Assembly (NCBI GenBank): GCA_040768605.1 | Contig: JAXGMP010000004.1 | Location: forward strand, 176,141-240,140 | Length of the DNA stretch: 64,000 nucleotides | Origin: Anaerolineae bacterium | Lineage (GTDB): Bacteria; Chloroflexota; Anaerolineae; UBA1429 | Direction of reading: 5' to 3' | The notes under the pieces: generated by a model | Seen by the model: only the letters and a program-made list of their open reading frames with translations | What the model was told of the DNA's origin: nothing | Database searches by the model: none | Shown here: piece after piece, positions 1 to 64,000 of the stretch | How the letters are laid out: the number at the start of each line of letters is the position of its first letter | Position numbering within the stretch: the first letter of the stretch is position 1 | Made by a program: the position numbers and the translations under genes

Positions 1-90
1 CCAGTCGGGGACGTCCAGGCGCAGGGCGGTGTTGCCCAGCGGGTCCCAAGCCTCATAGAGCGTATGGAAATCGAGCCTAGAACTGCCCAT
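1..90 (-). CDS. partial ORF (first 30 codons, runs off the window edge); candidate immunity gene after an AHH-toxin C-terminal remnant
   Basis: ATG at 90-88 (MGSSRLDFHTLYEAWDPLGNTALRLDVPDW...) overlaps the TAG at 79-77 of the upstream remnant. The frame is open to nt 1 and third positions are mostly G/C. No family recognised. Confidence 0.3.
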   Translation of the reverse strand, partial: MGSSRLDFHTLYEAWDPLGNTALRLDVPDW

Positions 91-297
91 GAAAGCCGAA
101 CTCCTTGGCCAGCATGCGGGCCATGTCTAGAACTTCGTCCGCGGTCGGCGCCCGGCCGGCGGCCTCGAACTCGCCGAAGAACTCTGCCCATTCCTGTCCG
201 TAGCGCCAGCTCCAGCGCTGGTGCGCCGGCGTCTCCACCCAGGCGCCGTAGAGCGGGCGGGCTGGGGCGGCCGGCGCCCGCGGACGCCTGCGGGCGC
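77..297 (-). pseudogene. start-less remnant of an AHH-type toxin C-terminal domain
   Basis: My reverse-strand translation is ...LYGAWVETPAHQRWSWRYGQEWAEFFGEFEAAGRAPTADEVLDMARMLAKEFGFHGQF*. It aligns with the tail of the toxin at 4446-5465 (RWGAWVEASKHTH...PTLDNVIRFAEQLAAKFGIPWGYS). There is no in-frame start and no AHH motif. Confidence 0.5.
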
Positions 298-1002
298 CTA
301 CAGGTCCTCGACCCGCTGCTTGATGAAGCCCATATAGTACGCGCCATAGTCGCGGCCAGCCCAGCGCTCGCGGTCGTGCGGCTCCTCGCTGTGAATCTCC
401 TCGACCCGCGTGAAGCCAAAGTGCTTGGAATACCCGGCCCTCAGGGTGAGCTCCGCCACCTCGCGGGTACAGAACAGAAAGCCGTAATAGAGGACCCCAA
501 AGATGGAGGAGCCGTCCCAGCTGCTCTCGTCGATCTGGACGCCGTGCGGCAACGGCTCGGTGAGCTTCGGAAACGCATAGTCGTCGCTGCCGCAGACGGG
601 GCAGGGCGGGCCAAGGGGGGGCGGCTCCTCCAGGCGCACGAACGCGCTGGGCCGTACCAGGGCGTACTCGGGCACCTCGGTGGGGAAGGGCTTCTTGGTG
701 CGCTTGCTCCAGCCGATGACGTGGACGGGCGTGGCGCTAAAGCCGGTGAGGCCGTGGGCCTGCCAGAGGTCGATGAGATCCCTGCGGAAGACAAAGTGGA
801 GGCTGCTCACCGGCAGGGTATCGGCAAGGCCGCGCCGGCCGAGGTGGTCGATCACGGCGTCGTAGCTTGCTAGTTCCTCATCGATGAAAGCGCTACAGCC
901 CGGACACCTGTACCAGGGCGACTCGGTCAGCCGGCCGCAGGCGGTCAGCTGGGGGCGGTCTGCTATCGTGCTTCGCAGCGAGTAAAAGTACCTTGGCTTC
1001 AT
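298..1002 (-). CDS. putative polymorphic-toxin immunity protein with two CxxC motifs (paralog 3)
   Basis: Paralogous over its full length to 1080-1781 and 3718-4422. Carries CPGC and CPVCG and a conserved C-terminus QRVEDL*. AAGGAG sits 6 nt before the ATG at 1002. Resembles the 'double-CXXCG motif' paralogous family as I remember it. Confidence 0.7.
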   Translation of the reverse strand: MKPRYFYSLRSTIADRPQLTACGRLTESPWYRCPGCSAFIDEELASYDAVIDHLGRRGLADTLPVSSLHFVFRRDLIDLWQAHGLTGFSATPVHVIGWSKRTKKPFPTEVPEYALVRPSAFVRLEEPPPLGPPCPVCGSDDYAFPKLTEPLPHGVQIDESSWDGSSIFGVLYYGFLFCTREVAELTLRAGYSKHFGFTRVEEIHSEEPHDRERWAGRDYGAYYMGFIKQRVEDL

Positions 1003-1079
1003 GCTGTGCTCCTTCATCTGGCGATGAGGCTAGTGCACCCAGTCGATGTGCCCCCCTGCCGCGCGCCGCCCGGCGCCGT

Positions 1080-1781
1080 CTACAGGTCCTCGACCCGCTG
1101 CTTGTAGAAGCTATCCTGATAGTCGATGTACTCCTCGCGCGTCCAGCGGGCGCTGTCGTAGCGCGAGATGGTGCCATACTCCTCCAGGCGGGTGAAGCCG
1201 ACGTACTTTTTGAACCCGGCGCCCAGGGTGAGTTCGGCCACCTCCCGCGTGCAGAAGAGGAAGGAGTAGCCGAACAGGCCGAAAAAGTCGGAGCCGTCCC
1301 AGCTGGCCTCGTCGATGGCCGTGCCGTGGGGCAGCGGCGCGAGGTCCTTGGGGAAGGCGTATTCGGCACGGTGGCAGACGGGGCAGGGGCTCTCGGCGAG
1401 CGGCGGCTCCAGCAGGCGGACGAAGGAGGAGGCCTGCACCCAATAGTACTCGGGCACCTCGGTGGGGAAGGGCTTCTTGGTGCGCTTGCTCCACCCGGTG
1501 ACGTGGACGGGCATGGCGCTGAACCCGGTCAGGTCGTGGGCGCGCCACAGGGCGACCAGGTCCTGGCGGAGCACCAGCCAGAGGGACGCCACGGGCAAGA
1601 CCTCGGCGAAGCCGCGGCCGAGGTGGTCGATCACGGCGTGGTAGGCGTCGTGCTGCTCTTGGATGAGCCAGTTACACGCCGGGCAGCGGCGCACGCTCCG
1701 GTCAACGACTTTGCCGCTGGCGACGGCGCGTTCAAAGTCCCAGGGGGGACAGGTCAGGTGGTAGAAGCGACGGCTTTGCAT
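1080..1781 (-). CDS. putative immunity protein with two CxxC motifs (paralog 2)
   Basis: MQSRRFYHL...CPACNWL...CPVCHRAE...QRVEDL*. AGGAGG lies upstream of the ATG at 1781. The gene starts 23 nt after the orphan AHH C-terminal fragment, the same spacing as the toxin/immunity pair at 4446/4422. Confidence 0.75.
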   Translation of the reverse strand: MQSRRFYHLTCPPWDFERAVASGKVVDRSVRRCPACNWLIQEQHDAYHAVIDHLGRGFAEVLPVASLWLVLRQDLVALWRAHDLTGFSAMPVHVTGWSKRTKKPFPTEVPEYYWVQASSFVRLLEPPLAESPCPVCHRAEYAFPKDLAPLPHGTAIDEASWDGSDFFGLFGYSFLFCTREVAELTLGAGFKKYVGFTRLEEYGTISRYDSARWTREEYIDYQDSFYKQRVEDL

Positions 1782-1804
1782 CGGCCCTCCTTCGGATCGG
1801 GCGA

Positions 1805-2002
1805 TCAGGGCCCCCACGGGATGGTGTACTCAACAGCGAGCTGCTCGGCGAAGGCGATCGTCTGCTCGAGCGTCGGTTTGCTGATGCGACGCAACCACTC
1901 GGCCCAGCGGCGGTTGTAGTCTCCGTGCACGCCGCCCTTGGCGACGTGCCATGCCTTCTCCACCCAGGTGCCCCAGCGCGGGTCGTGGACGTTGATGCCC
2001 AT
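1805..2002 (-). pseudogene. orphan C-terminal fragment of an AHH nuclease toxin (lacks the catalytic AHH motif)
   Basis: MGINVHDPRWGTWVEKAWH...AFAEQLAVEYTIPWGP matches the last ~65 aa of 4446-5465. Homology also covers the upstream in-frame codons FQR and then stops. Confidence 0.6.
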
Positions 2003-2059
2003 CCTCTGGAACCGGTCCGCGCCCGGCTGGGCGCCCCTGGTCCGTCAGGGCGCGGCCCC

Positions 2060-2773
2060 TCACTTCTCCTCCGTCCCCTCCGGCGGCAGGATGTCGACCG
2101 TCATCACCGGCACCGCGCCGGGCGGCTGCTCGACCGAGACGCGCTCCACGCCCAGCGCCCGCCCCTCGGGGTCCGTGGCGGTGACCTGGGGGTAAAACTT
2201 GTGGGCCGGGTTGCCGGGCAGGGGGCCCAGGCGGCGCTCGGCGTCGGGGGGCAGGGGCTGGGCGTCGCGCCCGTCGATCTGCAGGAGAGCCTGGAGGCCG
2301 GAGCGGTTGCGGGCCAGGACGTAGAGGGCCGCCTGCGGGGGCTCCGGGCACTCCCCGCTGCCGACGCCAGCGCGGAACAGGTTGATCGGCCATCCCACCA
2401 GGCCGTCGCTCACGACGACCTCTAGCGGCACGGCGTTTCCCTCTTCGTCGGAGGCTTGCCAGTCGAGGGTGCAAGTCCCTGCGCCCGTCGCGTGCGGTGG
2501 GCGCACACTGCAGGGCTGGATCTCCCACAGCCAGTCCGGGTCGGCGTGGTACCGGACGCGCACCACACGGGCAGTGTGGTTCTCAAAGATCACGGTACAG
2601 GCCGGATCACACCCCGCCGCGGCGCAGGCGATGGCGGCCGCAAGCGCGCAGCCCAGCGCGGCAGCCCAATACCGGGTGGGCGTTCTAGGAGAGGTTCCAT
2701 ACACTGGGCAGCAGCCAGCCCCGATCGCGCTCGTGGACCTTGCGCACTTGCTGGGCTTGCGTCTCATAGGCAT
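2060..2773 (-). CDS. hypothetical protein, probably a lipoprotein (start uncertain)
   Basis: Internal hydrophobic segment ending in a lipobox-like AAAGC. An in-frame GTG just before it is an alternative start. No family recognised. Confidence 0.45.
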   Translation of the reverse strand: MPMRRKPSKCARSTSAIGAGCCPVYGTSPRTPTRYWAAALGCALAAAIACAAAGCDPACTVIFENHTARVVRVRYHADPDWLWEIQPCSVRPPHATGAGTCTLDWQASDEEGNAVPLEVVVSDGLVGWPINLFRAGVGSGECPEPPQAALYVLARNRSGLQALLQIDGRDAQPLPPDAERRLGPLPGNPAHKFYPQVTATDPEGRALGVERVSVEQPPGAVPVMTVDILPPEGTEEK

Positions 2774-2800
2774 TCCCCCCGTCGTACTTGAGCGCTGGCC

Positions 2801-3421
2801 CTAAGCGCGCAGCGTCGGCCGCTGGGCGGCCGGGCGCTCCCAGATGACGTCGTTCTCCTCATCGTAGGCGCCCAGCACCACGAACTCGGTGCGGGCGGCC
2901 AGCAGCGCGATCACCTCGGCGCCCACCCACTCTGAGTGACGGAGCGGCGGGTGCTCGTCGGGCAGCGAGGTCAGCAGGGCAATGAAGGGGTACAGAAGGC
3001 CATACTCCTCCAGGTCGCGCAGGGCGCGGCGCTCTGGACGGCGGGGGCCGGCCAGGAAGAGATGCATGTCGATCTCGCCCTCGTGGAGGAAGAAGGGCAC
3101 CCGTAGCTCCTCCACAGCGGGCCACGACAGCCGCAGCTGCGAGGGTGCGACCACACAGCGCGACGGATGGCCGGCAAGGTAGTCGGCCAGGACCTCGTCC
3201 TCCCAGTGGTAGTCCGCGTCGCCCCACGGTTCCAGCATTCCGGACGGCAGCCGCCGGACCGCCTCGTCGCGGGCGAGGTGGTCCGGCACGCGGGTCCACA
3301 CGCGCCCGCCTTCGATCGGCAGCAACGCGAGGCACTTGCCGATCGGCAACACGGAGTGGGAGACGACCTGGCGCACCCACCTCAGCCCTACTTCTCCCAG
3401 ATCGTAAGTGACGAGGCCCAT
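2801..3421 (-). CDS. hypothetical protein; candidate immunity partner of the 3430-3684 toxin-tip remnant
   Basis: This is the 3' part of the chimeric 544-aa track ORF. The ATG at 3421 (MGLVTYDLGEVG...) lies 9 nt after the stop of the upstream fragment. Composition is acidic and non-repetitive. Confidence 0.5.
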   Translation of the reverse strand: MGLVTYDLGEVGLRWVRQVVSHSVLPIGKCLALLPIEGGRVWTRVPDHLARDEAVRRLPSGMLEPWGDADYHWEDEVLADYLAGHPSRCVVAPSQLRLSWPAVEELRVPFFLHEGEIDMHLFLAGPRRPERRALRDLEEYGLLYPFIALLTSLPDEHPPLRHSEWVGAEVIALLAARTEFVVLGAYDEENDVIWERPAAQRPTLRA

Positions 3422-3429
3422 GGCGCTGT

Positions 3430-3684
3430 TCACCTCCGCTTCGTGTCGAACGTGCCGTCCAGGTAGAGCCGAAATCGCAGGATGCCGCGCACATAGTCCC
3501 AATGGGGAGCGTGGTCCGCGGCCGACAAGTGCGGGTGCAGGCTCTCCTTGCTCGCTGCGCGAGGGTATGCGCCCAAACCACTGGCGGGTTCGCCATACCC
3601 CCGCCACTCCCACTCGCCGGAGGGCACCACACCGGCATAGTACGCCGGGGCAGTGTGAGGGCGAGTGGCGGCGCCTTTGCCCAA
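3430..3684 (-). pseudogene. possible orphan toxin C-terminal fragment of a second, unrecognised type
   Basis: 84-aa ORF with GC-rich third positions (...HWDYVRGILRFRLYLDGTFDTKRR*). It sits between an immunity gene and a tightly spaced downstream ORF. No motif recognised. Confidence 0.35.
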
Positions 3685-3717
3685 GTGCGCCCCCCGCCGT
3701 GCGCCGCCTGGCGCTGT

Positions 3718-4422
3718 CTACAGGTCCTCGACCCTGCGTTTGTAGAAGCTCTCGTAATAGTTGGCGTACTCCTCGTGCGTCCAGCGGGCGCTGTCGTAGA
3801 TCTCCCGTGTGGCAAACTCCTCGAGCCGCATGAAGGCGAGATGCTTGTTGTATCCGGCGCGCAGGGTGAGCTCGGCCACCTCTCGTGTGCATATGAGGAG
3901 AGAGTAGCCGAAGACGCCGAAAAAGTCGGAGCCGTCCCAGCTGGCCTCGTCTATGGCCGTGCCGTGGGGCAGCGGCGCGAGGTCCTTGGGGAAGGCGTAT
4001 TCGGCACGGTGGCAGACGGGGCAGGGGCTCTCGGCGAGCGGCGGCTCGAGCAGGCGGACGAAGGAGGTGGCCTGCACCCAATAGTACTCGGGCACCTCGG
4101 TGGGGAAGGGCTTCTTGGTGCGCTTGCTCCAGCCGGTGACGTGGACGGGCGTGGCGCTGAAACCGGTCAGGCCGTGGGCGCGCCACAGGTCGACCAGGTC
4201 CTGGCGGAGCACCAGCCAGATGTCCGCCACATGGAGGACGTCGACAAAGCCGCGGCGGCCGAGGTGGTCGATCACGGCGTGGTAGGCGTCGTGCTGCTCC
4301 TCGATGAAGCGGTTGCACGCCGGGCAGGGGTGCCCGCTCCAGTCGGTCACTCTGCCACTCGCCATGAGATGCGTTTCGTCTACCACCGTGCTCCACAGGA
4401 TGTAGAACCGGCGCTCTTGCAT
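3718..4422 (-). CDS. putative cognate immunity protein with two CxxC motifs (paralog 1)
   Basis: MQERRFYIL...CPACNRF...CPVCHRAE...RRVEDL*. GGAGGT lies before the ATG at 4422, 23 nt downstream of the toxin stop. Confidence 0.75.
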   Translation of the reverse strand: MQERRFYILWSTVVDETHLMASGRVTDWSGHPCPACNRFIEEQHDAYHAVIDHLGRRGFVDVLHVADIWLVLRQDLVDLWRAHGLTGFSATPVHVTGWSKRTKKPFPTEVPEYYWVQATSFVRLLEPPLAESPCPVCHRAEYAFPKDLAPLPHGTAIDEASWDGSDFFGVFGYSLLICTREVAELTLRAGYNKHLAFMRLEEFATREIYDSARWTHEEYANYYESFYKRRVEDL

Positions 4423-4445
4423 GGTACCTCCACATCCAGGACGGA

Positions 4446-5465
4446 TCAGCTGTATCCCCAGGGGATGCCGAACTTGGCAGCCAGCTGCTCGGCGAACCGG
4501 ATCACATTGTCCAGTGTCGGGTGTTCGTTGCTCACGAACCAGTCCTGCCATAGTTTGTTGTACCCACTCGGGTGCAGGCCGCCCCGATGTGTATGTTTGC
4601 TAGCCTCCACCCAGGCGCCCCAGCGCGGGTCGTGGACGTTGATGCCCATCCTTTGGAACTGCTCCGCGAACTGCTTGGGCAGCATGTGGTGGGCGTGGTA
4701 CTCGCCTCCGGTCGGCTTGGGCACCCGGTGCCCCAGGTTCGCGCGGAAGTTCCCCGCCCCGTAGGTCGGTACCCGCGGCGGTCGCCCCGCTGTGGCGGCC
4801 ACGATGGAGACCCCGTAGGCCGCCTCCGCAACGGCGACCGCATCGACCGCCAGCACCACCGGCACGGCGACCACCGCCGCGGCGCCGCCACTGGCCGCCG
4901 TGACGATGGCGCCCCCGCCGGTGACCGTCAGCGCGGTAGCCAGGCCGTGGGCGGTCAGGGCCATGCCCACGCCCTGCGCCACCCGGGCACCCGCCGCGGC
5001 CCCGCGCTGAAAGTCGTACTGCTGCTCTTGCTCCCAGTCGCGCAGGACGCGGCCGGTGATGCCCCAGGTCATGTCGTTCAGGATGCCGTAGCCGGCACCC
5101 AGCGAGAAGTGCAGCCAGGCGGGCAGGTTGCCGCTGGGGTCATTGTACTTGAGCGGGTTGCCCAGCACATAGGAGTAGCGGTTGAGCGACTGCGGGTTCT
5201 GGTAAGAGGGCACCAGCGGGTCGGGCTGGAGGAAGCGCCCGGTAGTAGGGTCGTACCAGCGGGCGCGATAGTGGTAGATGCCGCCGAGGGAATCCGCCTC
5301 CCACTGGCCGGTGTAGCGGTAGGCAGTGGCGACGGTGCCGCTGCCGCGCCGGGCGCCGTAGGGCAGGTAGCGCTGGGTGGCGATGCGGGCGCCGGTGGTG
5401 TTAGTCGTCGAGGAGAGGTGGTCGGCGTGCAGGGTGGTCACCCCGGCGCTGTCGCGCATGGCCAC
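4446..5465 (-). CDS. N-terminally truncated RHS-repeat tail fused to an AHH (HNH/EndoVII-superfamily) nuclease toxin domain
   Basis: RHS-type repeats (YRYTGQWEADSLGGIYHYRARWYDPTTGRFLQPDP). Core-end motif NPLKYNDPSGN (DPSGN at 5141-5127). A Gly/Ala-rich linker, then GGEYHAHHMLP (AHH at 4694-4686). The frame is closed by a TAG about 20 nt upstream of the first ATG, so only about 110 aa of RHS core remain. Confidence 0.75.
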   Translation of the reverse strand: MAMRDSAGVTTLHADHLSSTTNTTGARIATQRYLPYGARRGSGTVATAYRYTGQWEADSLGGIYHYRARWYDPTTGRFLQPDPLVPSYQNPQSLNRYSYVLGNPLKYNDPSGNLPAWLHFSLGAGYGILNDMTWGITGRVLRDWEQEQQYDFQRGAAAGARVAQGVGMALTAHGLATALTVTGGGAIVTAASGGAAAVVAVPVVLAVDAVAVAEAAYGVSIVAATAGRPPRVPTYGAGNFRANLGHRVPKPTGGEYHAHHMLPKQFAEQFQRMGINVHDPRWGAWVEASKHTHRGGLHPSGYNKLWQDWFVSNEHPTLDNVIRFAEQLAAKFGIPWGYS

Positions 5466-5638
5466 CCGCTGGCCGGCAAAGGCTTTCTAGGGATGTTAAG
5501 GTGCACACTGGTCGCTAGGCGTTGCCAGTGTACTTGACATGGTCGTATGCTACGCTAGGCGAAGCCGGGGCGCAAGATGCGCGCGGGCAGGAAATCCTTC
5601 CAGCCCGCGCGCCTGGGAACCGGCGCTCAGCAAGCCCC

Positions 5639-6337
5639 TCACTCCGTCAGCACGAAGGAGGCCACGATCAGGTCGGCCGCCTCTTCCTCCGCCGCGCTCA
5701 GCGTCTGCCCGCGTGAGACGTCCCCCCGCAGGTCGAGCGACACGGTGAAAGCGCGCCCGTCCCGCTCTATCTCGCGGGCCGCGTCGTACAGCACGCCGTG
5801 GTGCTGCCCCTGGGCCACCAGCACCACCCGGTCGACCTCCTCACCGAGGAACAGGACGCTCCCCATGGTCAGCAGGTCCCCCGAGCCGACGCCGGTGCGC
5901 GTGATCTGCTGGTCCTCCGCGGTGCGCTTGAAGGCGATGCTCAGCATCCCGAGCGACCCGGCCGGCGGCTCCAGCTGGACGAGGTGGTCCACCATGGTCG
6001 AGGGGGGCGCGGGCGGCGGCAGAACGGTCCAGTCGGGCGGGTAACGGAAGGAGAAGCCGTAGGCCGTGCTCGCCCAGGTTGGCCAGCCGGCATAGTCGAA
6101 CGGCGTCGGCGTCGGGGCCGGCGGCGGGGCGCTGGGCGCGGGGAGGGCGCTGGGCGCGGGGAGGGCAGTGGGCGCCGGGGTGGCGGTCGGGGGCGCCGTT
6201 TCCCGCGCCGGCACCGCCGTCGGCCTCTCTGCCGACGGCGGCGGGGGCGGGGTAGGGCGCGGCGCCAACGCCGCGCAGCCGCTCAGCGCCAGGGTCACCG
6301 CGAGCGACAGGCTCAGCACGAACAGGGGCGTCCTCAT
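5639..6337 (-). CDS. hypothetical lipoprotein with a Pro/Ala-rich linker
   Basis: MRTPLFVLSLSLAVTLALSGC lipoprotein signal, followed by a P/A/T-rich low-complexity stretch and a globular C-terminus. Confidence 0.6.
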   Translation of the reverse strand: MRTPLFVLSLSLAVTLALSGCAALAPRPTPPPPPSAERPTAVPARETAPPTATPAPTALPAPSALPAPSAPPPAPTPTPFDYAGWPTWASTAYGFSFRYPPDWTVLPPPAPPSTMVDHLVQLEPPAGSLGMLSIAFKRTAEDQQITRTGVGSGDLLTMGSVLFLGEEVDRVVLVAQGQHHGVLYDAAREIERDGRAFTVSLDLRGDVSRGQTLSAAEEEAADLIVASFVLTE

Positions 6338-6367
6338 GGGGGTTCCTTTCGCCCCCGGCGGGCGGGC

Positions 6368-7084
6368 CTACCACACGCCGGGCAGCAACCGGTAACGCAC
6401 GCTCTGCGCATACTCAGCATACCCAGGGAGCGCGGCGCGCAGGGTCCGGTCTTCTAGCACCGTGCGCACCGCCAGGAGCAGCGCCGCCAGCCCCCCGGGC
6501 AGCAGCCCCCACAGCGACCCGAGCACCAGCGGGCGGGCCAGCTCGGTCACGATGCCGCTCAGGTAGCCGGGGTGCCGCAGCACGGCGTAGGGCCCCGCGG
6601 TGACCACCCGCTGCCCGCGGTCCTCCTGGATGCGCACCACGTTCGAGTAATAGCGGTTGGCCCGCATCACCCAGATCTGCAGCGCCCAGGCCGCCACGTA
6701 CACCGCCAGCGCCGCGATCTGCAGCCACACCGCCACCGGCGCCGACCAGCCCAAGCGCCGGTCGAGCCCCGGCACCACCAAGCTCACCAGGCCCGAGAGC
6801 GTCCCGTACACGGCGAACAGGGCTCTATCCCAGGGGGCCTGTCCCTTCTTGCCGCGGCGGGTGCGCTCGGCGAGGAGGTCCGGGTCAGCCACGAACACCG
6901 GCACGACGGCGACGACCAGGTACACGCCGAACACGGCCCAGCCCATCGCCCAGCGCAGGGTGCCGGCCGAGCCAAAGAGGAGCGCGGCGATCAGCACCAG
7001 CCCCACGCCGCCCTTCCACAACCAGGTGCGCACGCCCTCCGGCAGGCCGCCGGCGGAGGGTTCTCGCTGCATAGTGGGGGCCAT
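6368..7084 (-). CDS. ICMT/PEMT-like membrane methyltransferase family protein
   Basis: Multi-pass membrane protein with GPYAVLRHPGYLSG, typical of isoprenylcysteine carboxyl methyltransferase-like proteins. ATG at 7084 (MAPTMQ). The longer track ORF is an Arg/Pro-rich extension. Confidence 0.6.
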   Translation of the reverse strand: MAPTMQREPSAGGLPEGVRTWLWKGGVGLVLIAALLFGSAGTLRWAMGWAVFGVYLVVAVVPVFVADPDLLAERTRRGKKGQAPWDRALFAVYGTLSGLVSLVVPGLDRRLGWSAPVAVWLQIAALAVYVAAWALQIWVMRANRYYSNVVRIQEDRGQRVVTAGPYAVLRHPGYLSGIVTELARPLVLGSLWGLLPGGLAALLLAVRTVLEDRTLRAALPGYAEYAQSVRYRLLPGVW

Positions 7085-7271
7085 CGGTAGGTCCTTTCCG
7101 CGTGCCCCAGGGGCCGGGCGCCCCCGGGGTGAGTTGCCCGCACCATAGCACGCCTGCCGGCCGGGCGCATCCGCCGGCCGGCAGGTCCAGACCCCCGCCA
7201 CCCGGGCGGTTCGCCGTCCAGCGGCCGCCTGGCCGCCCGGCGGGCCGCGTCCCGCGCGGCCCCGCAGCGGG

Positions 7272-8369
7272 CTACACGCCGACGGCGGCCCGCTCCGCCG
7301 GATGGGGCGCCGGGGCGCCGGCGAAGCACTTGACCTCATGCCCCGGCACCGCCACGCGCGCCCGCGGCCCCTCACAGCGCAAGGGCGCGTCGACCAGGAC
7401 CATCTCTTCCCCGACGGCGATGCAGTGCCGGTAGGTGGAGCCGACGAAAAAGACCTCCACCAGGTCCCCCTCGAGGATCACCGCATCGGCCGCCGCGGGC
7501 GCCTCCCCGGGGGCCAAGAGGGCCGCCGCGTCCGCCTTGAATACCACCGTCACCGGGCCGCCCGCCTCGGCCCCCTCCACAGCGCCCGGGATGGTGGCGC
7601 CGGCGGCCTCCACCGCCCGCCCGTCGGGCGCCAGGCGCCCGGCCAGCACGTTGGTGACGCCGAGGAACTCGGCCACAAAGGCGGTGCTCGGGGTGCGATA
7701 GATCTCTTCCGGCGTGCCCACCTGCCTCACCAGGCCAGAGTCCATCACCACCACCTGGTCGGCCATCGAGAGGGCCTCCTCCTGGTCGTGGGTGACGTAG
7801 ATCGTCGTGATGCCCACCTGCCGCTGCAGGCGGCGCACCTCCACGCGCAGGCGCTGGCGCACTTTGGCGTCCAGGTTGGAGAGGGGCTCGTCAAGCAGCA
7901 GCACCTTGGGCCGCACGACCAGCGCGCGGGCCAGGGCGATGCGCTGCTGCTGCCCGCCTGAGAGGGCCGTCGGCTTGCGCTCGAGGATGTCGGGTGACGA
8001 CATCATCTCCACCATCTCCAGCACCTGAACCACCCGCTGCCGCACCTCGTCGGCCGGCACCTTGCGCAGCCGCAGGCCATAGGCCACGTTGTCATAAATG
8101 CTCATGTGCGGCCAGAGGGCATAGTTCTGGAAGACCATGGCCGTCCCGCGCGTCTGCGGGGAGGTGTTGGTGACGTCTTCGTCGCCGAACGTGATCGTCC
8201 CCGCGTCCGGCTCCAAGAAGCCGGCGATGCAGCGCAGAAGCGTCGTCTTGCCGCAGCCCGAGGGGCCCAGGATGGCCGTCAGCCCACCATCGACGAAGGA
8301 TAGATCGATGCTGCGCAGCGCCTCGACCTTGCCGTACGATTTGCGGAGCGACCGCACCGTGACTTCCAT
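7272..8369 (-). CDS. ABC transporter ATP-binding protein (PotA/FbpC-like)
   Basis: Walker [10 protein letters not shown], signature LSGGQQQR, Walker B LLLDEPLS, and a C-terminal regulatory (TOBE-like) extension. Confidence 0.9.
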   Translation of the reverse strand: MEVTVRSLRKSYGKVEALRSIDLSFVDGGLTAILGPSGCGKTTLLRCIAGFLEPDAGTITFGDEDVTNTSPQTRGTAMVFQNYALWPHMSIYDNVAYGLRLRKVPADEVRQRVVQVLEMVEMMSSPDILERKPTALSGGQQQRIALARALVVRPKVLLLDEPLSNLDAKVRQRLRVEVRRLQRQVGITTIYVTHDQEEALSMADQVVVMDSGLVRQVGTPEEIYRTPSTAFVAEFLGVTNVLAGRLAPDGRAVEAAGATIPGAVEGAEAGGPVTVVFKADAAALLAPGEAPAAADAVILEGDLVEVFFVGSTYRHCIAVGEEMVLVDAPLRCEGPRARVAVPGHEVKCFAGAPAPHPAERAAVGV

Positions 8370-8373
8370 GCCC

Positions 8374-9171
8374 CTATATCCTCCCGAACGATGACAGATA
8401 CTCGGCCTTGAGGTAGCGCTCCAGCACCAGCAGGAGCAGGATCCCCGGCACCATGAGGAGCAGCGCCGTGATCGAGGCCACCGGCAGCTCGTACCCCTGG
8501 CTGGCGTTATACATGAACACCGGCAGCGTCAGCACAAAGGGAGAGCCGACCAGGAGCGTGCCGGTGAACTCGTCGAGCGAGTAGAGAAAGATGAGCAGGC
8601 CCGAGGAGATGATCCCCGGGATGGCCAGCCGCAGCGGGATGTTCAGAAAGGTGCGCACCCGCGAGGCGCCCAGGTTGATGGCCGCCTCCTCCAGGCTGAC
8701 GGGGATCGACTTGAACACGGCCGTCATCGTCCACACGGCGTAGACCAGCGCGCCGACCATATGGATCAGCACCACGCCCGGCACTCGCCCGGCCAGGTTG
8801 AGCCGGTACAGGTACACCGTGGCGTTGACAAAGACCGGCAACTGCGGGAAGGCCTGCGGCAGCATAAAGATCATCAGCACCACGGCCTTGAAGGGCACAT
8901 TGAAGCGGGCCAGCACGTAGGCCAGCGGCACCGTGAACAGGAGCGATAGCCCCGTCACCAGGAAGGCGATCAGCACGCCCACCTCCAGCGCCTGGCCCAT
9001 GCGTCCCTGGAAGACCTTGGCCCAGTAAAAGGTGCCCACCTGCTGCGGCAGGAGGTGGGGCCAGTACCACTTTTCCGCCACCGACCAGATCACCAGGCCA
9101 GACAGCGGCCCAAAGATGATGAACAGGGCGAACACGACCAGTACCATGCGGACGATCTGCGCTTTCCTCAT
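8374..9171 (-). CDS. ABC transporter permease
   Basis: Six-TM MetI-like permease. ATG at 9171 (MRKAQIV) follows the upstream stop at 9180. Confidence 0.85.
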   Translation of the reverse strand: MRKAQIVRMVLVVFALFIIFGPLSGLVIWSVAEKWYWPHLLPQQVGTFYWAKVFQGRMGQALEVGVLIAFLVTGLSLLFTVPLAYVLARFNVPFKAVVLMIFMLPQAFPQLPVFVNATVYLYRLNLAGRVPGVVLIHMVGALVYAVWTMTAVFKSIPVSLEEAAINLGASRVRTFLNIPLRLAIPGIISSGLLIFLYSLDEFTGTLLVGSPFVLTLPVFMYNASQGYELPVASITALLLMVPGILLLLVLERYLKAEYLSSFGRI

Positions 9172-9179
9172 CGCTGGGC

Positions 9180-10001
9180 CTAACCCTTCTTGGTCACCGA
9201 GCGGAGGTAGTAGATGGCCGCCCCGCTGGCGCACAGGTATGAGACCACGCCCAGGGCGTTGGCCACGCCCAGGTCGTTCTGTTGCTTGATGCGATAGTAG
9301 ACGTCGATCATGACCATCTGGGGCCCCTCGCCGCCGCCGATCATCATGGGGATGGAGAAGGAGGCCAACATCGACGTAAAGATCAGCACGGCCGCCACGG
9401 CGATGGACGTGACGGACATCGGCAGCAGCACGTCCTTGACCTGGCGGAACCAGCCCGCGCCAAAGTTGCGCGCCGCCTCGAGGAAGGTGTCACCCACCGA
9501 CTCAAAGGCGCCCAGGGTCAGCAGGATGGCCAGCGCCATGTTCTTCCAGGCCAATGAGACCGAGATGCCCACCCAGGAATAGGCGATCGAGGGGGGATGG
9601 TCGAGGTTGACCAGCCCCAGCGTCGCCAGCCCCGAGTTCAGCAGGCCGTGCGGCGCCAGGAAGATGCGCATGGCGTGCCCCACCACGACGTAGGGGACGA
9701 ACAGCGGGATCTTGAACAGGAACTCGACCCATTGGCCGCCATAGATGCGCACAAAGCCAGAGACGAGCACCGCGATGATGAGCACCAACACCAAACTGAC
9801 GGCCGAAACAAAGATGGTATAGAGCACATCGCCCGCATAGAGGCGATAGGCCGTGGCATAGTTCTGGAAGGTGAACTCCCCGGCATCGTTCAGGAAACTC
9901 GTGATCGCCGAGCGCACAAAGGGCATGAAAAACAGGCCGACCACGATCGCCAGCGACGGCAGCGCCAACAGCAGCCAGGCGCCCGCGCGCCATCGTTTCA
10001 T
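9180..10001 (-). CDS. ABC transporter permease
   Basis: MetI-like permease. ATG at 10001 (MKRWRAG) is preceded by GGAGGA. Confidence 0.85.
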   Translation of the reverse strand: MKRWRAGAWLLLALPSLAIVVGLFFMPFVRSAITSFLNDAGEFTFQNYATAYRLYAGDVLYTIFVSAVSLVLVLIIAVLVSGFVRIYGGQWVEFLFKIPLFVPYVVVGHAMRIFLAPHGLLNSGLATLGLVNLDHPPSIAYSWVGISVSLAWKNMALAILLTLGAFESVGDTFLEAARNFGAGWFRQVKDVLLPMSVTSIAVAAVLIFTSMLASFSIPMMIGGGEGPQMVMIDVYYRIKQQNDLGVANALGVVSYLCASGAAIYYLRSVTKKG

Positions 10002-10070
10002 CTGTTCCTCCGATCGCGTTGGGCTGGGCCGGGAAACCCCGACCCAGCCCAGTGCCATAGGGCCGTGGGT

Positions 10071-11219
10071 CTATTTGGCTTCCTCGTAGGCCGTCTGGAA
10101 GTCCTTCATGTACGGCGCGATCGGGAACGACAGGCCGTACTTGGCCAGCACCTCGGCGGGTATGTCGCCAAAGAGCTTCTGCTTGCCCTCCTCCGACACG
10201 TTCGGCAGGACCTTGGTGGGGTCGATCCCCGGGTACCAGCCCTGCTGGTCCACGATGACCTTGGCCTGCTGCTCGGGGCTGCAGATGAACTCGGCGTACT
10301 TGATCGCCTCGGCCGTGTGGGCGGCCTTGGCCGGGATCACGACGTACATGGGCTGGCCGGGCATGCCCGGCTCGATCAGCTTCATGCGCATCTTGGGGTC
10401 CATGCGCCCCTCGTTCTGCCAGAGGACGAACATGTCCACCCAGACGGGGCCCATGTCGATCTCACCGCGGTTGAGGCGGTCGAGGGTGTCGTTGTTGCCC
10501 GTGGTGATGGTGGCGGGCAGGGCCTTCATCTCGGAGAAGATGTCCCGCCAGGTAGCCTCGATGGCCGGATCATAAGGGCCCTTGGAGAGCTGCTCGTACA
10601 TGCCCGTCTTCCAGTAGAGCCAGCCGCCGGCAAAGGCCACGCCGCTCATGCCCCCCTTGACGCCGTTGTACCCAAAACGGTCGGGGTGTGCGTTGATCCA
10701 CTCGACCAGCTCCTCGTACGAGTTGGGCACCGGGTCAACCACCTCGGGGTTGTAGGCCAGCGCCGTCTGCGAGTGGAACATGGGGATGACATAACCGTCG
10801 CAATCGGTGCCCAGGGCGTTGCGCGCGTCTGCGGTGGTCACCAGGCTGGCGATGCTCGTCTGGGGCACGTACTTGAGCAGCAGCCCGTCCTCGATCATCA
10901 GGTTCATGATGCTCTGGTGGACGATGGCGATGTCCATGTCCCAGGTGGCCGAGCCCGCGTCGGCCTGGGCCTTGAGCTTGGTGTAGATAGTCTGGCTGCC
11001 GGCGTCGCCCGGGCCGGTGCCGACCACGTTGATCTCGACGGCGGGATGGGTCTCGACGAACTCGGGGCCGAACTTGTTGCGCTGCAGCTCCTCCATGTTG
11101 GTGTCTCCCGCGGTGACGATGGTGAGCGTCACCTTGCCGCCGGGGGTCACCACGCAGCCAGGGAGCAGCACGGCAACGAGGACCAGACAGAGGAAGAGGG
11201 TCAACGTTCTGCGCGACAT
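10071..11219 (-). CDS. ABC transporter substrate-binding lipoprotein (family-1 solute-binding protein)
   Basis: Signal peptide plus lipobox LLPGC. First gene of an SBP-permease-permease-ATPase operon. Confidence 0.85.
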   Translation of the reverse strand: MSRRTLTLFLCLVLVAVLLPGCVVTPGGKVTLTIVTAGDTNMEELQRNKFGPEFVETHPAVEINVVGTGPGDAGSQTIYTKLKAQADAGSATWDMDIAIVHQSIMNLMIEDGLLLKYVPQTSIASLVTTADARNALGTDCDGYVIPMFHSQTALAYNPEVVDPVPNSYEELVEWINAHPDRFGYNGVKGGMSGVAFAGGWLYWKTGMYEQLSKGPYDPAIEATWRDIFSEMKALPATITTGNNDTLDRLNRGEIDMGPVWVDMFVLWQNEGRMDPKMRMKLIEPGMPGQPMYVVIPAKAAHTAEAIKYAEFICSPEQQAKVIVDQQGWYPGIDPTKVLPNVSEEGKQKLFGDIPAEVLAKYGLSFPIAPYMKDFQTAYEEAK

Positions 11220-11418
11220 TGCGTTCCTCCTGGATGTGATACGATCGACCGGCCTCCAATCAAGCGACGCTGCTCACGGTGCGGGTCGAGATGGGCCTCC
11301 TTTCTGGCACGTACTGCCGGTGGCTGGGGCGTGCCGATGCCGCGGCGTGGCCCCTCCCCGGGCGCGTGGCCCGGGAGGGGGCGGGCTGCTCCGCTGTGGA
11401 CGGCTAGGCCGCCCTGGT

Positions 11419-11516
11419 CACACCGTCACGGTCACACCGTCACGGTCACACCGTCACGGTCACACCGTCACGGTCACACCGTCACGGTCAGACCGTCACG
11501 GTCACACCGTCAGGCT
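11419..11516. repeat. tandem 14-nt repeat CACACCGTCACGGT, about 6.7 copies
   Basis: Read directly. The arms ACCGT and ACGGT alternate through the array. It begins at the stop codon of the MBL gene and lies upstream of the ABC operon. Confidence 0.9.
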
Positions 11517-12242
11517 CAGGCCGTCGTGCGCCAAGGTCAGGGGGCGGCGAAAGATGCGGCCGGCCTGGGCCCGGGCGACCTCAGCCCGGCACGACGGGTA
11601 GAAATGGGTCAACACCAGGTGCCCCGCGCCGGCGCAGGCGGCGATCTCTGCCGCCTGCGAGGGGGTCAGATGGTCCGGCTTGGCCAACTCATCGGGAAAG
11701 GAGCACTCGAGCACCAGGAGGTCCGCGCCGCGGGCCAGGGCGGTGAGCTCCGGCACGGGCGCCGCGTCGCCAGAGATGACGGCGACGCGGCCGGCGGCCT
11801 CCAGTCGGTAGGCGAGCGAGCCGGGCATGTGCCCGGTGGGCGCGGTGCGCACCGTCCAGCCCGGGCCGCAGCAGGGGGCCGTCTCGGCCGGGTGGCGGCG
11901 CAGCGCGAACGTCTGCGGCCTGGCCCAGGGCTGCAGGGCCAGCAGCCCGTCGAGGAAGGGCCAGAGGGCAGACGGGGCGGTCAGGTGCAGGTCACGCGTG
12001 CGGCCGGCCAGGTCCATGGCCTGTAGGAGGGGGATCAGGTCGGCCGTATGGTCCGAGTGGAGGTGGGTGTAGTAGAGATAATCCAGGTCCTGGGGCACGA
12101 CCCCGGCGGCGAGGAGGCGGGTGATCGTCCCCGAGCCGGAATCGAAGAGGAGCGCGGCGTCGCCGATCTGCACGAGGAGCCCGGACGGTCCTCGCTCTGC
12201 ACTTGGCAGGCCAGTGCCGGTGCCCAGGAACGTCATCCGCAT
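11502..12242 (-). CDS. MBL-fold metallo-hydrolase (RNase Z/BN-like)
   Basis: MRMTFLGTGTG...HLHSDH (HxHxDH motif). GGAGGGG lies before the ATG at 12242. Confidence 0.8.
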   Translation of the reverse strand: MRMTFLGTGTGLPSAERGPSGLLVQIGDAALLFDSGSGTITRLLAAGVVPQDLDYLYYTHLHSDHTADLIPLLQAMDLAGRTRDLHLTAPSALWPFLDGLLALQPWARPQTFALRRHPAETAPCCGPGWTVRTAPTGHMPGSLAYRLEAAGRVAVISGDAAPVPELTALARGADLLVLECSFPDELAKPDHLTPSQAAEIAACAGAGHLVLTHFYPSCRAEVARAQAGRIFRRPLTLAHDGLSLTV

Positions 12243-12408
12243 GGTGGCCCCTCCGGGATGGTCAGAAGAGAGTGCGACGAACGGACCGCTGCGTCTATGG
12301 ACACGTGTGCACACGGGTTATTATAGCATATCCGCGGGGCAATGGGAAGGCTTCCGCCACGGCCCGCCACGGCCGCCGGCTCGCCTTGGGGATCGAGGGA
12401 CAAGATCG

Positions 12409-12434
12409 ACAGGATTCACAGGATTCACAGGATT
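12409..12434. repeat. 9-nt tandem array ACAGGATTC (three units)
   Basis: acaggattcacaggattcacaggatt. The same motif recurs inverted at 13157-13173 and in both arms of the element at 55370-55518. Confidence 0.85.
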
Positions 12435-12584
12435 GGGGACACGCCCAGCTCTTCTCGTCCAGGTGCCGATCTTCCCTGAAAACGGCCTGCGGGGCAGCAG
12501 GATCTGCCTCCGCTGCGGCCCGCCGCGCATGGCGACTCCGCGTCGGCCGTCCGGCGGGCCTGGCGCGGAACGGCAACCCAAGCG

Positions 12585-12711
12585 TTGTCATTCCGAGCGC
12601 AGCAGCCGGTCCGCCGGCCGGAATCTCGTCTTTGCCTCGCTTTGCGCACAGCATTGCGAAGACGAGGTCCCTCGCTCCGAAGACTCCGCTCGGGACGACA
12701 AGGCGCGAGGC
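12585..12711. mobile_element. MITE-like palindromic element, copy A
   Basis: Terminal inverted repeats TTGTCATTCCGAGCG and CGCTCGGGACGACAA. Internal arms GAATCTCGTC and GACGAGGTCC. It shares a GGCGCGAGGC tail with copy B. Confidence 0.65.
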
Positions 12712-12792
12712 ACCCCGCTGCCGCCCGGGCCGCGAGCCGCCGCGCCGGCACGTGCGGGGCGGCGGGCCTGGCGTAGGACGGCGACCCTAGCC

Positions 12793-12907
12793 TTGTCATT
12801 CCGAGCGGAGTCTTCGCAGCGAGGAATCTCGTCTTTGCCTAGCGTCTGCGACAAAGTAAATCAAGGACGAGGTCCCTCGCTCCGCTCGGGACGACAAGGC
12901 GCGAGGC
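12793..12907. mobile_element. MITE-like palindromic element, copy B
   Basis: Same termini and internal arms as copy A, with a different central loop. Confidence 0.65.
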
Positions 12908-12960
12908 CTGCCGCGGCCGTTCGGCCGGCCAGCAGCGAGCCTCTGAGCCGGCCCAGAGGT

Positions 12961-13048
12961 CTGCCGCGCGGCTTCGCGGTCCGCCGCGCGGCTTCGCGGT
13001 CTGCCGCGCGGCTTCGCGGTCCGCCGCGCGGCTTCGCGGTCTGCCGCG
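12961..13048. repeat. tandem 20-nt repeat GCCGCGCGGCTTCGCGGTC(C/T), about 4.4 copies
   Basis: Read directly. Each unit contains the dyad CCGCG...CGCGG. Confidence 0.9.
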
Positions 13049-13156
13049 CAAGAGCGGCGCTGGGGCGCCGCACTCCATGCCGGCCCGCCGCGCGCCCCGT
13101 TTTCATGCCCGCCGGTGTGCGGCCCGGCGCACATGACGACGCCACAGCAGCCTCAA

Positions 13157-13200
13157 AATCCTGTAAATCCTGTCCCTCTTCTCTTCTCTTCTCTTCTCTT
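13157..13200. repeat. inverted 9-mer array (AATCCTGTA AATCCTGT) followed by (CTCTT)x5
   Basis: Read directly. It mirrors the right arm of the element at 55476-55518. Confidence 0.85.
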
Positions 13201-13228
13201 CCCATCGCCACGAGGCGCCGGGCGCCGC

Positions 13229-15058
13229 TTAGGCGCGGAGCTCGCGCAGGTTCCCCCAGATTACATACGCCCCGGTGATCACCACAATCAGGACGACCAC
13301 AGTCCAAAAGAACTCATAGAGGAGCACCAGCCCGCAGGCCAGGGCCAGGCCGACGGCCACGCCGTCGATCAGGCGCATCAGCCGGCCGCGCATGCTGAAA
13401 TCGACCAGCGCAAAGGCACCCAGCATGGCCGCCAGCCCCAGGACGAGGTGCTGCCGGTAAAAGATCGATAGCGCCACGGTGCCGATCATCAGCAGGCCCA
13501 CGCTGACGGCCGCCCACCCCTCGACGATGCGGCCCGTGCGCGCCTGCTGGCCCGAGGAGGGGCGCAGCGGCCGGCGCAGGTGCGCCCGCTGGGGGCCGCG
13601 CTCGCCGCTGGCCAGCCGTTCCGCATGCCGGGCCAGGGCGTCGGCGGCCAGGGTGGTGGCGGCCTGTTCGCGGAGCAGGCCGTTGAGCTCCGCCGAGCGC
13701 TCGGCCATGGCCGCCCGGTAGTGGGCCGCCAGAGTGGGGACCTGCGGCTCGCTGCGGATGGCCGTGGCCTCCAGCCCCAGCCCCTGTACCTCGCGGCGCA
13801 GGGCGTCGATCTGGGCGTCGAGCTCGGCGGCGCGGGCCCGCAGGAGCGCCTGGCGCTCGGCGGCCAGCGCGACGGCCTCGTTGGGCGGCGCCACCCGGTC
13901 CAGCCCGGCCCAGCCGAGCGGGTCGTACCAGGAGCGGCGCATGCTGCCGTCGCGGTTGTACATCGGCCCGCCGGGGGCGTTCTCGCCGGAGATCGGGTCG
14001 CGGGCGTACAGCCCCCATAGCCCTCGATAGCAGGACACCCAGCCGGGCACCGGGTCCAGCAGGACGGCTTCCTGCCAGGCGCGCTCCTCTCCGGGGCCGA
14101 TGGAGAGGCCGTTCCCGTGGGCATAGTCCACAAAGGGCACCCGCAGCAGGCTGAACCCGCGCCGTTGGGCGGGGCGCCACTGCCGCCCGCCGCCCAGCGC
14201 CCGCCGCCAGGAATCGCGCAGCCGCTCGCCGGCCCGCGCCAGCGGTGAGAGGAAGGGCAGCTCGACCTCCATGAGGTACTCGCCCGGCTGGAAATACCCG
14301 GCGTGCGAGCCGGCCCCGGCGTACACCACCGGGTGCTCGCCGAGTCGCTCCAGCTCGGGGTCGTCCCAGCGGCGGCGCAGGTCATCGCCAGAGTAGTCGT
14401 GGGAGGCCAGCGCCACCCACTCGGGCTGCAGGTTCCCATCGGTGCCCGGGTAGAGGTACACAGAGACCATCTCCCAGTCACCCTCGTGGTCGTTCACCCC
14501 GTAAAAGCCGGTGCGCCAGTTGTTAAAGGCGTAAAACAGCCAGTACTGCAGCACCGTCCAGCCCTGCACGCGGGCCACCCGGCCATAGTAGACGTGCCGG
14601 GCCGCCTCCGGCGGGAGGGCCGTGTACTCGTGCCGCGCTACGACGCTGATCGCCCCCGGCACCCGCCCGCGGGCCAATAGCGCCACAGAAAAGAGCAGGT
14701 CCACAAAGCGCGAGGTGTACCCGACGCGGGCCAGCCGCCCCAGCTCGGGGCGGAAGGTGCGCTTCTGGCTCTTTTGTTCGGCCTGTATGCCGCGCAGGAT
14801 GCGGGGCACGTCGACCGATTGGACGTAGCGCAAGAACAGCACCGTCTCGGCGGCGCCCTCGAGGGGTTCGCCGAGCGCCTCCAGCGTCAGGGCGCCCTGG
14901 GGCACCAGCTGCGCGGCGCCCTCGCCGGGGTGGTAGCTCCACAGGCTGCAATCGCGCACGTAGGTGCCCACGTCCATCGGGTAAAAGGCCTCGCCGTGGG
15001 CGTAGCGCAGGATCGGCTCAAAGCGCCGCAGGAGGGCCAGGTCTTGTGCGCGGCTCAT
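13229..15058 (-). CDS. Vps62/DUF946-like protein with a coiled-coil and a C-terminal multi-TM anchor
   Basis: N-terminus FEPILRYAHGEAFYPMDV and NDHEGDWEMVSVYLY resemble the Vps62 family. An Ala/Arg/Glu-rich coiled-coil follows, and the last ~110 aa are hydrophobic. Confidence 0.55.
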   Translation of the reverse strand: MSRAQDLALLRRFEPILRYAHGEAFYPMDVGTYVRDCSLWSYHPGEGAAQLVPQGALTLEALGEPLEGAAETVLFLRYVQSVDVPRILRGIQAEQKSQKRTFRPELGRLARVGYTSRFVDLLFSVALLARGRVPGAISVVARHEYTALPPEAARHVYYGRVARVQGWTVLQYWLFYAFNNWRTGFYGVNDHEGDWEMVSVYLYPGTDGNLQPEWVALASHDYSGDDLRRRWDDPELERLGEHPVVYAGAGSHAGYFQPGEYLMEVELPFLSPLARAGERLRDSWRRALGGGRQWRPAQRRGFSLLRVPFVDYAHGNGLSIGPGEERAWQEAVLLDPVPGWVSCYRGLWGLYARDPISGENAPGGPMYNRDGSMRRSWYDPLGWAGLDRVAPPNEAVALAAERQALLRARAAELDAQIDALRREVQGLGLEATAIRSEPQVPTLAAHYRAAMAERSAELNGLLREQAATTLAADALARHAERLASGERGPQRAHLRRPLRPSSGQQARTGRIVEGWAAVSVGLLMIGTVALSIFYRQHLVLGLAAMLGAFALVDFSMRGRLMRLIDGVAVGLALACGLVLLYEFFWTVVVLIVVITGAYVIWGNLRELRA

Positions 15059-15675
15059 AGACCGTTGGCCCCTTCCTCGGCGGTCAGGATGGCGGCCTCC
15101 TCCTCCCCGGCGGTGAAGGTGAGGCGCACGTCCTCATAGTTCAGGTAGCCCACCAGCACCACGCCGGAGAGCATCACCAGGTATACGTAGGGCGGGCGGA
15201 CGGTCACGTACAGGAACAGGGCCAGGCCCAGGACGACGGCCTGCAACAGCATGGCGAACGCCCACGAGTAGCGGCGCATGGCCAAGAGCGTCAGGCCGAT
15301 CACCAGCCCGGCGGGGGCCAGCGGCAGGTAGACCAGGGCGCTGGCGATGCCCTGGCCCACCAGCGCCTGGGCCCCTCTGTAGGTGACGAGCAGGGCCAGG
15401 TCCGGCTCACGCACCAGGCGGAGGCTGAGGGGCCCCCCGCCGGCGCCCCAGGCCCCGCCCGACTGACGGACGACCTCCCGCCCGATCAGGGTCGGGGCCA
15501 GGCCGGCCAGGAAGACCGCCTGCGCCACGAGCAGCAGGCCGCTGATGGTCAGCGCCCAGGTGCGCGCGTGCGGGCGGGTGGTGAAACTGTGTGACGGATG
15601 GGCGTTCGTCATCGGGGATCGCTTTCGCCTCATGGGCCCGGCCAGGGCCGGGTGCAAGCGGCCAACGGGGCACAT
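15055..15675 (-). CDS. hypothetical integral membrane protein (start uncertain: 15675, 15633 or 15612)
   Basis: About five hydrophobic segments. Its TGA overlaps the ATG of the downstream Vps62-like gene (ATGA at 15055-15058). Confidence 0.55.
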   Translation of the reverse strand: MCPVGRLHPALAGPMRRKRSPMTNAHPSHSFTTRPHARTWALTISGLLLVAQAVFLAGLAPTLIGREVVRQSGGAWGAGGGPLSLRLVREPDLALLVTYRGAQALVGQGIASALVYLPLAPAGLVIGLTLLAMRRYSWAFAMLLQAVVLGLALFLYVTVRPPYVYLVMLSGVVLVGYLNYEDVRLTFTAGEEEAAILTAEEGANGL

Positions 15676-15729
15676 TCTACCACACTCGGCCCCCGCGCCG
15701 CACGCCGGCCGGGGCCTCGGCAGGCGGCC

Positions 15730-16254
15730 TCAGGGCGCGGCCAGCACGGCCACCCAGTAGATGCCGTAGCGCGAGGCCGCGCTGGTGGCCCGCCCTACGC
15801 CCACGTCGGTATAGCGGCTGCCGAGGAGGACGGCGCGGTGCCCGTCGCTGGCCATCCAGGCCGCCACGACCGCGGCGGGGCTGGGCTGCCCGCCGGCCAC
15901 GACCTCGCCACAGGCGCTCCAGCCGTAACTGACGCGCTCGAGGCGCTCGACCAGGTCGGCGCCGTCCGAGCCGACGTGCCCGACAAAGTCGTTGGCGGCC
16001 ATGTCGGCGGCGTGGGCGGCGGCGGCCGCCTCGAGCCGGGCCTCGCGCGTCAGCGGGCCCAGCCCGCGGGCGGCCCGCTCCGCGTTGATCAGTACGATGA
16101 CCTGGCCGGCCAGCGCGTCGGGCGCGGGGGGCGCCGGGGCCGGGCCGAAGACCACGGGCAGGTACAGCGCGTGGCCGGCCTGGGCCGCCGCCGGGCCCGC
16201 CAGCAGCAGGCCGGCCACGAGAGCCAGGGCAAGGGTAAGGGCGCGAGGTCGCAT
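15730..16254 (-). CDS. secreted CAP/SCP (YkwD-like) domain protein
   Basis: Signal peptide, then LINAERAARGLGPL...HAADMAANDFVGHVGSDG...VVAAWMASDGHRAVLL. Confidence 0.75.
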   Translation of the reverse strand: MRPRALTLALALVAGLLLAGPAAAQAGHALYLPVVFGPAPAPPAPDALAGQVIVLINAERAARGLGPLTREARLEAAAAAHAADMAANDFVGHVGSDGADLVERLERVSYGWSACGEVVAGGQPSPAAVVAAWMASDGHRAVLLGSRYTDVGVGRATSAASRYGIYWVAVLAAP

Positions 16255-16424
16255 GGTGGCAGGTCCTTCGTGGTAGGTGGACCCCAGTATAGGCGCTTCT
16301 GGCTTGGGCGCCGCATCAGCGCGCCGGGCACTTGCCCCTCGCAGGGGCGCGCAGTACCATCGTCGGCGGGGCCCCAGGGGCGCAACCCCGCTGGGGCCCG
16401 GCCGTATAATGTGCAGAGATCACG

Positions 16425-18080
16425 GTGCGCCACGGGGGTGCGCGGATGGGGCGCAGTCTGGTCGCGCTCGGGGTGTGCCTGGCGGTCGCCTGGGGGCCGC
16501 TGGCCACGGCGGGGTGTGGCGCGGTCGGGCGCAGCGCTCCCGACCTGACCCTGGCCGCCAGCGATGCCTTCGCGTCGCTGGGGCCGCTCGTCGAGAGCCT
16601 GGCCCGCCAGCACGGCTACCGTGTGGAGATCACCTGGCTCGGCTCGGTCGACATCATGCTGGCCCTGCGTGAGGCGGCCTGCCCTTACGACGCCGTCTGG
16701 CCGGCGCACTCGGCCTGGCTGGACCTGGGCGATGCGGCCTTCGGGCGGCTGCGTCACGTGGAGAGCATCGTGCGCAGCCCCCTGGTGTGGGGCGTGCGGC
16801 GCGGGCGGGCGGAGGCGCTGGGCCTGCTGGGGCGCGAGGTCACCATCGGCGAGCTGCTCGGGCTGATCGCCGAGGGGAGCCTGCGCCTGGCCGTGGCCGA
16901 CGCGGCGCGCTCTCACGTGGGCGCCATGGCGACCCTGGCCGCGCTGGCCAGCCAGGCCGGGGCGCAGGGGGCGCTCACGGCCGCGGACCTCGAGACGCCC
17001 GGCCTGGACGGGGTGCTGGCCGGCCTCTACCCGCCGGGAAGCGAGGCCCCGGCGGGCGCGGGCTGGCTCCTCGACGCCTACCTGGCCGCGCCCGAGGCCT
17101 ACGACGGCATGGTGAACGCCGAGGCGCTCCTGGTGGTTGCCAACCAGGAACTGCTGCGCCGCGGGCTGGAGCCGCTGGTCGCCCTCTACCCGCCGGGGGG
17201 CCTGGCCCTGCTGGACGGCCCGCTGGCCTACCTCGACCGCGCTGAGCCGCGCAAGGAGCGCGTTTTCCTCGACCTGCAGGCCGGCCTGCTCGGTGAGGAG
17301 GGCGGGCGCGCCGCGCGCCTGGCCGGCTGGCGCACCGGAACGCCCGGCCTGGCCGCCGGCGGGCCCGACGGGGCCCTGCTCGACCCGGCCTGGCAGGTTG
17401 ACCTGGGCCGGCGCATCGTGCCGCTGGCCCTGCCGGGGGCCGAGGTGCTGCGCGGGGCGCTCACCCTGGCCCAGCGCGCCGTACGGGCGCCGATCCTGAC
17501 GGTGTACGTGCTCGATACCAGCCTGAGCATGGCCGGGGAGGGGCAGCGCGGCCTCGACGAGGTCATGGCCGCCCTCTTGGGCGCCGGCGGGGCCGCGGCA
17601 GGCTGGATGCCGATCGGCCCGCGCGATACGACCGCCGTGATCGCCTTCGGCGCGGCCCCGACGGAGCCGTGGACCGCCCGCGGCGATGCGCCCGCGCCGC
17701 TCGCGGATCTGCTGGAAAGGATCCGCGCCCAGGCGCCGGCCGGCCACTCGGACCTGTACAGCCCGCTGATCGCGGCGCTGCGGCTGGTGGGCGAGCGGGC
17801 CGCCGACCCGGCCGTTTCGCGGGCGGCGATCATCCTGGTGACCGATGGCCAGGGCCGCAGCGCGGCGGACCTCCGCCTGCTGCGGCGCGCCTGGGAGGAG
17901 GCCCCCCGCCGCGTGCCGGTGCAGGTCGTCCTGGTCGGCGCGGGCGTGCGGCGTGAGGTGAACGGCATCGCCGCCCTGACGGGCGGCGGCGTGTACGAGG
18001 GGGCCGCCGCGTGGACGGCTGCCCTGCGCGCCGCCTGGTGGGGCGTGCCCGGCGCGCCACTTGGTTACTCCGACGGTTAA
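16425..18080 (+). CDS. lipoprotein with an N-terminal periplasmic-binding-protein-like domain and a C-terminal von Willebrand factor A domain
   Basis: Lipobox LATAGC. MIDAS motif DTSLS at 17514-17528. VTDGQ later in the domain. Confidence 0.7.
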   Translation: MRHGGARMGRSLVALGVCLAVAWGPLATAGCGAVGRSAPDLTLAASDAFASLGPLVESLARQHGYRVEITWLGSVDIMLALREAACPYDAVWPAHSAWLDLGDAAFGRLRHVESIVRSPLVWGVRRGRAEALGLLGREVTIGELLGLIAEGSLRLAVADAARSHVGAMATLAALASQAGAQGALTAADLETPGLDGVLAGLYPPGSEAPAGAGWLLDAYLAAPEAYDGMVNAEALLVVANQELLRRGLEPLVALYPPGGLALLDGPLAYLDRAEPRKERVFLDLQAGLLGEEGGRAARLAGWRTGTPGLAAGGPDGALLDPAWQVDLGRRIVPLALPGAEVLRGALTLAQRAVRAPILTVYVLDTSLSMAGEGQRGLDEVMAALLGAGGAAAGWMPIGPRDTTAVIAFGAAPTEPWTARGDAPAPLADLLERIRAQAPAGHSDLYSPLIAALRLVGERAADPAVSRAAIILVTDGQGRSAADLRLLRRAWEEAPRRVPVQVVLVGAGVRREVNGIAALTGGGVYEGAAAWTAALRAAWWGVPGAPLGYSDG

Positions 18081-18144
18081 GGCCGCTGACGACGGCTAAC
18101 GCCGCTGACGGCGCCAAAGCCGCAGTAAAAGAAAGGAGAGGGCG

Positions 18145-18765
18145 ATGGCCCCCGCGGGGCGTCGTCACAGCGCGATGAAGAGATGGGTACTGTACGCCTT
18201 GGGTGGTGTGGCCGCCATGTTGGCCGTCCGGTTCGGGTTGCGCCTGCCGACCCTGTGGTCGCTGGCCGTCGGTTTGGCCGTCTGGCTGGCGTTGCATCTG
18301 ATCTTCCCCGAGCGGCCGAACGCCGCGGCGCAGGCCGCGCGCCGGCTGCCCGCCGACGCCCAGGAAGACGTCCGCCAGGCTCAAGCCAAGGTCCGGCGCC
18401 TGCGCACCCTGGGGCGCCGCATGCCCTCTGCACCGCTGCGGATGCGCGTGGCCACCATCACCCAGGTGGCCGAGCGGATCGTCGAGGACCTCATCAACGA
18501 CCCCAAGGACCTGCGCGTGGCCAGGCGCTTCCTGGACTATTACTTGGACGCGACGGTGACCGTGGTGGATCGCTACGCCGAGCTGATCCGCAAGGGCGGC
18601 TCGTCGGCCGAGGTGCAGCCGGTGCTGGCCAAGTTCGACACGCTGCTCGACACGATCCAGCACACCTTTGAGAAGCAGCTCGACCGCCTCTTGCGTGACG
18701 ACGTCCTGGACCTGGATACCGATATCACCGTGCTGAAGCAGATGATGGAGCACGAGGGGCTGTAG
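18145..18765 (+). CDS. xpaC: XpaC-like (5-bromo-4-chloroindolyl phosphate hydrolysis protein family) membrane protein
   Basis: Two N-terminal TM helices, then an extended helical domain (RRFLDYYLDATVTVVDRYAEL...). AGGAG lies before the ATG. It sits in an operon with telA. Confidence 0.6.
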   Translation: MAPAGRRHSAMKRWVLYALGGVAAMLAVRFGLRLPTLWSLAVGLAVWLALHLIFPERPNAAAQAARRLPADAQEDVRQAQAKVRRLRTLGRRMPSAPLRMRVATITQVAERIVEDLINDPKDLRVARRFLDYYLDATVTVVDRYAELIRKGGSSAEVQPVLAKFDTLLDTIQHTFEKQLDRLLRDDVLDLDTDITVLKQMMEHEGL

Positions 18766-18796
18766 CGCGCCGGGCCGCGGCCGCGGAGGAAGGGCC

Positions 18797-19825
18797 ATGC
18801 GCGCCAGGCGCTGGCTGGGCTGGGGCATCCTGCTGGGGGTGGCGGCCGCCGTGGCCGCCTGGGCTCTGCTGGGTGGGCGCGGGGCCGCCGACGGGGTACT
18901 GGTCGGGCTCGTCAGCGACGAGCCGGCCCCCTACCTCAGGGACCCCGACCTGGCCGCGCTCCTCGCCGAGCGCTACGGCCTGGCCCTGCGGGCGCGGCCG
19001 GCCCCTGCCGCCGAGATGCTGCGTGCTGGCGCGGAGGACGCCGACTTTTTCCTGGCCGCCGCCCACGTGGCGGAGGCCTACCGGCTGGCTGGCGGGGCGG
19101 CCGCCCGCTCGGCCACGGTGGCGCGCAGCCCGCTGGTGCTGTACACCTGGGCCGAGTACCTCCCCCCGCTCGAGGCCGCCGGCCTGGTGGGGCGCGCGGC
19201 CGACGGCACCCTGACCGTGAGCCTGCCCCGCCTGGCGGAGGCGGCCCTGGCCGGGCGCACCTGGCCGGACTTGGGCCTGCCCGGCCTGCCGGCGCCCCTG
19301 GCGCTGGCCCTGCCCGACCCGGCCCGTTCTGACGTCGGCGCTCTGCTCGCCTGGGAGGGCGCGCGGGCGGCCGAGGGGGCTTCGGGAGCCGCGCTCCCAG
19401 GCCTGCGCGCCCTGCTGGCCGGGCAGGGCTATCGATACCGTTCCAGCGGCGACCTTTTTCGCTTATACTGGAGCCAGGGGCCCGGGGCCTTCCCCCTGGC
19501 CGCCGGCGCGGAGGCCGACGGACTCGCCTACCGCGCCGCGCACCCGGCCGACGCCGCTGCGCTGCGCGGGGAGGTGCATGCCCTGTACCTGCAGCCGGCC
19601 GCCTGGGTAGACTGGACCGTCGTGGCCCTTAGCGACCGCGCCGTGCCACTCATAGACGTGCTGCGCAGCGCCGAGGCCCAGCGCCTGGCCCTGGAGCGCT
19701 ACGGCCTGCGCGGTGACCCGGCGCAGCCGGCCGCTCTGCCCGCCGACCTGCCCGCCCTGCCTGGGGCGGCCCAGCCGCCCGATGCGGCGTCTGTACTCGC
19801 GGTGCTTCGCGCCCTCGAGGAGTGA
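18797..19825 (+). CDS. secreted or anchored periplasmic-binding-protein-like protein
   Basis: N-terminal TM/signal segment. Weak similarity in pattern to the N-domain of 16425-18080. Confidence 0.45.
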   Translation: MRARRWLGWGILLGVAAAVAAWALLGGRGAADGVLVGLVSDEPAPYLRDPDLAALLAERYGLALRARPAPAAEMLRAGAEDADFFLAAAHVAEAYRLAGGAAARSATVARSPLVLYTWAEYLPPLEAAGLVGRAADGTLTVSLPRLAEAALAGRTWPDLGLPGLPAPLALALPDPARSDVGALLAWEGARAAEGASGAALPGLRALLAGQGYRYRSSGDLFRLYWSQGPGAFPLAAGAEADGLAYRAAHPADAAALRGEVHALYLQPAAWVDWTVVALSDRAVPLIDVLRSAEAQRLALERYGLRGDPAQPAALPADLPALPGAAQPPDAASVLAVLRALEE

Positions 19826-19838
19826 AGAGGAGACTGAC

Positions 19839-21020
19839 GTGACAACCGACGAAGGATCGATCACCAAGCGGCTGGACGCCCAGCCCCATCCCGCCACCGA
19901 GGAGTACGCCGAGCTGGCCCGGGTCGAGAACCTCCCCGCCGTTGACCAGCAGACGGTGCGTGCCCTCATGGACAAGATCGACATGAGTGATACGCACTCT
20001 GTCATCGCGTTCGGCGTCGAGGCCCAGCGCGAGCTGTCGGAATCGGCCGACCAGATGCTGGAGCGGGTCCGCAACAAGGACATCGGCCCCGTGGGGGAGA
20101 CGCTCAACGGCCTGATGACCCAGGTGCGCGGGCTCGGCATCGACGACCTGCGCCCCGGCGAAAAGCCGAGCTGGCTGCGGCGCGTGGTGCTGCGCCAGGC
20201 CCACCCCGTGGCCCGCTTTGTGCAGCGCTACGAGACGGTGGATAACCAGATCGCCGCCATCTCGAACGATCTGGACAACCACAAGATCCGCCTCCTGCGC
20301 GACGTCACCCTGCTCGACAAGCTCTACGACGCCAGCCTGCAGTACTTTCGCCAGCTCGAGTTCTACATCCTGGCCGCCGACGCCAAGCTCCAGGAGCTCG
20401 ACGCGCAGATCCTCCCCGAGCTACGCGCCAAGGCCGAGGCTTCTGCCGACATGCTCGACGCCCAGACCCTGCGCGACGTGCAATCCCGCCGCGACGACCT
20501 CGAGCGCCGCGCCCACGACCTGCGCCTCACCCGACAGGTGACCATGCAGTCTCTGCCGCAGATCCGCATGATCCAGGATGTGGACAAGTCCCTGGTCACC
20601 AAGATTCAGTCGAGCATCCTGACCACCATCCCGGTGTGGAAGGCGCAGATCGCCATGGCCATCACCCTCTGGAACCAGCAGCAGGCCCTCCAGACGCAAA
20701 AGGCCGTCACCGATACCACCAACGAGATGCTGCAAAAGAACGCCGAGCTGCTCAAGATCGGCTCGGCGGAGGCGCGCAAAGAGATCGAGCGCGGCATCTT
20801 TGACATCGCCGCCGTGAAAAAGGTCAACGAGGAGCTGATCAACACCATCTTTGAGAGCATCCAGATCGCCCAGGAGGGCAAGCGCCGCCGCTCCGAGGCC
20901 GACCTGGAGATGCAGCGCCTCGAGGGCGAGCTCAAGCAGGCGCTCCTCTCCACGCAGGACGTCCGCCAGCTGACCGATGGCGAGGCGCCCCAGCTGCCCG
21001 GGGGCACCCCGCAGCGTTAG
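19839..21020 (+). CDS. telA: TelA-like toxic anion resistance protein
   Basis: All-helical ~390 aa protein with the typical N-terminus (MDKIDMSDTHSVIAFGVEAQRELSE...). GTG at 19839 is preceded by GAAGAGGAG and follows the upstream stop at 19825. Confidence 0.75.
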   Translation: MTTDEGSITKRLDAQPHPATEEYAELARVENLPAVDQQTVRALMDKIDMSDTHSVIAFGVEAQRELSESADQMLERVRNKDIGPVGETLNGLMTQVRGLGIDDLRPGEKPSWLRRVVLRQAHPVARFVQRYETVDNQIAAISNDLDNHKIRLLRDVTLLDKLYDASLQYFRQLEFYILAADAKLQELDAQILPELRAKAEASADMLDAQTLRDVQSRRDDLERRAHDLRLTRQVTMQSLPQIRMIQDVDKSLVTKIQSSILTTIPVWKAQIAMAITLWNQQQALQTQKAVTDTTNEMLQKNAELLKIGSAEARKEIERGIFDIAAVKKVNEELINTIFESIQIAQEGKRRRSEADLEMQRLEGELKQALLSTQDVRQLTDGEAPQLPGGTPQR

Positions 21021-21145
21021 CCGCGTGCGCGCCCGGCCATCGCGGGCGACGGCGCGGCCACCTGCGCGCCCGGCCCATCCGCACGAGCCGGGCGCGCGCC
21101 TGTGCTCGTGTGTCGCTAGGCCTTGGGACCCACAGGAGGAACGTT

Positions 21146-23743
21146 ATGAGGCAGTACCTCGAACCGCTCCGCGCCTACGCCGTCACGCCGCCCGCTGGCC
21201 TGCCGCCCGATATCCTGCCCTGGGACCACGCCGAGCCCTGGGGCCTCGACGGGGCCGCCCGGGCCACCCTCGGTTTCCTGCTGGACGGCGGGGCCCCCGG
21301 CCCGCGCCTGGCCGCCCTGGCCGACTATCTGCTGGCCTTCTCGATCGAGGGGTTCGGCGCGCAGCAGTTCCCCGATGCGCAGCTCCTCAACGGGGCGGCC
21401 CTGGCCCTGTGCGGCTACCTGGCCGAGGGGCACCATCCGGAGGCGGAGTTATGGCGGGTCTCCGGGTGCGCCCGGCTGGCCTCCCAGGTGCACTGGCGCA
21501 AGGCGGCCCTCAATGACCGCGTCGCCGCCGATTGCCTGTTGGCCGTGGCCCGCGTGGCCGGCGCGACCGGCCTGCCCGTCCTGGCCGACATCCTGACCCT
21601 GCGCGAGCGCATGTGGGGCCAGTTCGCGGACCATTCCCGCGCCGAACGCCTGCACGTCTCTGCGGAGGACTATGCCTCCCACCTGCGCGAGCCCGTCCCG
21701 CCGGAGCGCCTCGGCGCGCTGATGGCCGGGCGGGAATGGCAGTGGACGGCCTGCTCGCGCGAGTACCGGCCGGCCAACGCCCTCCAGGGGGCGAACCCCG
21801 ACCTGGACCTGGCCGATGCCGACAACGCCTGCCGCAACCTGATCACCTTCCGGGCGCACATGCTGCTCCGCCACCAGTTCGGCAGCGATGTGGACTGGCA
21901 CCTGCGCCTGTTTGACGACGTCGAATCCACCGTGAGCCTGGGGGCCATGCCCTTCGTCCGCAACCTGGCCGGCGCCTACAACCAGACGGGCCAGGCCAAG
22001 TACGCCGAGGCCGCCGCGCGGCTGCTCTGGTCGTTCTACCGCGGCGCGCCGCTGCCCAACCACCGGCAGCCGCAGGGCCCCTGGCGCACCCTCGAGGTCG
22101 GCAACCGCCAGGCCAACACCTGGCCGGAGGTGATCGGTGCACTCGGGCAGACGGAGCCCTTTGACGAGGCCCTCCACGCCATGCTGGCCCGCTCCCGGCT
22201 GGAGCACATCCGCTACCTCCTGGCCCACTCGGGCGGGGCGAACAACTGGTACCAGGTCGAGGCGGCCGGGCTGGCCGTGGCGGCGCTCTACTCGCCCGAG
22301 CTGCGCCACGCCGATGCCATCCTGCGGGTGGCCATGCGCCGGCTGCGCTGGCTGAACTCCTTCGCCTACTATGACGACGGCTTCCAGTTCGAGCTGACCC
22401 ACGGCTACCACGTCTTCCCCACCTCGTCGATGTTCGCCGTCGTACGGGTGGCCCGGGCGCGCGGGGTGGCGCTGCCGCAGGATTTCGTCGACCTGCTGGC
22501 CAAGGCCCACGAGATGTACCTGTACGCCCAGCAGCCGGATCGCTTCCTGCCGATGTTCAACGACTGCAACCCCCACCCGACCGACCCGGCGCCGCTGCTG
22601 GCTGCGGCGGCCGAGGTCTACGGGCGGGACGATTTCGTCTGGGGCGCCACCCATGGCCAGCGCGGCCAGGCCCCCGACCACGCCTCGCACGCCTGGGGCT
22701 CGGCCGGGCTGTACGCCATGCGCGACTCTTGGGCGGAGGCGGCCCAGTACCTCCTGTTCGACGGGGCCGCCTGGGGCGCCTCGCACCAGCATGAGGACAA
22801 GCTGAACTTTATCCTGCACGCCGGCGGGAGGCTGCTGGTGGGCGACCCGAACATCTACTCTTACTCGCGCACCGAGCTGACGCACTATTTCCGCTCCTCG
22901 CGGGCGCACAACGTCGTCCTCATCGACGGGATGGGCCAGGCGCGGCGCCTGCGGCCGGAGGCCCGCCTGACCACGCTGGGCGCCAACGAGTGGGTCAGCA
23001 GACAGGGCTTCGATTTCGTCTCCAGCGAGTACCTGGAGGGGTATGCTCCCGACCCTTACGAGCCGCCGGCGGGGCCGGTTGTCGCCGACACACGCTTTAC
23101 CCATCGCCGGGCCATCTGGTACGTCAAGGGGGAGTACTGGATCCTGTGCGACCTGATCCGCGGCCCCGCGGACGGCCAGGCGCACACGCTGGAGCAGCTC
23201 TTCCACATCGCGCCGCTCTACGAGCCGGGCGCCGAGGAGCCCTACCGCGCCGGCGCCCTGTGGGCCCAGCCGCAGGAGATCGTCACCCGTGACGAGGGCC
23301 TCTCCAACCTGGCCATCCTGCCGGCCGACCCCGGCTGCCTCACGGTGCGCGCCGAAAAGGGACAGACCTCGCCGGCCGTGGGCTGGTACGGGGTGCTGGG
23401 CGAGTTCCCCGCCTGGGACGTGACTCTGGAGGCGCAGGCCCCCCTGCCCGCCAGGATGGACGCGGTGCTCTTCCCGCTGGCCCCCGGCGACGGCCTGGGC
23501 GACCGCCCCAAGGTGACCCGCCTCCGCGCGAGCGGGAAGGTCACGGCGCTCCGCGTCACGGGGCGCGGGCTCGACGACACCTTTATCCTGTGTGAGGAGG
23601 GCAGCGGGCCGGTGGAGGTCGCCGGCGTGGCCTTTGAGGGGCGGGCCGCGCTGATCCGCCGGGGCGGCGCCGGGCTCCGTGCCTACGCCGTGGACCCGCT
23701 CCGCCTGGCGGTGGACGGCCGCGAGGTGACGCCCGCGGTCTAG
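21146..23743 (+). CDS. heparinase II/III-like (polysaccharide lyase-like) protein
   Basis: GASHQHEDKLNFILHAGGRLLVGDPNIYSY...SRAHNVVLIDG is typical of the heparinase II/III C-terminal domain. AGGAGGA lies before the ATG at 21146. No signal peptide seen. Confidence 0.7.
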   Translation: MRQYLEPLRAYAVTPPAGLPPDILPWDHAEPWGLDGAARATLGFLLDGGAPGPRLAALADYLLAFSIEGFGAQQFPDAQLLNGAALALCGYLAEGHHPEAELWRVSGCARLASQVHWRKAALNDRVAADCLLAVARVAGATGLPVLADILTLRERMWGQFADHSRAERLHVSAEDYASHLREPVPPERLGALMAGREWQWTACSREYRPANALQGANPDLDLADADNACRNLITFRAHMLLRHQFGSDVDWHLRLFDDVESTVSLGAMPFVRNLAGAYNQTGQAKYAEAAARLLWSFYRGAPLPNHRQPQGPWRTLEVGNRQANTWPEVIGALGQTEPFDEALHAMLARSRLEHIRYLLAHSGGANNWYQVEAAGLAVAALYSPELRHADAILRVAMRRLRWLNSFAYYDDGFQFELTHGYHVFPTSSMFAVVRVARARGVALPQDFVDLLAKAHEMYLYAQQPDRFLPMFNDCNPHPTDPAPLLAAAAEVYGRDDFVWGATHGQRGQAPDHASHAWGSAGLYAMRDSWAEAAQYLLFDGAAWGASHQHEDKLNFILHAGGRLLVGDPNIYSYSRTELTHYFRSSRAHNVVLIDGMGQARRLRPEARLTTLGANEWVSRQGFDFVSSEYLEGYAPDPYEPPAGPVVADTRFTHRRAIWYVKGEYWILCDLIRGPADGQAHTLEQLFHIAPLYEPGAEEPYRAGALWAQPQEIVTRDEGLSNLAILPADPGCLTVRAEKGQTSPAVGWYGVLGEFPAWDVTLEAQAPLPARMDAVLFPLAPGDGLGDRPKVTRLRASGKVTALRVTGRGLDDTFILCEEGSGPVEVAGVAFEGRAALIRRGGAGLRAYAVDPLRLAVDGREVTPAV

Positions 23744-23770
23744 CGCGGCAGGTCTCAGAATGCTAACAGA

Positions 23771-23801
23771 GGGCCCCTGCGGCAGGCCGCCGCGGGGGCC
23801 C
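23771..23801 (+). terminator. GC-rich stem-loop after the heparinase-like gene
   Basis: GGGCCCCTGCGGC-AGGCC-GCCGCGGGGGCCC: a 13-bp stem including one G-U pair. The following T-tract is weak (TTGGCGTT). Confidence 0.5.
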
Positions 23802-23933
23802 TTGGCGTTACGCGGCGGCGTGGGCGCCCCGCCGACGCAGGAATCGGCGGGATTCCCCTGCCAATACTCGCAATGCGGCGCGATTTGTGCTATAAGTAGG
23901 GCATAAGAGTTGGCCTGGGCAACCCCAGACGGG

Positions 23934-24072
23934 CCAACGACTGCCGGAGCGGGCCGTGGTCTCCGGGCGCCGTCTGAGATGATACGAAGCATTCGGCGCC
24001 GCTGCACTCGCGGAACCTGTGGCAACGTGTCCTTGGCACAACGGCGTGGCAAGGCTCCAGGGCAGTCGTTGG
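23934..24072 (+). other. 139-nt element closed by a 17-bp long-range helix; candidate structured RNA domain
   Basis: CCAACGACTGCCGGAGC (23934-23950) pairs with GCTCC-AG-GGCAGTCGTTGG (24054-24072). Internal hairpin GGCGCCG...CGGCGCC (23967-24000). A TGnTATAAG extended -10-like box lies at 23888-23896. Confidence 0.35.
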
Positions 24073-24574
24073 CGCGCGATCCGACCTACCGGGGGACGCC
24101 TGTCTGGAACTGAGCGGCAGACGGCTGAGCCTGTGCGCCGCCCTCCCGCTGCCGCGGGCCACTCTTCCCACACCGACACGCAAAGAGTGCAACTCTGCTG
24201 CGCGTGTCTGCCTCCTCAATGGCACCGCTGACGGTGCGCCAGCGCCCTGCTAGGGCGCAGAGGTACTCTTTCCCCGGCCAGCGTGGCGTGGCGCCTAGGC
24301 GCTCTGCTCGCGGGCACACGCTTTCCTACTACGAAGTCCCTACCCTATTCCACGGATCGTCCGCGCGCGCCCTTGGTCCGGGCGCGCACCAGAGCGGGCT
24401 ATCCACGGTGCGCGTGCGCCGCTGACGCACGGCCCCGTGGCGCCTGGATGGGTGAAGGGTCTTCGGCACCTCGCTCTGGTCTGTCTGAGCGCGTGGCGGG
24501 GCGCCCCGCTGTATCCCCCGCCTACGGGCTCGCTGCGGCCTGGTTTGGTCCGTCCCGGAGGGAGAGGACACATC

Positions 24575-25630
24575 ATGAAGAGAGCGCTGCTACATATCGT
24601 GCTGCCGATGGTGATGCTGTTCGTGGCGACGGCCTGCGCCGCCAGCCCCACCAAGCAGGGGCCCCTGGTCGTGCTGGATTGGTCCGGCTATGAGCAGGAG
24701 GTGTTCTGGGCCGATTTCAAGACCAAGCACCCCGACGTCAAGGTGGAGTGGACCTTCTTCGCCGACGACCCCGAGGCGTTTGCCAAGCTCCAGAGCGGCT
24801 ACCAGGCCGACCTGGTGCACCCGAACATCAGCTGGCTCAAGCTCTACGTCGACAATGACCTGCTGATCCCCATCGATACCACCAAGCTGAGCAACTGGTC
24901 CAAACTGGATCCGGACCTCATCAAGATGGGGCAGGTGGACGGCGTCCAGTACCTGGCCCCCTGGGAGTGGGGCTACGACTCGATCCTGGTGCGCACCGAC
25001 AAGGTCGCCGAGGTGCCCGATTCCTGGGCCGACCTGTGGGATCCGCAGTACAAGGGGCACGTGTCGGTGTTTGACTCGGCCGAGGCGGCCGTGATGGTCG
25101 CGGCCACCGTGCTCGGCTTTGACCCCTATGCGCTGACAGAGGACCAGCTCGCCCAGGTCAAGCAGAAGCTCATCGACCTGAAGCCGAACCTGCTTGGCTA
25201 CTGGACGGACTATACCGAGATCAACCAGCAGGTGGCCTCGGGCGACGTGTGGGTGGCCGGGATGACCTGGCCCGATGCCTGGGTGGCGGTGAGCGGTGAG
25301 GGCGTGCCGGTCGAGTACATCACCCCGATTGAGGGGCGCCTGGGCTGGGTGTACGGCTATGCCATCCCCAAGAGCGGCGCCAACCACGACCTGGCTCTCG
25401 ACTACATGGACGCGCTGCTGGCCACGTCATCGATGGTCGAGGTGGCCAACCAGTATGCCTACGGGGCGGCCAACCGCGAGGCGCTGGCTCAGACCGATCC
25501 GTCCTTCGTGACCCTTATGGGCCTCGAGGACCCCGACATTCTCAAGAACACGATCTTTTTCCAGTCGCTCACGCAAGAGGAGCGCGATGCCTGGACGGCC
25601 CTGTGGAGTGAGGTCAAGGCCGCCCAATAG
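24575..25630 (+). CDS. PotD/PotF-family ABC substrate-binding lipoprotein (polyamine-type)
   Basis: MKRALLHIVLPMVMLFVATAC lipobox. GGAGGGAGAGG lies before the ATG at 24575. The following genes have PotB/C/A-like order. Confidence 0.8.
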   Translation: MKRALLHIVLPMVMLFVATACAASPTKQGPLVVLDWSGYEQEVFWADFKTKHPDVKVEWTFFADDPEAFAKLQSGYQADLVHPNISWLKLYVDNDLLIPIDTTKLSNWSKLDPDLIKMGQVDGVQYLAPWEWGYDSILVRTDKVAEVPDSWADLWDPQYKGHVSVFDSAEAAVMVAATVLGFDPYALTEDQLAQVKQKLIDLKPNLLGYWTDYTEINQQVASGDVWVAGMTWPDAWVAVSGEGVPVEYITPIEGRLGWVYGYAIPKSGANHDLALDYMDALLATSSMVEVANQYAYGAANREALAQTDPSFVTLMGLEDPDILKNTIFFQSLTQEERDAWTALWSEVKAAQ

Positions 25631-25694
25631 TGAGCCCCAACGCCCGGCCGCCCGTCAACGGGCGGGCGGCCGGCCTGTACGGAGTCAGTAACGG

Positions 25695-26546
25695 ATGAAT
25701 ATACGCAGGCGCATTTTGGTGCTGATGCTGCCGCCGACGGCGCTCCTTCTCGGCTTCTTTATCATCCCCATGATCGCGATGGGCAGCTTCTCCTTCCGGG
25801 CGGGCAGTTTCGGCGCCCAGCGCAACATGTTTTCTCTGGAGTCGTACCGCAACTTTTTGTCCAACACGGCCTACCAGCAACTCCTGATCCGCTCGACGCT
25901 GGTCGCCCTGTGGACCTCGCTGATCTGTGTGCTCTTGTCGTACCCGGTAGCGTATTTCCTGTCCTTCCGGGCCGGTGAGCGGCGCTCCACGCTGCTGACC
26001 TTGCTTCTGGTGCCCGCCTGGACGAGCTTTCTCCTGCGCGTGCTGGCCTGGAAGCTCGTGCTGGGCTCGGAGGGCCTGCTCAGCACCTTCCTGATGACGG
26101 TCGGCGTCCTGGCGGAGCCGCGCCCCGTCCTGTTGTACACCCGGGCGGCCGTCATCGTCACCCTGGTGTACTCCTGGATACCTTTCGTGGCTCTGCCCAT
26201 CTTTGCGGCCTTGGAACGCATGGATCGCAGCCTGCTGGAGGCGGCCGCCGACCTCGGTTGCCCCCCCTGGCAGGCCTTCCTGCGGGTGACCCTGCCACTC
26301 AGCCTGCCGGGCGTGGTGGCGGGGTTCTTTTTCGTCTTTATCCCCACCCTGGGCGAGTGGGTGACGCCGGCCCTGGTGGGCGGCGTGCGCGGCACCATGT
26401 ACGGGAACATCATCCAGGACCAGTTCCGCTCGGCGCTGAACTGGCCGATGGGCGCGGTGATGAGCCTGGTCATGCTGCTCATGATGCTGGTGCTCCTCTT
26501 TATCTTTAGCCGCTTCACCCACGCCCTGCCGCTGGAGGATGTCTGA
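25695..26546 (+). CDS. ABC transporter permease (PotB-like)
   Basis: MetI-like permease with six TM segments. Confidence 0.85.
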   Translation: MNIRRRILVLMLPPTALLLGFFIIPMIAMGSFSFRAGSFGAQRNMFSLESYRNFLSNTAYQQLLIRSTLVALWTSLICVLLSYPVAYFLSFRAGERRSTLLTLLLVPAWTSFLLRVLAWKLVLGSEGLLSTFLMTVGVLAEPRPVLLYTRAAVIVTLVYSWIPFVALPIFAALERMDRSLLEAAADLGCPPWQAFLRVTLPLSLPGVVAGFFFVFIPTLGEWVTPALVGGVRGTMYGNIIQDQFRSALNWPMGAVMSLVMLLMMLVLLFIFSRFTHALPLEDV

Positions 26547-27352
26547 TGAAACGTGGCCGCTCCTTTAACTTTGGCCTCCTGTACTTTGTGCTGCTGGCAG
26601 GCTTTCTGTATCTGCCGATCGCCCTGCTCATCGTCTTTTCCCTGAACAACTCGCCGTTGATGATCTTTCCGCTCAAGGGCCTGACGCTCAAGTGGTACTA
26701 TGCCCTCTGGGATGCCACCGAGCTGCTCAAGGCGGCCCGCAACAGCATCGTTCTGGGGCTGATCACCTCGGCCGTGGCCACGCTCTTGGGCACCATGGCG
26801 GCCATCGGCGTGGTGCGCTTTCGCTTCCGCTGGCGGGGCGCCTTCCTGGCGGTGGCCTCCATGCCGCTGGTGATCCCCTACGTGGTGCTGGCCGTGGCAC
26901 TCTTGATCCTCTTTGGCCTGCTGAACGTGCGCCTGTCGCTCTTTACCGTGGGCGTGGGGCACGTCATCATCTGCCTGCCCTACGTGGTGCTGATCGTGTC
27001 GGCGCGGTTGGCCGGCTTCCCCTCCAGCCTGGAGGAGGCCGCCATGGACCTGGGGGCTACCTATTGGGGCACCCTCCTGCGCGTAACGCTGCCGATCTGC
27101 TTCCCGGCCATCCTGGCGGCGTTCCTGACGTCGTTCACCACCTCGTTTGACGAGTTCGCCGTGTCATTCTTCCTGGCCGGCACCGAGCCGACGCTGCCGG
27201 TCTATCTGTATTCGCAACTGCGCTTTCCGAACCGCCTGCCCATCGTGGTCACCCTGGCGGCCATCGTCATGGTCGGGTCCACCGTGGTGCTGGTGTTGTC
27301 GGAGTGGCTGAGACGTAAGGGCCAACCGACGGCCCGGAGAGGGGTAGTGTGA
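26546..27352 (+). CDS. ABC transporter permease (PotC-like)
   Basis: MetI-like permease. Its start overlaps the upstream stop. Confidence 0.85.
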   Translation: MKRGRSFNFGLLYFVLLAGFLYLPIALLIVFSLNNSPLMIFPLKGLTLKWYYALWDATELLKAARNSIVLGLITSAVATLLGTMAAIGVVRFRFRWRGAFLAVASMPLVIPYVVLAVALLILFGLLNVRLSLFTVGVGHVIICLPYVVLIVSARLAGFPSSLEEAAMDLGATYWGTLLRVTLPICFPAILAAFLTSFTTSFDEFAVSFFLAGTEPTLPVYLYSQLRFPNRLPIVVTLAAIVMVGSTVVLVLSEWLRRKGQPTARRGVV

Positions 27353-28455
27353 CAGGTCTGTCCGTTGAGCTGTGCAACTTGACCAAGATCTTTGCCGGGG
27401 AGCGCGGAGCCAGCCCCGACGTCGCCGCGGTGCGGGGCGTCAACCTGGACGTTCACTCGGGCGAGTTCTTTACCTTCCTGGGGCCCAGTGGCTGCGGCAA
27501 GACCACGACGCTGCGCATGATCGCCGGCTTTGAGGTGCCGACCAGTGGCGAGGTGCACATCGAGGGCCAGCCGATGGCCAACGTGCCCCCCTATCGCCGC
27601 CCGGTGAACTATGTGTTCCAGAACTATGCCCTCTTCCCGCACCTGACCGTGGCGCAGAACGTGGCCTTTGGCCTCTCGGTGCGCCGCGTCGCCAGGGCCG
27701 AGCGCGACCGCCGCGTGCATGAGGCGCTGGACCTGGTGCGCCTGCCCAACGTGGAGAAGCGCAAGCCTGCCCAGCTCTCCGGCGGCCAGCAGCAGCGCGT
27801 GGCGCTGGCCCGCGCCCTGATCAACGAGCCCGCTGTCCTCCTCCTGGATGAGCCCCTCGGCGCGCTGGACCTCAAGCTGCGCAAAGAGATGCAGATCGAG
27901 CTCAAGCACCTGCAGCAGCGGGTGGGCATCACCTTCATCTATGTGACGCACGACCAGGAGGAGGCCCTGACCATCTCGGACCGCATCGCCGTGATGTCGG
28001 ACGGGGTCATCCTCCAGGTGGGCGACCCGATGACGGTGTATGAGAAGCCCTGCTCCCGCTTTGTGGCCGAGTTCATCGGTGAGAGCAACTTTATCCGCGG
28101 GCAGGTGGCCTCGCGCGAGGGGAGCACCATCCAGGTGCTCGTGGGACCGGACCGCGTGTCGGCCGATACGCACGGCACCGACGTGCGCCCCGGGCAACAG
28201 GTGACCCTGACAGTCCGCCCGGAGAAGCTGCAGCTAGTGCGGCCCGACCAGGCCAATGGCGCCACGCTGATGGGCCAGGTGCGCGAGATGGTCTACATCG
28301 GCACGGATACCCGCTTCGTGGTGGGCCTGCCCACCGGTGAGATGGTCGTGGCCCGCGTGCAGAACCACGGCGGCCACGCCATGGGCCATTTCCACGTGGG
28401 TGACCCGGTCAAACTGGTGTGGGACGTCGAGGACGTCCGCCCTCTGACCGACTGA
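27349..28455 (+). CDS. ABC transporter ATP-binding protein (PotA-like)
   Basis: [35 protein letters not shown]. 4-nt overlap with the upstream permease gene. Confidence 0.9.
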
Positions 28456-28539
28456 GCGCGCCGGTTGATCGGGCGATGCAAGGACCTCCCGCGGGCCACA
28501 CGGCCCGCGGGAGGTCTCTGTTCGCGGCCGGGGCGGCGC

Positions 28540-31098
28540 CTAGCGCCGCAGGACGGGCAGCCAGGCCGTCCAGGTAGACCGCGTGATGTCGATAGTGTGC
28601 ACCGTGGAGACGCTGCCGCCCGTGTTCCCCGCTGTAACGAAGATAACCCGAGGGCCAGCGTCCGCCCACACGTAGGTCGCCGTGGCGCTGCCCTGCCCCG
28701 CCTGCGGCTCTGGCCACCACATGTAGGTCACCGACGGCGCGGTGCTCGCCGGCACCACCGCCGCGGTAAAGGTGTAGGGTACATCGACCTGCCCCTCGGC
28801 CGGGCCGGAGATGGTCACATCGCTCGGGGGGAACTCTTCCGGGACGCAGGCGACCCCCGCGGACCAGGGGCTCGTCACGGTGTTCTGTTGCGTGCCGTGG
28901 GCGCTGGTCACCGTGCGCACGGCCAGGTAGAGGGAGACCCCTGGCTCCAGGCCGTCGAGCGCGGCCCCGTCGGCCGTTTTGCTCGTCGTGGTCACGGCCA
29001 CGGTATAGTCGCCGTCGGGCGCCGTGGCCACGCCAACCTCGTAGTAGCCGGCATCGGCCGTGTAAGGGGTGGGCGTCCAGGTGAGGGTGGCCCCTCCGCT
29101 AGCGGGCGTGGCCGCCAGCCCGGTCGGCGCGATAGTCTGCGTCGTGGCCCAGTCGGGGTCCCTGCTGTTCAGGAAGGTGCGCACGGCCGCGTCCGCCGCG
29201 GAAAGGGCGTTGCAGCCGAGGTCCACCACGTAGGTGTTCAGGTCCTCGGATGACAGCGGTGCCCCCAGCAGCGCGCACCCGGTGATCGTCGCGGGCACCT
29301 GGCCCGCCAGGGCGTTGCGGGCCAGGTTGAGGGTGCGCAGGTCGTCAAGGTCGCCGATCTCCGCAGGGATCGCGCCGTGCAGCCGGTTACCGGCCAGGTC
29401 GAGGACCTGCAGGCTGCCGAGGCCGCCCACCCAGGTGGGGATCTCGCCGCTCAGCAGGTTATCGGCCAGGAGCAGGCGCTCCAGGCTCGCCAGGGTGCTG
29501 ATCCCGTCGGGGATGGGGCCGCTCAGGCGGTTCCGGCTGAGGTCCAGGCTGGCCAGGTTCGTCAGGTTGCCGATCTGGGCGGGAATGGGCCCCTCCAGTA
29601 GGTTGTCGGCCAGTTCGAGGTAGCCCAAGCCGGCAAAGCCGCCCATCCAGGTGGGGATCCCGCCGGTCAGGCGGTTATCGGCCAACAGCAGGCGCTGCAG
29701 GCTGGCCAGGGCAGCGATCTCGTCGGGGATGGGGCCGCTCAGGCGGTTCCGGCTGAGGTCCAGCCGGATCAGTTTCGTCAGGCTGCCGATCTGGGTGGGA
29801 ATGGGGCCGTCCAGTAGGTTGTCGGCCAGGTTCAGCACCCTCAGTTCGGCCAGCGCGCCGATCCCAGTCGGCAGCGGGCTGCTCAGCTGGTTATCGCTCA
29901 GGTCCAGCACACTGAGGTTGCTCAGGCTGCCGATCTGGGGCGGGAGGGGCCCGCTCAGCTGGTTGCCCAACAGGTACAGGCTCATCAGGTCGGTGAGGCC
30001 GCCGATCTCTGGGGGGATGGCGCCAGTCAGGCAGTTGTCGCTCAGGTCCAGCGTATAGAGACTCGTCAGGCTACCGATCTGGGCGGGGATGGAGCCGCTG
30101 AGCTGGTTCTGCCCCAGGGTCAGGTATATCAACCTGCTGCCCAGGCCGCCGATCTCCCCGGGAATGGGGCCGCTCAGCAGGTTGCCTGCCAAGTACAGGT
30201 TCATCAGGTTGGTGAGGCCGCCGATCTCTGGGGGGATGGCGCCAGTCAGGCGGTTGTGGCTCAGGTCCAGCGTGCAGAGACTCGTCAGGCTACCGATCTG
30301 GGCGGGGATGGAGCCGCTGAGCTGGTTCTGCCCCAGGTACAGGTACATCAGGCTGCTGGCCAGGCCGCCGATCTCCGCGGGAATGGGGCCGCTCAGCTGG
30401 TTGTTGGTGATGCCCAGGGTGATCAGATTGACCAGCCCGCCGATCTGCGGGGGGATGGGGCCGCTCAGCGCGTTGCCGTTCAGGACGAGCTTTTCCAGGT
30501 TCGTGAGGCTGCTGAGCCCGGCGGGGATGGCGCCGGTGTACTTGTTTGCGGCGAGATCGAGAGTGGTCAGGGACGTGATATTGCCGAGCCAGGGAGGGAT
30601 CTCGCCGGTCAGCGCGTTCCCCGACACCTGCAGGGTGCGCAGCCCGGTGAGGGCGGATAGCTCTATAGGAATGCTGCTGAACGCGTTATAGTCCAGCTGC
30701 AGGGTTTGCAGGTTTGTGAGGTTGCCCAAGGCCGCGGGGATCGCGCCAACCAGCTGATTCCCCACCAGGGATAAACTGGTGAGCTGGGTGAGGTCGCCAA
30801 CACTGCTCAATAGCGGGCCCTGTAGGCCCCGGTAGTTCAGGCTGAGCTGCGTGACGTGGCCCACCTGGCAGTACACGCCGGAGAGGGAGCAGGGGGTATC
30901 GGTCGGCAACGTCCACGGGTTCGTCCACTGGGATCCGGCGTTGGTGTAGTACAGGTTTTCTAGTGCTAGGTACTCTGTAGGCGGGATCTGCGTTTGCTCG
31001 GCACGCAGGGGGGCCAGCCCCGCAAGGTGTGGCGCCAAGAGCAGGACGACGGCCAGGCAAGACACCATGCGGATAAGGCGGGGAGCAGGATGCGACAT
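28540..31098 (-). CDS. secreted plant-type leucine-rich-repeat protein with C-terminal FN3-like and PKD-like domains
   Basis: Signal peptide. N-cap EYLALENLYYTNAGSQWTNPWTL..PC..SGVYC. More than 20 repeats of about 24 aa fitting LxxLxxLxLxxNxLSGxIPxxIGxL. Beta-rich C-terminus. Confidence 0.85.
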   Translation of the reverse strand: MSHPAPRLIRMVSCLAVVLLLAPHLAGLAPLRAEQTQIPPTEYLALENLYYTNAGSQWTNPWTLPTDTPCSLSGVYCQVGHVTQLSLNYRGLQGPLLSSVGDLTQLTSLSLVGNQLVGAIPAALGNLTNLQTLQLDYNAFSSIPIELSALTGLRTLQVSGNALTGEIPPWLGNITSLTTLDLAANKYTGAIPAGLSSLTNLEKLVLNGNALSGPIPPQIGGLVNLITLGITNNQLSGPIPAEIGGLASSLMYLYLGQNQLSGSIPAQIGSLTSLCTLDLSHNRLTGAIPPEIGGLTNLMNLYLAGNLLSGPIPGEIGGLGSRLIYLTLGQNQLSGSIPAQIGSLTSLYTLDLSDNCLTGAIPPEIGGLTDLMSLYLLGNQLSGPLPPQIGSLSNLSVLDLSDNQLSSPLPTGIGALAELRVLNLADNLLDGPIPTQIGSLTKLIRLDLSRNRLSGPIPDEIAALASLQRLLLADNRLTGGIPTWMGGFAGLGYLELADNLLEGPIPAQIGNLTNLASLDLSRNRLSGPIPDGISTLASLERLLLADNLLSGEIPTWVGGLGSLQVLDLAGNRLHGAIPAEIGDLDDLRTLNLARNALAGQVPATITGCALLGAPLSSEDLNTYVVDLGCNALSAADAAVRTFLNSRDPDWATTQTIAPTGLAATPASGGATLTWTPTPYTADAGYYEVGVATAPDGDYTVAVTTTSKTADGAALDGLEPGVSLYLAVRTVTSAHGTQQNTVTSPWSAGVACVPEEFPPSDVTISGPAEGQVDVPYTFTAAVVPASTAPSVTYMWWPEPQAGQGSATATYVWADAGPRVIFVTAGNTGGSVSTVHTIDITRSTWTAWLPVLRR

Positions 31099-31405
31099 TA
31101 CGGACCTCCGGCGTACTGGCAGCGATAACGGTTCGATGGTCGTAGAGAGACGGGCTGGGCGCGTGCTGTGTGCCGGCCTCGCGCCGGCCCGAGAGTGTTG
31201 CGACTTGCCCTCCTTGTGATGCTACCGAGGCCCGCCGGGGCGGGGGCGCACGAAGAACGGCCGGACGGCCCGCAGGCAGGCCGCCGGCGCACGGGACGAT
31301 CTTCTGGCCGAGGGGGCGGTCACCGGACAGTGGGGCCCCTGGCTGCGCCAAGTGCGCTACGCTCCGGTCCACACAAGGCGCTTGCGCACCAGGGGTTCGT
31401 GGGGA

Positions 31406-31447
31406 GCAGATGCCGACCTGAGGTCGGAAGATGCCGACCCGGGGTCG
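31406..31447. repeat. two tandem 21-nt hairpin units (GCAGATGCCGACCTGAGGTCG / GAAGATGCCGACCCGGGGTCG)
   Basis: Read directly. 16 of 21 positions are identical to the coding 21-mer at 57210-57272, including the GAAGATGCC head. Confidence 0.8.
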
Positions 31448-31527
31448 GCCCGCGATGGACGACACGCTCCCAAGGCGGGCGAGCCGTACCCGAGCGTTCC
31501 CGCGCACCCTGCTGCGCGGGATGCGGA

Positions 31528-31555
31528 ATATTACTGCTGGGTTGGGGCGTGTCAA
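31528..31555 (-). promoter_or_regulatory. sigma-70-like promoter for the downstream LRR gene
   Basis: Minus strand reads TTGACA (31555-31550), a 16-nt spacer and TAATAT (31533-31528). It lies just after the hairpin that follows the upstream LRR gene. Confidence 0.5.
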
Positions 31556-31592
31556 GCGGGGGGGGCCAGGGCCGGCCCCCCGCTGGGGCGGG

Positions 31593-33587
31593 CTAGCTGC
31601 GCAGCAGAGGAATGAGCAGCGTGCGATGGTCCGGCGGGGCCGGCTGGGCGAACAGGGCGAACTCCCCGAGGCGGCAGACCGCTACCTGCAGGCGGTTGGC
31701 GCCCGGTTCCCGCAGGTAGGCGGAGGCGGGCGCGCAGGTGGTGGCCGCGTCGACCCAGCCGCCGTCGTCGCGGGCCAGTAGGCGCAGGGTGTCCTCGAGC
31801 AGGCCGGCCACTTCGCCGTCAGAGTAGGTCAGGGCGATCACGGCGGGGAGCCCGAGCGGCACCGTCACCACGTGCCCGAGGCGGTAGGCCGACAGGGCAA
31901 AGGCGCGCCCGGCATAGCGCCAGCCGGCGGGCGGGTCGGTCGGCGCGCCGAGCGGCGTGTAGAGCAGGGTAAAGGTCTCGGTCACCGCGTCCGGCGGGAT
32001 GGTGATGGTGATGCTGCGCCCGCCAGGGCTCGGCAGGGTCAGCGTGCCGCCGGCGCCGGGCGTCACCGCGACGGCCCCCACCTCGAGGGCCAGGAAGGAG
32101 TGCGTGGCCGTCACCGTCTCGCCCGAGCCGACCACCGCCACGGAGACCGTCTTGGGGCCGGTCGTCTCCCACTGGTAGCGGGCGGTGGCCGTCCCCTGGC
32201 CCGTGGTGGGCGCGGGAGACCAGGTGTAGGTCAGCGGTGGCGTGGCGTTGGGCGGGCTCACCGTGGCGGTGAAGGGATAGGTCTGCCCAAGCCCCCCTTC
32301 TGTAGGGCCGGCGATGGCCACCGAAGCGGGCGGGACGGTCACCACGGTGGGAGTGCAGGGCACCTCCGCAGAGAAGGGGCTGACCAGTTCGCTCTGCTGG
32401 ACGTCGTGCGCCGCGGTTACCGTGCGGACGGCGACATAGTAGGTGGTGCCGGGCGTCAGCCCGCCGATCCAGGCACTGGTCGCATGCTTGTCGGCCGTCA
32501 TGTGTCGGACCTCATAGGCCCCGCCCGGTACGGTCGAGACGCCGACCTCGTAGCCGCCCGTGTCGCCGGTGTAGGGGATAGCCGTCCAAGCAAGCGCCAC
32601 GCCGCCTAGGCCCGCGGTGGCCTGCAGGCCGGACGGCGGCACGGTCTGGGTGTTCTCCCAGCCGGGGGCCTTGGCGGCCAGGAAGGCCGTCGGGGAGGAC
32701 GCGTCGGCCCACAGCATATTGTACCCCAACGTGAGCGTTGTGAGGGCCGTCAGGTTGGCCAGGTTCGCCGGGATGGCGCCGCTCAGCCTGTTGGCGTGCA
32801 GCGTCAGGGCCTTCAGGTGGATCAGGGTGCCCAACGCGGACGGGATCGGCCCCTCGAGGCAGTTCCTATCCAGGCGCAGGTTGGCCAGGCTCGTGGCGCT
32901 GGCCAGGCTGCTGGGGATGCCGCCGTCGAGGGCGTTGCCGCTCAGGTCGAGCTCCTCCAGGGCGGTGAGGTTGCCGATGGCACTCGGGATGGGGCCCGTC
33001 AGTTCGCAGGAATCCAGAAAGAGCTCGGTCAGGTTCGTGAGCTGAAATAACTCGCTCGGGATGGTTCCACGCCAGGGGTTGGTGCACAGGTCGAGCCTGG
33101 TGAGGTTGGTGAGCGTGCCCAGCCAGGCAGGAAGGTTGCCGCTGAGGAGGTTCTGGTCGACGTTGAGGTCCTCGAGCGCGACCAGGTTCGCCATCTCATC
33201 GGGCAGCCCGCCGGTGAGCTGGTTGTCGGAGAGGTTCAGGTAGTTGAGGCCCGTGAGGGCGCCGATCTCTGGCGGGATAGAGCCCTTCAGCACGTTCGAG
33301 GGCAGGTCCAGCCGGGTGACGTGGCGCGGCTCACCGCTCTCCGGCTCGCAGTGCACCCCGTACATGTCGCAAGGGGTATCGTCCAGGGTCCAGGTGGTGG
33401 TCCAGTAGGGCCCGTTCGTGGCGTTGTACAGCGCGACGAGGGCCTCGTACTCGGCGGCCGGGATCTCGGTCTGCTCGGCACGGGCAGGTGGGGTCGTGGG
33501 CCAGGCGCCGCAGAGCGAGGCGCACATCACGAGCGCCAGGGCCAGGCTGGCGGCGCTCCGCATCGGGGGCCTTGCGCGACGGGGCAT
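31593..33587 (-). CDS. secreted plant-type leucine-rich-repeat protein (paralog) with FN3-like and PKD-like domains
   Basis: ATG at 33587 (MPRRARPPMRSAASLALALVMC) is preceded by GGAGGT. N-cap EYEALVALYNATNGPYWTTTWTLDDTPCDMYGVHC. About 9 LRRs. Same C-terminal domain order as 28540-31098. Confidence 0.85.
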   Translation of the reverse strand: MPRRARPPMRSAASLALALVMCASLCGAWPTTPPARAEQTEIPAAEYEALVALYNATNGPYWTTTWTLDDTPCDMYGVHCEPESGEPRHVTRLDLPSNVLKGSIPPEIGALTGLNYLNLSDNQLTGGLPDEMANLVALEDLNVDQNLLSGNLPAWLGTLTNLTRLDLCTNPWRGTIPSELFQLTNLTELFLDSCELTGPIPSAIGNLTALEELDLSGNALDGGIPSSLASATSLANLRLDRNCLEGPIPSALGTLIHLKALTLHANRLSGAIPANLANLTALTTLTLGYNMLWADASSPTAFLAAKAPGWENTQTVPPSGLQATAGLGGVALAWTAIPYTGDTGGYEVGVSTVPGGAYEVRHMTADKHATSAWIGGLTPGTTYYVAVRTVTAAHDVQQSELVSPFSAEVPCTPTVVTVPPASVAIAGPTEGGLGQTYPFTATVSPPNATPPLTYTWSPAPTTGQGTATARYQWETTGPKTVSVAVVGSGETVTATHSFLALEVGAVAVTPGAGGTLTLPSPGGRSITITIPPDAVTETFTLLYTPLGAPTDPPAGWRYAGRAFALSAYRLGHVVTVPLGLPAVIALTYSDGEVAGLLEDTLRLLARDDGGWVDAATTCAPASAYLREPGANRLQVAVCRLGEFALFAQPAPPDHRTLLIPLLRS

Positions 33588-33942
33588 AGGGGGTACCTCC
33601 GCAGTGCTCGCAGGACGGCTCTTCCCAAAGGACGACGCACACACCCAGGGCGAGGCGGGCCTGACGGAGAATGGGTTCGCCGAGATCAGGGCCGCCCCCC
33701 AACGCGGCCCCGTCCCTACGGAGGTGGGGAAGCACGTTCCGCCACGGGCGCGGCGTGAACGGTCCATTCCGCTGGAGCACTGGCTGGTACCGACGGCAGA
33801 GGCGGGCAAGGAGAGAGGGGATGAAGGCTGCCATCGTGCCAGGCGCGACATGACCCACCGCGTACAAGCTCGAGACACCCGTTGCCAGGCATCATACGTC
33901 CCGCGGGGCGCTATGTCAACAGGTTGGCGCAGCCGGCCCCGC

Positions 33943-35076
33943 CTACCCCAGCAGGCGCTGGCCGCCGGTGTAGTGGGCCACGGCGTCCCAGTCCAACTGC
34001 ACCCCCAGGCCCGGCCCGCTGGGGATGGCCAGGTAGCCCGCGGCGTCCAGCCGCCAGGGGCGCGCCACGATGGCGTCGATGTAGGGCGAGCCGGTGATGT
34101 ACTCCACCAGGTCCGTGTGCGGGAAGGCCGCGGCCAGCTGCAGGTCCGCCGCCAGGCCCAGGGCCGTGTTCCAGCCGTGGGGGATAAAGCGCACGCCGTG
34201 CTCCGCGGCCATCCAGGCGATGCGCCGCTCCTCCGAGATGCCGCCCACCTTGGTCACGTCGGGCTGGACGATGTCGAGCGCGCCCGCCTCCAGCCAGGGC
34301 TGGAAGGCCTGCCGCCGGGTGAGCACCTCGCCCCCGGCGATCGGCAGCCGCGCCGCGCGGCGCAGCAGGGCATAGTCAGAGAGGGCGTCGGGCGGCAGGG
34401 GCTCCTCGAACCAGGCCACCTCGTAGGCGGCCAGCATGTCGGCCGTGCGCATCGCCCACTGGTAGCCGTGCGGCCAGAAGGCGTCCGACCCGCCGGCGTC
34501 GACCATCAGGAGCGCCTCGGCGCCGACCGCCTCGCGCGCGGCGCGGACGATGGCCTCGTCCAGCTCTTTCGACACGCGCCCAAACGGCCCCCAGCCCATC
34601 TTGAAGGCGGCAAAGCCCTGCGCCTGGTAAGAGAGGAGCACCTCGGCCAGGGCGGCCGGCTCCTGCATCAGGAGCGAGGCGTACGGCCGGACGCGCTCGC
34701 GATAGCAGCCGCCCAGCAGCCTGCCCACCGGCTGCCCGGTGACCTGGCCCCACAGGTCCCACAGGGCGATGTCGATGCCCGAGATGGTGTGGGTGAGCGT
34801 GCCGCCGCGCCCCAGCCAGAAGGTGTTCTGGTGCAGCACCTCGCTGAGGCGCTCGGGGCTGAAGGGGTCCGCCCCGAGGTAGAGCGGGGCCATCTCCTGC
34901 AGGGCGGCGCGGACGAGCGCTTCCCCGGCGAACACCGAGCCGACGCCGGTGGCCCCCTCATCGGTGAGGACGGCGACCAGCGTATGCACGCAATCCTCCG
35001 GGCGGAGCTCGTGGCTCCAGCCTCCCTCGGGGGTGCTGCCGCGCAGGCCGGCAGCGCGAATCTCACGGATCTTCAC
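33943..35076 (-). CDS. enolase-superfamily enzyme (mandelate racemase/muconate lactonizing family)
   Basis: About 377 aa with the typical capping-domain plus barrel layout (MKIREIRAAGL...FKMGWGP...MVDAGG...WFEEPLPPD). Confidence 0.75.
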   Translation of the reverse strand: MKIREIRAAGLRGSTPEGGWSHELRPEDCVHTLVAVLTDEGATGVGSVFAGEALVRAALQEMAPLYLGADPFSPERLSEVLHQNTFWLGRGGTLTHTISGIDIALWDLWGQVTGQPVGRLLGGCYRERVRPYASLLMQEPAALAEVLLSYQAQGFAAFKMGWGPFGRVSKELDEAIVRAAREAVGAEALLMVDAGGSDAFWPHGYQWAMRTADMLAAYEVAWFEEPLPPDALSDYALLRRAARLPIAGGEVLTRRQAFQPWLEAGALDIVQPDVTKVGGISEERRIAWMAAEHGVRFIPHGWNTALGLAADLQLAAAFPHTDLVEYITGSPYIDAIVARPWRLDAAGYLAIPSGPGLGVQLDWDAVAHYTGGQRLLG

Positions 35077-35091
35077 GGCGCATCCTCCCCG

Positions 35092-35913
35092 TTACCAGCG
35101 AATGTCGGATTGCACGGGGGACTCGTGGGCGTCCTGCCGGTCGGCCAGGGGCCAGGCGCGCCACTCGTCCACCACGCCGAGGAGGCCGGTCACGGCCGCC
35201 TCATAGATGACCGCCCCCTTGGCGGCGGTGGCCACGGTCGGGTCGCCGTGCACGCCGTCGCGCGTCCAGCGGCCCCAGTAATCGCTAAAGCGCACCGGAT
35301 AGTTCGAGGTAGAGTCGGAACTGACGTACTGGCCGGCCACGTCGCTCCCAGGGACGGCCCGCTCCAGGCGCACCCGCTCGGGGGCCAGGTGCAGGTAGAG
35401 GGAGGTCTCCAGCTCGTCCGAGTGGGCGATGGTGGCGCTTTCCTGCACGGCGCCAAAGGCGTCCATCACCAGGGACATGTATCCGACGGCGGCGCAGAGC
35501 GAGTGGGTGGCCAGCGTCGTCTTGCGCGCCACCAGGTCAGCCAGGGGCATGTTGGAGCCGTGCCCGTTGACCAACAAGATCTTTTGAAAGCCGTGGTAGG
35601 CGACGCTCTTGGTGATGTTCAGGCAGAAGGCGATAAAGGTCTCCGGCTCGATGTGGACGGTGCCGGGAAAGTCTATGTGGTGCAGGTTCAGGCCGTAAGA
35701 GATCGTCGGAAGGATCAGCGCGCGCCCCTCGGCGCGCCGGCCGACCTCGTTGCAGATCGACTCGGTGAGGAAGGCGTCGGTGTCGAGGGGCAGGTGCCGG
35801 CCGTGCTGCTCGGTAGAGCCGGTGGGCAGGATGACCACCGGCTGCCGGGCAATGGCCGCGTTCATCTCGGGCCAGGTGAGGCGGTTGTAACGGTACTCGC
35901 TCCCGGCGGCCAT
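35092..35913 (-). CDS. creatininase-family amidohydrolase
   Basis: LPTGSTEQHGRHLPLDTD...LVNGHGSN are hallmark creatininase-family motifs. Confidence 0.75.
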   Translation of the reverse strand: MAAGSEYRYNRLTWPEMNAAIARQPVVILPTGSTEQHGRHLPLDTDAFLTESICNEVGRRAEGRALILPTISYGLNLHHIDFPGTVHIEPETFIAFCLNITKSVAYHGFQKILLVNGHGSNMPLADLVARKTTLATHSLCAAVGYMSLVMDAFGAVQESATIAHSDELETSLYLHLAPERVRLERAVPGSDVAGQYVSSDSTSNYPVRFSDYWGRWTRDGVHGDPTVATAAKGAVIYEAAVTGLLGVVDEWRAWPLADRQDAHESPVQSDIRW

Positions 35914-35936
35914 GGCGCCCCCTTTTCCGCCCTGGT

Positions 35937-36377
35937 TCAGGCGGTGCTGAGGAGGAATCGTACCCAGGGGAGGCCGGCCGCCCCGGCCAGGTTGGCCAGG
36001 CGGCGGTCGGCGGTATAGAACTCGGCCCCCAGCCTTTCGGCGAGGGCCAGGTACTGGGCGTCGTAGGCGGCCCTTTGGCCCAGCCTGGCCGCCCAGCGGA
36101 GCGCCCGACGGTGAAGGTCCATGTCAGGCGCGACGCGTTCAATGCGGAGCCGCCAGCAGTCGTTCAGAGCGCCCTCGGCCTCCGCCGTGGCCATGATTCC
36201 GGCGGCACAGGCTTTGCGGAGCGCCGAGGTCACCTCGTACTCCCACAGGAGTGGCGCGTAGAGGGGCGTGAGACTGCGCTGCCAGCGCTCCATCAGCGCT
36301 GCCGCCATGCCGGAATACGGCGTAATGAACGTCAGCGCGAGGGCGACATTGGCGTCAGGAACTACTGGCCTCGCCAT
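35937..36377 (-). CDS. vapC: PIN-domain toxin VapC
   Basis: Acidic PIN residues lie in VPDANV, LWEYEV, AYDAQY and TADRRL. The gene overlaps the upstream antitoxin gene. Confidence 0.8.
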   Translation of the reverse strand: MARPVVPDANVALALTFITPYSGMAAALMERWQRSLTPLYAPLLWEYEVTSALRKACAAGIMATAEAEGALNDCWRLRIERVAPDMDLHRRALRWAARLGQRAAYDAQYLALAERLGAEFYTADRRLANLAGAAGLPWVRFLLSTA

Positions 36378-36676
36378 ACACGCTCCATGTCCTCCTCGCG
36401 CTCCGCGCGAACCTCGGCGACCAGGTCACCATAGTAGACGCCGTAGCGGGCCCGGATCTCCTCACGCAGCCGAGTGAGCCTTTCCAGCGCCTCGAGCGCT
36501 TTCTGGCGGGCCTCGTCGCTGCGGCCTTCCAGCGTGTCGAGCCCCGCGTCGAGCGCCCGGCGGGCCACGTCCGACAGGGTGCGCCCCTCGGACGCCGCCA
36601 GGCGCTCCAGCCGCTGGCGCTGGTCGGGCCGCAACAGGAGCTGCGCGCGGACCATCGGTTCACTGTTCTGGGCCAT
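36362..36676 (-). CDS. vapB: ribbon-helix-helix antitoxin VapB
   Basis: MAQNSEPMVRAQLLLRPDQRQRLERLAASEGRTLSDVARRALDAGL. GGAGGT lies before the ATG at 36676. Confidence 0.7.
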   Translation of the reverse strand: MAQNSEPMVRAQLLLRPDQRQRLERLAASEGRTLSDVARRALDAGLDTLEGRSDEARQKALEALERLTRLREEIRARYGVYYGDLVAEVRAEREEDMERVWRGQ

Positions 36677-36694
36677 GGAACACCTCCTGCTTCC

Positions 36695-36722
36695 AGTATA
36701 CACAGGGGTGTGTATGTGTCAA
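36695..36722 (-). promoter_or_regulatory. near-consensus vapBC promoter with an overlapping dyad operator
   Basis: Minus strand reads TTGACA (36722-36717), a 16-nt spacer and TATACT (36700-36695). The dyad TATACACA-GGGG-TGTGTAT (36697-36715) spans the spacer. Confidence 0.6.
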
Positions 36723-36746
36723 CAGATCCGGGCCCCGTCGTGCCGC

Positions 36747-37538
36747 TCAGAGCGCCTGGGCCGCCTCGAGGAAGGCGACCAGCCCCACCTCGGGCGCGGG
36801 GTCGGGCAGCTCGTACTCCAGGGCCAGGTCGCCGGAGTAGCCGATGCGATCCAGCGCCTCACACACCCAGCGGTAGTCGATCTGCCCCGCGCCGAGCATG
36901 GTCCGGGCGAAACCGCGCTCCATGCTCACGGCGCCATCCTTGACGTGCACGTGCACAATGTGCTCGCGGAACTCCCACAGCGCCACGCGATAGTCGACCC
37001 CGGCGCCCATCACGTTGCAGGGGTCGTACAGGACGCCGAAATACGGCGAGCCGACCGCCTCACACAGGCTCCGCGCCCCGGCGATCGAGCCGGAGATGCC
37101 GCCGCCGTGGGTCTCAAACCCCATGTAGACGCCCTGGTCGGCGGCGTAGAGGGCGGCGCGGGCGAACCAGGGGGCCAGCTGGGCGATCCGCGCAGGGTTA
37201 TCGTCCCCGGGGGCCACGCGGATGGAGCGGGCGCCCAGGATCACCGCCACGTCGATGGCCCGGCGCGTGAGGGCCAGCTCCGCCTCCAGCGCGGCGACGT
37301 CGTCCGTGGCAAAGCCGCGCCCGGCATAGGTGCCCAGGTTGGCGACCTCCAGCCCCAGCCCCGCGGCGGCCGCCCGGATGGCGGCGGGGTCGCACTCGGC
37401 GGGGTCGAGCGCCAGGTGTGGCGCGCGGCCCAGCAGGTCCACCTTGCGGTAACCGGCCCGGGCGATGACCCGCAGCGCCTCTGGCCAGGGGCGTTCGCGC
37501 AGGGGAAAGGTACAGGCGGAAAGGCGGGCGATGTCCAT
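36747..37538 (-). CDS. sugar phosphate isomerase/epimerase (xylose-isomerase-like TIM barrel)
   Basis: About 263 aa with the typical AP-endonuclease-2/TIM-barrel pattern (GYRKVDLLG...GFETHGG...HVHVKD). Confidence 0.7.
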   Translation of the reverse strand: MDIARLSACTFPLRERPWPEALRVIARAGYRKVDLLGRAPHLALDPAECDPAAIRAAAAGLGLEVANLGTYAGRGFATDDVAALEAELALTRRAIDVAVILGARSIRVAPGDDNPARIAQLAPWFARAALYAADQGVYMGFETHGGGISGSIAGARSLCEAVGSPYFGVLYDPCNVMGAGVDYRVALWEFREHIVHVHVKDGAVSMERGFARTMLGAGQIDYRWVCEALDRIGYSGDLALEYELPDPAPEVGLVAFLEAAQAL

Positions 37539-37541
37539 CGT

Positions 37542-38573
37542 TCAGGTCCTCCTCACGGGTTCGGGCGGGCCGGCCGGCTCCTCCATCACCAGGAGCACCT
37601 TGCCGGTGCGGGCGGCGGCGAACTCGGCAAAAGCCTCGCCCCCCGCCGCGAGCGGGAAGCGATGGGTGATCAGGCTCTCCACCGGCAGTCCCTGCCGGTA
37701 CAGCGCCACCATGCGCGGGTACTCGCGCGCCTGGTAGAACCAGGAGCCCAGGGCGGTGATGTCCCGCCGGATAAAGTCGTCGCTGGGCGAGAGGGGCAGC
37801 GGCCCCTGCTCACCGTTCATGGCCACGGTGCCGCCCGTGCGCACGGCGGCAAAGCACTGTGTGAGCGTCTCGGGGCGGCCGGCCGCCTCGAGGCAGACGT
37901 CGGGGCCGCCTCCGTCGGTGAGGGCGCGCAGGCTCTCGACCGGGTCGGCCTGGCGCGGATCGATGGCGGCCTCGGCCCCCAGCCTGAGCGCCAACGCCCG
38001 CCGCTCGGCCGAGACCTCCACCACCAGCACCCGCCGCCCGAGGAAGGCCTGCATGATGACGTTCCCGAGGCCGATGGGCCCGGCGCCAAAGATGGCCACC
38101 GTGCGGATGGCCGGGTCGGCCAGGCGCGTCGAGGTGTGGTAGGGGACGCCCATGCCGTCCCCGGTGAGGAGCACGCCCGCCCCCCAGGGGACGTCGCGCG
38201 GCAGGACGTGGCAGGCCTGCGGGACGGTCAGGATCATCTCGGCGTGCATCGACCCGTAGGAGAGGCGCTGCTGGCACCAGGTCTGCCGGCCCGCCCGGCA
38301 GTGCGCGCAGACGCCGCAGCCGACCACGCCGCTCAGCCCCACCCGCTCACCGACCGCGGGAGAGGCCACCCCCGCGCCGACGGCCACCACCGTGCCGGCC
38401 GCCTCATGGCCAGAGTTGCGCCCCGGGCTGCCGCGGCCGCGGTAGGAGTGCAGCTCGCTCCCGCACAGCGCCGAGGCCGCCGTGCGTACGACCAGTTCGC
38501 CCGGGTCGGGGCGCGGGTCGGGCACCTCGATCACGCGGACCGCTCCCTGCCCCTCCATCGACAGTGTGCGCAT
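37542..38573 (-). CDS. zinc-dependent alcohol dehydrogenase (MDR family)
   Basis: GHEAAGTVVAVG, a Cys cluster CGVCAHCRAGRQTWC, and Rossmann motif IFGAGPIG. Confidence 0.8.
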   Translation of the reverse strand: MRTLSMEGQGAVRVIEVPDPRPDPGELVVRTAASALCGSELHSYRGRGSPGRNSGHEAAGTVVAVGAGVASPAVGERVGLSGVVGCGVCAHCRAGRQTWCQQRLSYGSMHAEMILTVPQACHVLPRDVPWGAGVLLTGDGMGVPYHTSTRLADPAIRTVAIFGAGPIGLGNVIMQAFLGRRVLVVEVSAERRALALRLGAEAAIDPRQADPVESLRALTDGGGPDVCLEAAGRPETLTQCFAAVRTGGTVAMNGEQGPLPLSPSDDFIRRDITALGSWFYQAREYPRMVALYRQGLPVESLITHRFPLAAGGEAFAEFAAARTGKVLLVMEEPAGPPEPVRRT

Positions 38574-38645
38574 AGTGCCTCCCTCCCTGCACGTGAAGCC
38601 GCGCCTGGCGCGGCCGGTCCGCAGCCCTCGCGGTGCGCCGGCCCC

Positions 38646-39854
38646 TTAGGCGACGCCCAGATAGCCGACGATGGTGGCCAGGTAGACGCGCGTGGCGCGG
38701 ACGATGCCGGCCAGGTCGACCCATTCGAGGTCGGCGTGGGCCGTGGTAGAGCCGGTGCCGTGGGCCACGGCCGGGATGCCCGCCTCCCGGACGATGACGT
38801 TCACGTCGCACACCGAAAGGGCCCCGCCCAGGGGCAGATCCCGCCCGGCCACGTGGCGGAAGGCCCCCCGCAGGGCGGCCACCAGCGGCTCCTCGGGCGA
38901 GACCTCGTACCCCAGGCCGTTGGAGAGAAGGCGCAGCGACGCCTCCAGCCCCTCCGGCCGGGAGACGTCGCCCAGCAGGCGGGCGAACTCGGCCTCGACG
39001 CTGGCCCAGGTCCTGTTCGGCCAGCAGCGAAAGGTGCCGTTCAGGGCGGCGCGCACCGGCACCCGGTTGTAAAAGTCGCCCCCGTGTAGCTGGCCGAGAA
39101 AGAACGTCTCCGGCCCGAGGAGGGGATCGTCGTCGGCGGCTAGCTCCTCGCCGCGGGCCAGCAGCCGCGCCGCCACCCGCGCCACGTACTCCAGCGGGTT
39201 GGGTACCCCCTGCGGGCGGGCCACGTTCTCATGGAGGACCTCGCCGGGGCGGGTGGCCTCGAGCTCAAAAAGGGCCTGCCCCTTGCCGCGGATGGCCAGG
39301 CGGTCGCTCTCGCATTCGGCCACCAGGGCGGCGCCGGTAAAGACGTCCCCGCGGGCGATGAGCGCCTTGAGCCCCTCCATGTGCCCGACGGGCGCCTCGT
39401 GGAGGGAGTGGGTGGCCAGGGTCAGCGCGCCCCCCAGCCGTACGCCCCCCTCGATGAGGACGCGCGCCGCCTCCACCATGGCGGCGATGCCGGACTTCAT
39501 GTCCCCAGCGCCCCGGCCGACGATGCGGTCCCCCTCGAGGCGCGGGGGCGGGTGGGGGGCGTGGATGGTGTCCAGATGGCCGTCGAGGGTCAGCGCGCGG
39601 CCCCCTCCGGCGCCCGGCAGGCGCGCCACCGTCGAGGGGCCGCCCGGAAAGTCGTGCAGCACGGCGACCTCCAGCCCCAGGCCGCGGACCGCCTCGGCAT
39701 AGCGCGCGGTGACGGCCTCCGCGTCTCCGGTGGGGCTGGGGATGCGCACCAGGTCGAGCGTCAGCTCACGCAGGCGCCCGGGGCTGACGCGCGCCATCAG
39801 GTCGGCCAGGAGCGGGTCGGTGCCACCGGGCAGGGCGTCTGTGGCGTGGCCCAT
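38646..39854 (-). CDS. M20-family metallopeptidase/deacylase (ArgE/DapE-like)
   Basis: LTLDGHLDTIH...GRGAGDMKSGIAAM. ATG at 39854 lies 3 nt after the upstream stop. Confidence 0.75.
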   Translation of the reverse strand: MGHATDALPGGTDPLLADLMARVSPGRLRELTLDLVRIPSPTGDAEAVTARYAEAVRGLGLEVAVLHDFPGGPSTVARLPGAGGGRALTLDGHLDTIHAPHPPPRLEGDRIVGRGAGDMKSGIAAMVEAARVLIEGGVRLGGALTLATHSLHEAPVGHMEGLKALIARGDVFTGAALVAECESDRLAIRGKGQALFELEATRPGEVLHENVARPQGVPNPLEYVARVAARLLARGEELAADDDPLLGPETFFLGQLHGGDFYNRVPVRAALNGTFRCWPNRTWASVEAEFARLLGDVSRPEGLEASLRLLSNGLGYEVSPEEPLVAALRGAFRHVAGRDLPLGGALSVCDVNVIVREAGIPAVAHGTGSTTAHADLEWVDLAGIVRATRVYLATIVGYLGVA

Positions 39855-39856
39855 GG

Positions 39857-41212
39857 CTAGACCGTCTCCAGCGCGCGGCCGACGGCCCGCTCGAGCACGT
39901 CGCACATGGCGTCGAGCTCGTCGGGCGTCGTCACCAATGGCGGCGCCAGGGCCAGCCAGTGCGGGTCGTGCCGGAGGATCAGGCCGCCCCGCAGCGCCTC
40001 GGCGCCGATGCGGTGGCCCAGGGCGACCTCGGCGGGGAAGGGTTCTTTGGTGGCCGGGTCGCGCACCAGTTCCACGCCCCACAGCAGCCCCTTGCCGCGC
40101 ACCTCCCCGGCGACGCCAAAGCGCGTGCCCATGGCCCGCAGCCGCGCCTCGAGCCGGGCGCCGAGGGTTTGCGCGGCGGAGAGCAGGTCGCGCTCCAGGA
40201 TCTCGTCCAGGCAGGCCAGGCCGGCGGTGGCCGCGACCGGATGGCCGGAGAAGGTGTGCGCGTCGCCGAACTCGACGCCGGCTTCGGCGGGGCCCTCAAA
40301 GGCGGCCTGGATCCGGTCGGACCAGATCGTGGCCGCCAGGGCCGCGTAGCCGCTGGAGAGCCCCTTGCCCAGGCAGAGGACGTCAGGCGTCACGCTGAAG
40401 GTCTCGGCAGCAAAGAGGCGGCCGGTGCGCCCCATGCCGGTGATCATCTCATCAAAGATGAGCAGGACGCCGAACGCGTCGCAGATCTCGCGCAGGCGGG
40501 GCAGGTACTCGGGCGGGGGCACCAGGATGCCGCCGGTGTTGCCGATCGGCTCGACGATGACGGCGGCCACCGTCTCCGGCCCCTCGAGGGCGATCACCTG
40601 GCGCAGGTACTCGGCGCAGAACACGTCGCAGCCGGGGTACGCGCGGCCAAAGGGGCAGCGGTAGCAGTGCACCGTGGGGATGTGCAGGTAGCCGGCGGGC
40701 AGCGGCTCAAAGGGCACCCGCCGCCGGGGCGTGCCCGAGGCGGCCATGGCCCCCAGCGTGGCGCCGTGGTAGGCATAGTAGCGGGAGATGACCTTGTAGC
40801 GGGTCGGCGCGCCGGCCTGCTTCCAGTACTGCCGGCAGAGCTTGACGGCGGTCTCGGTGGCCTCCGAGCCGGAGGTCAGCAGCTTGACATAGTTCAGATC
40901 GCCGGGGGCCAGCGCCGCCAGGCGGGCCGAGAGGCGCACGGCCTGGGCGTTGGTGCCGTGGAGCGGCGGGGCGAAGGAGAGCCGCTCGAGCTGGGCCGTC
41001 ATGGCGTCGACGACGCGGCGGTTGCGGTGCCCGACGGCGGCGACGAACACGCCGGAGAGGCCGTCCCAGTAGTGGCGGCCGTCGACGTCCCATAGGTGCA
41101 CGCCCTCGGCGCGGTCAAAGATGAGCGGGCTGCGCAGGAAGGCGGACATCTGCTGCAGGTCGGCGACGGTGTGGCGGAGGAGGTCGGGGTTGCGGAGGTC
41201 GCTGGGATCCAT
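39857..41212 (-). CDS. class-III (omega) aminotransferase
   Basis: DVDGRHYWDGLSGVFVAAVGH...LTSGSEATETAVKL...YHGATLGA...DEMITGMGRTG. ATG at 41212 (MDPSDL). Confidence 0.85.
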   Translation of the reverse strand: MDPSDLRNPDLLRHTVADLQQMSAFLRSPLIFDRAEGVHLWDVDGRHYWDGLSGVFVAAVGHRNRRVVDAMTAQLERLSFAPPLHGTNAQAVRLSARLAALAPGDLNYVKLLTSGSEATETAVKLCRQYWKQAGAPTRYKVISRYYAYHGATLGAMAASGTPRRRVPFEPLPAGYLHIPTVHCYRCPFGRAYPGCDVFCAEYLRQVIALEGPETVAAVIVEPIGNTGGILVPPPEYLPRLREICDAFGVLLIFDEMITGMGRTGRLFAAETFSVTPDVLCLGKGLSSGYAALAATIWSDRIQAAFEGPAEAGVEFGDAHTFSGHPVAATAGLACLDEILERDLLSAAQTLGARLEARLRAMGTRFGVAGEVRGKGLLWGVELVRDPATKEPFPAEVALGHRIGAEALRGGLILRHDPHWLALAPPLVTTPDELDAMCDVLERAVGRALETV

Positions 41213-41251
41213 GGCAAGGTCCCCCCTAGGTGGTGACGGCGGCGTGGGGGG

Positions 41252-41281
41252 ATGGTAGGCGGGGGAAGGGGGACGTGTCAA
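41252..41281 (-). promoter_or_regulatory. promoter module for the aminotransferase cluster (TTGACA-N18-TACCAT)
   Basis: Minus strand reads CCCCCCTTGACA-CGTCCCCCTTCCCCCGCC-TACCAT, 39 nt before the ATG. Near-identical to the module at 51050-51086. Confidence 0.5.
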
Positions 41282-41306
41282 GGGGGGAAGGCGCACGCGC
41301 TGACGG

Positions 41307-41335
41307 TTGAGACGCGCCTGACGGCAAGGTACAAT
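41307..41335 (+). promoter_or_regulatory. sigma-70-like promoter of the BREX-like operon
   Basis: TTGAGA (41307-41312), a 17-nt spacer and TACAAT (41330-41335), about 108 nt upstream of the ATG at 41443. Confidence 0.55.
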
Positions 41336-41442
41336 GTATCGTGGGGTAGCATTGCCTGCTGCGCACGGTCTGACCGAGGCAAACCCGATCGGGCGGCCCG
41401 TATCCTTGTCCTCTGGCCTCGCCTGCTGGCAGAAAGGCACGA

Positions 41443-41880
41443 ATGGCCTTGATCCTTCCGGACGTGCTCGACCTGCATGCGCTTACGGTTCTCGTCAGCC
41501 CGCACATGCGTGAGCTGCGGCGAGCCGAGGAGGACCTCCGCGCGACGCGAGGCTGGCCCGCCCTGTCGGTGAACCGACTGGTGGCGGGGGCCCTGCTGGG
41601 CCAGCCCCAACACCGCTGGCCCCTCATCGTCGAAGATGCGCTGGCAGGGGCACTGGCTCCTATGCCCGAGGCGCCCGTACTGCTGACGGACATATCACTG
41701 CTGCACGAGCCGCGTCTCGCCCTGGACCCCCTGGCCCTGCTGCGCCGCCTGACCGCGCAGCATACGCTCGTCGTTCTGTGGCCGGGCTCTTGCGACGGAA
41801 TGCGGCTCTGCTACGCCACCCCGCAGCACTCCCACTATCGGGCGTGGGACGCGCAAGGCCTGGGCGTTGTAGCCCTCTGA
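41443..41880 (+). CDS. brxF: BrxF-like small protein lacking a Walker A motif
   Basis: The C-terminal half (VLLTDISLLHEPRLALDPLALLRRLTAQHTLVVLWPGSCDGMRLCYATPQHSHY) matches my recollection of BREX type-3 BrxF. There is no GxxxxGK[ST] anywhere in the 145 aa. It is the first gene of the operon. Confidence 0.5.
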   Translation: MALILPDVLDLHALTVLVSPHMRELRRAEEDLRATRGWPALSVNRLVAGALLGQPQHRWPLIVEDALAGALAPMPEAPVLLTDISLLHEPRLALDPLALLRRLTAQHTLVVLWPGSCDGMRLCYATPQHSHYRAWDAQGLGVVAL

Positions 41881-41898
41881 GGCTCTGGAGGATACACC

Positions 41899-44800
41899 AT
41901 GCTATATCGTGATCTGGTGCAGTTTGACCCGATCGAGTCCGTCATCCGCCTCCGCGAGGCAAGCCAGCGTGAACGCGCCAGAGAGCTGGTGTGCACCTAT
42001 GTGATCTCGGAGCGCATGTCTCAGAGGCTGTGCAACGTCGTCTTGCCGCAGCTGGACCTCGACCGCCCGCGTGACAACAAGGGCGTCCTCATCGTCGGCA
42101 ACTATGGCACCGGCAAATCGCACCTGATGTCGGTCCTGGCGGCCCTTGCCGAGTTCCCGGACCTGGTTGAGCAAGTGAGCGACGCCGATGTTCGGACGGC
42201 CGCGGCGACCATCGCCGGGCGGTTCCGGGTAGCCCGCGTGGAGATCGGTTCCGTCGAGCGGGGCCTGCGTGAGATCGTCCTGGACCAGCTGGAGCAGTCA
42301 CTGGAGGCCTGGGGCGTGCCGTTCCGCTTCCCAGCGGCTGACGAGGTGAGCAACAACAAGGACGCCATTGTCGAGGCGGTGGCCGCCTTCCAGCGCACCC
42401 ACTCTGGGCAAGGGATCCTGGTGGTCGTCGATGAGATGCTCGACTATTTGGTCACCCGTGACGACCGTCAAGTGATCCTCGACCTCGGCTTCCTGCGCGA
42501 GCTGGGCGAGGTGACCTCCGCGACGGCTTTTCGCTTCATCGGCGGCTTGCAGGAAACCCTGTTTGACAGCCCACGCATCGCCTTTGTGGCGGACCGTCTG
42601 CGCCGCGTGCGCGACCGGTTTGAGCAGATCCTTATCGCCCGCGAGGATATCGCCTACGTCGTGGCGCACCGCCTGCTGAAGAAGAACGACGGCCAGATCG
42701 CCTGGGTGCGCGACCATCTGCGTCGCTTTGAACCCCTCTACGACGGCCTGGCGGAGCGCGGGCAAGAGTTCGCCGAGCTCTTCCCCATCCACCCCGCCTA
42801 CATCGATACCTTCCGCGAGGTGTTCGTCGCCGAGAAGCGCCAGGTGCTGGTCACCTTTAGCAAGGCCATCGAGGAGCGCCTCGACGATGAGGTCCCTACG
42901 GACGAGCCGGGAGTCATCTCCTTTGACCACTACTGGCAGGTCCTGCAGGACGATACCGCCCTACGTGGCGTGCGCGAGGTGGCCGAGGTGGAGGACAAGA
43001 GTCGGGTGCTGGCCAGCAAGGTGTGCCAGAACTATGGTGACAAGGGACTGCTCCCGATGGCCCTGCGCATCATCGCTGCGCTCAGCGTCCACCGCCTCAC
43101 CACGCAGGATATCAACGTCCCCGTGGGCCTCACGCCGGAGGGCCTGCGCGACGGGCTGTTCCTGTACCGGCATATGCCCGAGCAGACGGCCCAGTTCCTG
43201 CTCATGCAGGTGCAGGTGGCGCTGAGGGAGATCATGCGCACCGTGCAGGGCCAGTATATCACGCGCAACCCGGCCAACGGCCAGTACTACCTCGACGTCG
43301 CCAAAAGCGTCGACTTCGACGCGCAGATCAGCACGCGCGGGGCCATGCTGCCCACTGACGTGCTGAACCGCCACTACTATGACGCCCTCCGCCAGGCCCT
43401 GAACCTGAGCGACTCGACCTACACGCCCAACTACCGCATCTGGTTCTACGAGCTGCCCTGGGGCGAGCGCCGCGTGACGCGCCCGGGCTACCTCTTCCTG
43501 GGCTTGCCGAACGAGCGCTGTACCGCGCAGCCGCCGCGCGACTTTTACGTCTACTGCCTGCCGCCCTTTGGCGCCACCGAGTGGCTCGACGAGGAAAAGG
43601 ATGACGAGGTCATCCTGGCCCTGCGCGGCACCGACGACGCCTTCGCGGGCCTGGTGCGCAACTTTGCTGCCGCCCGCGACCTGCAGGCCACCTCGGCCCA
43701 GTACCGCAGCGAGTATGCTGGCAAGGCCGAGGGCTACCTCGCCGACCTGGTGAACTGGCTGCGCCAGTACCTGATCACGCACCTGGAGGTCACCTTCGAG
43801 GGGCGGACTCGCCCGGTGTGCGACGTCTTGGCCGAGGCCCGCACGAGCGAGGCCGATAGCATCGCCGCCCTGCTGAACCTGGTCGCCGGCCAACTCCTCG
43901 AGCCCACCTTTGCGGGCGCCTACCCCCACTACCCAGCCTTCCGCCGCGCCCAGGTCACCATCACCGAATCGGCCAGGGACCTCACCGCGACGCAGGCGCT
44001 GCGGGCCATGGTCGGGATGCGCCGCACCGGGCTGGCCGAGGCCGTCCTCGATGGCTTGCGCTTGCTGGGCCCCGACGGCGCCATCCGCCCCTACGATTCG
44101 CCCTACGCCCAGCGCCTGTTGCAGCGCCTGAACGCCAAGCCCGAGGGCCAGGTGGTCAACCGCAGCGAGGTCGTCGAGGTGGTGGCCGGCGGCGTCGACA
44201 ACCCGCTGGAGAAGGAGATCGACTTCCATCTGGAGCCCGAGTGGCTGGCGGTGTTGCTGGCGGCCCTGGTCTACAGCGGCGATATCGAGCTCACCGTCAA
44301 CGGCAAGGACATCAATGCCGGCAACATCGCCGAGCTCGGCAGCATGACGGCCCGGCAGGTGGCCGCCTTCCGCCACTACCGGAGGCCGCCCACCCTGCCC
44401 GTGGGCCGCTGGGCGGACATCTTTGAGGCCCTGGACCTGCCCGCCGGCCTGGTGCGCGATGAGAACACCCGCGAGCAGGCCGTGCGCGATCTGCAGGCCA
44501 AGGTGGGCGCCGGCCTGCGCGACCTCGCGGTCCTCGATCGCCGCGTGACTCAGGGGCCGCGCCTGTGGAACATGCCCCTCTTTACCGATAGCCTGGCCAT
44601 CCAGTCTCAGGATGGGCTGGTGATCGGCAGCGATGCGCCCGCGGTGCGCTTTGGCCAGGCGGACGTTTTGCCGCACCTGCGGGCCTACAGGCGCCTGCTG
44701 GACGGGCTGCAGCCCTACAACACGGTGGGCAAGCTGCGCCACCTGCGCGTACAGCCGCAGGACGTGGCCGACGGCGCCGCGGGGCGGGCCGTGGCCGGCC

Positions 44801-45690
44801 GGATGAGCGACCTCTTGCGCCTCCTCGACCAGTTCCAGGAGCCGGCGGCCTACCTGGCCGCGGCGGCCCCCCACCTGCCCGAGGGGCACCTCCTGCGCGG
44901 CGAGCTGATCCGCACGCGCGAGGCGCTTCTGGAAGACCTCCGCCGTATGGGCCGCGCCGAGGCCCCCGTGCAGCCCGGGGATTGGACCTCGCAGTTGAGC
45001 GCGCTTAGGGAACGCTACGTGCGGGCCTATGCCGAGGAGCACCGCCGCCTGGTGCTCGGCCCGCGCGCTGACGAGCGCCGCCAGCGCATCACCCGGGGTG
45101 AGGCGTTGGGCCTGGTCAGGGCGCTGGACCAACTGCGCATCCTGCCCTCACACGATCTGCGCGCCTGGCAACGGGACCTACAGGCGCTCAAGGCCTGCCC
45201 AGAGTTTCACGAGGGGGTCCTGGCCGATGACCCGCTCTGCCCGCACTGCCGGCTGAGCCCGGCCAACGCCACGGGCGCCGGCAACGCCGAGACGGCCCTT
45301 ACGGAGCTCGAGGAACGGCTCGACACCATACTGAGAGACTGGCGCAACGCCGTGGTCGAGGCGCTGGAGAGCGACGTGGCCCGGGCCAGCCGAGCGGCGA
45401 TGACGGCCGCCGAGCGCCACGCCATCGAGGCCTTCCTGAACCAGCCGGAGGCCATGGTCCTGCCGCAGGGCTTTATCGAGGCCGCCAACAAGGCCCTACA
45501 GGGCATCGAGTCGGTGGCCGTCAGCGTGGGGGCGCTGGTGGAAGCGCTGCGCGAGGGGGGCCTGCCCTGCACCCCCGCCGACCTGCGCGCGCGCTTTACG
45601 AGCTTTATGCAAGAGACCCTGCGCGGGCGCGAGGAGGCCAACACCCGCCTGACCCTCTCCGAAGATCGCACGCTGGAGGCGAGCGCCTGA
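41899..45690 (+). CDS. brxC: large P-loop ATPase, BrxC/PglY-like (DUF6079-like)
   Basis: Walker A VGNYGTGKSHL, Walker B-like ILVVVDEMLDY, a long helical body and a C-terminal CPHC cysteine motif. GGAGGA lies before the ATG. Confidence 0.7.
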   Translation: MLYRDLVQFDPIESVIRLREASQRERARELVCTYVISERMSQRLCNVVLPQLDLDRPRDNKGVLIVGNYGTGKSHLMSVLAALAEFPDLVEQVSDADVRTAAATIAGRFRVARVEIGSVERGLREIVLDQLEQSLEAWGVPFRFPAADEVSNNKDAIVEAVAAFQRTHSGQGILVVVDEMLDYLVTRDDRQVILDLGFLRELGEVTSATAFRFIGGLQETLFDSPRIAFVADRLRRVRDRFEQILIAREDIAYVVAHRLLKKNDGQIAWVRDHLRRFEPLYDGLAERGQEFAELFPIHPAYIDTFREVFVAEKRQVLVTFSKAIEERLDDEVPTDEPGVISFDHYWQVLQDDTALRGVREVAEVEDKSRVLASKVCQNYGDKGLLPMALRIIAALSVHRLTTQDINVPVGLTPEGLRDGLFLYRHMPEQTAQFLLMQVQVALREIMRTVQGQYITRNPANGQYYLDVAKSVDFDAQISTRGAMLPTDVLNRHYYDALRQALNLSDSTYTPNYRIWFYELPWGERRVTRPGYLFLGLPNERCTAQPPRDFYVYCLPPFGATEWLDEEKDDEVILALRGTDDAFAGLVRNFAAARDLQATSAQYRSEYAGKAEGYLADLVNWLRQYLITHLEVTFEGRTRPVCDVLAEARTSEADSIAALLNLVAGQLLEPTFAGAYPHYPAFRRAQVTITESARDLTATQALRAMVGMRRTGLAEAVLDGLRLLGPDGAIRPYDSPYAQRLLQRLNAKPEGQVVNRSEVVEVVAGGVDNPLEKEIDFHLEPEWLAVLLAALVYSGDIELTVNGKDINAGNIAELGSMTARQVAAFRHYRRPPTLPVGRWADIFEALDLPAGLVRDENTREQAVRDLQAKVGAGLRDLAVLDRRVTQGPRLWNMPLFTDSLAIQSQDGLVIGSDAPAVRFGQADVLPHLRAYRRLLDGLQPYNTVGKLRHLRVQPQDVADGAAGRAVAGRMSDLLRLLDQFQEPAAYLAAAAPHLPEGHLLRGELIRTREALLEDLRRMGRAEAPVQPGDWTSQLSALRERYVRAYAEEHRRLVLGPRADERRQRITRGEALGLVRALDQLRILPSHDLRAWQRDLQALKACPEFHEGVLADDPLCPHCRLSPANATGAGNAETALTELEERLDTILRDWRNAVVEALESDVARASRAAMTAAERHAIEAFLNQPEAMVLPQGFIEAANKALQGIESVAVSVGALVEALREGGLPCTPADLRARFTSFMQETLRGREEANTRLTLSEDRTLEASA

Positions 45691-45726
45691 GCCATAGACC
45701 CGACCGCACCAGGAGACACCGATACC

Positions 45727-48396
45727 ATGACGCAGCAGATCACGATGGACACAGAGACCCCGGGCGCCGCCGACCCCGCCCGCCAGGCCGAGCGGCAGGA
45801 ATACCTGGCCCGCCTGCGCGAGTACCTCCAGGACCCCGCCTTTCGCGCTATCGAGGGCTTCCCCATCGGTGAGGATGAGGACATCCTGGCCCTCTCGGAC
45901 CCGCCCTACTATACCGCCTGCCCTAACCCCTTCCTGCCGGAGGTCATCGCCCGCTGGCAGCGGGAGCGCGAGGAGACCCGCCAGGCCCTGGGCCTGCCGG
46001 TGGGGAGCGAGGAGAACTACCGCCGCGAGCCCTTCGCGGCGGACGTGTCGGAGGGCAAGACGGATGCCCTCTACCGGGCGCACTCTTACCACACCAAGGT
46101 GCCGCACCTCGCCATCGTCCCGTCGATCCTGCACTATACGGACCCGGGGGATATCGTTCTAGATGGGTTCTGCGGGTCGGGGATGACCGGCGTGGCGGCG
46201 CAGTGGTGCGGCTCTGCCCCGGAAGAGTACCGGCGCAAGGTCGAGGCGGAGTTTGCCGCGCAAGGCCTGCCCGGGCCGGTCTGGGGGGCGCGGCGCGCCG
46301 TGCTGAACGACCTGGCGCCCGCCGCAACCTTCATCGCCGCCAACTACAACTCCCCCTTCGGTGTGGATGCCTTCGCCGCCGCCGGGCGGCGCCTGCTTCG
46401 GGAGGTGGACCAGGAACTGGGCTGGATGTATGAGACCCTGCACACCGACGGCCAGACCAAGGGGCGCATCGAGTACACCGTCTGGAGCGAGGTCTTTGCC
46501 TGCCCCGACTGTGCCGGCGAGGTGGTCTTCTACGAGGAGGCGTTCGACGCGGACACCAAACGCGTCAGGGATAGCTTCCCATGCCCGCATTGCGCCGCGA
46601 ACCTTACCAAGAACAACCTCGAGAGAGCGTTTGAAACCCGCCCTGACCCTGCCCTGGGGACGCCCTGGAGCAGGATCCGTCTGCGTGCCGTCCTGATCTG
46701 CTACTCGGTCGGGGGAAAGCGCTACGAGAGAACGCCGGATGCCCACGACCTGGACGTTCTCCGGCGCATCGACGCTATGCCGCTACCGGCGGAGATTCCC
46801 ACCAACCGCTTCCCGATCGAGGTGATGTCCCACGGCTCCCGAATCGCGCCCAAGGGATTCACCCACATCCACCACTTTTACCTGCCACGCGCTGCCCACG
46901 CCATGGCGGCGCTGTGGCGCAAAGCCAACGCCCATCCCGATGCCCGCATTCGGCAGATGCTGCTCTTTTTTGTGGAGCAGGCAGCCTGGGGACTGTCGGT
47001 ACTAAATCGCTATGCCCCACTCCATTACTCGCATGTGAACCGCTACCTTACGGGCGTTTACTACGTCGCGTCGCAGCACGCGGAGTGTAGCCCGTGGTAC
47101 ACTCTGCAGGGGAAGCTGCAACGATTGGCTAGGGCCTTCAGCGGGCACGGTGCCAGCGGGGACGCGGCTGCGCTGACTACCGGCACGGCCGCCCGGCTCG
47201 ACCTTGCCGCGGATTCCATCGATTACGTCTACACCGACCCGCCCTTTGGCGAGAACATCTACTACGCCGACCTGAACTACCTGGTCGAATCCTGGCACGG
47301 CGTGGTCACCAACGCCGTGCCGGAGGCCATCGTCGACCGCTTCAAGGGCAAGGGCCTCCCGGAGTACCAGCGCCTGATGCAGCGCTGCTTTGCCGAGTAC
47401 TGCCGGGTGCTCAAGCCGGGCCGCTGGATGACGGTCGTCTTTCACAACTCGCGCAACTCGGTCTGGAACGCCATCCAGGAGGCGATCCAGACGGCCGGCT
47501 TTGTCGTGGCCGACGTCCGCACGCTGGACAAGCAGCAGGGCTCCTACCGCCAGGTAACCAGTAGCGCCGTCAAGCAGGACCTGGTCATCTCTGCCTACAA
47601 GCCTAACGGCGGCCTCGAGGAGGAGTTCCGGCGCACGGCGGGCAGCACCGAGGGCGCCTGGGCCTTCGTGCGCGCCCACCTGGGCCGCCTGCCCGTGCCC
47701 CCAGTGGTGGACGGCACCATCGAGGCCTCTGCCGAGCGCCGCGATTTTCTCCTCTATGACCGCATGGTGGCCTTCCACCTCACCCGCGGCGCCACGGTAC
47801 CGCTCTCGGCCGCCGAGTTCTACGCCGGCCTGCGCGAACGCTTTACCGAGCGGGACGGCATGTTCTTCCTCCCCGAGCAGGCCGCCGTCTACGACCAGGC
47901 CAAGATGGCCGGCGCCGAGGTCCAGCAGCTGACCTTCCTTGTGAGCGATGAGAAGTCCGCCATCCAGTGGCTGCGCCAGCGCCTCAGCCCGGCGTTGGGC
48001 GGCGCCCCAGCCACCTATCAGGACATCCAGCCTAGCTTTCTCCAGAATCTGCACCAATCCCGTTACGAGGCGCTGCCTGAGCTGCGCCAGGTCCTTGAGG
48101 AGGGCTTTCTCGAGGACGACCGCGGCCGTTGGTACGTGCCCGACGGGGGCCGCAGCGGAGACCTGGAGCGCCTGCGCCTGCGCGGGCTCTGGCGCGAGTT
48201 TGATGAGTACGCCGCTGAGAGCGGGCGCCTGCGCGCCTTCCGGTCCGAGGCGGTGCGCGCCGGCTTTGCCCGCGCCTGGGCCGCCCGCGACTATGGCACC
48301 ATCGTGCGCGTTGCCGAGCGCCTGCCCCGCGCGGCCCTCGAGGAGGACCCCGACCTGTTGATGTACTATGACAACGCCACCCTGATGACCGAATGA
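45727..48396 (+). CDS. pglX: PglXI-like DNA methyltransferase (N6-adenine/N4-cytosine type)
   Basis: SAM motif VLDGFCGSGMTG (46162-46188), catalytic TDPPFG (DPPF at 47236-47247), and a four-Cys pair CPDC...CPHC between them. Confidence 0.75.
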   Translation: MTQQITMDTETPGAADPARQAERQEYLARLREYLQDPAFRAIEGFPIGEDEDILALSDPPYYTACPNPFLPEVIARWQREREETRQALGLPVGSEENYRREPFAADVSEGKTDALYRAHSYHTKVPHLAIVPSILHYTDPGDIVLDGFCGSGMTGVAAQWCGSAPEEYRRKVEAEFAAQGLPGPVWGARRAVLNDLAPAATFIAANYNSPFGVDAFAAAGRRLLREVDQELGWMYETLHTDGQTKGRIEYTVWSEVFACPDCAGEVVFYEEAFDADTKRVRDSFPCPHCAANLTKNNLERAFETRPDPALGTPWSRIRLRAVLICYSVGGKRYERTPDAHDLDVLRRIDAMPLPAEIPTNRFPIEVMSHGSRIAPKGFTHIHHFYLPRAAHAMAALWRKANAHPDARIRQMLLFFVEQAAWGLSVLNRYAPLHYSHVNRYLTGVYYVASQHAECSPWYTLQGKLQRLARAFSGHGASGDAAALTTGTAARLDLAADSIDYVYTDPPFGENIYYADLNYLVESWHGVVTNAVPEAIVDRFKGKGLPEYQRLMQRCFAEYCRVLKPGRWMTVVFHNSRNSVWNAIQEAIQTAGFVVADVRTLDKQQGSYRQVTSSAVKQDLVISAYKPNGGLEEEFRRTAGSTEGAWAFVRAHLGRLPVPPVVDGTIEASAERRDFLLYDRMVAFHLTRGATVPLSAAEFYAGLRERFTERDGMFFLPEQAAVYDQAKMAGAEVQQLTFLVSDEKSAIQWLRQRLSPALGGAPATYQDIQPSFLQNLHQSRYEALPELRQVLEEGFLEDDRGRWYVPDGGRSGDLERLRLRGLWREFDEYAAESGRLRAFRSEAVRAGFARAWAARDYGTIVRVAERLPRAALEEDPDLLMYYDNATLMTE

Positions 48397-50333
48397 GAGA
48401 GCGCATCCTGCGCCGCTTCCCCGCCGGGGCGCACCCGCTGGTGCTCGCCTCGGACCCCGACGGCCTCCTGGAGGACGACGACGTCCGGCAGGCCCTGGCC
48501 GGGCGGGGGTACCGGCTCGTCTGCGAGGGCGACCCCTTCGGCACCTGGGCGGCGGCCGAGGCCCTGCGCCCCTGGACGTTCGCCGAGCCGGTGCTGATCG
48601 TAACCCGCGGGCCGCTCGAGGCGCTCCCCTACGACCTGTGGGAGGAGGGGCACCGCGTGGAACTCTCCCTGGCGGACGAGTTCGCGGGTTACTCGCTGCC
48701 GCTCGTCCGCGAGCTGACGCCCGCGCAGCGCCGGGCCCTGGCGGCCGCCGCGCCGCCGGAAGGCCGACTGAACCGCCGCGCCACCGCCGAGGTCATCCTC
48801 CGCGAGGTGTTCGGCGCTGCGCTGCGGTCCCTGGCCGACCCGGGCGCGCTGCTCCTATGGCTGAGCGGGGTGCACGAGGGCACGGGCCCCCTGCCGCCGG
48901 CCATCCGGCGGGCCCTGCTGGGCGACCTGGCAGGGCAGCCGGCCTACCGCGGCTGGCCGCTGGCCGACGTCCTGAGTGACGCGCAGGCCTATCGTGCCTT
49001 TGTGCAGCAGGCCTGGGAACGGCACGTGCGCGGGAGTGCCAGCATAAGGCGCATGGTCGATGGCCAGGGCTCCTACGCCGCAGCCTTTGACGGCGAGCGC
49101 CTGCAGGCCGCCCTGGGGGCGCTGGTGGAGCGCGGGCTGCTCTGCCCGGTGCTGGTCGAGAACCCCGCGGCCTTCCCGCTATGGGCGCGCCCCGGCTTGG
49201 CCAAGGACGAGGCCGCCGGGCTGCTCCGCCGGCTGGAGGAGGTCCATGAGGCGGCCTCCGCGCCCTTGGGCGAAGCCGAAGACTGGGAGGCGGTCGGCCG
49301 CCTGGCGCGCGCCTGGGCGCAGGCGGCCCTGGCCGGGCAGGCCGGCGCGGACCTGCCGGAGGAGGCCAGGGTGCGCTACTGCGACGCAGAGCGGGCCGTC
49401 GACGCGCGTTTTGGGGCTTGGCTGCAGGCTGCGTACACTGCCCTGGCGGGCCGGCGCCTGCCGGAGCCGCACCACGTCCACCACGTGCCCGGGTTCCTGG
49501 CCTACCGGTGGCGGCAGCGCGGGGCCACGGGTCGCGTGGCGCTCCTGGTGCTCGACGGGCTGTCTTTAGCCGATTGGCAGGTTATCGGGCCCGCCTGGCG
49601 TGAGCGGCACCCGGCCTGGGCCCTGGAGGAGCGCCTGCTGCTGGCCCAGGTGCCCACGGTGACGGCCATCTCTCGGCAGGCACTGGTGACGGGGCGCCCC
49701 CCGGCCGACCTGGAGAGCCTGACGAGCGGCGCCGCAGAGGCGGCGGGGTGGCGGGCCTTCTGGCAGGGGGAGGATTTTGCCGAGGAGGTCGTGCGCTACG
49801 AACGGCTGGCCCTGGCGCGGCAGGAGGCTTCGGCCGAGGTGCTGGAGGCCCGCTTTGCCGCCGCCTGCCTGGTAGATAGCAGCATCGATGACCTGGTCCA
49901 TGGCAGTACTCTGGGCGCGGCGCAGCTGCAGGGCTCTCTGCGCCGCTGGCTGGACGACTACTCCCCAGCGCTCGAGGCGGTCATCGACCGCCTGCTGGGG
50001 GCCGGCGTGTCGGTCACCATCGCCAGTGACCACGGGCACGTGGAGGCCAGCGGCATTGGCCGGCCCAACGAAGGGATCCTGGCGGACGCGCGAGCCCTTC
50101 GCTGCCGGGTGTACTCGGACGGCGCCCAGGCCCAGCGGACCGCCGACACGTTCCCGCCGTCCATCGTCTGGGCGGACGATGGCCTGTTGCCCGCCGGCGT
50201 GACGGCGGTGATGCCCGCCCGGCGGGAGGCTTACACGAACCACGGGGCCAAGGTGGTGGCCCACGGCGGCGTGACGATCGAGGAGATGGTGGTGCCGCTG
50301 GTGACGATAGATGGGGAGCGCGCGCGATGCTGA
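48393..50333 (+). CDS. pglZ: PglZ-domain (alkaline-phosphatase superfamily) protein
   Basis: VALLVLDGLSLADW and TIASDHGHVEA...VAHGGVTIEEMVVPL. ATGA overlap with the methyltransferase gene. Confidence 0.8.
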   Translation: MRERILRRFPAGAHPLVLASDPDGLLEDDDVRQALAGRGYRLVCEGDPFGTWAAAEALRPWTFAEPVLIVTRGPLEALPYDLWEEGHRVELSLADEFAGYSLPLVRELTPAQRRALAAAAPPEGRLNRRATAEVILREVFGAALRSLADPGALLLWLSGVHEGTGPLPPAIRRALLGDLAGQPAYRGWPLADVLSDAQAYRAFVQQAWERHVRGSASIRRMVDGQGSYAAAFDGERLQAALGALVERGLLCPVLVENPAAFPLWARPGLAKDEAAGLLRRLEEVHEAASAPLGEAEDWEAVGRLARAWAQAALAGQAGADLPEEARVRYCDAERAVDARFGAWLQAAYTALAGRRLPEPHHVHHVPGFLAYRWRQRGATGRVALLVLDGLSLADWQVIGPAWRERHPAWALEERLLLAQVPTVTAISRQALVTGRPPADLESLTSGAAEAAGWRAFWQGEDFAEEVVRYERLALARQEASAEVLEARFAAACLVDSSIDDLVHGSTLGAAQLQGSLRRWLDDYSPALEAVIDRLLGAGVSVTIASDHGHVEASGIGRPNEGILADARALRCRVYSDGAQAQRTADTFPPSIVWADDGLLPAGVTAVMPARREAYTNHGAKVVAHGGVTIEEMVVPLVTIDGERARC

Positions 50334-51049
50334 TCGGGTTCCGCAGGAACGTCTACCTAGAATGGCTGGAGCAGGCCGCGGCGCTCTTTTGCATGGCGCA
50401 GGACCCCGCCGAGGTGCGGGAGCGGCTGGATGCCGTCGTCGCCCTGACGGTGCAGAGCGGCGTCAACCGTCGGCAGACGCTGGACATCCTCTGTAACATC
50501 TGGGGGCCGCGCGAGGGCCCTGCTGAGCGGCTGCGCGAGGAGGCGCTGCGCATCTACCAAGAGACCACGGCGAACGGACAGCACGTTGCCCTGCACTACG
50601 GCCTGACGCTGATGGCCTTCCCGTTCTTCCGTGAGGGGGCGCGCATCGTCGGGCAGCGGCTGCGCTTCGGCGGGGCCGTGCGTACCGACGAGGTGCGGCA
50701 ACAGCTCCTGGCCAGCCTGGGCAACCTGGGGGCGGCCGCCGACGCCGTAAAGCGGATCATCTTTTCCCTGCGCAACTGGGGCCTCCTCGAGGACTCCGGC
50801 CGGCGGTATGCCTACCAGGCCTGTGAGCCTCGGCTGGCGCTGGGCACCCCGGACGTCGAGTGCTGGCTGCTCGCCGCGACGCTCACGGCACACCCTGCCG
50901 ATGAGTTGCCCTTTGCCGACCTGGTGCGCCTGCCAGAGCTGTTCGCCTTCGAGTTCAGCCTGCGGCCGTACGACCTGGCCGGGGCGTCCAGCTTGCTGGA
51001 CGTCTACCGTTCCGGCGGCGGGTGGGACGCGGTGCGCCTGCGCGACTAG
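50327..51049 (+). CDS. brxA: BrxA-like (DUF1819-like) protein
   Basis: LHYGLTLMAFPFFREG...VKRIIFSLRNWGLLEDS parallels the YPFIRDF...LREAGLL pattern I recall for BrxA. 7-nt overlap with pglZ. Confidence 0.45.
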   Translation: MLIGFRRNVYLEWLEQAAALFCMAQDPAEVRERLDAVVALTVQSGVNRRQTLDILCNIWGPREGPAERLREEALRIYQETTANGQHVALHYGLTLMAFPFFREGARIVGQRLRFGGAVRTDEVRQQLLASLGNLGAAADAVKRIIFSLRNWGLLEDSGRRYAYQACEPRLALGTPDVECWLLAATLTAHPADELPFADLVRLPELFAFEFSLRPYDLAGASSLLDVYRSGGGWDAVRLRD

Positions 51050-51056
51050 CCCCCCC

Positions 51057-51086
51057 TTGACACCCTCCCTCCCCCGCGCCTACCAT
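51057..51086 (+). promoter_or_regulatory. promoter module (TTGACA-N18-TACCAT) for the SelA-like gene
   Basis: CCCCCCCTTGACA-CCCTCCCTCCCCCGCGCC-TACCAT, 41 nt before the ATG at 51128. It is an inverted near-copy of 41246-41287. Confidence 0.5.
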
Positions 51087-51127
51087 CCTGCCAGCGCGCC
51101 GCCTTGTACCCCGAAAGGATCCCGCCC

Positions 51128-52585
51128 ATGGCTCCCTCGACTTCGACCCGCTCGAGCCTGCCGCCGCCCACCTTTGCCTCCCTGGGCGTGCGCACGCTGA
51201 TCAACTGCCGCGGCACCTACACGGTGCTCACCGGCTCGCGCGCCCTGAACACCGTCGCCGAGGCCATGCGCGCCGCCACCGACGGCTACGTCGTCATGGA
51301 TGAGCTCATGGAGGCCGTCGGCCGCCGCCTGGCCGAGCTCACCGGCGCCGAGTGGGGCTACGTCTCCTCCGGCTGCGCCGCCGCCCTGACGGAGATCGCC
51401 GCGGCCTGCATCGCCGGCGCCGACCCGGAAAAGATGGCCCGCCTCCCCGACACCGCCGGCATGCCCGACGAGGTCGTCATCCAGGCCGCCCACCGCAACG
51501 CCTACGACCGGGCCATGCGCGCCGCCGGGGCGCGAATGGTCGAGGTGGTCACCCCGGCGCACCTGCAGGCCGCCCTCTCCGAGCGGACGGCCCTCCTCGC
51601 CGTCATCGGTGACCAGGCCCACCTCGGCGAGATCCCCGTGCAGGCCATGATCGAGGCCGGCCGCGCCCGCGGCATCCCCGTCCTGGTCGACGCGGCCGCC
51701 GAGCGGCCCGACGTCCCCAACCTCTACCTGGCGATGGGCGCCGACGCGGTGGCCTACTCGGGAGGCAAGTGCCTGCGCGGGCCGCAGGCCTCCGGCCTGG
51801 TCCTCGGGCGGCGGGACCTCCTGTGGGCCGCTTGGCTGCACGGCGCGCCGCACCACGGCGTGGCCCGGCCGATGAAGGCCGGCAAAGAGGAGATCATGGG
51901 CCTGCTGGCCGCGGTGGAGGCCTGGGTCCTCGGGCGAGACCACGCCGCCGAGTGGCGCGCCTGGGAAGGGTGCCTGGCCCACATCGCCGCCGCGGCCGAG
52001 TCCCTCCCCTCGGTGTCGACCGAGGTCATCCTGCCGGGGATCGCCAACGTCACGCCCACCCTCCGCATCACCTGGGATGCGGCGGCCCTCGGCATCACGC
52101 CGGGCGAGGCCCACCGCGCGCTCGACGCGGGGGAGCCCCGCATCGCCCTGCACCTGGTGCCGGGGGGGCTGCTCATCAACCCGTACATGATGGAGGCCGG
52201 GGAGGACCGCCTGGCCGCCGCGCGGCTTCGCGAGGTGCTGGCCCTCGGGCGGCCCGGCGCCGAGAGGCCCCTGGCGCCCGCCGAGGGCGACCTCTCTGGC
52301 GAATGGCTGGCCGAGGCGACCTTTGTGCGCGGCGCGGCCCGCTACGGGCTGACGCTTACCCAGGAGGGGGGCGCCCTCCGCGGGGTGCTGCGCTCGCGCT
52401 TCGAGGCGGTCGAGGTCAGCGGTAACGTTGCCGGGCGCGAGGTCACGCTGCGCGCGCAGCTAGGGTACCAGTCCACCCGGACGGGCTACACCTTCACCGG
52501 CGTCCTGGGGGAGGACGGCGCCCTGCGCGGCGCGCTCGACTGCGGCGAGTTCGGCAGCGCCCAGTGGCGGGCTCGGCGCCCCTAG
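51128..52585 (+). CDS. SelA/DgaE-like PLP-dependent enzyme with a C-terminal extra domain
   Basis: LINCRGTYTVLTGS...YSGGKCLRGPQASG (PLP-lysine context) resembles the SelA family. I prefer the ATG at 51128 (GAAAGGA upstream) over the track's TTG at 51104, which falls just after the -10 box. Confidence 0.55.
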   Translation: MAPSTSTRSSLPPPTFASLGVRTLINCRGTYTVLTGSRALNTVAEAMRAATDGYVVMDELMEAVGRRLAELTGAEWGYVSSGCAAALTEIAAACIAGADPEKMARLPDTAGMPDEVVIQAAHRNAYDRAMRAAGARMVEVVTPAHLQAALSERTALLAVIGDQAHLGEIPVQAMIEAGRARGIPVLVDAAAERPDVPNLYLAMGADAVAYSGGKCLRGPQASGLVLGRRDLLWAAWLHGAPHHGVARPMKAGKEEIMGLLAAVEAWVLGRDHAAEWRAWEGCLAHIAAAAESLPSVSTEVILPGIANVTPTLRITWDAAALGITPGEAHRALDAGEPRIALHLVPGGLLINPYMMEAGEDRLAAARLREVLALGRPGAERPLAPAEGDLSGEWLAEATFVRGAARYGLTLTQEGGALRGVLRSRFEAVEVSGNVAGREVTLRAQLGYQSTRTGYTFTGVLGEDGALRGALDCGEFGSAQWRARRP

Positions 52586-55335
52586 GGGGTGGTGATCTCC
52601 ACCTCAGCGAGGAAGGCGCGGTCGGGCAAGGCAGCATCCCCGCCGGTGATGGGGAGGCGCGCCATGGTGGCCAGGTCGTACAGGCCGACCTCGACGCGGT
52701 AGCGCCCCGGCGGCAGGTCGGCCGGCAGGGTGTGCCGATCGAGGACGACCTCGCCCGGCCGCCAGAAGGAGGTCGGGTAGCGGCCCCCGCGCGGCTGGGC
52801 GTCGGCCCCGGCGGCTTGGCCGCCGTCCGGGCCTATGAGGTGGATAAAGACGGTATAGTCGACCTCGGTCGTCGTTACCGACCGCCAGGCCAGGTCCACC
52901 GTCAACTCGCCCCCCTGCGGGGCGTAGGCGGGTAGGGCGGCACCGTCGAGCGCCACCAGGCCGCCGAACTCGGCGCCGACGGGCCCCAGGCCCGCCGCCG
53001 CCTCGGTTGCCTCGGATGGCAGGCGGATGGAGCCGACCGGGATCTCGCTCAGCCCCGCGCTCGGCCCGTCAGTAATGGGGAGGGGCGCGCCCGTGGCCGC
53101 CTCACGCACCTGGGCGAAGAGGCGAAGCGCGGCGGGCCGCTCGATAGCGCCCAGGTCCAGCGTGTAGGCGTCGCGCACCAGCCGCCCCGCCTTCCAGCGC
53201 GAGGTGAGCGAGAGGCCGGGGTGGGTGTGCGCGACCTCGGCGATGTGCTCGCCCGGCGGCGTCTTGGCGATGACGGCGATGGTATAGTCGCGGTCCAGGT
53301 CCTCCAGGGCCAGCCAGTAGAGCGTCAAGCGGTCGGGCGCCTCCAGCCGGTAGCCGGCCAGGGCCAGGGCCTGGCCGGCCACGCGCCAGGGGGGCTGCTC
53401 CAGCCCGGCCAGGGCCTGCCCCTCGACGCGGCGGAGGAGCGGGGTGGAGGTGCGGTCCAGCACGATCGCCTTGCCCGCTAGGAGCACCACGCCCGCCGCG
53501 GCCATGGCCAGGGCCAGGGCCAGGGGAACGGCCAGGCTGCCTCGGCCGGCCTCCGCGCTCCTCTCCTCTGCCTGCCTATCCCCGGCAGGGCGGCGCCGCG
53601 GCCAGGCCGCCAGCGCCGCCGCGGCCAGCAGGGCTCCGGCCGAGAGGGCGTCTGCCACGGCGCGCAGGGGCGTCTCCGCCCAGTGCACCGTCAGGCGCCC
53701 CTGGCCCGCCGGCAGGTCGACCGCCAGGAGGCCGCCGGCGTCGGCCCGCGTCGCCACGGGGAGGCCGTCCCACTCTGCGTACCACCCCGGGAACCAGTAG
53801 GTCGCAAAGGTCAGCGTTGCCGGCCGCTCGAGCCGCAGGTCCAGCGCGGCATGGAGCGCATCCCCCGCGGCGCTGAGCGCCTCGCCGGGCAGTTCGGCGG
53901 TGCGCGCCTTGGCGGCCAGGGTCGCGCCGCGGTCTGCGCCGGCAAAGGCGGGCCCCTGCGGGGGCGCCGGCACGCCGGCCGGCAGGTACTCTCCCCAGGA
54001 GGTCAACCCCCAGGCGCCGTACTCGGCCTGGTAGGCCGAGGCCTGGCCGAGCGTGGGCCGCTCGGGCAGGGCCGTGTGCCGCGGCGGGGCCAGGTACGGC
54101 AGCGCCTCGGCGTAGAGGATCGCCACCAGCCCCACGGCGCCGCAGGCGGCCGCGGCGCGCGCCGCGCGCCCCCCGCGCCAGGGCAGGCGGGCCAGCGCGC
54201 CGGCCGCCAGCGGCAGGAGGACCGCCGCCGGGTCCAGGCAGCGCCAGGGGAACTGCAGGTTGCGGAGGAGCGCCGAGCGCTCCCACAGGGGGGCCGAGGA
54301 GGGCGTGGCCAGCCAGACGGCGCCGAGGGCGATCAGCCCGGCCCCCACGGCCAGGAGGTCGCCCGCCGCGGGCCGCCCGCCGTGCCGGCCGGCGGCGATG
54401 GCGCGCCACAGCGCCCAGAGCGCCCCGCCGACCCCTAACGCGAGCGGCAGGAGCCCCACGGTCAGCGGCAGGGCGGGGTTGGCCAGCCCGTCGACGGCCG
54501 CCGGCGGCCAGGCCAGCGCGCTGGCAAAGTGCAGGCTCCAGTGCACGTCGGGCGAGGCGATCTCGGCCCCATAGCGCACCAGGCCCGTCTCGGCCAGGGC
54601 CGGCAGCCAGAAGAAGGCCGCCACCCCCAGGCCCAAGGCCAGCGCCGCGGCCACGGCCAGGGCCTTCCGTCCGCGCGCGCGCCACCCTTCGGCGGCGGCC
54701 CAGGCCCCCAAGAGGCCCATGGCCCCCAGCGATGGCACCAGGAGCAGGCTGGCCCCCGCATGGGTCAGTAGCACCGCACCCACCCCCAGCCCCGCCCAGG
54801 CGATGCGCCGCGCGCCCGCGCGCCGCGCCACGCCCAAGAGCGCTGCCAGCGCCCAGGGCACCAGGGCCATCACCAGCGCGTTGGAGAGGCTGCCCCGCTC
54901 GAAGGTCTGGTAGAGGAGGTGGGGGGAGAACAGGTAGGTGGCCGCGGCCACCAGCCCCCCGGCACGGCCGTGGAGAGAACGCCCCAGGCGGTACATCCCC
55001 GCGCCCGCCGCGGCCAAGGCCAGGGCGAAGGCCAGCGCCATGGCCAGCGGCGCCCGCTGCCCGGCGGCCCAGTAGAGGGCCGTCAGGAGGTAGGCGCTCA
55101 GCGGCGGGTAATAGTGGAACAGCGGGTACCCGTAGCCGAGCATGAGGTCGGGCGCCCAGCGCGAAAAGGCGCTGCCTTGCCGCCACAGGGCGTTCAGCAC
55201 CGGGATGCGGTAAAAGTGGAGGAGAGTGTCGTGCCCCTCGGGCAGGCGGCCACAGAGCGGCTGCACGACCAGTGAGACGAGGGCCGCCAGCGCCGCCCAC
55301 ACGGCCCGCCGCGCGCGTTGGCAAGTAGCATGCAT
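52582..55335 (-). CDS. large polytopic membrane protein, GT-C / PTPS-related-like, with a big extracytoplasmic C-terminal domain
   Basis: GHDTLLHFYRIPVLNALWRQGSAFSRWAPDLMLGYGYPLFHYYPPLSAYL followed by more than 10 TM segments. ATG at 55335. The longer track ORF reads through a DNA repeat (NPVNPVNPV). Confidence 0.6.
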   Translation of the reverse strand: MHATCQRARRAVWAALAALVSLVVQPLCGRLPEGHDTLLHFYRIPVLNALWRQGSAFSRWAPDLMLGYGYPLFHYYPPLSAYLLTALYWAAGQRAPLAMALAFALALAAAGAGMYRLGRSLHGRAGGLVAAATYLFSPHLLYQTFERGSLSNALVMALVPWALAALLGVARRAGARRIAWAGLGVGAVLLTHAGASLLLVPSLGAMGLLGAWAAAEGWRARGRKALAVAAALALGLGVAAFFWLPALAETGLVRYGAEIASPDVHWSLHFASALAWPPAAVDGLANPALPLTVGLLPLALGVGGALWALWRAIAAGRHGGRPAAGDLLAVGAGLIALGAVWLATPSSAPLWERSALLRNLQFPWRCLDPAAVLLPLAAGALARLPWRGGRAARAAAACGAVGLVAILYAEALPYLAPPRHTALPERPTLGQASAYQAEYGAWGLTSWGEYLPAGVPAPPQGPAFAGADRGATLAAKARTAELPGEALSAAGDALHAALDLRLERPATLTFATYWFPGWYAEWDGLPVATRADAGGLLAVDLPAGQGRLTVHWAETPLRAVADALSAGALLAAAALAAWPRRRPAGDRQAEERSAEAGRGSLAVPLALALAMAAAGVVLLAGKAIVLDRTSTPLLRRVEGQALAGLEQPPWRVAGQALALAGYRLEAPDRLTLYWLALEDLDRDYTIAVIAKTPPGEHIAEVAHTHPGLSLTSRWKAGRLVRDAYTLDLGAIERPAALRLFAQVREAATGAPLPITDGPSAGLSEIPVGSIRLPSEATEAAAGLGPVGAEFGGLVALDGAALPAYAPQGGELTVDLAWRSVTTTEVDYTVFIHLIGPDGGQAAGADAQPRGGRYPTSFWRPGEVVLDRHTLPADLPPGRYRVEVGLYDLATMARLPITGGDAALPDRAFLAEVEITTP

Positions 55336-55369
55336 GCGCCCATTGTACCGCCACCCCGCCCATGGGCAA

Positions 55370-55518
55370 GGGGAAGAGAGGAGAAGAAGGACAGGATTTA
55401 CAGGATTGACAGGATTAGAAGAGGGAAGAGGCCTGATCCACCGCAACATGCCTCACTATCACGCCCCAATCCCAAAATCCTGTAAATCCTGTGAATCCTG
55501 TCCTTCTTCTCTTCCCCC
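55370..55518. repeat. about 150-bp palindromic element with 9-mer (ACAGGATTN) arrays and purine-rich ends
   Basis: The left arm is GGGGAAGAGAGGAGAAGAAGGACAGGATTTACAGGATTGACAGGATT. It mirrors the right arm AATCCTGTAAATCCTGTGAATCCTGTCCTTCTTCTCTTCCCC. The element is intergenic. Confidence 0.85.
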
Positions 55519-55521
55519 ACC

Positions 55522-56334
55522 TCAGTCGGGGAAGAAGGTGCGCAGGTAGGCCACGCTCTGGGCCGCCCAGGCCGCCTCGAGGCGGACCGTCTCCGCCACC
55601 GTCGCCTGCGGGGGCGGCCAGGCCTCCAGGATGGCATCCGGCGCGCGGCCCTGGGCCGCCAGCGCCCCGAGCAGCCAGGGCACGTCAAGCAGCCCCTCCC
55701 CGGCCGGCCGGCCCTCCACAACGAACCCCATGCTGTGCGGCGCCCGCACCACGGCAAAGTCCTTGATGTGCAGGTTCACGACCCAGGGGCCCAGCACCTC
55801 GACCACGGCCCGCGGCCCCTCCAGCGCGCCGAAAGAGTTCACCGTGTCCAGGCAGATGCCGACCTGCTCGCTCCCCAGCCTCTCGACGACGCCGCGCAAC
55901 ACCTCGGCGCGGAAGCGGTCGTGGTTCTCGATGGCCAAGGTCACCCCGGCCCGCGCCAGGCGGGGCAGGAAGGGCCTCAGCGCCGCCACGACCTCGGCGG
56001 GCGAGGGGTGTTCACTGGCCGTGTCCGCCACCACGCGCAGGATCGGCGAGCCGAACCGCTCGGCCAGGGCGATGTGCCGCTCCAGGTTCCCCGCCGAGAT
56101 CCCCCGCGTGCCCACCTGCACGGTGATCCCCAGGCGCCGGGCCCGCTCGGCCAGCGCCTCGAGCGCGGCCGGGGTGAGGCCGCTCAGCGGCAGGTTGTCG
56201 CAGATCTGCACCAGCCCCACGCCGAGGGCCGCGGCGCGCTGCAAAAAGCCCTCGTGCGTGAGCGGCGCGGCCGGCGGGTACCCCGGCACCCCGCAGGCCC
56301 AGGCGTAAGCGTACGAACCGATCCCCAGCCGCAT
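55522..56334 (-). CDS. sugar phosphate isomerase/epimerase (TIM barrel)
   Basis: About 270 aa with the xylose-isomerase-like barrel pattern (LAIENHD...NLHIKD). Confidence 0.7.
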   Translation of the reverse strand: MRLGIGSYAYAWACGVPGYPPAAPLTHEGFLQRAAALGVGLVQICDNLPLSGLTPAALEALAERARRLGITVQVGTRGISAGNLERHIALAERFGSPILRVVADTASEHPSPAEVVAALRPFLPRLARAGVTLAIENHDRFRAEVLRGVVERLGSEQVGICLDTVNSFGALEGPRAVVEVLGPWVVNLHIKDFAVVRAPHSMGFVVEGRPAGEGLLDVPWLLGALAAQGRAPDAILEAWPPPQATVAETVRLEAAWAAQSVAYLRTFFPD

Positions 56335-56340
56335 CGCCCC

Positions 56341-57189
56341 CTACTTTCTGGCGATCGCCTCGGTAATGGCGCGCACCTCGGCCATGACGTACTCGGGCTC
56401 AAAGACCTTTTTCCAGTCCGGCTGGAAGAGCACCGGCCTGGCGCGGGCCATGGCCATCTTGGCCCCGTCAGAGACCTGCGCGTCAAGCAGGCCAAAGAGG
56501 ATGCCCAGGTTCACGTTCATGTGCCCAAAGAGAAAGTCGCGGGCGGCCTCCTCCGGCACGCCACGGGCCACCGTCTCGTCCAGCGCCTCGCGGATGGCCG
56601 CCATCAGGGTGAGCACCGTCGTCTCGGCCATGGCCGGCTCCAGCAAAGCCATCTGCTCGACGGTGACGCGGTGCGCCCGCAACACCGGCGCGAACATGCG
56701 CCGCGCGACCCACTCGCCCCGGGCATAGTCTTCCTCCGGCCCCTGCAGCAGCGCGCAGACGATGTTCTGCTTGGCGATCCCGCCGAAAAAGTCGCCCCGC
56801 GCCTCGGGGGTGACCTCGTCGTTCACGATCGGCGGGTGGCAGGGGTGCACCACAAAATACGTCACGTCGTCGCGCGCCGGCAGCTCGCCCGAATGCGGCG
56901 CGGCCGGGTCCAGGCAGATGAGCATCGCGCCGGGGCGCATGGCCGGCACCACCCCGCGCGCCACCCGCCCGATGACGACGTCGGGCACGGCCAGCACCAC
57001 CACGTCGGCGCGGCCGGCCGCCTCGTCGGCCGGCGTCGGGGCCACGCCTCGCTCGCGGAGGCGCTCCAGCCCGGCCTGCCCCGCCTCGACGTACAGGACC
57101 TCGAACTCGGGGTCGCCGCGCAACTTGTCAGAAATGCGGGTGCCCATCTTGCCCGCCGCGCCAAAGAGCGCCATCGTCACCATCGCCAT
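56341..57189 (-). CDS. NAD(P)-binding Rossmann-fold oxidoreductase
   Basis: N-terminal ALFGAAGKMG dinucleotide-binding motif. ATG at 57189 is preceded by AGGAG. Confidence 0.5.
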   Translation of the reverse strand: MAMVTMALFGAAGKMGTRISDKLRGDPEFEVLYVEAGQAGLERLRERGVAPTPADEAAGRADVVVLAVPDVVIGRVARGVVPAMRPGAMLICLDPAAPHSGELPARDDVTYFVVHPCHPPIVNDEVTPEARGDFFGGIAKQNIVCALLQGPEEDYARGEWVARRMFAPVLRAHRVTVEQMALLEPAMAETTVLTLMAAIREALDETVARGVPEEAARDFLFGHMNVNLGILFGLLDAQVSDGAKMAMARARPVLFQPDWKKVFEPEYVMAEVRAITEAIARK

Positions 57190-57206
57190 GCTCCTAATCT
57201 TGTCGT

Positions 57207-58286
57207 CTAGAAGATGCCCGCCGGGGGCGGGAAGATGCCCGCCGGGGGCGGGAAGATGCCCGCCGGGGGCGGGTGCACCACGGTTCCGGTCGCGGCCGAT
57301 TCGTACGCGCCAAAGACGAGTTGCAGCGTGCGCAGGTTGTCTTCCCCGGTCGTCTCGGCGGCGCCCTCCCCGCGCAGGCCGGCCAAGAGGTTGGCGTGGC
57401 AGGGCACGATGCTCGAGTGGATCAGGGCGTAGCGCGGGTCCGCCCAGGGGTAGTAGGGGGGCGGGCAGCGCCGTGCCAGGGTGCCGGCGGGGGTCGTCTC
57501 CCGCAGCCAATAGTCGGGGGCCAGCTCCAGCGCCCCCTCCGACCCCTCGACGTGTATGAACAGCTCGGGGAAGCGCTCGTGCTCGGTGCGCGAGGCGTAC
57601 GACATCTCCAGCCCGACGGTCATCCCACCCGCCATGCGCATCATGACGGTGGCCACGTCCTCCCCGCGGATGTCCGCGTGCACCCGCTGGGTCTGGCAGA
57701 CCAACGACTCGACCTCACCAAAGAGGAAGCGGGCCACGTCGAGGAGGTGGGTGCCCATATCGGTGAGGATGAACTGCTCCAGCGTCTTCAGGAAGGGCTG
57801 GTTGTCGAACACCGGGAACGACGAGTTGTACAGCATCCGCGCCCGGAAGGGCTTGCCGATGCGCCCCTCGCCCAGAGCCCGGGCGAAGGCGCGGATGGGC
57901 GCCTGCCAGCGCCAGTTCTCGTGCACCAGGAGCGGCGTCCCCGCCCGCCGGCAGGCCTCCACCATCCCTTCGGCCTCGGCCAGGGAGGTGGCCAGCGGCT
58001 TCTGGCAGATGGCCGGCACGCCCTGCGCCGCGGCCAGGCGCACCAGCGGGGCGTGGCTCTCCACCGCGGTGACGATGTCGACAAAGTCGGGCGCCTCCCT
58101 GGCCAGGAGGCGCTCGGCGTCATCGTACACGGCCGGCACCCCGAACTGTGCGGCCAGCGCCTCGGCGCGCGACCGGGTGCGGTTATGGATGGCCACACAA
58201 CGCGCCCCGGGCACCTCCTGCCAGGCCGCCAGCTGATACTGCGACCAGAACCCTGCCCCAAACAGGGCAAAGCGCAACTCGGGCAT
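57207..58286 (-). CDS. Gfo/Idh/MocA-family oxidoreductase with a repeat-encoded C-terminal tail
   Basis: MPELRFALFGAGFWSQYQLAAW...IHNRT Rossmann N-terminus. The C-terminus ends PPPAGIFPPPAGIFPPPAGIF*. Confidence 0.8.
   Translation of the reverse strand: MPELRFALFGAGFWSQYQLAAWQEVPGARCVAIHNRTRSRAEALAAQFGVPAVYDDAERLLAREAPDFVDIVTAVESHAPLVRLAAAQGVPAICQKPLATSLAEAEGMVEACRRAGTPLLVHENWRWQAPIRAFARALGEGRIGKPFRARMLYNSSFPVFDNQPFLKTLEQFILTDMGTHLLDVARFLFGEVESLVCQTQRVHADIRGEDVATVMMRMAGGMTVGLEMSYASRTEHERFPELFIHVEGSEGALELAPDYWLRETTPAGTLARRCPPPYYPWADPRYALIHSSIVPCHANLLAGLRGEGAAETTGEDNLRTLQLVFGAYESAATGTVVHPPPAGIFPPPAGIFPPPAGIF
57210..57272. repeat. three exact tandem copies of a 21-nt unit GAAGATGCCCGCCGGGGGCGG
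   Basis: Read directly. It occupies the last 21 codons of the oxidoreductase gene, immediately before its stop codon. Confidence 0.95.
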
Positions 58287-58315
58287 CTCGTTCCCCTTCG
58301 GCCTCAGCCTCATCC

Positions 58316-58894
58316 CTAGCCCTGGGCCCGCCGCGGCTTGGCCAGGATCTCGCGAATCTCAAAGCGGTAAAAGTCCTGCGCGCAGGCGGGTTGGCAGACG
58401 ATGGCCGTGTCGGCCCCGTCGCCCGAGCCGGCGATGGCCACCGCCTCGGCCCGCAGGTCCAGCGCGCCGGCGTCGGCGGCCATCATGGCGCACTCGACCG
58501 CCACCTTCATCCCCTGGCAGAAGCGGTAGAGCGTCTCACGGACGATCTCCTCGGGCACGCGCCCGCCGTGGGCCCGGGTAAAGGCCGAGCCGACCCCGTC
58601 CCCCAGGGCGTGGATACCGGTGATGACCGGGATGCCCAGGGCGCGCAGGTCGGCCGCGGTGGCCTCATCCATGCAGCAGCCCTTATCCTCCCAGACGTGT
58701 GAGATCGTCACCGCGACGACGCGGATGCCCAGCGGCGCGGCCAGGGCGTGCAGCCGGCGGGCCGTGCCGCCGTGCGACGAGGCCACCACCATCTGGCGGA
58801 TCCCCAGCGCCTGGGCGCGGCGCACGGCGACCTCCAGGGTCTTTTCCGTGTTGTGCGGGCCGCCTTCCTCAAAGACGTAGGTGGTCAGTTCCAT
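58316..58894 (-). CDS. pyruvate kinase alpha/beta (C-terminal) domain-like protein
   Basis: About 190 aa stand-alone protein (VVASSHGGTA...ITGIHALG...VAIAGSG) resembling stand-alone PK_C-domain proteins. Confidence 0.5.
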   Translation of the reverse strand: MELTTYVFEEGGPHNTEKTLEVAVRRAQALGIRQMVVASSHGGTARRLHALAAPLGIRVVAVTISHVWEDKGCCMDEATAADLRALGIPVITGIHALGDGVGSAFTRAHGGRVPEEIVRETLYRFCQGMKVAVECAMMAADAGALDLRAEAVAIAGSGDGADTAIVCQPACAQDFYRFEIREILAKPRRAQG

Positions 58895-58922
58895 GGGGCA
58901 CCTCCGTGTGGGTATGTACGGG

Positions 58923-59981
58923 CTAGACGCCGATGATCGACTCCGCCAGGGGCGCCCAGGGGCGCTGCGGCCCGGCCAGCGCCGCCTGCGCCACAGCGTT
59001 CAGGGGCAGCACCATGGCCGTCTCGGTCGCGGCCACCGCCAGGCCCAGCCCCTCGCACGCCGCGCAGAGGGAGGCGTCCGCCTCCGCGGCCAGGGCGCGC
59101 GCCTCGGCGCCGTCCGGCACGGCGGCCAGGAGCGCCCCCAGCACCCGCGGCAGGTCGGCCCCCGGGGCCAGGGCCAGGTCAGTGAAGACACCGCAGAGCT
59201 CCTGCCCGCCGTCGGCCGTCACGATGGGGGCCCGGCAGAGCGCCGCGCACCCCGCCCAGCCACCCGGCCCCGCGACGCCCCAGAGCTCGGCGGGCAAGGT
59301 CGTCGGGCGGTCGAGCCGGCGCCAGCGCCACAGGGCCTCGTCCAGCGGGACGGAGCCGTCGCAGCGGGCCAGGCAGGCGTCGATGAACTGCCGGGCGGCC
59401 TCGTACTCGCCAGGGTCCAGCCGCCGGGCGTGCTCCCCGCCCGCGGGCCGGCCGTGGGCGCCCGGCAGCGCCCGGTAGTAGCGCACCGGCGCCTGCGCGC
59501 GGTACCCGAGGCTCCCGTACAGGGCGGCTGGCATCGAGCCGGCCACCGTGTACAGAAGGCTGGCGGCCAGCCCGCGGTCGCGCATCCCGGCGATGGCCGT
59601 CTCCAGCGCCCAGCGGGCCAGCCCTTGGCGGCGATGAGCCGGGTGGGTCATGACCGTGTCGACGATGCCGGCCGGCAGCAGACCGCCCCCCAGCCGCACC
59701 GCTGCGACGGTGACAAAGACGTTGCTCACCAGCCTTCCCTCGCACAGCACGGCGACGGAGAGGTCGGCGTCCATTCCCGGGCGCCGCACGTACCAGTCGC
59801 GATGCTCGGGCGAGGGCACCAGGACGCCGGCGTAGCTGCCGAAGGCCAGCCGGGTCAGGGCGTAGATCTGTTCGGCCAGGTGGCCGATGGCGCGATGCGG
59901 CACGAGGGTGTAATCCCGCGCGCCGATCCGTCGCTGGAGCATGGGCCGCTCGCCTCCGCGTGGGTGGTCGCTGGTCGCCAC
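58923..59981 (-). CDS. GNAT-family N-acetyltransferase (Eis-like, two-domain)
   Basis: VMTHPAHRRQGLARWALETAI acetyl-CoA-binding motif. The start could be the internal MLQRR. Confidence 0.65.
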   Translation of the reverse strand: MATSDHPRGGERPMLQRRIGARDYTLVPHRAIGHLAEQIYALTRLAFGSYAGVLVPSPEHRDWYVRRPGMDADLSVAVLCEGRLVSNVFVTVAAVRLGGGLLPAGIVDTVMTHPAHRRQGLARWALETAIAGMRDRGLAASLLYTVAGSMPAALYGSLGYRAQAPVRYYRALPGAHGRPAGGEHARRLDPGEYEAARQFIDACLARCDGSVPLDEALWRWRRLDRPTTLPAELWGVAGPGGWAGCAALCRAPIVTADGGQELCGVFTDLALAPGADLPRVLGALLAAVPDGAEARALAAEADASLCAACEGLGLAVAATETAMVLPLNAVAQAALAGPQRPWAPLAESIIGV

Positions 59982-60050
59982 GGGGCCATTCTAGAGGGGC
60001 AGGAGCGCGAGCGTCAAGGCGGCGAAAGCGGACACGTTGGCTCTGCAATG

Positions 60051-60059
60051 TGCTATAAT
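60051..60059 (+). promoter_or_regulatory. extended -10 promoter (TGCTATAAT) for msrP
   Basis: TGnTATAAT lies 29 nt upstream of the ATG. GGAAGGAG RBS at 60073-60080. Confidence 0.5.
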
Positions 60060-60087
60060 GTGTCCATTCGCGGAAGGAGTGAGCCCC

Positions 60088-61020
60088 ATGAGTAGCCCGC
60101 CCCGTTCGGAGGTCACGCCCGAGTGGCTCTTTTCTTCGCGCCGCGCCTTTCTCCTCGGCCTGGCGGCCGCCTCGGCCGCGCTGGGGCTGCTGGCCTGCGC
60201 CGGCAGCGGCTCTCCGCCCGCCTCGGGTGGCCGGGCCAGCCCGCCGCCGCCTAGCCCCACGCCGCCGCCCGACGCCCCCACCCCCGAGGAGACGGCCAAC
60301 GCCTTCAACAACTATTACGAGTTCAGCACCGACAAATCCGCCGTGCGGGGCCTGGCCGCGGGGCTGGCCACCTCTCCCTGGAACGTGGCGGTCGGCGGGC
60401 TGGTGCGCCGGCCGGGGTCCTTTACGGTGAGTGACCTGGTGGAGCGCTTCCCCCAGGCCGAGCGCGTCGAGCGGATGCGCTGCGTGGAGGCCTACTCGAT
60501 GGTGGTGCCCTGGACGGGCTTCCCGCTGGGCCAACTGCTCGACGCGGTGGAGCCGACGGCGGAGGCCCGCTACGTCCGCCTGGAGGCGCTGTACGATCCC
60601 GAGCAGCTGCCCGGCCAGCGCCGCAGCGCCTTCACCTGGCCCTACGTCGAGGGGCTGCGCCTGGACGAGGCCCGCCACCCCCTGACCATCCTGGCCACCG
60701 GCGCCTACGGCCAGCCGCTGGCGCCGCAAAAGGGCGGCCCCCTGCGCCTGGTGGTGCCCTGGAAGTACGGGTTCAAGAGCATCAAGGCCGTTGTCCGCAT
60801 CGACCTGGTGGCGGAGCAGCCGGCCACCTTCTGGAACACCTACGCCGCGGCCGAGTACGGGTTCTACTCCAACGTGAACCCCGCGGTGGACCATCCGCGC
60901 TGGTCGCAGGCTACCGAGTACCGTGTGGGGGTGGGGCGCCGCCCGACGCTGCCCTTCAACGGCTACGCCGAGGAGGTCGCCGCGCTGTACGAGGGGATGG
61001 ACCTGCGCAAGGAGTACTGA
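60088..61020 (+). CDS. msrP: protein-methionine-sulfoxide reductase catalytic subunit MsrP (YedY-like molybdoenzyme)
   Basis: Tat-type SRRAFLLGL. FNNYYEFSTDK, MRCVEAYSMVVPWTGFPL, PLRLVVPWKYGFKSIK. Confidence 0.85.
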   Translation: MSSPPRSEVTPEWLFSSRRAFLLGLAAASAALGLLACAGSGSPPASGGRASPPPPSPTPPPDAPTPEETANAFNNYYEFSTDKSAVRGLAAGLATSPWNVAVGGLVRRPGSFTVSDLVERFPQAERVERMRCVEAYSMVVPWTGFPLGQLLDAVEPTAEARYVRLEALYDPEQLPGQRRSAFTWPYVEGLRLDEARHPLTILATGAYGQPLAPQKGGPLRLVVPWKYGFKSIKAVVRIDLVAEQPATFWNTYAAAEYGFYSNVNPAVDHPRWSQATEYRVGVGRRPTLPFNGYAEEVAALYEGMDLRKEY

Positions 61021-61053
61021 GGGCGCAGGCGCTTGGCGGTTGGCCGCGGGGTT

Positions 61054-61089
61054 CGCCGCAACTAGACCCGCGGGGGTCTAGTTGCGGCG
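61054..61089. terminator. perfect 16-bp stem-loop between convergent genes (bidirectional terminator candidate)
   Basis: CGCCGCAACTAGACCC-GCGG-GGGTCTAGTTGCGGCG. Confidence 0.55.
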
Positions 61090-61120
61090 AGCCCCTCTGT
61101 TGTTGCCCGCAGGCTCCGCG

Positions 61121-62212
61121 TTACTCCGGACGGAGCGCCACGCGCATGACGTCGTCTCCGGTGGCCGCGTCTGAAAAGCCCTGCTCCCACTGCGACAGCG
61201 GGTACACGCGCGTCAACAGCGGCTTGAGGTTGATCTGCCCGCGGGCGGCCATGGCCACCGCCGTCTTCCACGACGTCCAGTTGTGCGAGATCTCGCCGTA
61301 CAGCGTCAGCTCTTTGACGATGACCGGCCAGGTGTGCAGCGGAATGGTCACCCCGCCGCGGATGCCGCCGCCAGAGATCATGATCCGGCCGCCCGGCCGG
61401 GCGATCTCGATGGCCTGCTCGACGGCCGAGGCCACGCCGGCGTTCTCCACCACCACGTCGAACCCCTGCCCGCCGGTCAGTTCCTTGGCCGCGGCGATGA
61501 GGTCCTCCTCGTCGACGTTCACCACCCGATCGGCGCCCAGCTCCTTGGCCAGCGGCAGGCGGATACGGGCATCGCGCTGGATGCCCGAGACGAGCACCGG
61601 CCGCGCCCCCGCCGCCAGCGCTAGCTGCAGCAGGATCTGCCCGCGGGCGCCGGGGCCCAGGATCGCCACCGACTCGCCGGCGCGCAGCTCCAGCCGCTCG
61701 TACAGGCAGTGCACGCTGCCGGCGGTGGCCTCCATCAGGACGGCCTCCTCCGAGGTGACGTTGTCGGGCAGGATGTGCAGCGCCGAATCTCGCCAGGCGA
61801 CCCACGGCGCAAAGGCCCCGCCCTCGGTGTAGTGGATGCGCCCGTCCTTGGGCGGCGTGTTCACGCAGATGTTGATGCGGCCGGCGCGGCAGTTCACGCA
61901 CTCGCCGCAATAGTTGGTGACGATCTCCCCCACCACGCGGTCGCCGGGCTTGACGCGCGTCACCGCCGGGCCCACGGCGCGGACGGTGCCGACCATCTCA
62001 TGCCCGCCCACCACGGCCTTGGAGGGGCCGGCCAGGCGCGTCCCAGCGGCCACGTGCCAGCCGTGCACGTCGCTGCCGCAGATGCCGCAGTAGGCCACCT
62101 CGATCAGCACGTCGTGCGGGGCATAGCGGCCGGCGCCCAGGCGCGGCTCGGGAACCTCGTCGAGCGAGTAGTGCCCATCGGGATACAGTACCAGACCTTT
62201 CATCGGTTTCAC
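61121..62212 (-). CDS. zinc-dependent alcohol/polyol dehydrogenase (MDR family)
   Basis: CGICGSDVH, GHEMVGTV, CGECVNCRAGRINIC, ILGPGARG. Confidence 0.8.
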   Translation of the reverse strand: MKPMKGLVLYPDGHYSLDEVPEPRLGAGRYAPHDVLIEVAYCGICGSDVHGWHVAAGTRLAGPSKAVVGGHEMVGTVRAVGPAVTRVKPGDRVVGEIVTNYCGECVNCRAGRINICVNTPPKDGRIHYTEGGAFAPWVAWRDSALHILPDNVTSEEAVLMEATAGSVHCLYERLELRAGESVAILGPGARGQILLQLALAAGARPVLVSGIQRDARIRLPLAKELGADRVVNVDEEDLIAAAKELTGGQGFDVVVENAGVASAVEQAIEIARPGGRIMISGGGIRGGVTIPLHTWPVIVKELTLYGEISHNWTSWKTAVAMAARGQINLKPLLTRVYPLSQWEQGFSDAATGDDVMRVALRPE

Positions 62213-62267
62213 CTTTCGCTACGCATCCTGCCAATCGGCCCGACATTAGTGCGCGAGGGTCTCGTGG

Positions 62268-63188
62268 TCAAGCGCTGGCGGCGTGCTCCGCCAGGACGGC
62301 CGCGATGGCCCGGCGCGCGATGCCGGCCAGCACGGGGTTGGTGTCTTGGTAGTAGGGGAGGGCGACGAGGCCCATCCACAGCGCCCAGCCCCGCCCGCGC
62401 GCCCAGGTGGCCTCGTCAACCGCTACCGCAGCGCGGAAGGCCGCGCGGCTCTCCCCGGCAAGGAGGTTCCAGGCCACCATCAGGTCGCAGGCCGGGTCGC
62501 CCACGCCCAGGCAGCCGAAATCGATCACGGCGCTGAGGCGCCCCTCCACGGCCAGCAGGTTGCCTGACTGCAGGTCCCCGTGGATCCAGACGGGCTCCCC
62601 GCGCCAGGCAGGCGCGGCCAGGGCCGCCTCCCAGGCGGCCCTGAGGGCGGCGCCGTCGTACAGCCCGTCGAGGGAGGCGATCCCCGCGCGGGCCGACGCA
62701 TCGCGCGCGGCCAGCGGCTCGCCGCGGCGCGAGTTGTGCTCCCCGGGGGGCGGCCCGCCGGCCGCGTCGACCTGCCGAAGCGCCCCCACGAACCCGGCCA
62801 GGTCCTCCGCTGCCTGGCAGGGGTCGGCCAAGTGATCCCAGGTGGCGTTGACGCCTGCCAGCCAGGGGTAGACGCCCCAATGCCAGGGGTAGCCCTCGGC
62901 CGGCTTCCCCACCGCCAGCGGCACCGGGATGGCCAGCGGCAGGTGGGGCGCCAGCCGGGGCAGCCAGCGGTGCTCCTTCTCCACCTGGCCCACGGCCCAG
63001 CCGATGCGCGGCAGCCGCACGGCCAGGCTCTCGCCCAGGCGGTAGATGGCATTGTCGGTGCCAGAACTGGGGCACGGCGCGATGGGCAGCCCCGCCCACT
63101 GCGGGAACTGCGCCTCGAGCAGCCGGCGTACCAGGGCGACGTCGGTCGCCACCTCGTCGGCGTGCATCTTGCGTACGGACATGGGCAT
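62268..63188 (-). CDS. aminoglycoside phosphotransferase (APH)-family kinase
   Basis: SGTDNAIYRLG near the N-terminus. Catalytic WIHGDLQSGNLL and VIDFGCLGVGDPACDL. Confidence 0.75.
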   Translation of the reverse strand: MPMSVRKMHADEVATDVALVRRLLEAQFPQWAGLPIAPCPSSGTDNAIYRLGESLAVRLPRIGWAVGQVEKEHRWLPRLAPHLPLAIPVPLAVGKPAEGYPWHWGVYPWLAGVNATWDHLADPCQAAEDLAGFVGALRQVDAAGGPPPGEHNSRRGEPLAARDASARAGIASLDGLYDGAALRAAWEAALAAPAWRGEPVWIHGDLQSGNLLAVEGRLSAVIDFGCLGVGDPACDLMVAWNLLAGESRAAFRAAVAVDEATWARGRGWALWMGLVALPYYQDTNPVLAGIARRAIAAVLAEHAASA

Positions 63189-63263
63189 CCCTCCTCGGCC
63201 GGGGCGTGGGCACCCGCGCAGTATAGACGCACGGGCCCGGCGCGCCCAATACGGCGGCCGGCC

Positions 63264-63326
63264 GCTGGCGCGACACGCGCTGGCGCGACACGCGCTGGCG
63301 CCGCACGCGCTGGCGCCGCAAGCGCT
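63264..63326. repeat. tandem 15-nt repeat GCTGGCGCGACACGC, about 4 copies
   Basis: Read directly. The units contain the dyad GCGCG-ACA-CGCGC. The array lies in a divergent intergenic region. Confidence 0.9.
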
Positions 63327-63468
63327 AGCATCACGGGGGCCGGGGCCCTATACTGTCGTTGCCCCTCCGCACCCGGCGCAGCGCCCGCCGGCGCTCGGTG
63401 TAGGCAGGGCGCGCCTTCCTGGGGGAATCCGGCCCGGCGGGCGGCACGTGGAGAAAGGGAGCAAGGCT

Positions 63469-64000
63469 ATGGCTACGCTGTTCGAGTCCACGGCGACGGA
63501 ATGGATCGTGCGGGAACGGGCCCCCTCGGGCGCGCAGATTCACCAGCTCACCTCGGCCCCCGCGATCAACGACCACGAGTATTTTGAGGTGCCCTATATG
63601 GACGCCTCCTCCCGCTACGTCATGTTCACCCGCATGCACGACTCGATCGGCCCCGTCGGCCTCTGGCGCGCCGACCTGGAGCGCCGCCTGGTTACCAAGG
63701 TCGCCGAGACCACCGGCCGCATGCGCGGCCACGCCGTCTCGCCGGACCAGCGCTTCTTCTACTACACCGACCTGCGCGACGGCCGCTCGTACGAGCTGGT
63801 CGAGCTGGACATCACCACCCTCGAGAGGCGCGCCTGGGCGTTTGACGATGACCGCTTCCTGCCGCGCACGCGCGGGTCCGTCACGCCCGACCGCCGCTAC
63901 TACATCAACTCCGCCTACCTGGGCAACAAGCGCTTCGGCATCTGGCGGCTGGACATGGAGTCCGGCGAGAGGCAACTGCTCTGGGAGCAGGGCGAGGACA
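63469..64000 (+). CDS. partial CDS; possible beta-propeller protein (oligogalacturonate-lyase/TolB-like?)
   Basis: ATG at 63469 follows GAGAAAGGGAG. MATLFESTATEWIVRERAPSGAQIHQLTSAPAINDHEYFEVPYMD... stays open to the window end. It is not in the ORF track because it is truncated. Confidence 0.45.
   Translation, partial: MATLFESTATEWIVRERAPSGAQIHQLTSAPAINDHEYFEVPYMDASSRYVMFTRMHDSIGPVGLWRADLERRLVTKVAETTGRMRGHAVSPDQRFFYYTDLRDGRSYELVELDITTLERRAWAFDDDRFLPRTRGSVTPDRRYYINSAYLGNKRFGIWRLDMESGERQLLWEQGED

Follow-up and report, generated by a model that had tools for sequence, protein, structure and literature searches.

A probable strain-variable toxin-immunity island headed by a truncated rhs stub in a Chloroflexota species

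The window, the whole stretch of 64,000 nucleotides analyzed here, is part of a 372-kb contig of an Anaerolineae bacterium. An island that begins downstream of an ABC-transporter / ICMT / lipoprotein gene block runs along its minus strand from position 5486 to position 1 and continues for at least 1.3 kb beyond. An earlier note, made from the sequence alone, had listed an array of displaced rhs toxin tips and immunity genes in this interval, and every element of its list was found at or very near the positions given there. A six-codon remnant at 1030-1048 was absent from that list. The features, all on the minus strand, are as follows.

5639-6337 (-): upstream flank, a lipoprotein gene (232 aa, lipobox LSGC) that adjoins the stub in every allele examined
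5487-5638 (-): non-coding leader of the head gene, with an in-frame TAG and promoter-like hexamers
4446-5459 (-): head gene, 337 aa, comprising core tail, hydrophobic Gly/Ala-rich linker and AHH nuclease; open reading frame intact in four head alleles
5127-5486 (-): Rhs core tail, the last ~110 residues of the Rhs shell (FAGQRVAM...YRYTGQ...RARWYDPTTGRF...NPLKYNDPSGN)
4785-4922 (-): hydrophobic segment rich in Gly, Ala and Val (residues ~180-225), lying after the Rhs cleavage motif and before the nuclease domain
4449-4736 (-): SitA6/DUF2380-type AHH nuclease domain (PF09533, PF14412, TIGR02269)
3718-4422 (-): Imm1, double-CxxC, cognate to the head toxin; strong GGAGG ribosome-binding site 5 nt upstream
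3433-3672 (-): C', 3' remnant (~80 codons; about 85 residues) of an unrelated Ntox37-like toxin, in an open fragment at 3430-3684
2801-3421 (-): D, presumed immunity gene of the C-type toxin, 206 aa, following C'
2060-2773 (-): E, lipoprotein-like gene, 237 aa, lipobox AAAGC; island cargo with paralogues
1805-2045 (-; end approximate): F', 3' remnant of an AHH toxin, from RFQRMGINVHDPRWG to the stop, without the AHH motif
1080-1781 (-): Imm2, double-CxxC, cognate to the F-type tail, 78 % identical to Imm1
1030-1048 (-): last six codons and stop of a third AHH tail (L002 type), identified by aligning it to the 3' end of the L002 toxin gene
298-1002 (-): Imm3, double-CxxC, 60 % identical to Imm1
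77-255 (-; end approximate): I', diverged AHH tail remnant, from LYGAWVE to the stop, found by tblastn
1-90 (-): start of J, the first 30 codons of a 204-aa gene whose full copy lies at 2662-3276 of L001

The head gene starts at an ATG at 5459, with an alternative GTG at 5465, and its frame is open from 5486. The in-frame TAG at 5487-5489 marks the point at which the Rhs shell is cut off, and no RHS sequence was found upstream of the core tail. Within the leader, a promoter-like site (TTGCGC at 5575-5570, a 17-nt spacer and TAGCAT at 5552-5547) scores under the promoter-scan threshold; the four-allele alignment shows both hexamers and the TAG to be conserved. The proposed fusion of an RHS-core tail to an AHH nuclease was borne out by profile searches. 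TIGR03696 (Rhs_assc_core) matches residues 33-112 with E = 1.1e-20, and the core tail, which includes the DPxG autoproteolysis motif, aligns in profile comparisons with the extreme C-terminal ~100 residues of the YenC2, TccC3, Tse5 and Rhs structures. At the other end of the protein, PF09533 (DUF2380) passes its cut-off (28.9 bits against 26.3), PF14412 (AHH) falls under its own at 16.9 bits, and the TIGR02269 (SitA6) match is confined to the C-terminus. The AHH motif is encoded at 4686-4694 and His289 at 4593-4595; H257, H258 and H289 are invariant. The linker between the core tail and the nuclease domain contains 19-residue Kyte-Doolittle windows above 1.6 and is predicted, with low confidence, to be helical.

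The three double-CxxC genes are 60–78 % identical to one another, and C33/C36 and C134/C137 are invariant in 14 family members. Their reading as immunity paralogs was upheld by remote homology. A profile search from the family reached Gmx_para_CXXCG in 28 of 64 distant matches and Imm11 in 11 of the 64, from which we place Imm1 to Imm3 in the Gmx_para_CXXCG/Imm11 superfamily; Imm1, at 20.9 bits under the Pfam cut-off of 25, is by this measure a divergent branch. The AF2 model of Imm1 (pLDDT 91.8) has a single fold match in the PDB, MXAN_0049 (probability 1.0, TM 0.51/0.55), which is the validated immunity protein of the Myxococcus AHH nuclease MXAN_0050 (PMC12077131). The reading frame noted at 90-1 is indeed present as the start of J, a divergent member of the Imm superfamily (hhalign against the Imm family, 95 % probability) without CxxC motifs, and its start codon (ATG) overlaps the I' stop. 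Every immunity gene either follows a GGAGG-type ribosome-binding site or has a start codon that overlaps a stop.

Between these genes lie the 3' ends of toxins, without catalytic residues, each followed by an intact immunity gene with good translation signals. F' is 56 % identical to the tail of the head toxin and 87 % to the intact tail of P0001 in L008, and a direct repeat of 74 nt (1958-2031 / 4605-4678) is 89 % identical. C' is 59 % identical to the C-terminus of P0005 and 48 % to p228 of L038; the likeness to Ntox37 comes from a weak match of P0012 (19.3 bits). Both remnants had been noted, as 2002-1805 and 3684-3430, but ATG (2002) and TTG (3684) fall within the remnants and are start codons only incidentally. 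The third AHH remnant is also present, but the range given for it (297-77) does not divide into whole codons; homology spans 77 to ~255, and I' matches the P0002 tail with 33 % identity over 54 aa (tblastn, E = 1e-4). D, unrelated to the CxxC family, begins 8 nt past the C' stop behind a GGAGGTG ribosome-binding site. The lipoprotein-like frame, E, which had also been listed, is cargo of the island and not a stray gene. Its family is tiny; a paralogue, K, lies further down the array (L001 3475-4038), the last 335 nt being 96 % identical to E, and E-like genes occur 3' of D in L038 and as three tandem copies in L041.

Serial replacement of tips, as proposed earlier, was shown by comparing the same locus across strains. 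Four other metagenomic contigs share the upstream gene, the leader and the stop codon that cuts the shell, and each has a different intact toxin tip at its head; three of these tips match the window's 3' remnants F', C' and the six-codon remnant. L008 carries an intact F tail (P0001) directly followed by Imm2, its positions 1469-1778 being 94 % identical to window 2021-1712. In L002, the third tail (P0002) at the head is directly followed by an Imm3 orthologue (92 % nucleotide identity). L009 carries an unrelated toxin, P0005, that ends as window 3433-3672 does. The C-type toxin is thus intact in other strains and fused to the same stub, and a D-like gene lies directly 3' of it in L009 and L038 and directly 3' of a C' remnant in L041. 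L001 is 99.5 % identical to window 1-2751. The flanking lipoprotein gene lies directly upstream of the stub in L002, L008 and L009 and has dN/dS of 0.15-0.44. From these comparisons the array is probably a strain-variable toxin-immunity island that occupies one fixed site in the chromosome of a Chloroflexota species, with a SitA6/DUF2380-type AHH DNase at its head and relics of earlier occupants behind it.

The AHH alleles differ by a swap of the last ~55 toxin residues and the immunity gene, not of the whole post-core tip. The recombination switch point lies at 4605, directly after WGAWVE, where the homology of both L002 and L008 to the head toxin ends. Beyond it the tails have dS = 1.6 and are therefore not orthologous. 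In L038 a displaced module is preceded by a copy of the 3' part of the stub leader, and both the ATG and ~200 nt are missing from its core; displaced copies thus decay while heads stay intact.

The 5'-most element is, as had been claimed, only a stub of rhs: it is kept intact with the same truncation point in four head alleles. Over head codons 1-245, comparison with L002 gave dN/dS of 0.21 (17 synonymous and 10 non-synonymous changes, p = 1e-4), an estimate that comprises 27 substitutions in two lineages; closer strain pairs give noisy values of 0.2-0.7. These head codons and the flanking ABC genes have the same dS, 0.09. The stub thus appears, from these substitutions, to be conserved under purifying selection. 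It is very improbable that the array is a dead rhs locus whose reading frames survive by chance. Several elements are clearly truncated remnants, and L003 holds a degraded stub in another lineage, but the head gene and all five complete immunity-type genes remain intact and have GC3 like that of the genome, the Imm3 cluster comprises 11 proteins that are nearly identical across samples, and dN/dS is below 1 for Imm3 as well as for the head gene.

A full-length rhs might instead lie elsewhere in the genome, with the stub and remnants as an untranslated reserve of tips for recombination into it. This is the usual textbook layout of short Rhs-tail genes, exemplified by L016 (a main rhs, then orphans) and L042 (an orphan 3' of another immunity gene); the stub keeps the ~330 nt of core-encoding sequence that such recombination needs, and the ribosome-binding site of the head ATG is weak (GGGTGG). 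We nevertheless regard it as unlikely. The search for a full-length rhs with the same core found no second Rhs core in the 64-kb window (tblastn) and no full-length Rhs with a core >65 % identical among 5.8 billion proteins, although at least 10 datasets contain the species; all matches above that identity were stub alleles, and no match of any kind exceeded 601 aa. The selection estimate and the four intact head frames also stand against it, and the stub leader on the displaced L038 module points to turnover among the stub alleles themselves.

The stub could also be a delivered interbacterial toxin that dispenses with the cocoon, its core tail and linker serving as an export, membrane-insertion or self-cleavage module. 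Purifying selection covers both segments, the linker is kept in homologues only 40 % identical, and head tips turn over fast, with four tips at dS <=0.1, as is typical of competition toxins. Solitary short Rhs-tail toxins also recur: L010 and L017 carry stubs with no full-length rhs nearby, so that the headless stub is real but less unusual than the earlier note supposed. We think this reading improbable, as the head protein has no signal peptide, lipobox, PAAR, LXG or other delivery domain, and no secretion genes were found within the 64-kb window. The frame opens partway through a beta-strand motif of the shell (FAGQRVAM), with a stop codon immediately before it, an arrangement that resembles a truncation more than a designed N-terminus. 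Modelled alone, the core tail appears disordered, with very low confidence (pLDDT 22-32), and may therefore not fold without the shell. Any delivery of the shell-less toxin may be regarded as putative.

Returning to the strain-variable island, the junctions suggest that recombination with the DNA of conspecific strains would bring in new tips. The left crossover would fall in the conserved flank, in the stub or, within the AHH domain, in the GINVHDPRWGAWVE block. The join on the right would be illegitimate, cutting short the preceding tip and displacing it downstream along with its immunity gene; the right-hand junctions are read from single examples. The downstream relics would be left over from earlier occupants, and the retained immunity genes may shield the cell from kin still producing those toxins. 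Because the head gene is intact and apparently under purifying selection, it is most likely translated, and with no shell or export signal its toxin most probably works within the producing cell, where Imm1 would restrain it and the two would form a selfish module resembling a toxin-antitoxin pair. The head gene may additionally provide a homologous 'landing pad' for the capture of new tips.

The island is a variant of an already known arrangement, the rhs orphan array. In Enterobacteriaceae, rhs orphan toxin/immunity modules arise by C-terminal displacement (PMC3150448, PMC7043789, bioRxiv 10.1101/2025.05.08.652813). As in the island, they combine a core-encoding piece with an alternative C-terminal toxin and an immunity gene, older tips are truncated and pushed downstream, and a tip that one strain keeps intact can be an orphan in a different strain. 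The island differs in that its head is a fixed 5'-truncated stub, apparently under purifying selection, in place of a full-length rhs; the non-coding leader of the stub recurs on a displaced module of a sister strain; AHH alleles exchange only the last ~55 toxin-domain residues with the immunity gene; and the host belongs to the Chloroflexota, with no T6SS genes nearby. The Salmonella orphan Rhs, which acts as a type II toxin-antitoxin module (PMC7043789), is likewise a shell-less C-terminal toxin, encoded beside its immunity gene, that the cell can produce without delivery. It adjoins a full-length rhs and a T6SS, however, and its expression has been shown experimentally, whereas expression of the island is presumed from sequence conservation.

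The toxin and its immunity protein resemble the AHH pairs of Myxococcus, namely the SitA6-SitI6 lipoprotein toxins (TIGR02269/DUF2380; PMC8546572) and MXAN_0050-MXAN_0049 (PMC12077131, PDB 6a4c). The toxin shares the DUF2380/SitA6 match and AHH motif, and the immunity protein the two CxxC motifs, the Gmx_para_CXXCG profile link and an MXAN_0049-like predicted fold. In contrast to those pairs, the island toxin is fused to an Rhs core tail and has no lipobox, escort domain or PAAR link, and Imm1 is the divergent branch that falls short of the Pfam cut-off. Orphan immunity arrays are also known from the T6SS loci of V. cholerae (PMC5361080) and the AID/rAID clusters of Bacteroidales (bioRxiv 10.1101/471110). 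These too are tandem immunity genes without cognate toxins, built by successive acquisition and thought to guard against neighbours. Unlike them, the island has no recombinase, integron-like repeats, skewed GC or mobile element, and it retains an intact toxin gene at its head and toxin remnants between its immunity genes.

All of the elements that the earlier note had listed between 5486 and 1 were confirmed on the minus strand. They form tandem modules in the style of rhs orphan arrays, each composed of a core fragment and/or the 3' end of a toxin gene together with an intact immunity gene:

4446-5486, minus: head gene, open from 5486 with ATG at 5459 and stop at 4446, an in-frame TAG lying at 5487-5489; Rhs core tail, hydrophobic linker and AHH nuclease with tail type A
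3718-4422, minus: Imm1, double-CxxC immunity gene, presumed cognate of the head toxin
3433-3672, minus: C', 3' toxin remnant
2801-3421, minus: D, presumed immunity gene of the C-type toxin
2060-2773, minus: E, lipoprotein-like gene
1805-~2045, minus: F', 3' toxin remnant, starting at RFQRMGINVH
1080-1781, minus: Imm2, double-CxxC immunity gene
1030-1048, minus: six-codon remnant of a further tail, from alignment to the end of the toxin gene of contig L002
298-1002, minus: Imm3, double-CxxC immunity gene
77-~255, minus: I', more diverged AHH tail
90-1, minus: start of J, a divergent relative of the Imm genes

F' lacks the AHH motif because the remnant begins only at RFQRMGINVH. The region has a G+C content of about 68 %. 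In third-position G+C (0.82-0.91) the island genes match those of the remaining window; by composition, the island is thus not foreign. No recombinase was found in or beside it, and apart from the paralogous genes it has no repeats. Secretion genes are likewise absent from its vicinity, where the neighbors are ABC-transporter, ICMT and lipoprotein genes.

The first ~110 residues of the head protein match the RHS-associated core (TIGR03696, E = 1.1e-20), and the PxxxxDPxG(L) autoproteolysis motif is present as NPLKYNDPSGN (region 5127-5141). A profile of the head protein and its relatives aligned this core tail with ~100 residues at the very C-terminus of shells of known structure (Rhs, TcC and Tse5), and the protein starts with MRDSAGVTTLHADHLSS, within the last shell repeat. 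No shell of YD/RHS repeats lies upstream of the core, the head protein has no RHS_repeat match, and at its N-terminus no domain match to a delivery domain (signal peptide, PAAR, LXG or similar) was obtained. On the 5' side of the TAG there is a 150-nt non-coding leader and then an unrelated lipoprotein gene, which bears out the remark that the 5'-most element is itself only an rhs stub. The DPSGN motif is followed by a hydrophobic stretch rich in Gly, Ala and Val (residues ~180-225). Taken by itself, the core tail was modeled as disordered.

No full-length rhs gene heading the array was found, either in the window or on the four other contigs that carry the locus, and tblastn detected no second Rhs core in the 64-kb window. 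Among 5.8 billion proteins, cores more than 65 % identical belonged to these stub alleles only, the longest match being at most 601 aa, and the species (Chloroflexota MAG, NLD44520.1) was found in at least 10 datasets. In a genome collection that does not include the window's own genome, the head protein matched nothing closer than distant Rhs cores (up to 52 %). The best match in a scan of metagenome contigs with the core tail was 56 %, which is uninformative, since the known alleles themselves are absent from that collection.

The same chromosomal locus is present on four further contigs, three of which have the upstream lipoprotein gene in common, and the leader and the identical TAG before KAFAGQRVAM are kept in all contigs of the locus. 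The tips carried by the head genes differ as follows:

L008 (head protein P0001): AHH nuclease with an intact F-type tail, then Imm2; homology switches from window 4605 to 2021 (94 %)
L002 (P0002): AHH nuclease with a third tail, then an Imm3 orthologue (92 % at the nucleotide level); the last six codons of the tail correspond to window 1030-1048
L009 (P0005; also P0012, Chloroflexota MAG): unrelated toxin, fused to the core behind NPL, then a D-like gene; the C-terminus corresponds to window 3433-3672
L038: head tip outside the contig, which begins within the preceding Imm3-like gene

The serial replacement of toxin tips that had been proposed is supported by tips intact elsewhere: F' corresponds to P0001 of L008, C' to P0005 of L009, and the six-codon remnant to P0002 of L002. 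The C-type toxin (P0012) matches Ntox37 weakly. In L038, the Imm3-like gene is followed by a second copy of the stub leader, a full C-type toxin gene, D-like and E-like genes, and marC; the core behind this second leader has lost its ATG and ~200 nt. The comparison of these four contigs leads to three conclusions: the remnants in the window are indeed former head tips, displaced copies decay while head copies remain intact, and the array was built from alleles of the same headless locus and not from a full-length rhs gene.

What AHH alleles exchange is no more than the ~55 C-terminal residues of the nuclease together with the immunity gene, the switch falling directly after a conserved GINVHDPRWGAWVE block. 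The dS is 1.6 in the tail codons and 0.09 in the remainder of the head gene. The locus suggests that immunity specificity resides in these ~55 residues. The window carries a 2.65-kb insertion that L008 lacks; it consists of tail A, Imm1, C', D and E and is flanked by copies of a 74-nt block (89 % identical). Homology between the window and L038 stops ~10 nt past the stop codon of E, which makes the right-hand join look illegitimate. On the minus strand, ~35 nt past the stops of Imm1 and Imm2 are conserved (window 3690-3725 and 1052-1085; TAGACRGCGCCRGGCGGCGCRCGGC.GGGGGG) and different toxin remnants follow; the end of this conserved stretch marks the 3' edge of the exchanged cassette.

The array could be followed past the window on L001, a 4-kb contig 99.5 % identical to window 1-2751, which completes J and continues with K, a paralogue of E. 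The last 335 nt of E (window 2060-2395) and K (L001 3713-4047) are 96 % identical and their 5' halves only ~50-60 % alike, a mosaic that points to gene conversion or to a role as a recombination arm. The occurrence of E next to marC in L038 had led to E being considered a housekeeping gene of the flank. This was ruled out by L041, where three tandem E paralogues stand in another context (9246-11563), behind a C' remnant, a D-like gene and a 97-aa ORF that contains the HExxH motif HEYVH. The arrangement in L041 points to E-like proteins as orphan immunity proteins against a toxin of the metallopeptidase type. Since E-like genes travel with C/D cassettes and stand three in tandem in L041, they are probably further orphan immunity genes, in this case against an envelope-acting toxin. 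In the same contig (~8030-8286), a signal-peptide-like N-terminus, MPPAPVPHESLRLRVLSSVLLSLYLAVSPVLVPPVRAAS, is fused in frame to the C-terminal ~45 residues of an Ntox37-like toxin.

The ~95-residue toxin domain of the head protein matched DUF2380 (PF09533) at 28.9 bits, over the Pfam cut-off of 26.3, and AHH (PF14412) at 16.9 bits, under the cut-off of 22.3. It also matched the C-terminal part (positions 109-201, 26.9 bits) of the TIGR02269 model, 'SitA6 family polymorphic toxin lipoprotein'. SitA6 toxins have been described as AHH nucleases (PMC8546572). Three histidines of the head protein (H257, H258 and H289) do not vary in 9 homologues. The AHH motif spans 4686-4694, and H289 is the downstream His. 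A nuclease of this family would be expected to have a His-Me finger fold and DNase activity. The predicted toxin domain has a pLDDT of 70-89 in a whole-protein model that averages only 46.9, and a fold search with this poor model gave no meaningful match.

Imm2 and Imm3 are 78 % and 60 % identical to Imm1, and all four cysteines of the two CxxC motifs (C33/C36 and C134/C137) are invariant across 14 family members. In single-sequence Pfam searches, Imm1 reached 20.9 bits against Gmx_para_CXXCG (PF09535), below the cut-off of 25, and Imm2, Imm3 and six relatives had no match. A profile of the 14 sequences retrieved 242 relatives from 1.8 billion representative proteins, and its distant relatives included Gmx_para_CXXCG (28/64), Imm11 (11/64) and Imm43 (3/64) proteins. 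The AlphaFold model of Imm1 (pLDDT 91.8) had a sole significant Foldseek match in the PDB, 6a4c, the NMR structure of MXAN_0049 (probability 1.0, TM 0.51/0.55). The family profile had no match among PDB sequences, the link to MXAN_0049 being one of fold only. Experiments have validated MXAN_0049 as the protein that confers immunity to the AHH nuclease MXAN_0050 (PMC12077131, PMC6627406). The three paralogues can therefore be placed in an immunity family as suggested, and not in a housekeeping family, because the profile search, the fold match and the role of MXAN_0049 agree on immunity. The candidate immunity genes of the island are probably functional. J (204 aa) lacks the CxxC motifs and belongs to the same superfamily (hhalign probability 95 %); D is unrelated to the CxxC family. 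PADLOC returned no matches for the island proteins, and no link to known phage-defence systems was found. These results extend the range of the SitA6/MXAN_0050-type pair of AHH nuclease and CxxC immunity protein from Myxococcus to Chloroflexota.

Related stubs occur in several settings. [quoted passage not shown] Headless cases are L017, a solitary stub on a 4.25-Mb contig, and L010/L011, with two consecutive stubs, a CxxC immunity gene and an Imm11 gene. A stub does stand at the head of the array, as the earlier note said; given L010/L011 and L017, the arrangement is not unique. The stub of L003 is degraded and uninformative. In L010 (9103-13342, GCA_034432795.1), both 290-aa Rhs-tail stubs carry an AHH-type toxin; behind one lies the CxxC immunity gene and behind the other Imm11, with a PhD/PIN toxin-antitoxin pair beyond. 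No full-length rhs gene is present, and the upstream gene is divergent. A deep conservation of the 'MRD...' start, an idea derived from protein P0008, was rejected. L042 has RHS repeat sequence further upstream in another frame, and these repeats and the preceding immunity-like gene make it a classical orphan in which the Met is merely a conserved internal residue.

Elsewhere in the window, a BREX-like phage-defence cluster lies on the plus strand at 41899-51049, ~35 kb from the island, with BrxC/PglY (DUF6079, 1263 aa), a PglX methyltransferase, PglZ and BrxA. Two adjacent genes on the minus strand (28540-31098 and 31593-33878) encode large leucine-rich-repeat proteins of 852 and 761 aa, the second with an fn3 domain, and a heparinase II/III-like protein of 877 aa (21110-23743, plus strand) adjoins sugar ABC-transporter genes.

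All four head alleles are intact ORFs (4/4, 311-342 aa). Head codons 1-245 of the window differ from those of L002 by 17 synonymous and 10 non-synonymous changes, small counts that give a dN/dS of 0.21 (p = 1e-4 against neutrality), and the dS of the head gene, 0.09, matches that of the flanking ABC-transporter genes (0.08-0.155). A promoter-like TTGCGC-N17-TAGCAT in the leader is conserved among alleles yet falls below the promoter-scan threshold, and the ribosome-binding site of the head gene is weak. The promoter and terminator scan of the minus strand gave nothing above chance; two 'terminators' were discarded, as they fall within the conserved SWDGSDFF-coding sequence of Imm1 and Imm2.

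The description that fits the locus best is a headless rhs orphan island, whose head gene probably yields a protein that goes undelivered. A bolder reading, which we consider rather doubtful, is a shell-less 'mini-Rhs': the core tail would be the functional N-terminal module of a selected, expressed toxin gene, and its tips would be renewed by recombination among the stub alleles of the population, with no need for a full-length rhs gene in the genome. If this were true, the RHS-associated core domain would have a role outside the cocoon, for example in self-cleavage, partner docking or export. As a rule, Rhs orphan modules are regarded as spare parts for a neighboring full-length rhs gene. 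The headless island offers four head alleles of one locus that combine a common truncated stub, fast tip turnover and signs of purifying selection. If upheld, it would mean that toxin-tip turnover and immunity hoarding are possible without the Rhs delivery shell, and the question of what keeps orphan toxins intact would become testable in a simple natural system.

The island differs from AID/rAID clusters, which have a recombinase, integron-like intergenic repeats, skewed GC and a mobile element, none of which is seen here. It differs as well from the SitA lipoprotein toxins of outer-membrane exchange, which carry an N-terminal lipobox and an escort domain; no signal peptide, lipobox or SitA escort domain was found in the head protein. 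The head toxin of this island, probably translated and undelivered, resembles a precedent in Salmonella, the orphan Rhs toxin-antitoxin (PMC7043789).

Follow-up and report, generated by a model that had tools for sequence, protein, structure and literature searches.

BREX phage-defence systems have a sixth, 'motor' component, which is BrxL in type 1 and a helicase in types 2 and 3. In type 1, the gene set without the motor suffices for methylation (PMC9122589; PMC13326643). BrxL itself is unneeded for methylation and carries variable weight in restriction, and other BREX types have helicases in its place (PMC13326643; PMC9122589). Deletion of brxL from the type 1 system of Acinetobacter impaired restriction while leaving methylation intact (PMC9122589). 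PglZ acts as a metal-dependent nuclease and takes part in defence (PMC12205998), and BrxC, BrxB and PglZ have been crystallized as a complex (9zll).

[quoted passage not shown] In the latter, Rakesh & Krishnan (2026) report BrxHII in 702 taxa only, given as 77% of type-3 systems, and the accompanying supplement contains BrxF alignments with degenerate as well as with intact Walker A/B motifs; the portions available do not link helicase absence and BrxF Walker loss to one lineage. Our literature search found no experimentally characterized type 3 BREX system.

Here, we analyze a BREX operon within a 64-kb stretch of DNA from an Anaerolineae bacterium (the window). The feature said to distinguish type 3, a BrxHII Swi2/Snf2 helicase in the locus, is absent from this operon. 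We consider it probable that the locus is an intact member, expressed as one unit, of a deep-branching helicase-less BREX type 3 lineage whose core mechanism would, by homology, resemble that of type 1.

Results

Five co-oriented open reading frames on the + strand (41443-51049) encode BrxF, BrxC (DUF6079), PglXI, PglZ and BrxA. The features of the locus are as follows.

41307 to 41335, + strand: promoter-like site TTGAGA-17-TACAAT, ca. 108 nt upstream of brxF (10/12 matches in a consensus scan)
41443 to 41880, + strand: brxF, 145 aa, BrxB-like inactive AAA+/STAND protein
41899 to 45690, + strand: brxC/pglY, 1263 aa, DUF6079 AAA+ ATPase
45727 to 48396, + strand: pglXI, 889 aa, predicted N6-adenine DNA methyltransferase
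48393 to 50333, + strand: pglZ, 646 aa, predicted type-3 PglZ, an alkaline-phosphatase-fold metal-dependent phosphodiesterase/nuclease
50327 to 51049, + strand: brxA, 240 aa, predicted BrxA-like DNA-binding protein

Third-position GC is high in all five frames, as for real genes (the genome has a GC content of ca. 70%). The first three genes are separated by gaps of 18 and 36 nt, pglXI and pglZ share an ATGA overlap (48393-48396), and pglZ and brxA overlap by 7 nt (50327-50333). All coordinates, motifs, gaps and overlaps given in the initial annotation were recovered in the ORF list and by a motif check. The promoter-like site is located in a divergent intergenic region common to brxF and an aminotransferase gene, for which a mirror-image site on the - strand (41281-41252) would represent a putative promoter; the consensus scan returned four sites in the region against 0.5 expected and is a pattern match only. 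Across the 64 kb, the flanks encode the aminotransferase, dehydrogenases, sugar-phosphate isomerase-type TIM barrels, ABC transporters and LRR proteins. The operon lies among metabolic genes, and neither an integrase nor further defence genes were seen near the operon in the window.

The same five genes, with the same lengths and flanking genes, are present in a relative at 94.6% nucleotide identity, and since two independent assemblies of this relative agree, misassembly does not account for the layout. Against this relative (locus L081), dN/dS values ranged from 0.07 to 0.41 over all five genes (brxF 0.38, brxC 0.21, pglXI 0.21, pglZ 0.41, brxA 0.07) with zero indels, indicating that purifying selection acts on all five genes and that the operon is intact. 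Pseudogenization was considered after brxC, pglXI and pglZ were found split in the sister assembly GCA_040771465.1 (L084) and was rejected, with the genes being intact in the window, L081 and L082. L084 carries 59 indels over 21.6 kb, which we attribute to sequencing errors because its housekeeping genes are broken as well. Its indel-rich sequence suggests an assembly made from long reads. This frameshift-rich locus shows that poor assemblies of the organism can occur, as would be needed if an assembly artefact, or alternatively a recent deletion, had removed brxHII from a canonical type 3 locus. Yet its indels are of the kind just described, the pglXI-pglZ overlap recurs in L081, L082, L085 and L088 at PglZ identities from 94% down to 49%, and BrxHII is absent clade-wide (see below). 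We count this explanation as already refuted and give it next to no probability.

Assignment to the type 3 class was based on protein-level HMM matches (PADLOC HMMs, NCBIfam, Pfam). All five proteins match type-3 models of the PADLOC and NCBIfam collections, with scores exceeding curated cutoffs, in agreement with the initial annotation of a BREX type-3-like operon. BrxF scored 81.6 bits against NCBIfam BREX_3_BrxF (NF033453, cutoff 50) and 1.8e-17 against PADLOC BrxF. BrxC was matched by PADLOC PDLC02482 (1307 bits) and Pfam DUF6079 (1169 bits) and has an intact Walker A (GNYGTGKS, extending to GNYGTGKSHL, at residue 67) and Walker B motif (VVVDE, within VVVDEMLDY, at residue 175). PglXI was matched by PADLOC PDLC02541 (1196 bits) and Pfam N6_N4_Mtase, and its identity to PglXI proteins throughout the whole family is 52-67%. 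Its motif I (DGFCGSGMTG at residue 146) and motif IV (DPPF at 504, within TDPPFG at 503) are both intact; nested between them is a large target-recognition insert that contains Cys clusters. BrxA, encoded by the last gene, was matched by PADLOC PDLC02437 with 126.6 bits (residues 3-230 on profile positions 4-228 of 238) and shares 98% identity with its L081 counterpart.

PglZ scored 381 bits against NCBIfam BREX_PglZ_3 (cutoff 250) and 384 bits against PADLOC PglZ, with the motifs VLDGLSLADW at residue 386 and ASDHGH at 544. The family alignment shows no variation at the metal/nucleophile residues D388, T424, D546, H547 and H624. This agrees with PorX structures, e.g. 7pv7, which were reached using the PglZ family profile, unlike single-sequence phmmer of PglZ against PDB sequences, which returned zero matches. 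An earlier statement that no nuclease effector is evident in this operon is outdated, as PglZ itself is a nuclease (PMC12205998) and the window protein keeps the catalytic residues.

The proposed absence of a helicase from the operon could be upheld: pglXI and pglZ overlap, and both Pfam scans and a BrxHII tblastn search were negative over the 64 kb. The tblastn search, carried out with a verified BrxHII query (L039:12690-15512, PADLOC 1326 bits), yielded zero matches in the window, and no helicase Pfam families were found among the other plausible genes of the 64-kb window. A helicase among the neighboring genes was ruled out by Pfam annotation of the flanks over the same 64 kb. A helicase embedded in BrxC was also ruled out. 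DUF6079 spans residues 1-1253 (profile positions 1-1237 of 1238), and because it matches end to end, the 1263-aa protein has no room for an inserted domain. The locus does not fall into a catalogued subtype that is normally helicase-free either, as catalogued type 3 normally includes a helicase.

Motif scan and alignment likewise confirmed that BrxF lacks the P-loop carried by canonical BrxF. The pattern GxxxxGK[ST] was not found in the window protein by motif scan, the segment LVSPHMRELRR is aligned where canonical BrxF has its GPxxSGKT Walker A motif, and the Walker B-like region (LLTDISLL) has a degenerate acidic pair. The protein passes the NF033453 cutoff, yet NCBIfam describes this family as 'P-loop-containing'. 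In the main clade of type 3 loci, BrxF has a strict Walker A motif in 52/59 cases and a variant with GKT or GRT at that position in four more, while in the window clade the motif is absent in 8/8 and 10/10 proteins of the two sets examined. A homologue search for BrxF gave 7 proteins, a low number explained by the fast evolution of the family, and although the resulting AF2 alignment was shallow, the model was still confident (pLDDT 87). Its best PDB match was to the BrxB chains of 9zll (probability 0.99, TM 0.52, Foldseek E 3.6e-3), a modest structural match between predicted BrxF and BrxB.

To place the locus, a neighbor-joining PglZ tree was used, which is midpoint-rooted and carries no support values. 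On the same side of the midpoint root as the window lie L081, L085, L087, L088, L089, L044, L090, L091 and L092, in a clade consisting mostly of Chloroflexota and environmental contigs. On this tree the clade appears deep-branching, and its helicase may have been lost or never gained. Identities within the window clade are 44-71% for BrxC, 36-57% for PglZ and 33-62% for BrxA, compared with 35-42%, 28-34% and 23-31%, respectively, between the window and the main clade. The methyltransferase module appears to have been exchanged between clades. Main-clade loci nearly always encode the helicase within the operon, between pglXI and pglZ. A plasmid search gave main-clade PglZ matches alone, at ca. 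30% identity, and no plasmid-borne member of the window clade was seen among them.

When the whole family is sampled at species level, BrxHII is missing from 23/59 complete type-3 loci. In the window clade, it was found within ±10 kb in none of 11 relatives (gene tables) and in none of the best 80 metagenome loci from a scan with a clade-only PglZ profile, a set that does not contain the window's own genome. BrxHII is thus absent from all ca. 91 window-clade loci examined, indicating that helicase absence is a lineage trait and not one-off decay. The initial description of a reduced or undescribed subtype therefore holds in its first part, with ca. 91 loci lacking BrxHII and a BrxF without P-loop, and not in its second, since PMC12839542 partly anticipates the helicase-less, P-loop-less finding.

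The space between pglXI and pglZ varies within the clade. For the 61 metagenome loci with pglXI visible upstream, 29 have it directly abutting pglZ, 15 show a gap of 200-1000 nt and 17 contain larger inserts. Sampled large inserts encode GmrSD, Schlafen/AlbA_2, PDDEXK_4, RNase HII/RnlA-like and KAP NTPase proteins, and no helicase was found in them. In L090, L091 and L092, a gap of 480-715 nt holds a gene of 124-131 aa, which is a PDDEXK_3 protein in L090 and L091 and has no Pfam match in L092. At L089, a UvrD-type helicase and a PDDEXK_1 gene are located ca. 3 kb downstream of brxA.

The operon might merely look reduced, with the system being completed in trans by a helicase of BrxHII-like or other Swi2/Snf2 type whose gene lies at another chromosomal site. 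The helicase search of the host covered 64 kb of a contig reported at 372 kb, and the UvrD/PDDEXK_1 pair of L089 illustrates a helicase outside the operon. This pair is absent from the other gene tables, however, and BrxHII is lacking within ±10 kb in the ca. 91 clade loci and across the 64-kb window. With the main-clade helicase nearly always in the operon, dispersal would amount to a lineage-wide reorganization. We regard completion in trans as improbable.

Discussion

For the helicase-less type 3 lineage that we favor, a working mechanism can be outlined by analogy with type 1 BREX. BrxF, BrxC, PglZ and PglXI would form a complex of the 'B:C:X:Z' type, which on host DNA would let PglXI methylate adenine at N6 within a short non-palindromic motif. 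Where the DNA is incoming and unmethylated, this core, aided by DNA-binding BrxA, may block replication, at least partly via the metal-dependent PglZ nuclease and without a motor protein. The BrxHII Swi2/Snf2 motor of canonical type 3 would then be the counterpart of type 1 BrxL and lie outside the machinery of the window lineage, with the slot between pglXI and pglZ in relatives apparently either closed or filled by exchangeable accessory nucleases.

As brxL deletion in Acinetobacter impaired restriction and left methylation intact, a motor-less system could be methylation-proficient yet defence-deficient. The locus would in that case be a remnant that has lost motor and restriction and whose five genes persist as a modification module of epigenetic or 'orphan' type, with the methyltransferase needing BrxF, BrxC, PglZ and perhaps BrxA. 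BrxB, BrxC, PglX and PglZ, all required for methylation in type 1, correspond to exactly the set that is kept, and the metabolic surroundings of the operon, in which neither an integrase nor further defence genes were seen, would also fit. Purifying selection cannot separate the two possibilities because all these genes serve methylation too. On the other hand, the weight of BrxL in restriction differs between systems (PMC13326643), and the PglZ nuclease residues are unneeded for methylation (PMC12205998) yet invariant clade-wide. Relatives repeatedly hold in-operon nucleases (GmrSD, PDDEXK_3/4, Schlafen), which fits an active defence context, and the architecture is kept down to ca. 36% PglZ identity, a long upkeep of 9.6 kb for one mark. 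Overall, a methylation-only role seems unlikely to us.

A more far-reaching version of the defence reading is that BrxF:BrxC:PglXI:PglZ plus BrxA constitute a complete, self-sufficient motor-free phage immunity, with the helicase/BrxL layer being an add-on. Loss of BrxHII and of the BrxF nucleotide site in one ancient lineage would then mean that the canonical BrxF ATPase loads or regulates the helicase. We put this forward tentatively, as possible though rather doubtful. The pairing of helicase absence and BrxF P-loop loss is a hint of a functional link between BrxF and BrxHII and thus a lead, not a correlation. As the two traits fall in a single clade and hence reflect one event, no statistical link is claimed.

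The window lineage is a natural minimal BREX system and not a one-off oddity. A conserved and widespread motor-free lineage with B:C:X:Z(+A) and intact nuclease residues suggests that the core may suffice, and the compact 9.6-kb operon offers a construct with which to test core sufficiency and the effect of added BrxHII. For annotation, tools or definitions under which 'type 3' requires BrxHII would overlook or misassign the 23/59 complete loci mentioned above as well as the whole Chloroflexota-centred clade.

Comparison with known systems

Type-3 BR systems (DUF499), as described in PMC12839542, likewise combine an ATPase, an N6-methyltransferase with nested TRD, PglZ and an inactive STAND protein. 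They differ in their DUF499 ATPase, in a PglZ that is a standalone domain and in having kept a BrxHII-like helicase. Membership of the window in this group was rejected, its ATPase being full-length DUF6079, its PglZ the multidomain BREX-3 form and a helicase being absent.

The type 1 core BrxB:BrxC:PglX:PglZ (+BrxA), known for example from Acinetobacter, E. coli, Salmonella and E. fergusonii, would correspond one-to-one in function with the window genes. Here, BrxB is likely matched by BrxF, both appearing to be inactivated AAA+ proteins, as judged from the modeled BrxF fold and 9zll. Type 1 systems include a sixth gene, for BrxL, which the window lacks, and their methyltransferase is PglX with an N-terminal helical domain whereas the window has PglXI. 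BrxC and PglZ of type 1 belong to other subfamilies, with NCBIfam type-1 models reaching 40 and 15 bits on the window proteins (cutoffs 400). Based on the missing BrxL, these scores far below cutoffs and PglXI in place of PglX, membership in type 1 was rejected.

A second helicase-less group is found in the main clade (L035, L038, L045, L050, L055 and L061, from Gammaproteobacteria and Binatia MAGs). As in the window, pglXI abuts pglZ, at gaps of 51-138 nt, and BrxHII is absent within ±10 kb. In contrast to the window, BrxF keeps its Walker A motif and a Schlafen/AlbA_2-HATPase gene lies between brxC and pglXI. Nested among helicase-bearing loci on the PglZ tree, this group looks like an independent event.

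Canonical type 3 systems differ from the window by their BrxHII Swi2/Snf2 helicase, in place of which the window couples pglXI and pglZ translationally, by the GPxxSGKT Walker A motif of BrxF that the window protein lacks, and by a WYL regulator and a Schlafen-type accessory gene, neither of which the window has. The same five families are arranged in the same order, type-3 HMMs recognize BrxA and BrxF, BrxC is a DUF6079 protein, PglXI an N6-methyltransferase with nested TRD, and PglZ scores above the BREX-3 NCBIfam cutoff. An annotated reference locus on Roseicitreum plasmid pRA04 has the gene order of the window plus a helicase.

Operon organization and gene families

The window has a GC content of about 70% and encodes the five-gene operon in a single orientation:

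About 108 nt 5' of brxF: promoter-like site (pattern match only)
41443-41880, forward strand: brxF, 145 aa
41899-45690, forward strand: brxC, 1263 aa
45727-48396, forward strand: pglXI, 889 aa
48393-50333, forward strand: pglZ, 646 aa
50327-51049, forward strand: brxA, 240 aa
3' of brxA, ahead of the next downstream gene: promoter-like site (pattern match only)

All five ORFs showed the third-position GC bias typical of genuine genes of the host genome. They are tightly packed, with gaps of 18 nt (brxF-brxC) and 36 nt (brxC-pglXI), an ATGA common to the end of pglXI and the start of pglZ, and a 7-nt overlap of pglZ and brxA. The ORF list reproduced the coordinates of the initial annotation exactly, and all motifs quoted there were located at their positions. 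Profile matches were obtained for BrxF (PADLOC, 1.8e-17; NCBIfam BREX_3_BrxF, 81.6 bits, cutoff 50), BrxC (PADLOC, 1307 bits; Pfam DUF6079, 1169 bits), PglXI (PADLOC, 1196 bits), PglZ (PADLOC, 384 bits; NCBIfam BREX_PglZ_3, 381 bits, cutoff 250) and BrxA (PADLOC, 127 bits). Walker A and B of BrxC and motifs I and IV of PglXI are intact.

Absence of a helicase

A helicase domain hidden in the 1263-aa protein would have refuted the initial annotation. None is embedded in BrxC, since DUF6079 spans it from end to end (residues 1-1253 on profile positions 1-1237 of 1238). Pfam scans detected no helicase family in plausible genes at 20.8-61 kb of the window, which encode metabolic enzymes, ABC transporters, two leucine-rich-repeat (LRR) proteins and one membrane protein, and no helicase in the remaining part, which encodes transporters, TelA, dehydrogenases and several family-less ORFs. 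The 940-aa BrxHII of a canonical locus (L039:12690-15512; PADLOC BrxHI|BrxHII, 1326 bits; SNF2-rel_dom and Helicase_C) served as reference, and a tblastn search with it also gave no match in the 64 kb, so that the proposed lack of a helicase in the island held across the whole window. Supply of a helicase in trans, from outside these 64 kb, appears improbable to us.

Further features were observed in the window, of which the adjacent LRR pair is unusual for a bacterial chromosome:

298-6337, reverse strand: run of ORFs (239, 245, 237, 544 and 232 aa) with good codon bias and no Pfam family; a 339-aa ORF inside the run (4446-5465, reverse strand) has a weak DUF2380 match
13229-15675, reverse strand: run of ORFs (609 and 206 aa) with good codon bias and no Pfam family
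28540-31098, reverse strand: large LRR protein, 852 aa
31593-33878, reverse strand: large LRR protein with an fn3 domain, 761 aa

BrxF without a P-loop

The 145-aa BrxF contains no GxxxxGK[ST] motif, and Walker A is absent from every readable BrxF of the window's clade (sets of 8 and 10); in the window's protein the aligned segment reads LVSPHMRELRR. In contrast, of 59 main-clade BrxF proteins, 52 carry a strict Walker A, usually GPxxSGKT, and four show GKT or GRT variants in its place; the other three include two ORFs that were called wrongly. The P-loop-less BrxF noted initially is thus real and lineage-specific. A Walker B-like segment (LLDN-x-E) is conserved in the main clade, and the acidic residues of this region are degenerate in the window's clade, where the C-terminal half is conserved (DPLxLL, WPG, YAxPxHxHYRxW). 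When the window's BrxF was modelled with AF2 (pLDDT 87, pTM 0.83), the closest PDB structures were the BrxB chains of 9zll (probability 0.99, TM 0.52), which is the Acinetobacter BrxC:BrxB:PglZ complex; AAA+ domains ranked next. Inactive BrxF is already known, since 'iSTAND' as well as 'Walker A & B intact' forms of BrxF are aligned in the supplement of PMC12839542.

A helicase-less lineage

Identities to the window's proteins separate its own group from all other loci for PglZ (36-57% compared with 28-34%), BrxC (44-71% compared with 35-42%) and BrxA (33-62% compared with 23-31%). In a midpoint-rooted neighbour-joining PglZ tree, which like our other neighbour-joining trees has neither support values nor an outgroup, the window falls on one side of the root together with L081, L085, L087, L088, L089, L044, L090, L091 and L092; a further locus, L072, groups with this clade by identity. 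BrxHII was scored in all loci by tblastn with the one reference helicase within ±10 kb, a search that is presumably sensitive since main-clade BrxHII proteins are 48-87% identical to the reference. No BrxHII was found in the nine tree relatives. The pairing of helicase absence with P-loop loss in the clade is a single phylogenetic event.

A metagenome scan with a PglZ profile built from the window's clade alone listed 80 further loci (L093-L172), none of which had a BrxHII match. Among the 61 with pglXI visible upstream, pglXI-pglZ spacing was below 200 nt in 29 and 200-1000 nt in 15, whose small ORFs may be counterparts of the gene of 124-131 aa described below, while 17 had larger inserts. 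Those sampled encode GmrSD (recurrent), Schlafen/AlbA_2, PDDEXK_4, RNase HII/RnlA-like plus TPR-CSD, KAP NTPase plus Hsp70-like and other proteins, with no helicase among them. According to their gene tables, relatives with PglZ identities of 39-57% have pglXI either abutting pglZ or overlapping it, and in some of them GmrSD, DUF3800 or NmeDI-like genes separate brxC from pglXI. The window's bare five-gene arrangement recurs in L088, L115, L120 and L152, and probably also in L141 and L170.

In one sub-branch of the clade, a small gene (124-131 aa) that could encode a minimal accessory nuclease lies between pglXI and pglZ, approximately at the helicase slot of canonical systems:

L090, 534-908: PDDEXK_3
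L091, 9564-9959: PDDEXK_3
L092, 9608-9991: no Pfam match

Directly 3' of brxA in L089 (5687-11304), a family-less 749-aa protein, a UvrD-type helicase and a PDDEXK_1 nuclease are encoded, which may be a separate defense module or a locus-specific substitute for the missing motor.

The window's PglXI (45727-48396) is up to 67% identical to those of helicase-bearing main-clade systems such as L083, compared with 39-60% for most members of its own clade and only 53% for L085, the closest PglZ/BrxC relative, and in a PglXI neighbour-joining tree the window, L081 and L141 fall on the main-clade side. This suggests that the methyltransferase module may have been exchanged between lineages. Two tandem PglXI paralogues were seen in four main-clade loci (L023, L027, L048, L060) and in two of the window's clade (L167, 2323-8606; L170, 4053-9348). 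Apart from the second copy of L060, which aligns in two pieces, these paralogues are full-length; their identities to the window's PglXI are 38-61%, and such a system may have two methylation specificities.

Frequency of helicase-less type 3 loci

A PglXI profile was run against one genome per GTDB species, and the best 80 loci (L001-L080) were taken; tblastn then located the window's five proteins and the reference BrxHII in them. Where both pglXI and pglZ were visible (59 loci), BrxHII was present in 36 and absent in 23, namely eight in which pglXI and pglZ abut and 15 in which the gap is filled by other genes. These counts agree with the survey of Rakesh and Krishnan (2026; PMC12839542), in which type 3 systems were identified in 919 taxa and BrxHII in 702, given as 77%. 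Lack of the helicase by itself is thus not unusual. A second helicase-less group (L035, L038, L045, L050, L055, L061) keeps the BrxF P-loop and is nested in the P-loop-bearing main clade, so that the helicase appears to have been lost more than once and not always together with the P-loop.

In L036 (12688-15655, Sporomusa ovata DSM 2662 chromosome), the usual BrxHII slot holds an NsnB-like AAA_15/AAA_21 ATPase (635 aa) and a family-less 360-aa ORF. About half of the main-clade loci encode, between brxC and pglXI or after pglXI, a protein of about 630 aa with Schlafen/AlbA_2, HATPase_c_4 and Fic-like_C domains (L035, 7744-9636; L007, 7954-9918; about 40 other loci), described as a Schlafen-family backup effector (PMC12839542) and absent from the window.

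Integrity and possible function

Artefact and recent decay can both be rejected as explanations of the five-gene layout. The Logan assemblies L081 and L082, 94.6% identical to the window over 9-13 kb of DNA, carry the same five genes at identical lengths, and the longer, L081, also has the same flanking genes. Between the window and L081, dN/dS (Nei-Gojobori) was 0.38 for brxF, 0.21 for brxC, 0.21 for pglXI, 0.41 for pglZ and 0.07 for brxA, and 0.15 for a flanking aminotransferase gene. The NCBI sister assembly L084 (GCA_040771465.1, JAXGHD010000005.1, 86032-107636) is 99.4% identical to the window with 59 indels in 21.6 kb, which split brxC, pglXI and pglZ. As housekeeping genes are split as well, the fragmented BREX genes are attributed to sequencing errors, and the indels look like uncorrected long-read error; annotating from this record would falsely suggest a degraded BREX. 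The host is a Chloroflexota MAG; the clusters that contain its housekeeping proteins have other members named Chloroflexi or Chloroflexota.

The literature searched yielded no experimental study of a type 3 BREX. In type 1 BREX, BrxB is an inactivated AAA+ protein tightly bound to PglZ, and the pair is bound by the AAA+ domain of BrxC. PglZ activity requires T538 and H741, contributes about 3 logs of defense and is dispensable for methylation (PMC12205998). Each of the operon's five genes has a single counterpart in B:C:X:Z plus A, and the window's PglZ keeps the equivalent residues: D388, T424, D546/H547 and H624 align to PorX and are family-invariant. Because of this match and the key residues kept in PglZ, BrxC and PglXI, we infer a motor-less BREX: by analogy with type 1, the core complex would methylate host DNA without a motor and would restrict unmethylated DNA, at least partly via PglZ. 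The main rival is a module that only methylates. Purifying selection does not decide between the two, as methylation too depends on every retained gene, but the PglZ nuclease residues are invariant though unneeded for methylation, and accessory nucleases are repeatedly embedded in the operons of relatives; both argue indirectly for active defense.

Comparison with known systems

Type 1 BREX was ruled out, as BrxL is absent and type 1 models score far below cutoff, and so was the DUF499 'BR' system, the window's ATPase being DUF6079. Among known systems, the operon comes nearest to canonical BREX type 3, for which Roseicitreum plasmid pRA04 served as reference (WYL regulator, P-loop brxF, DUF6079, Schlafen-type gene, MTase, helicase, pglZ, brxA). 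BrxC, PglXI, PglZ and BrxA of the window conform to it, whereas the helicase is missing and BrxF matches its family without a P-loop; because of these two departures we file the operon as a helicase-less variant lineage of type 3 rather than a canonical member. That about one quarter of type 3 systems lack BrxHII and that BrxF has active and inactive forms is already on record in PMC12839542. New here is that both traits coincide in one deep, mostly Chloroflexota/environmental clade, that BrxHII is missing from this clade without exception (about 91 loci), and that its pglXI-pglZ junction is either sealed or a slot for accessory nucleases, with the window as a bare-core example under purifying selection.
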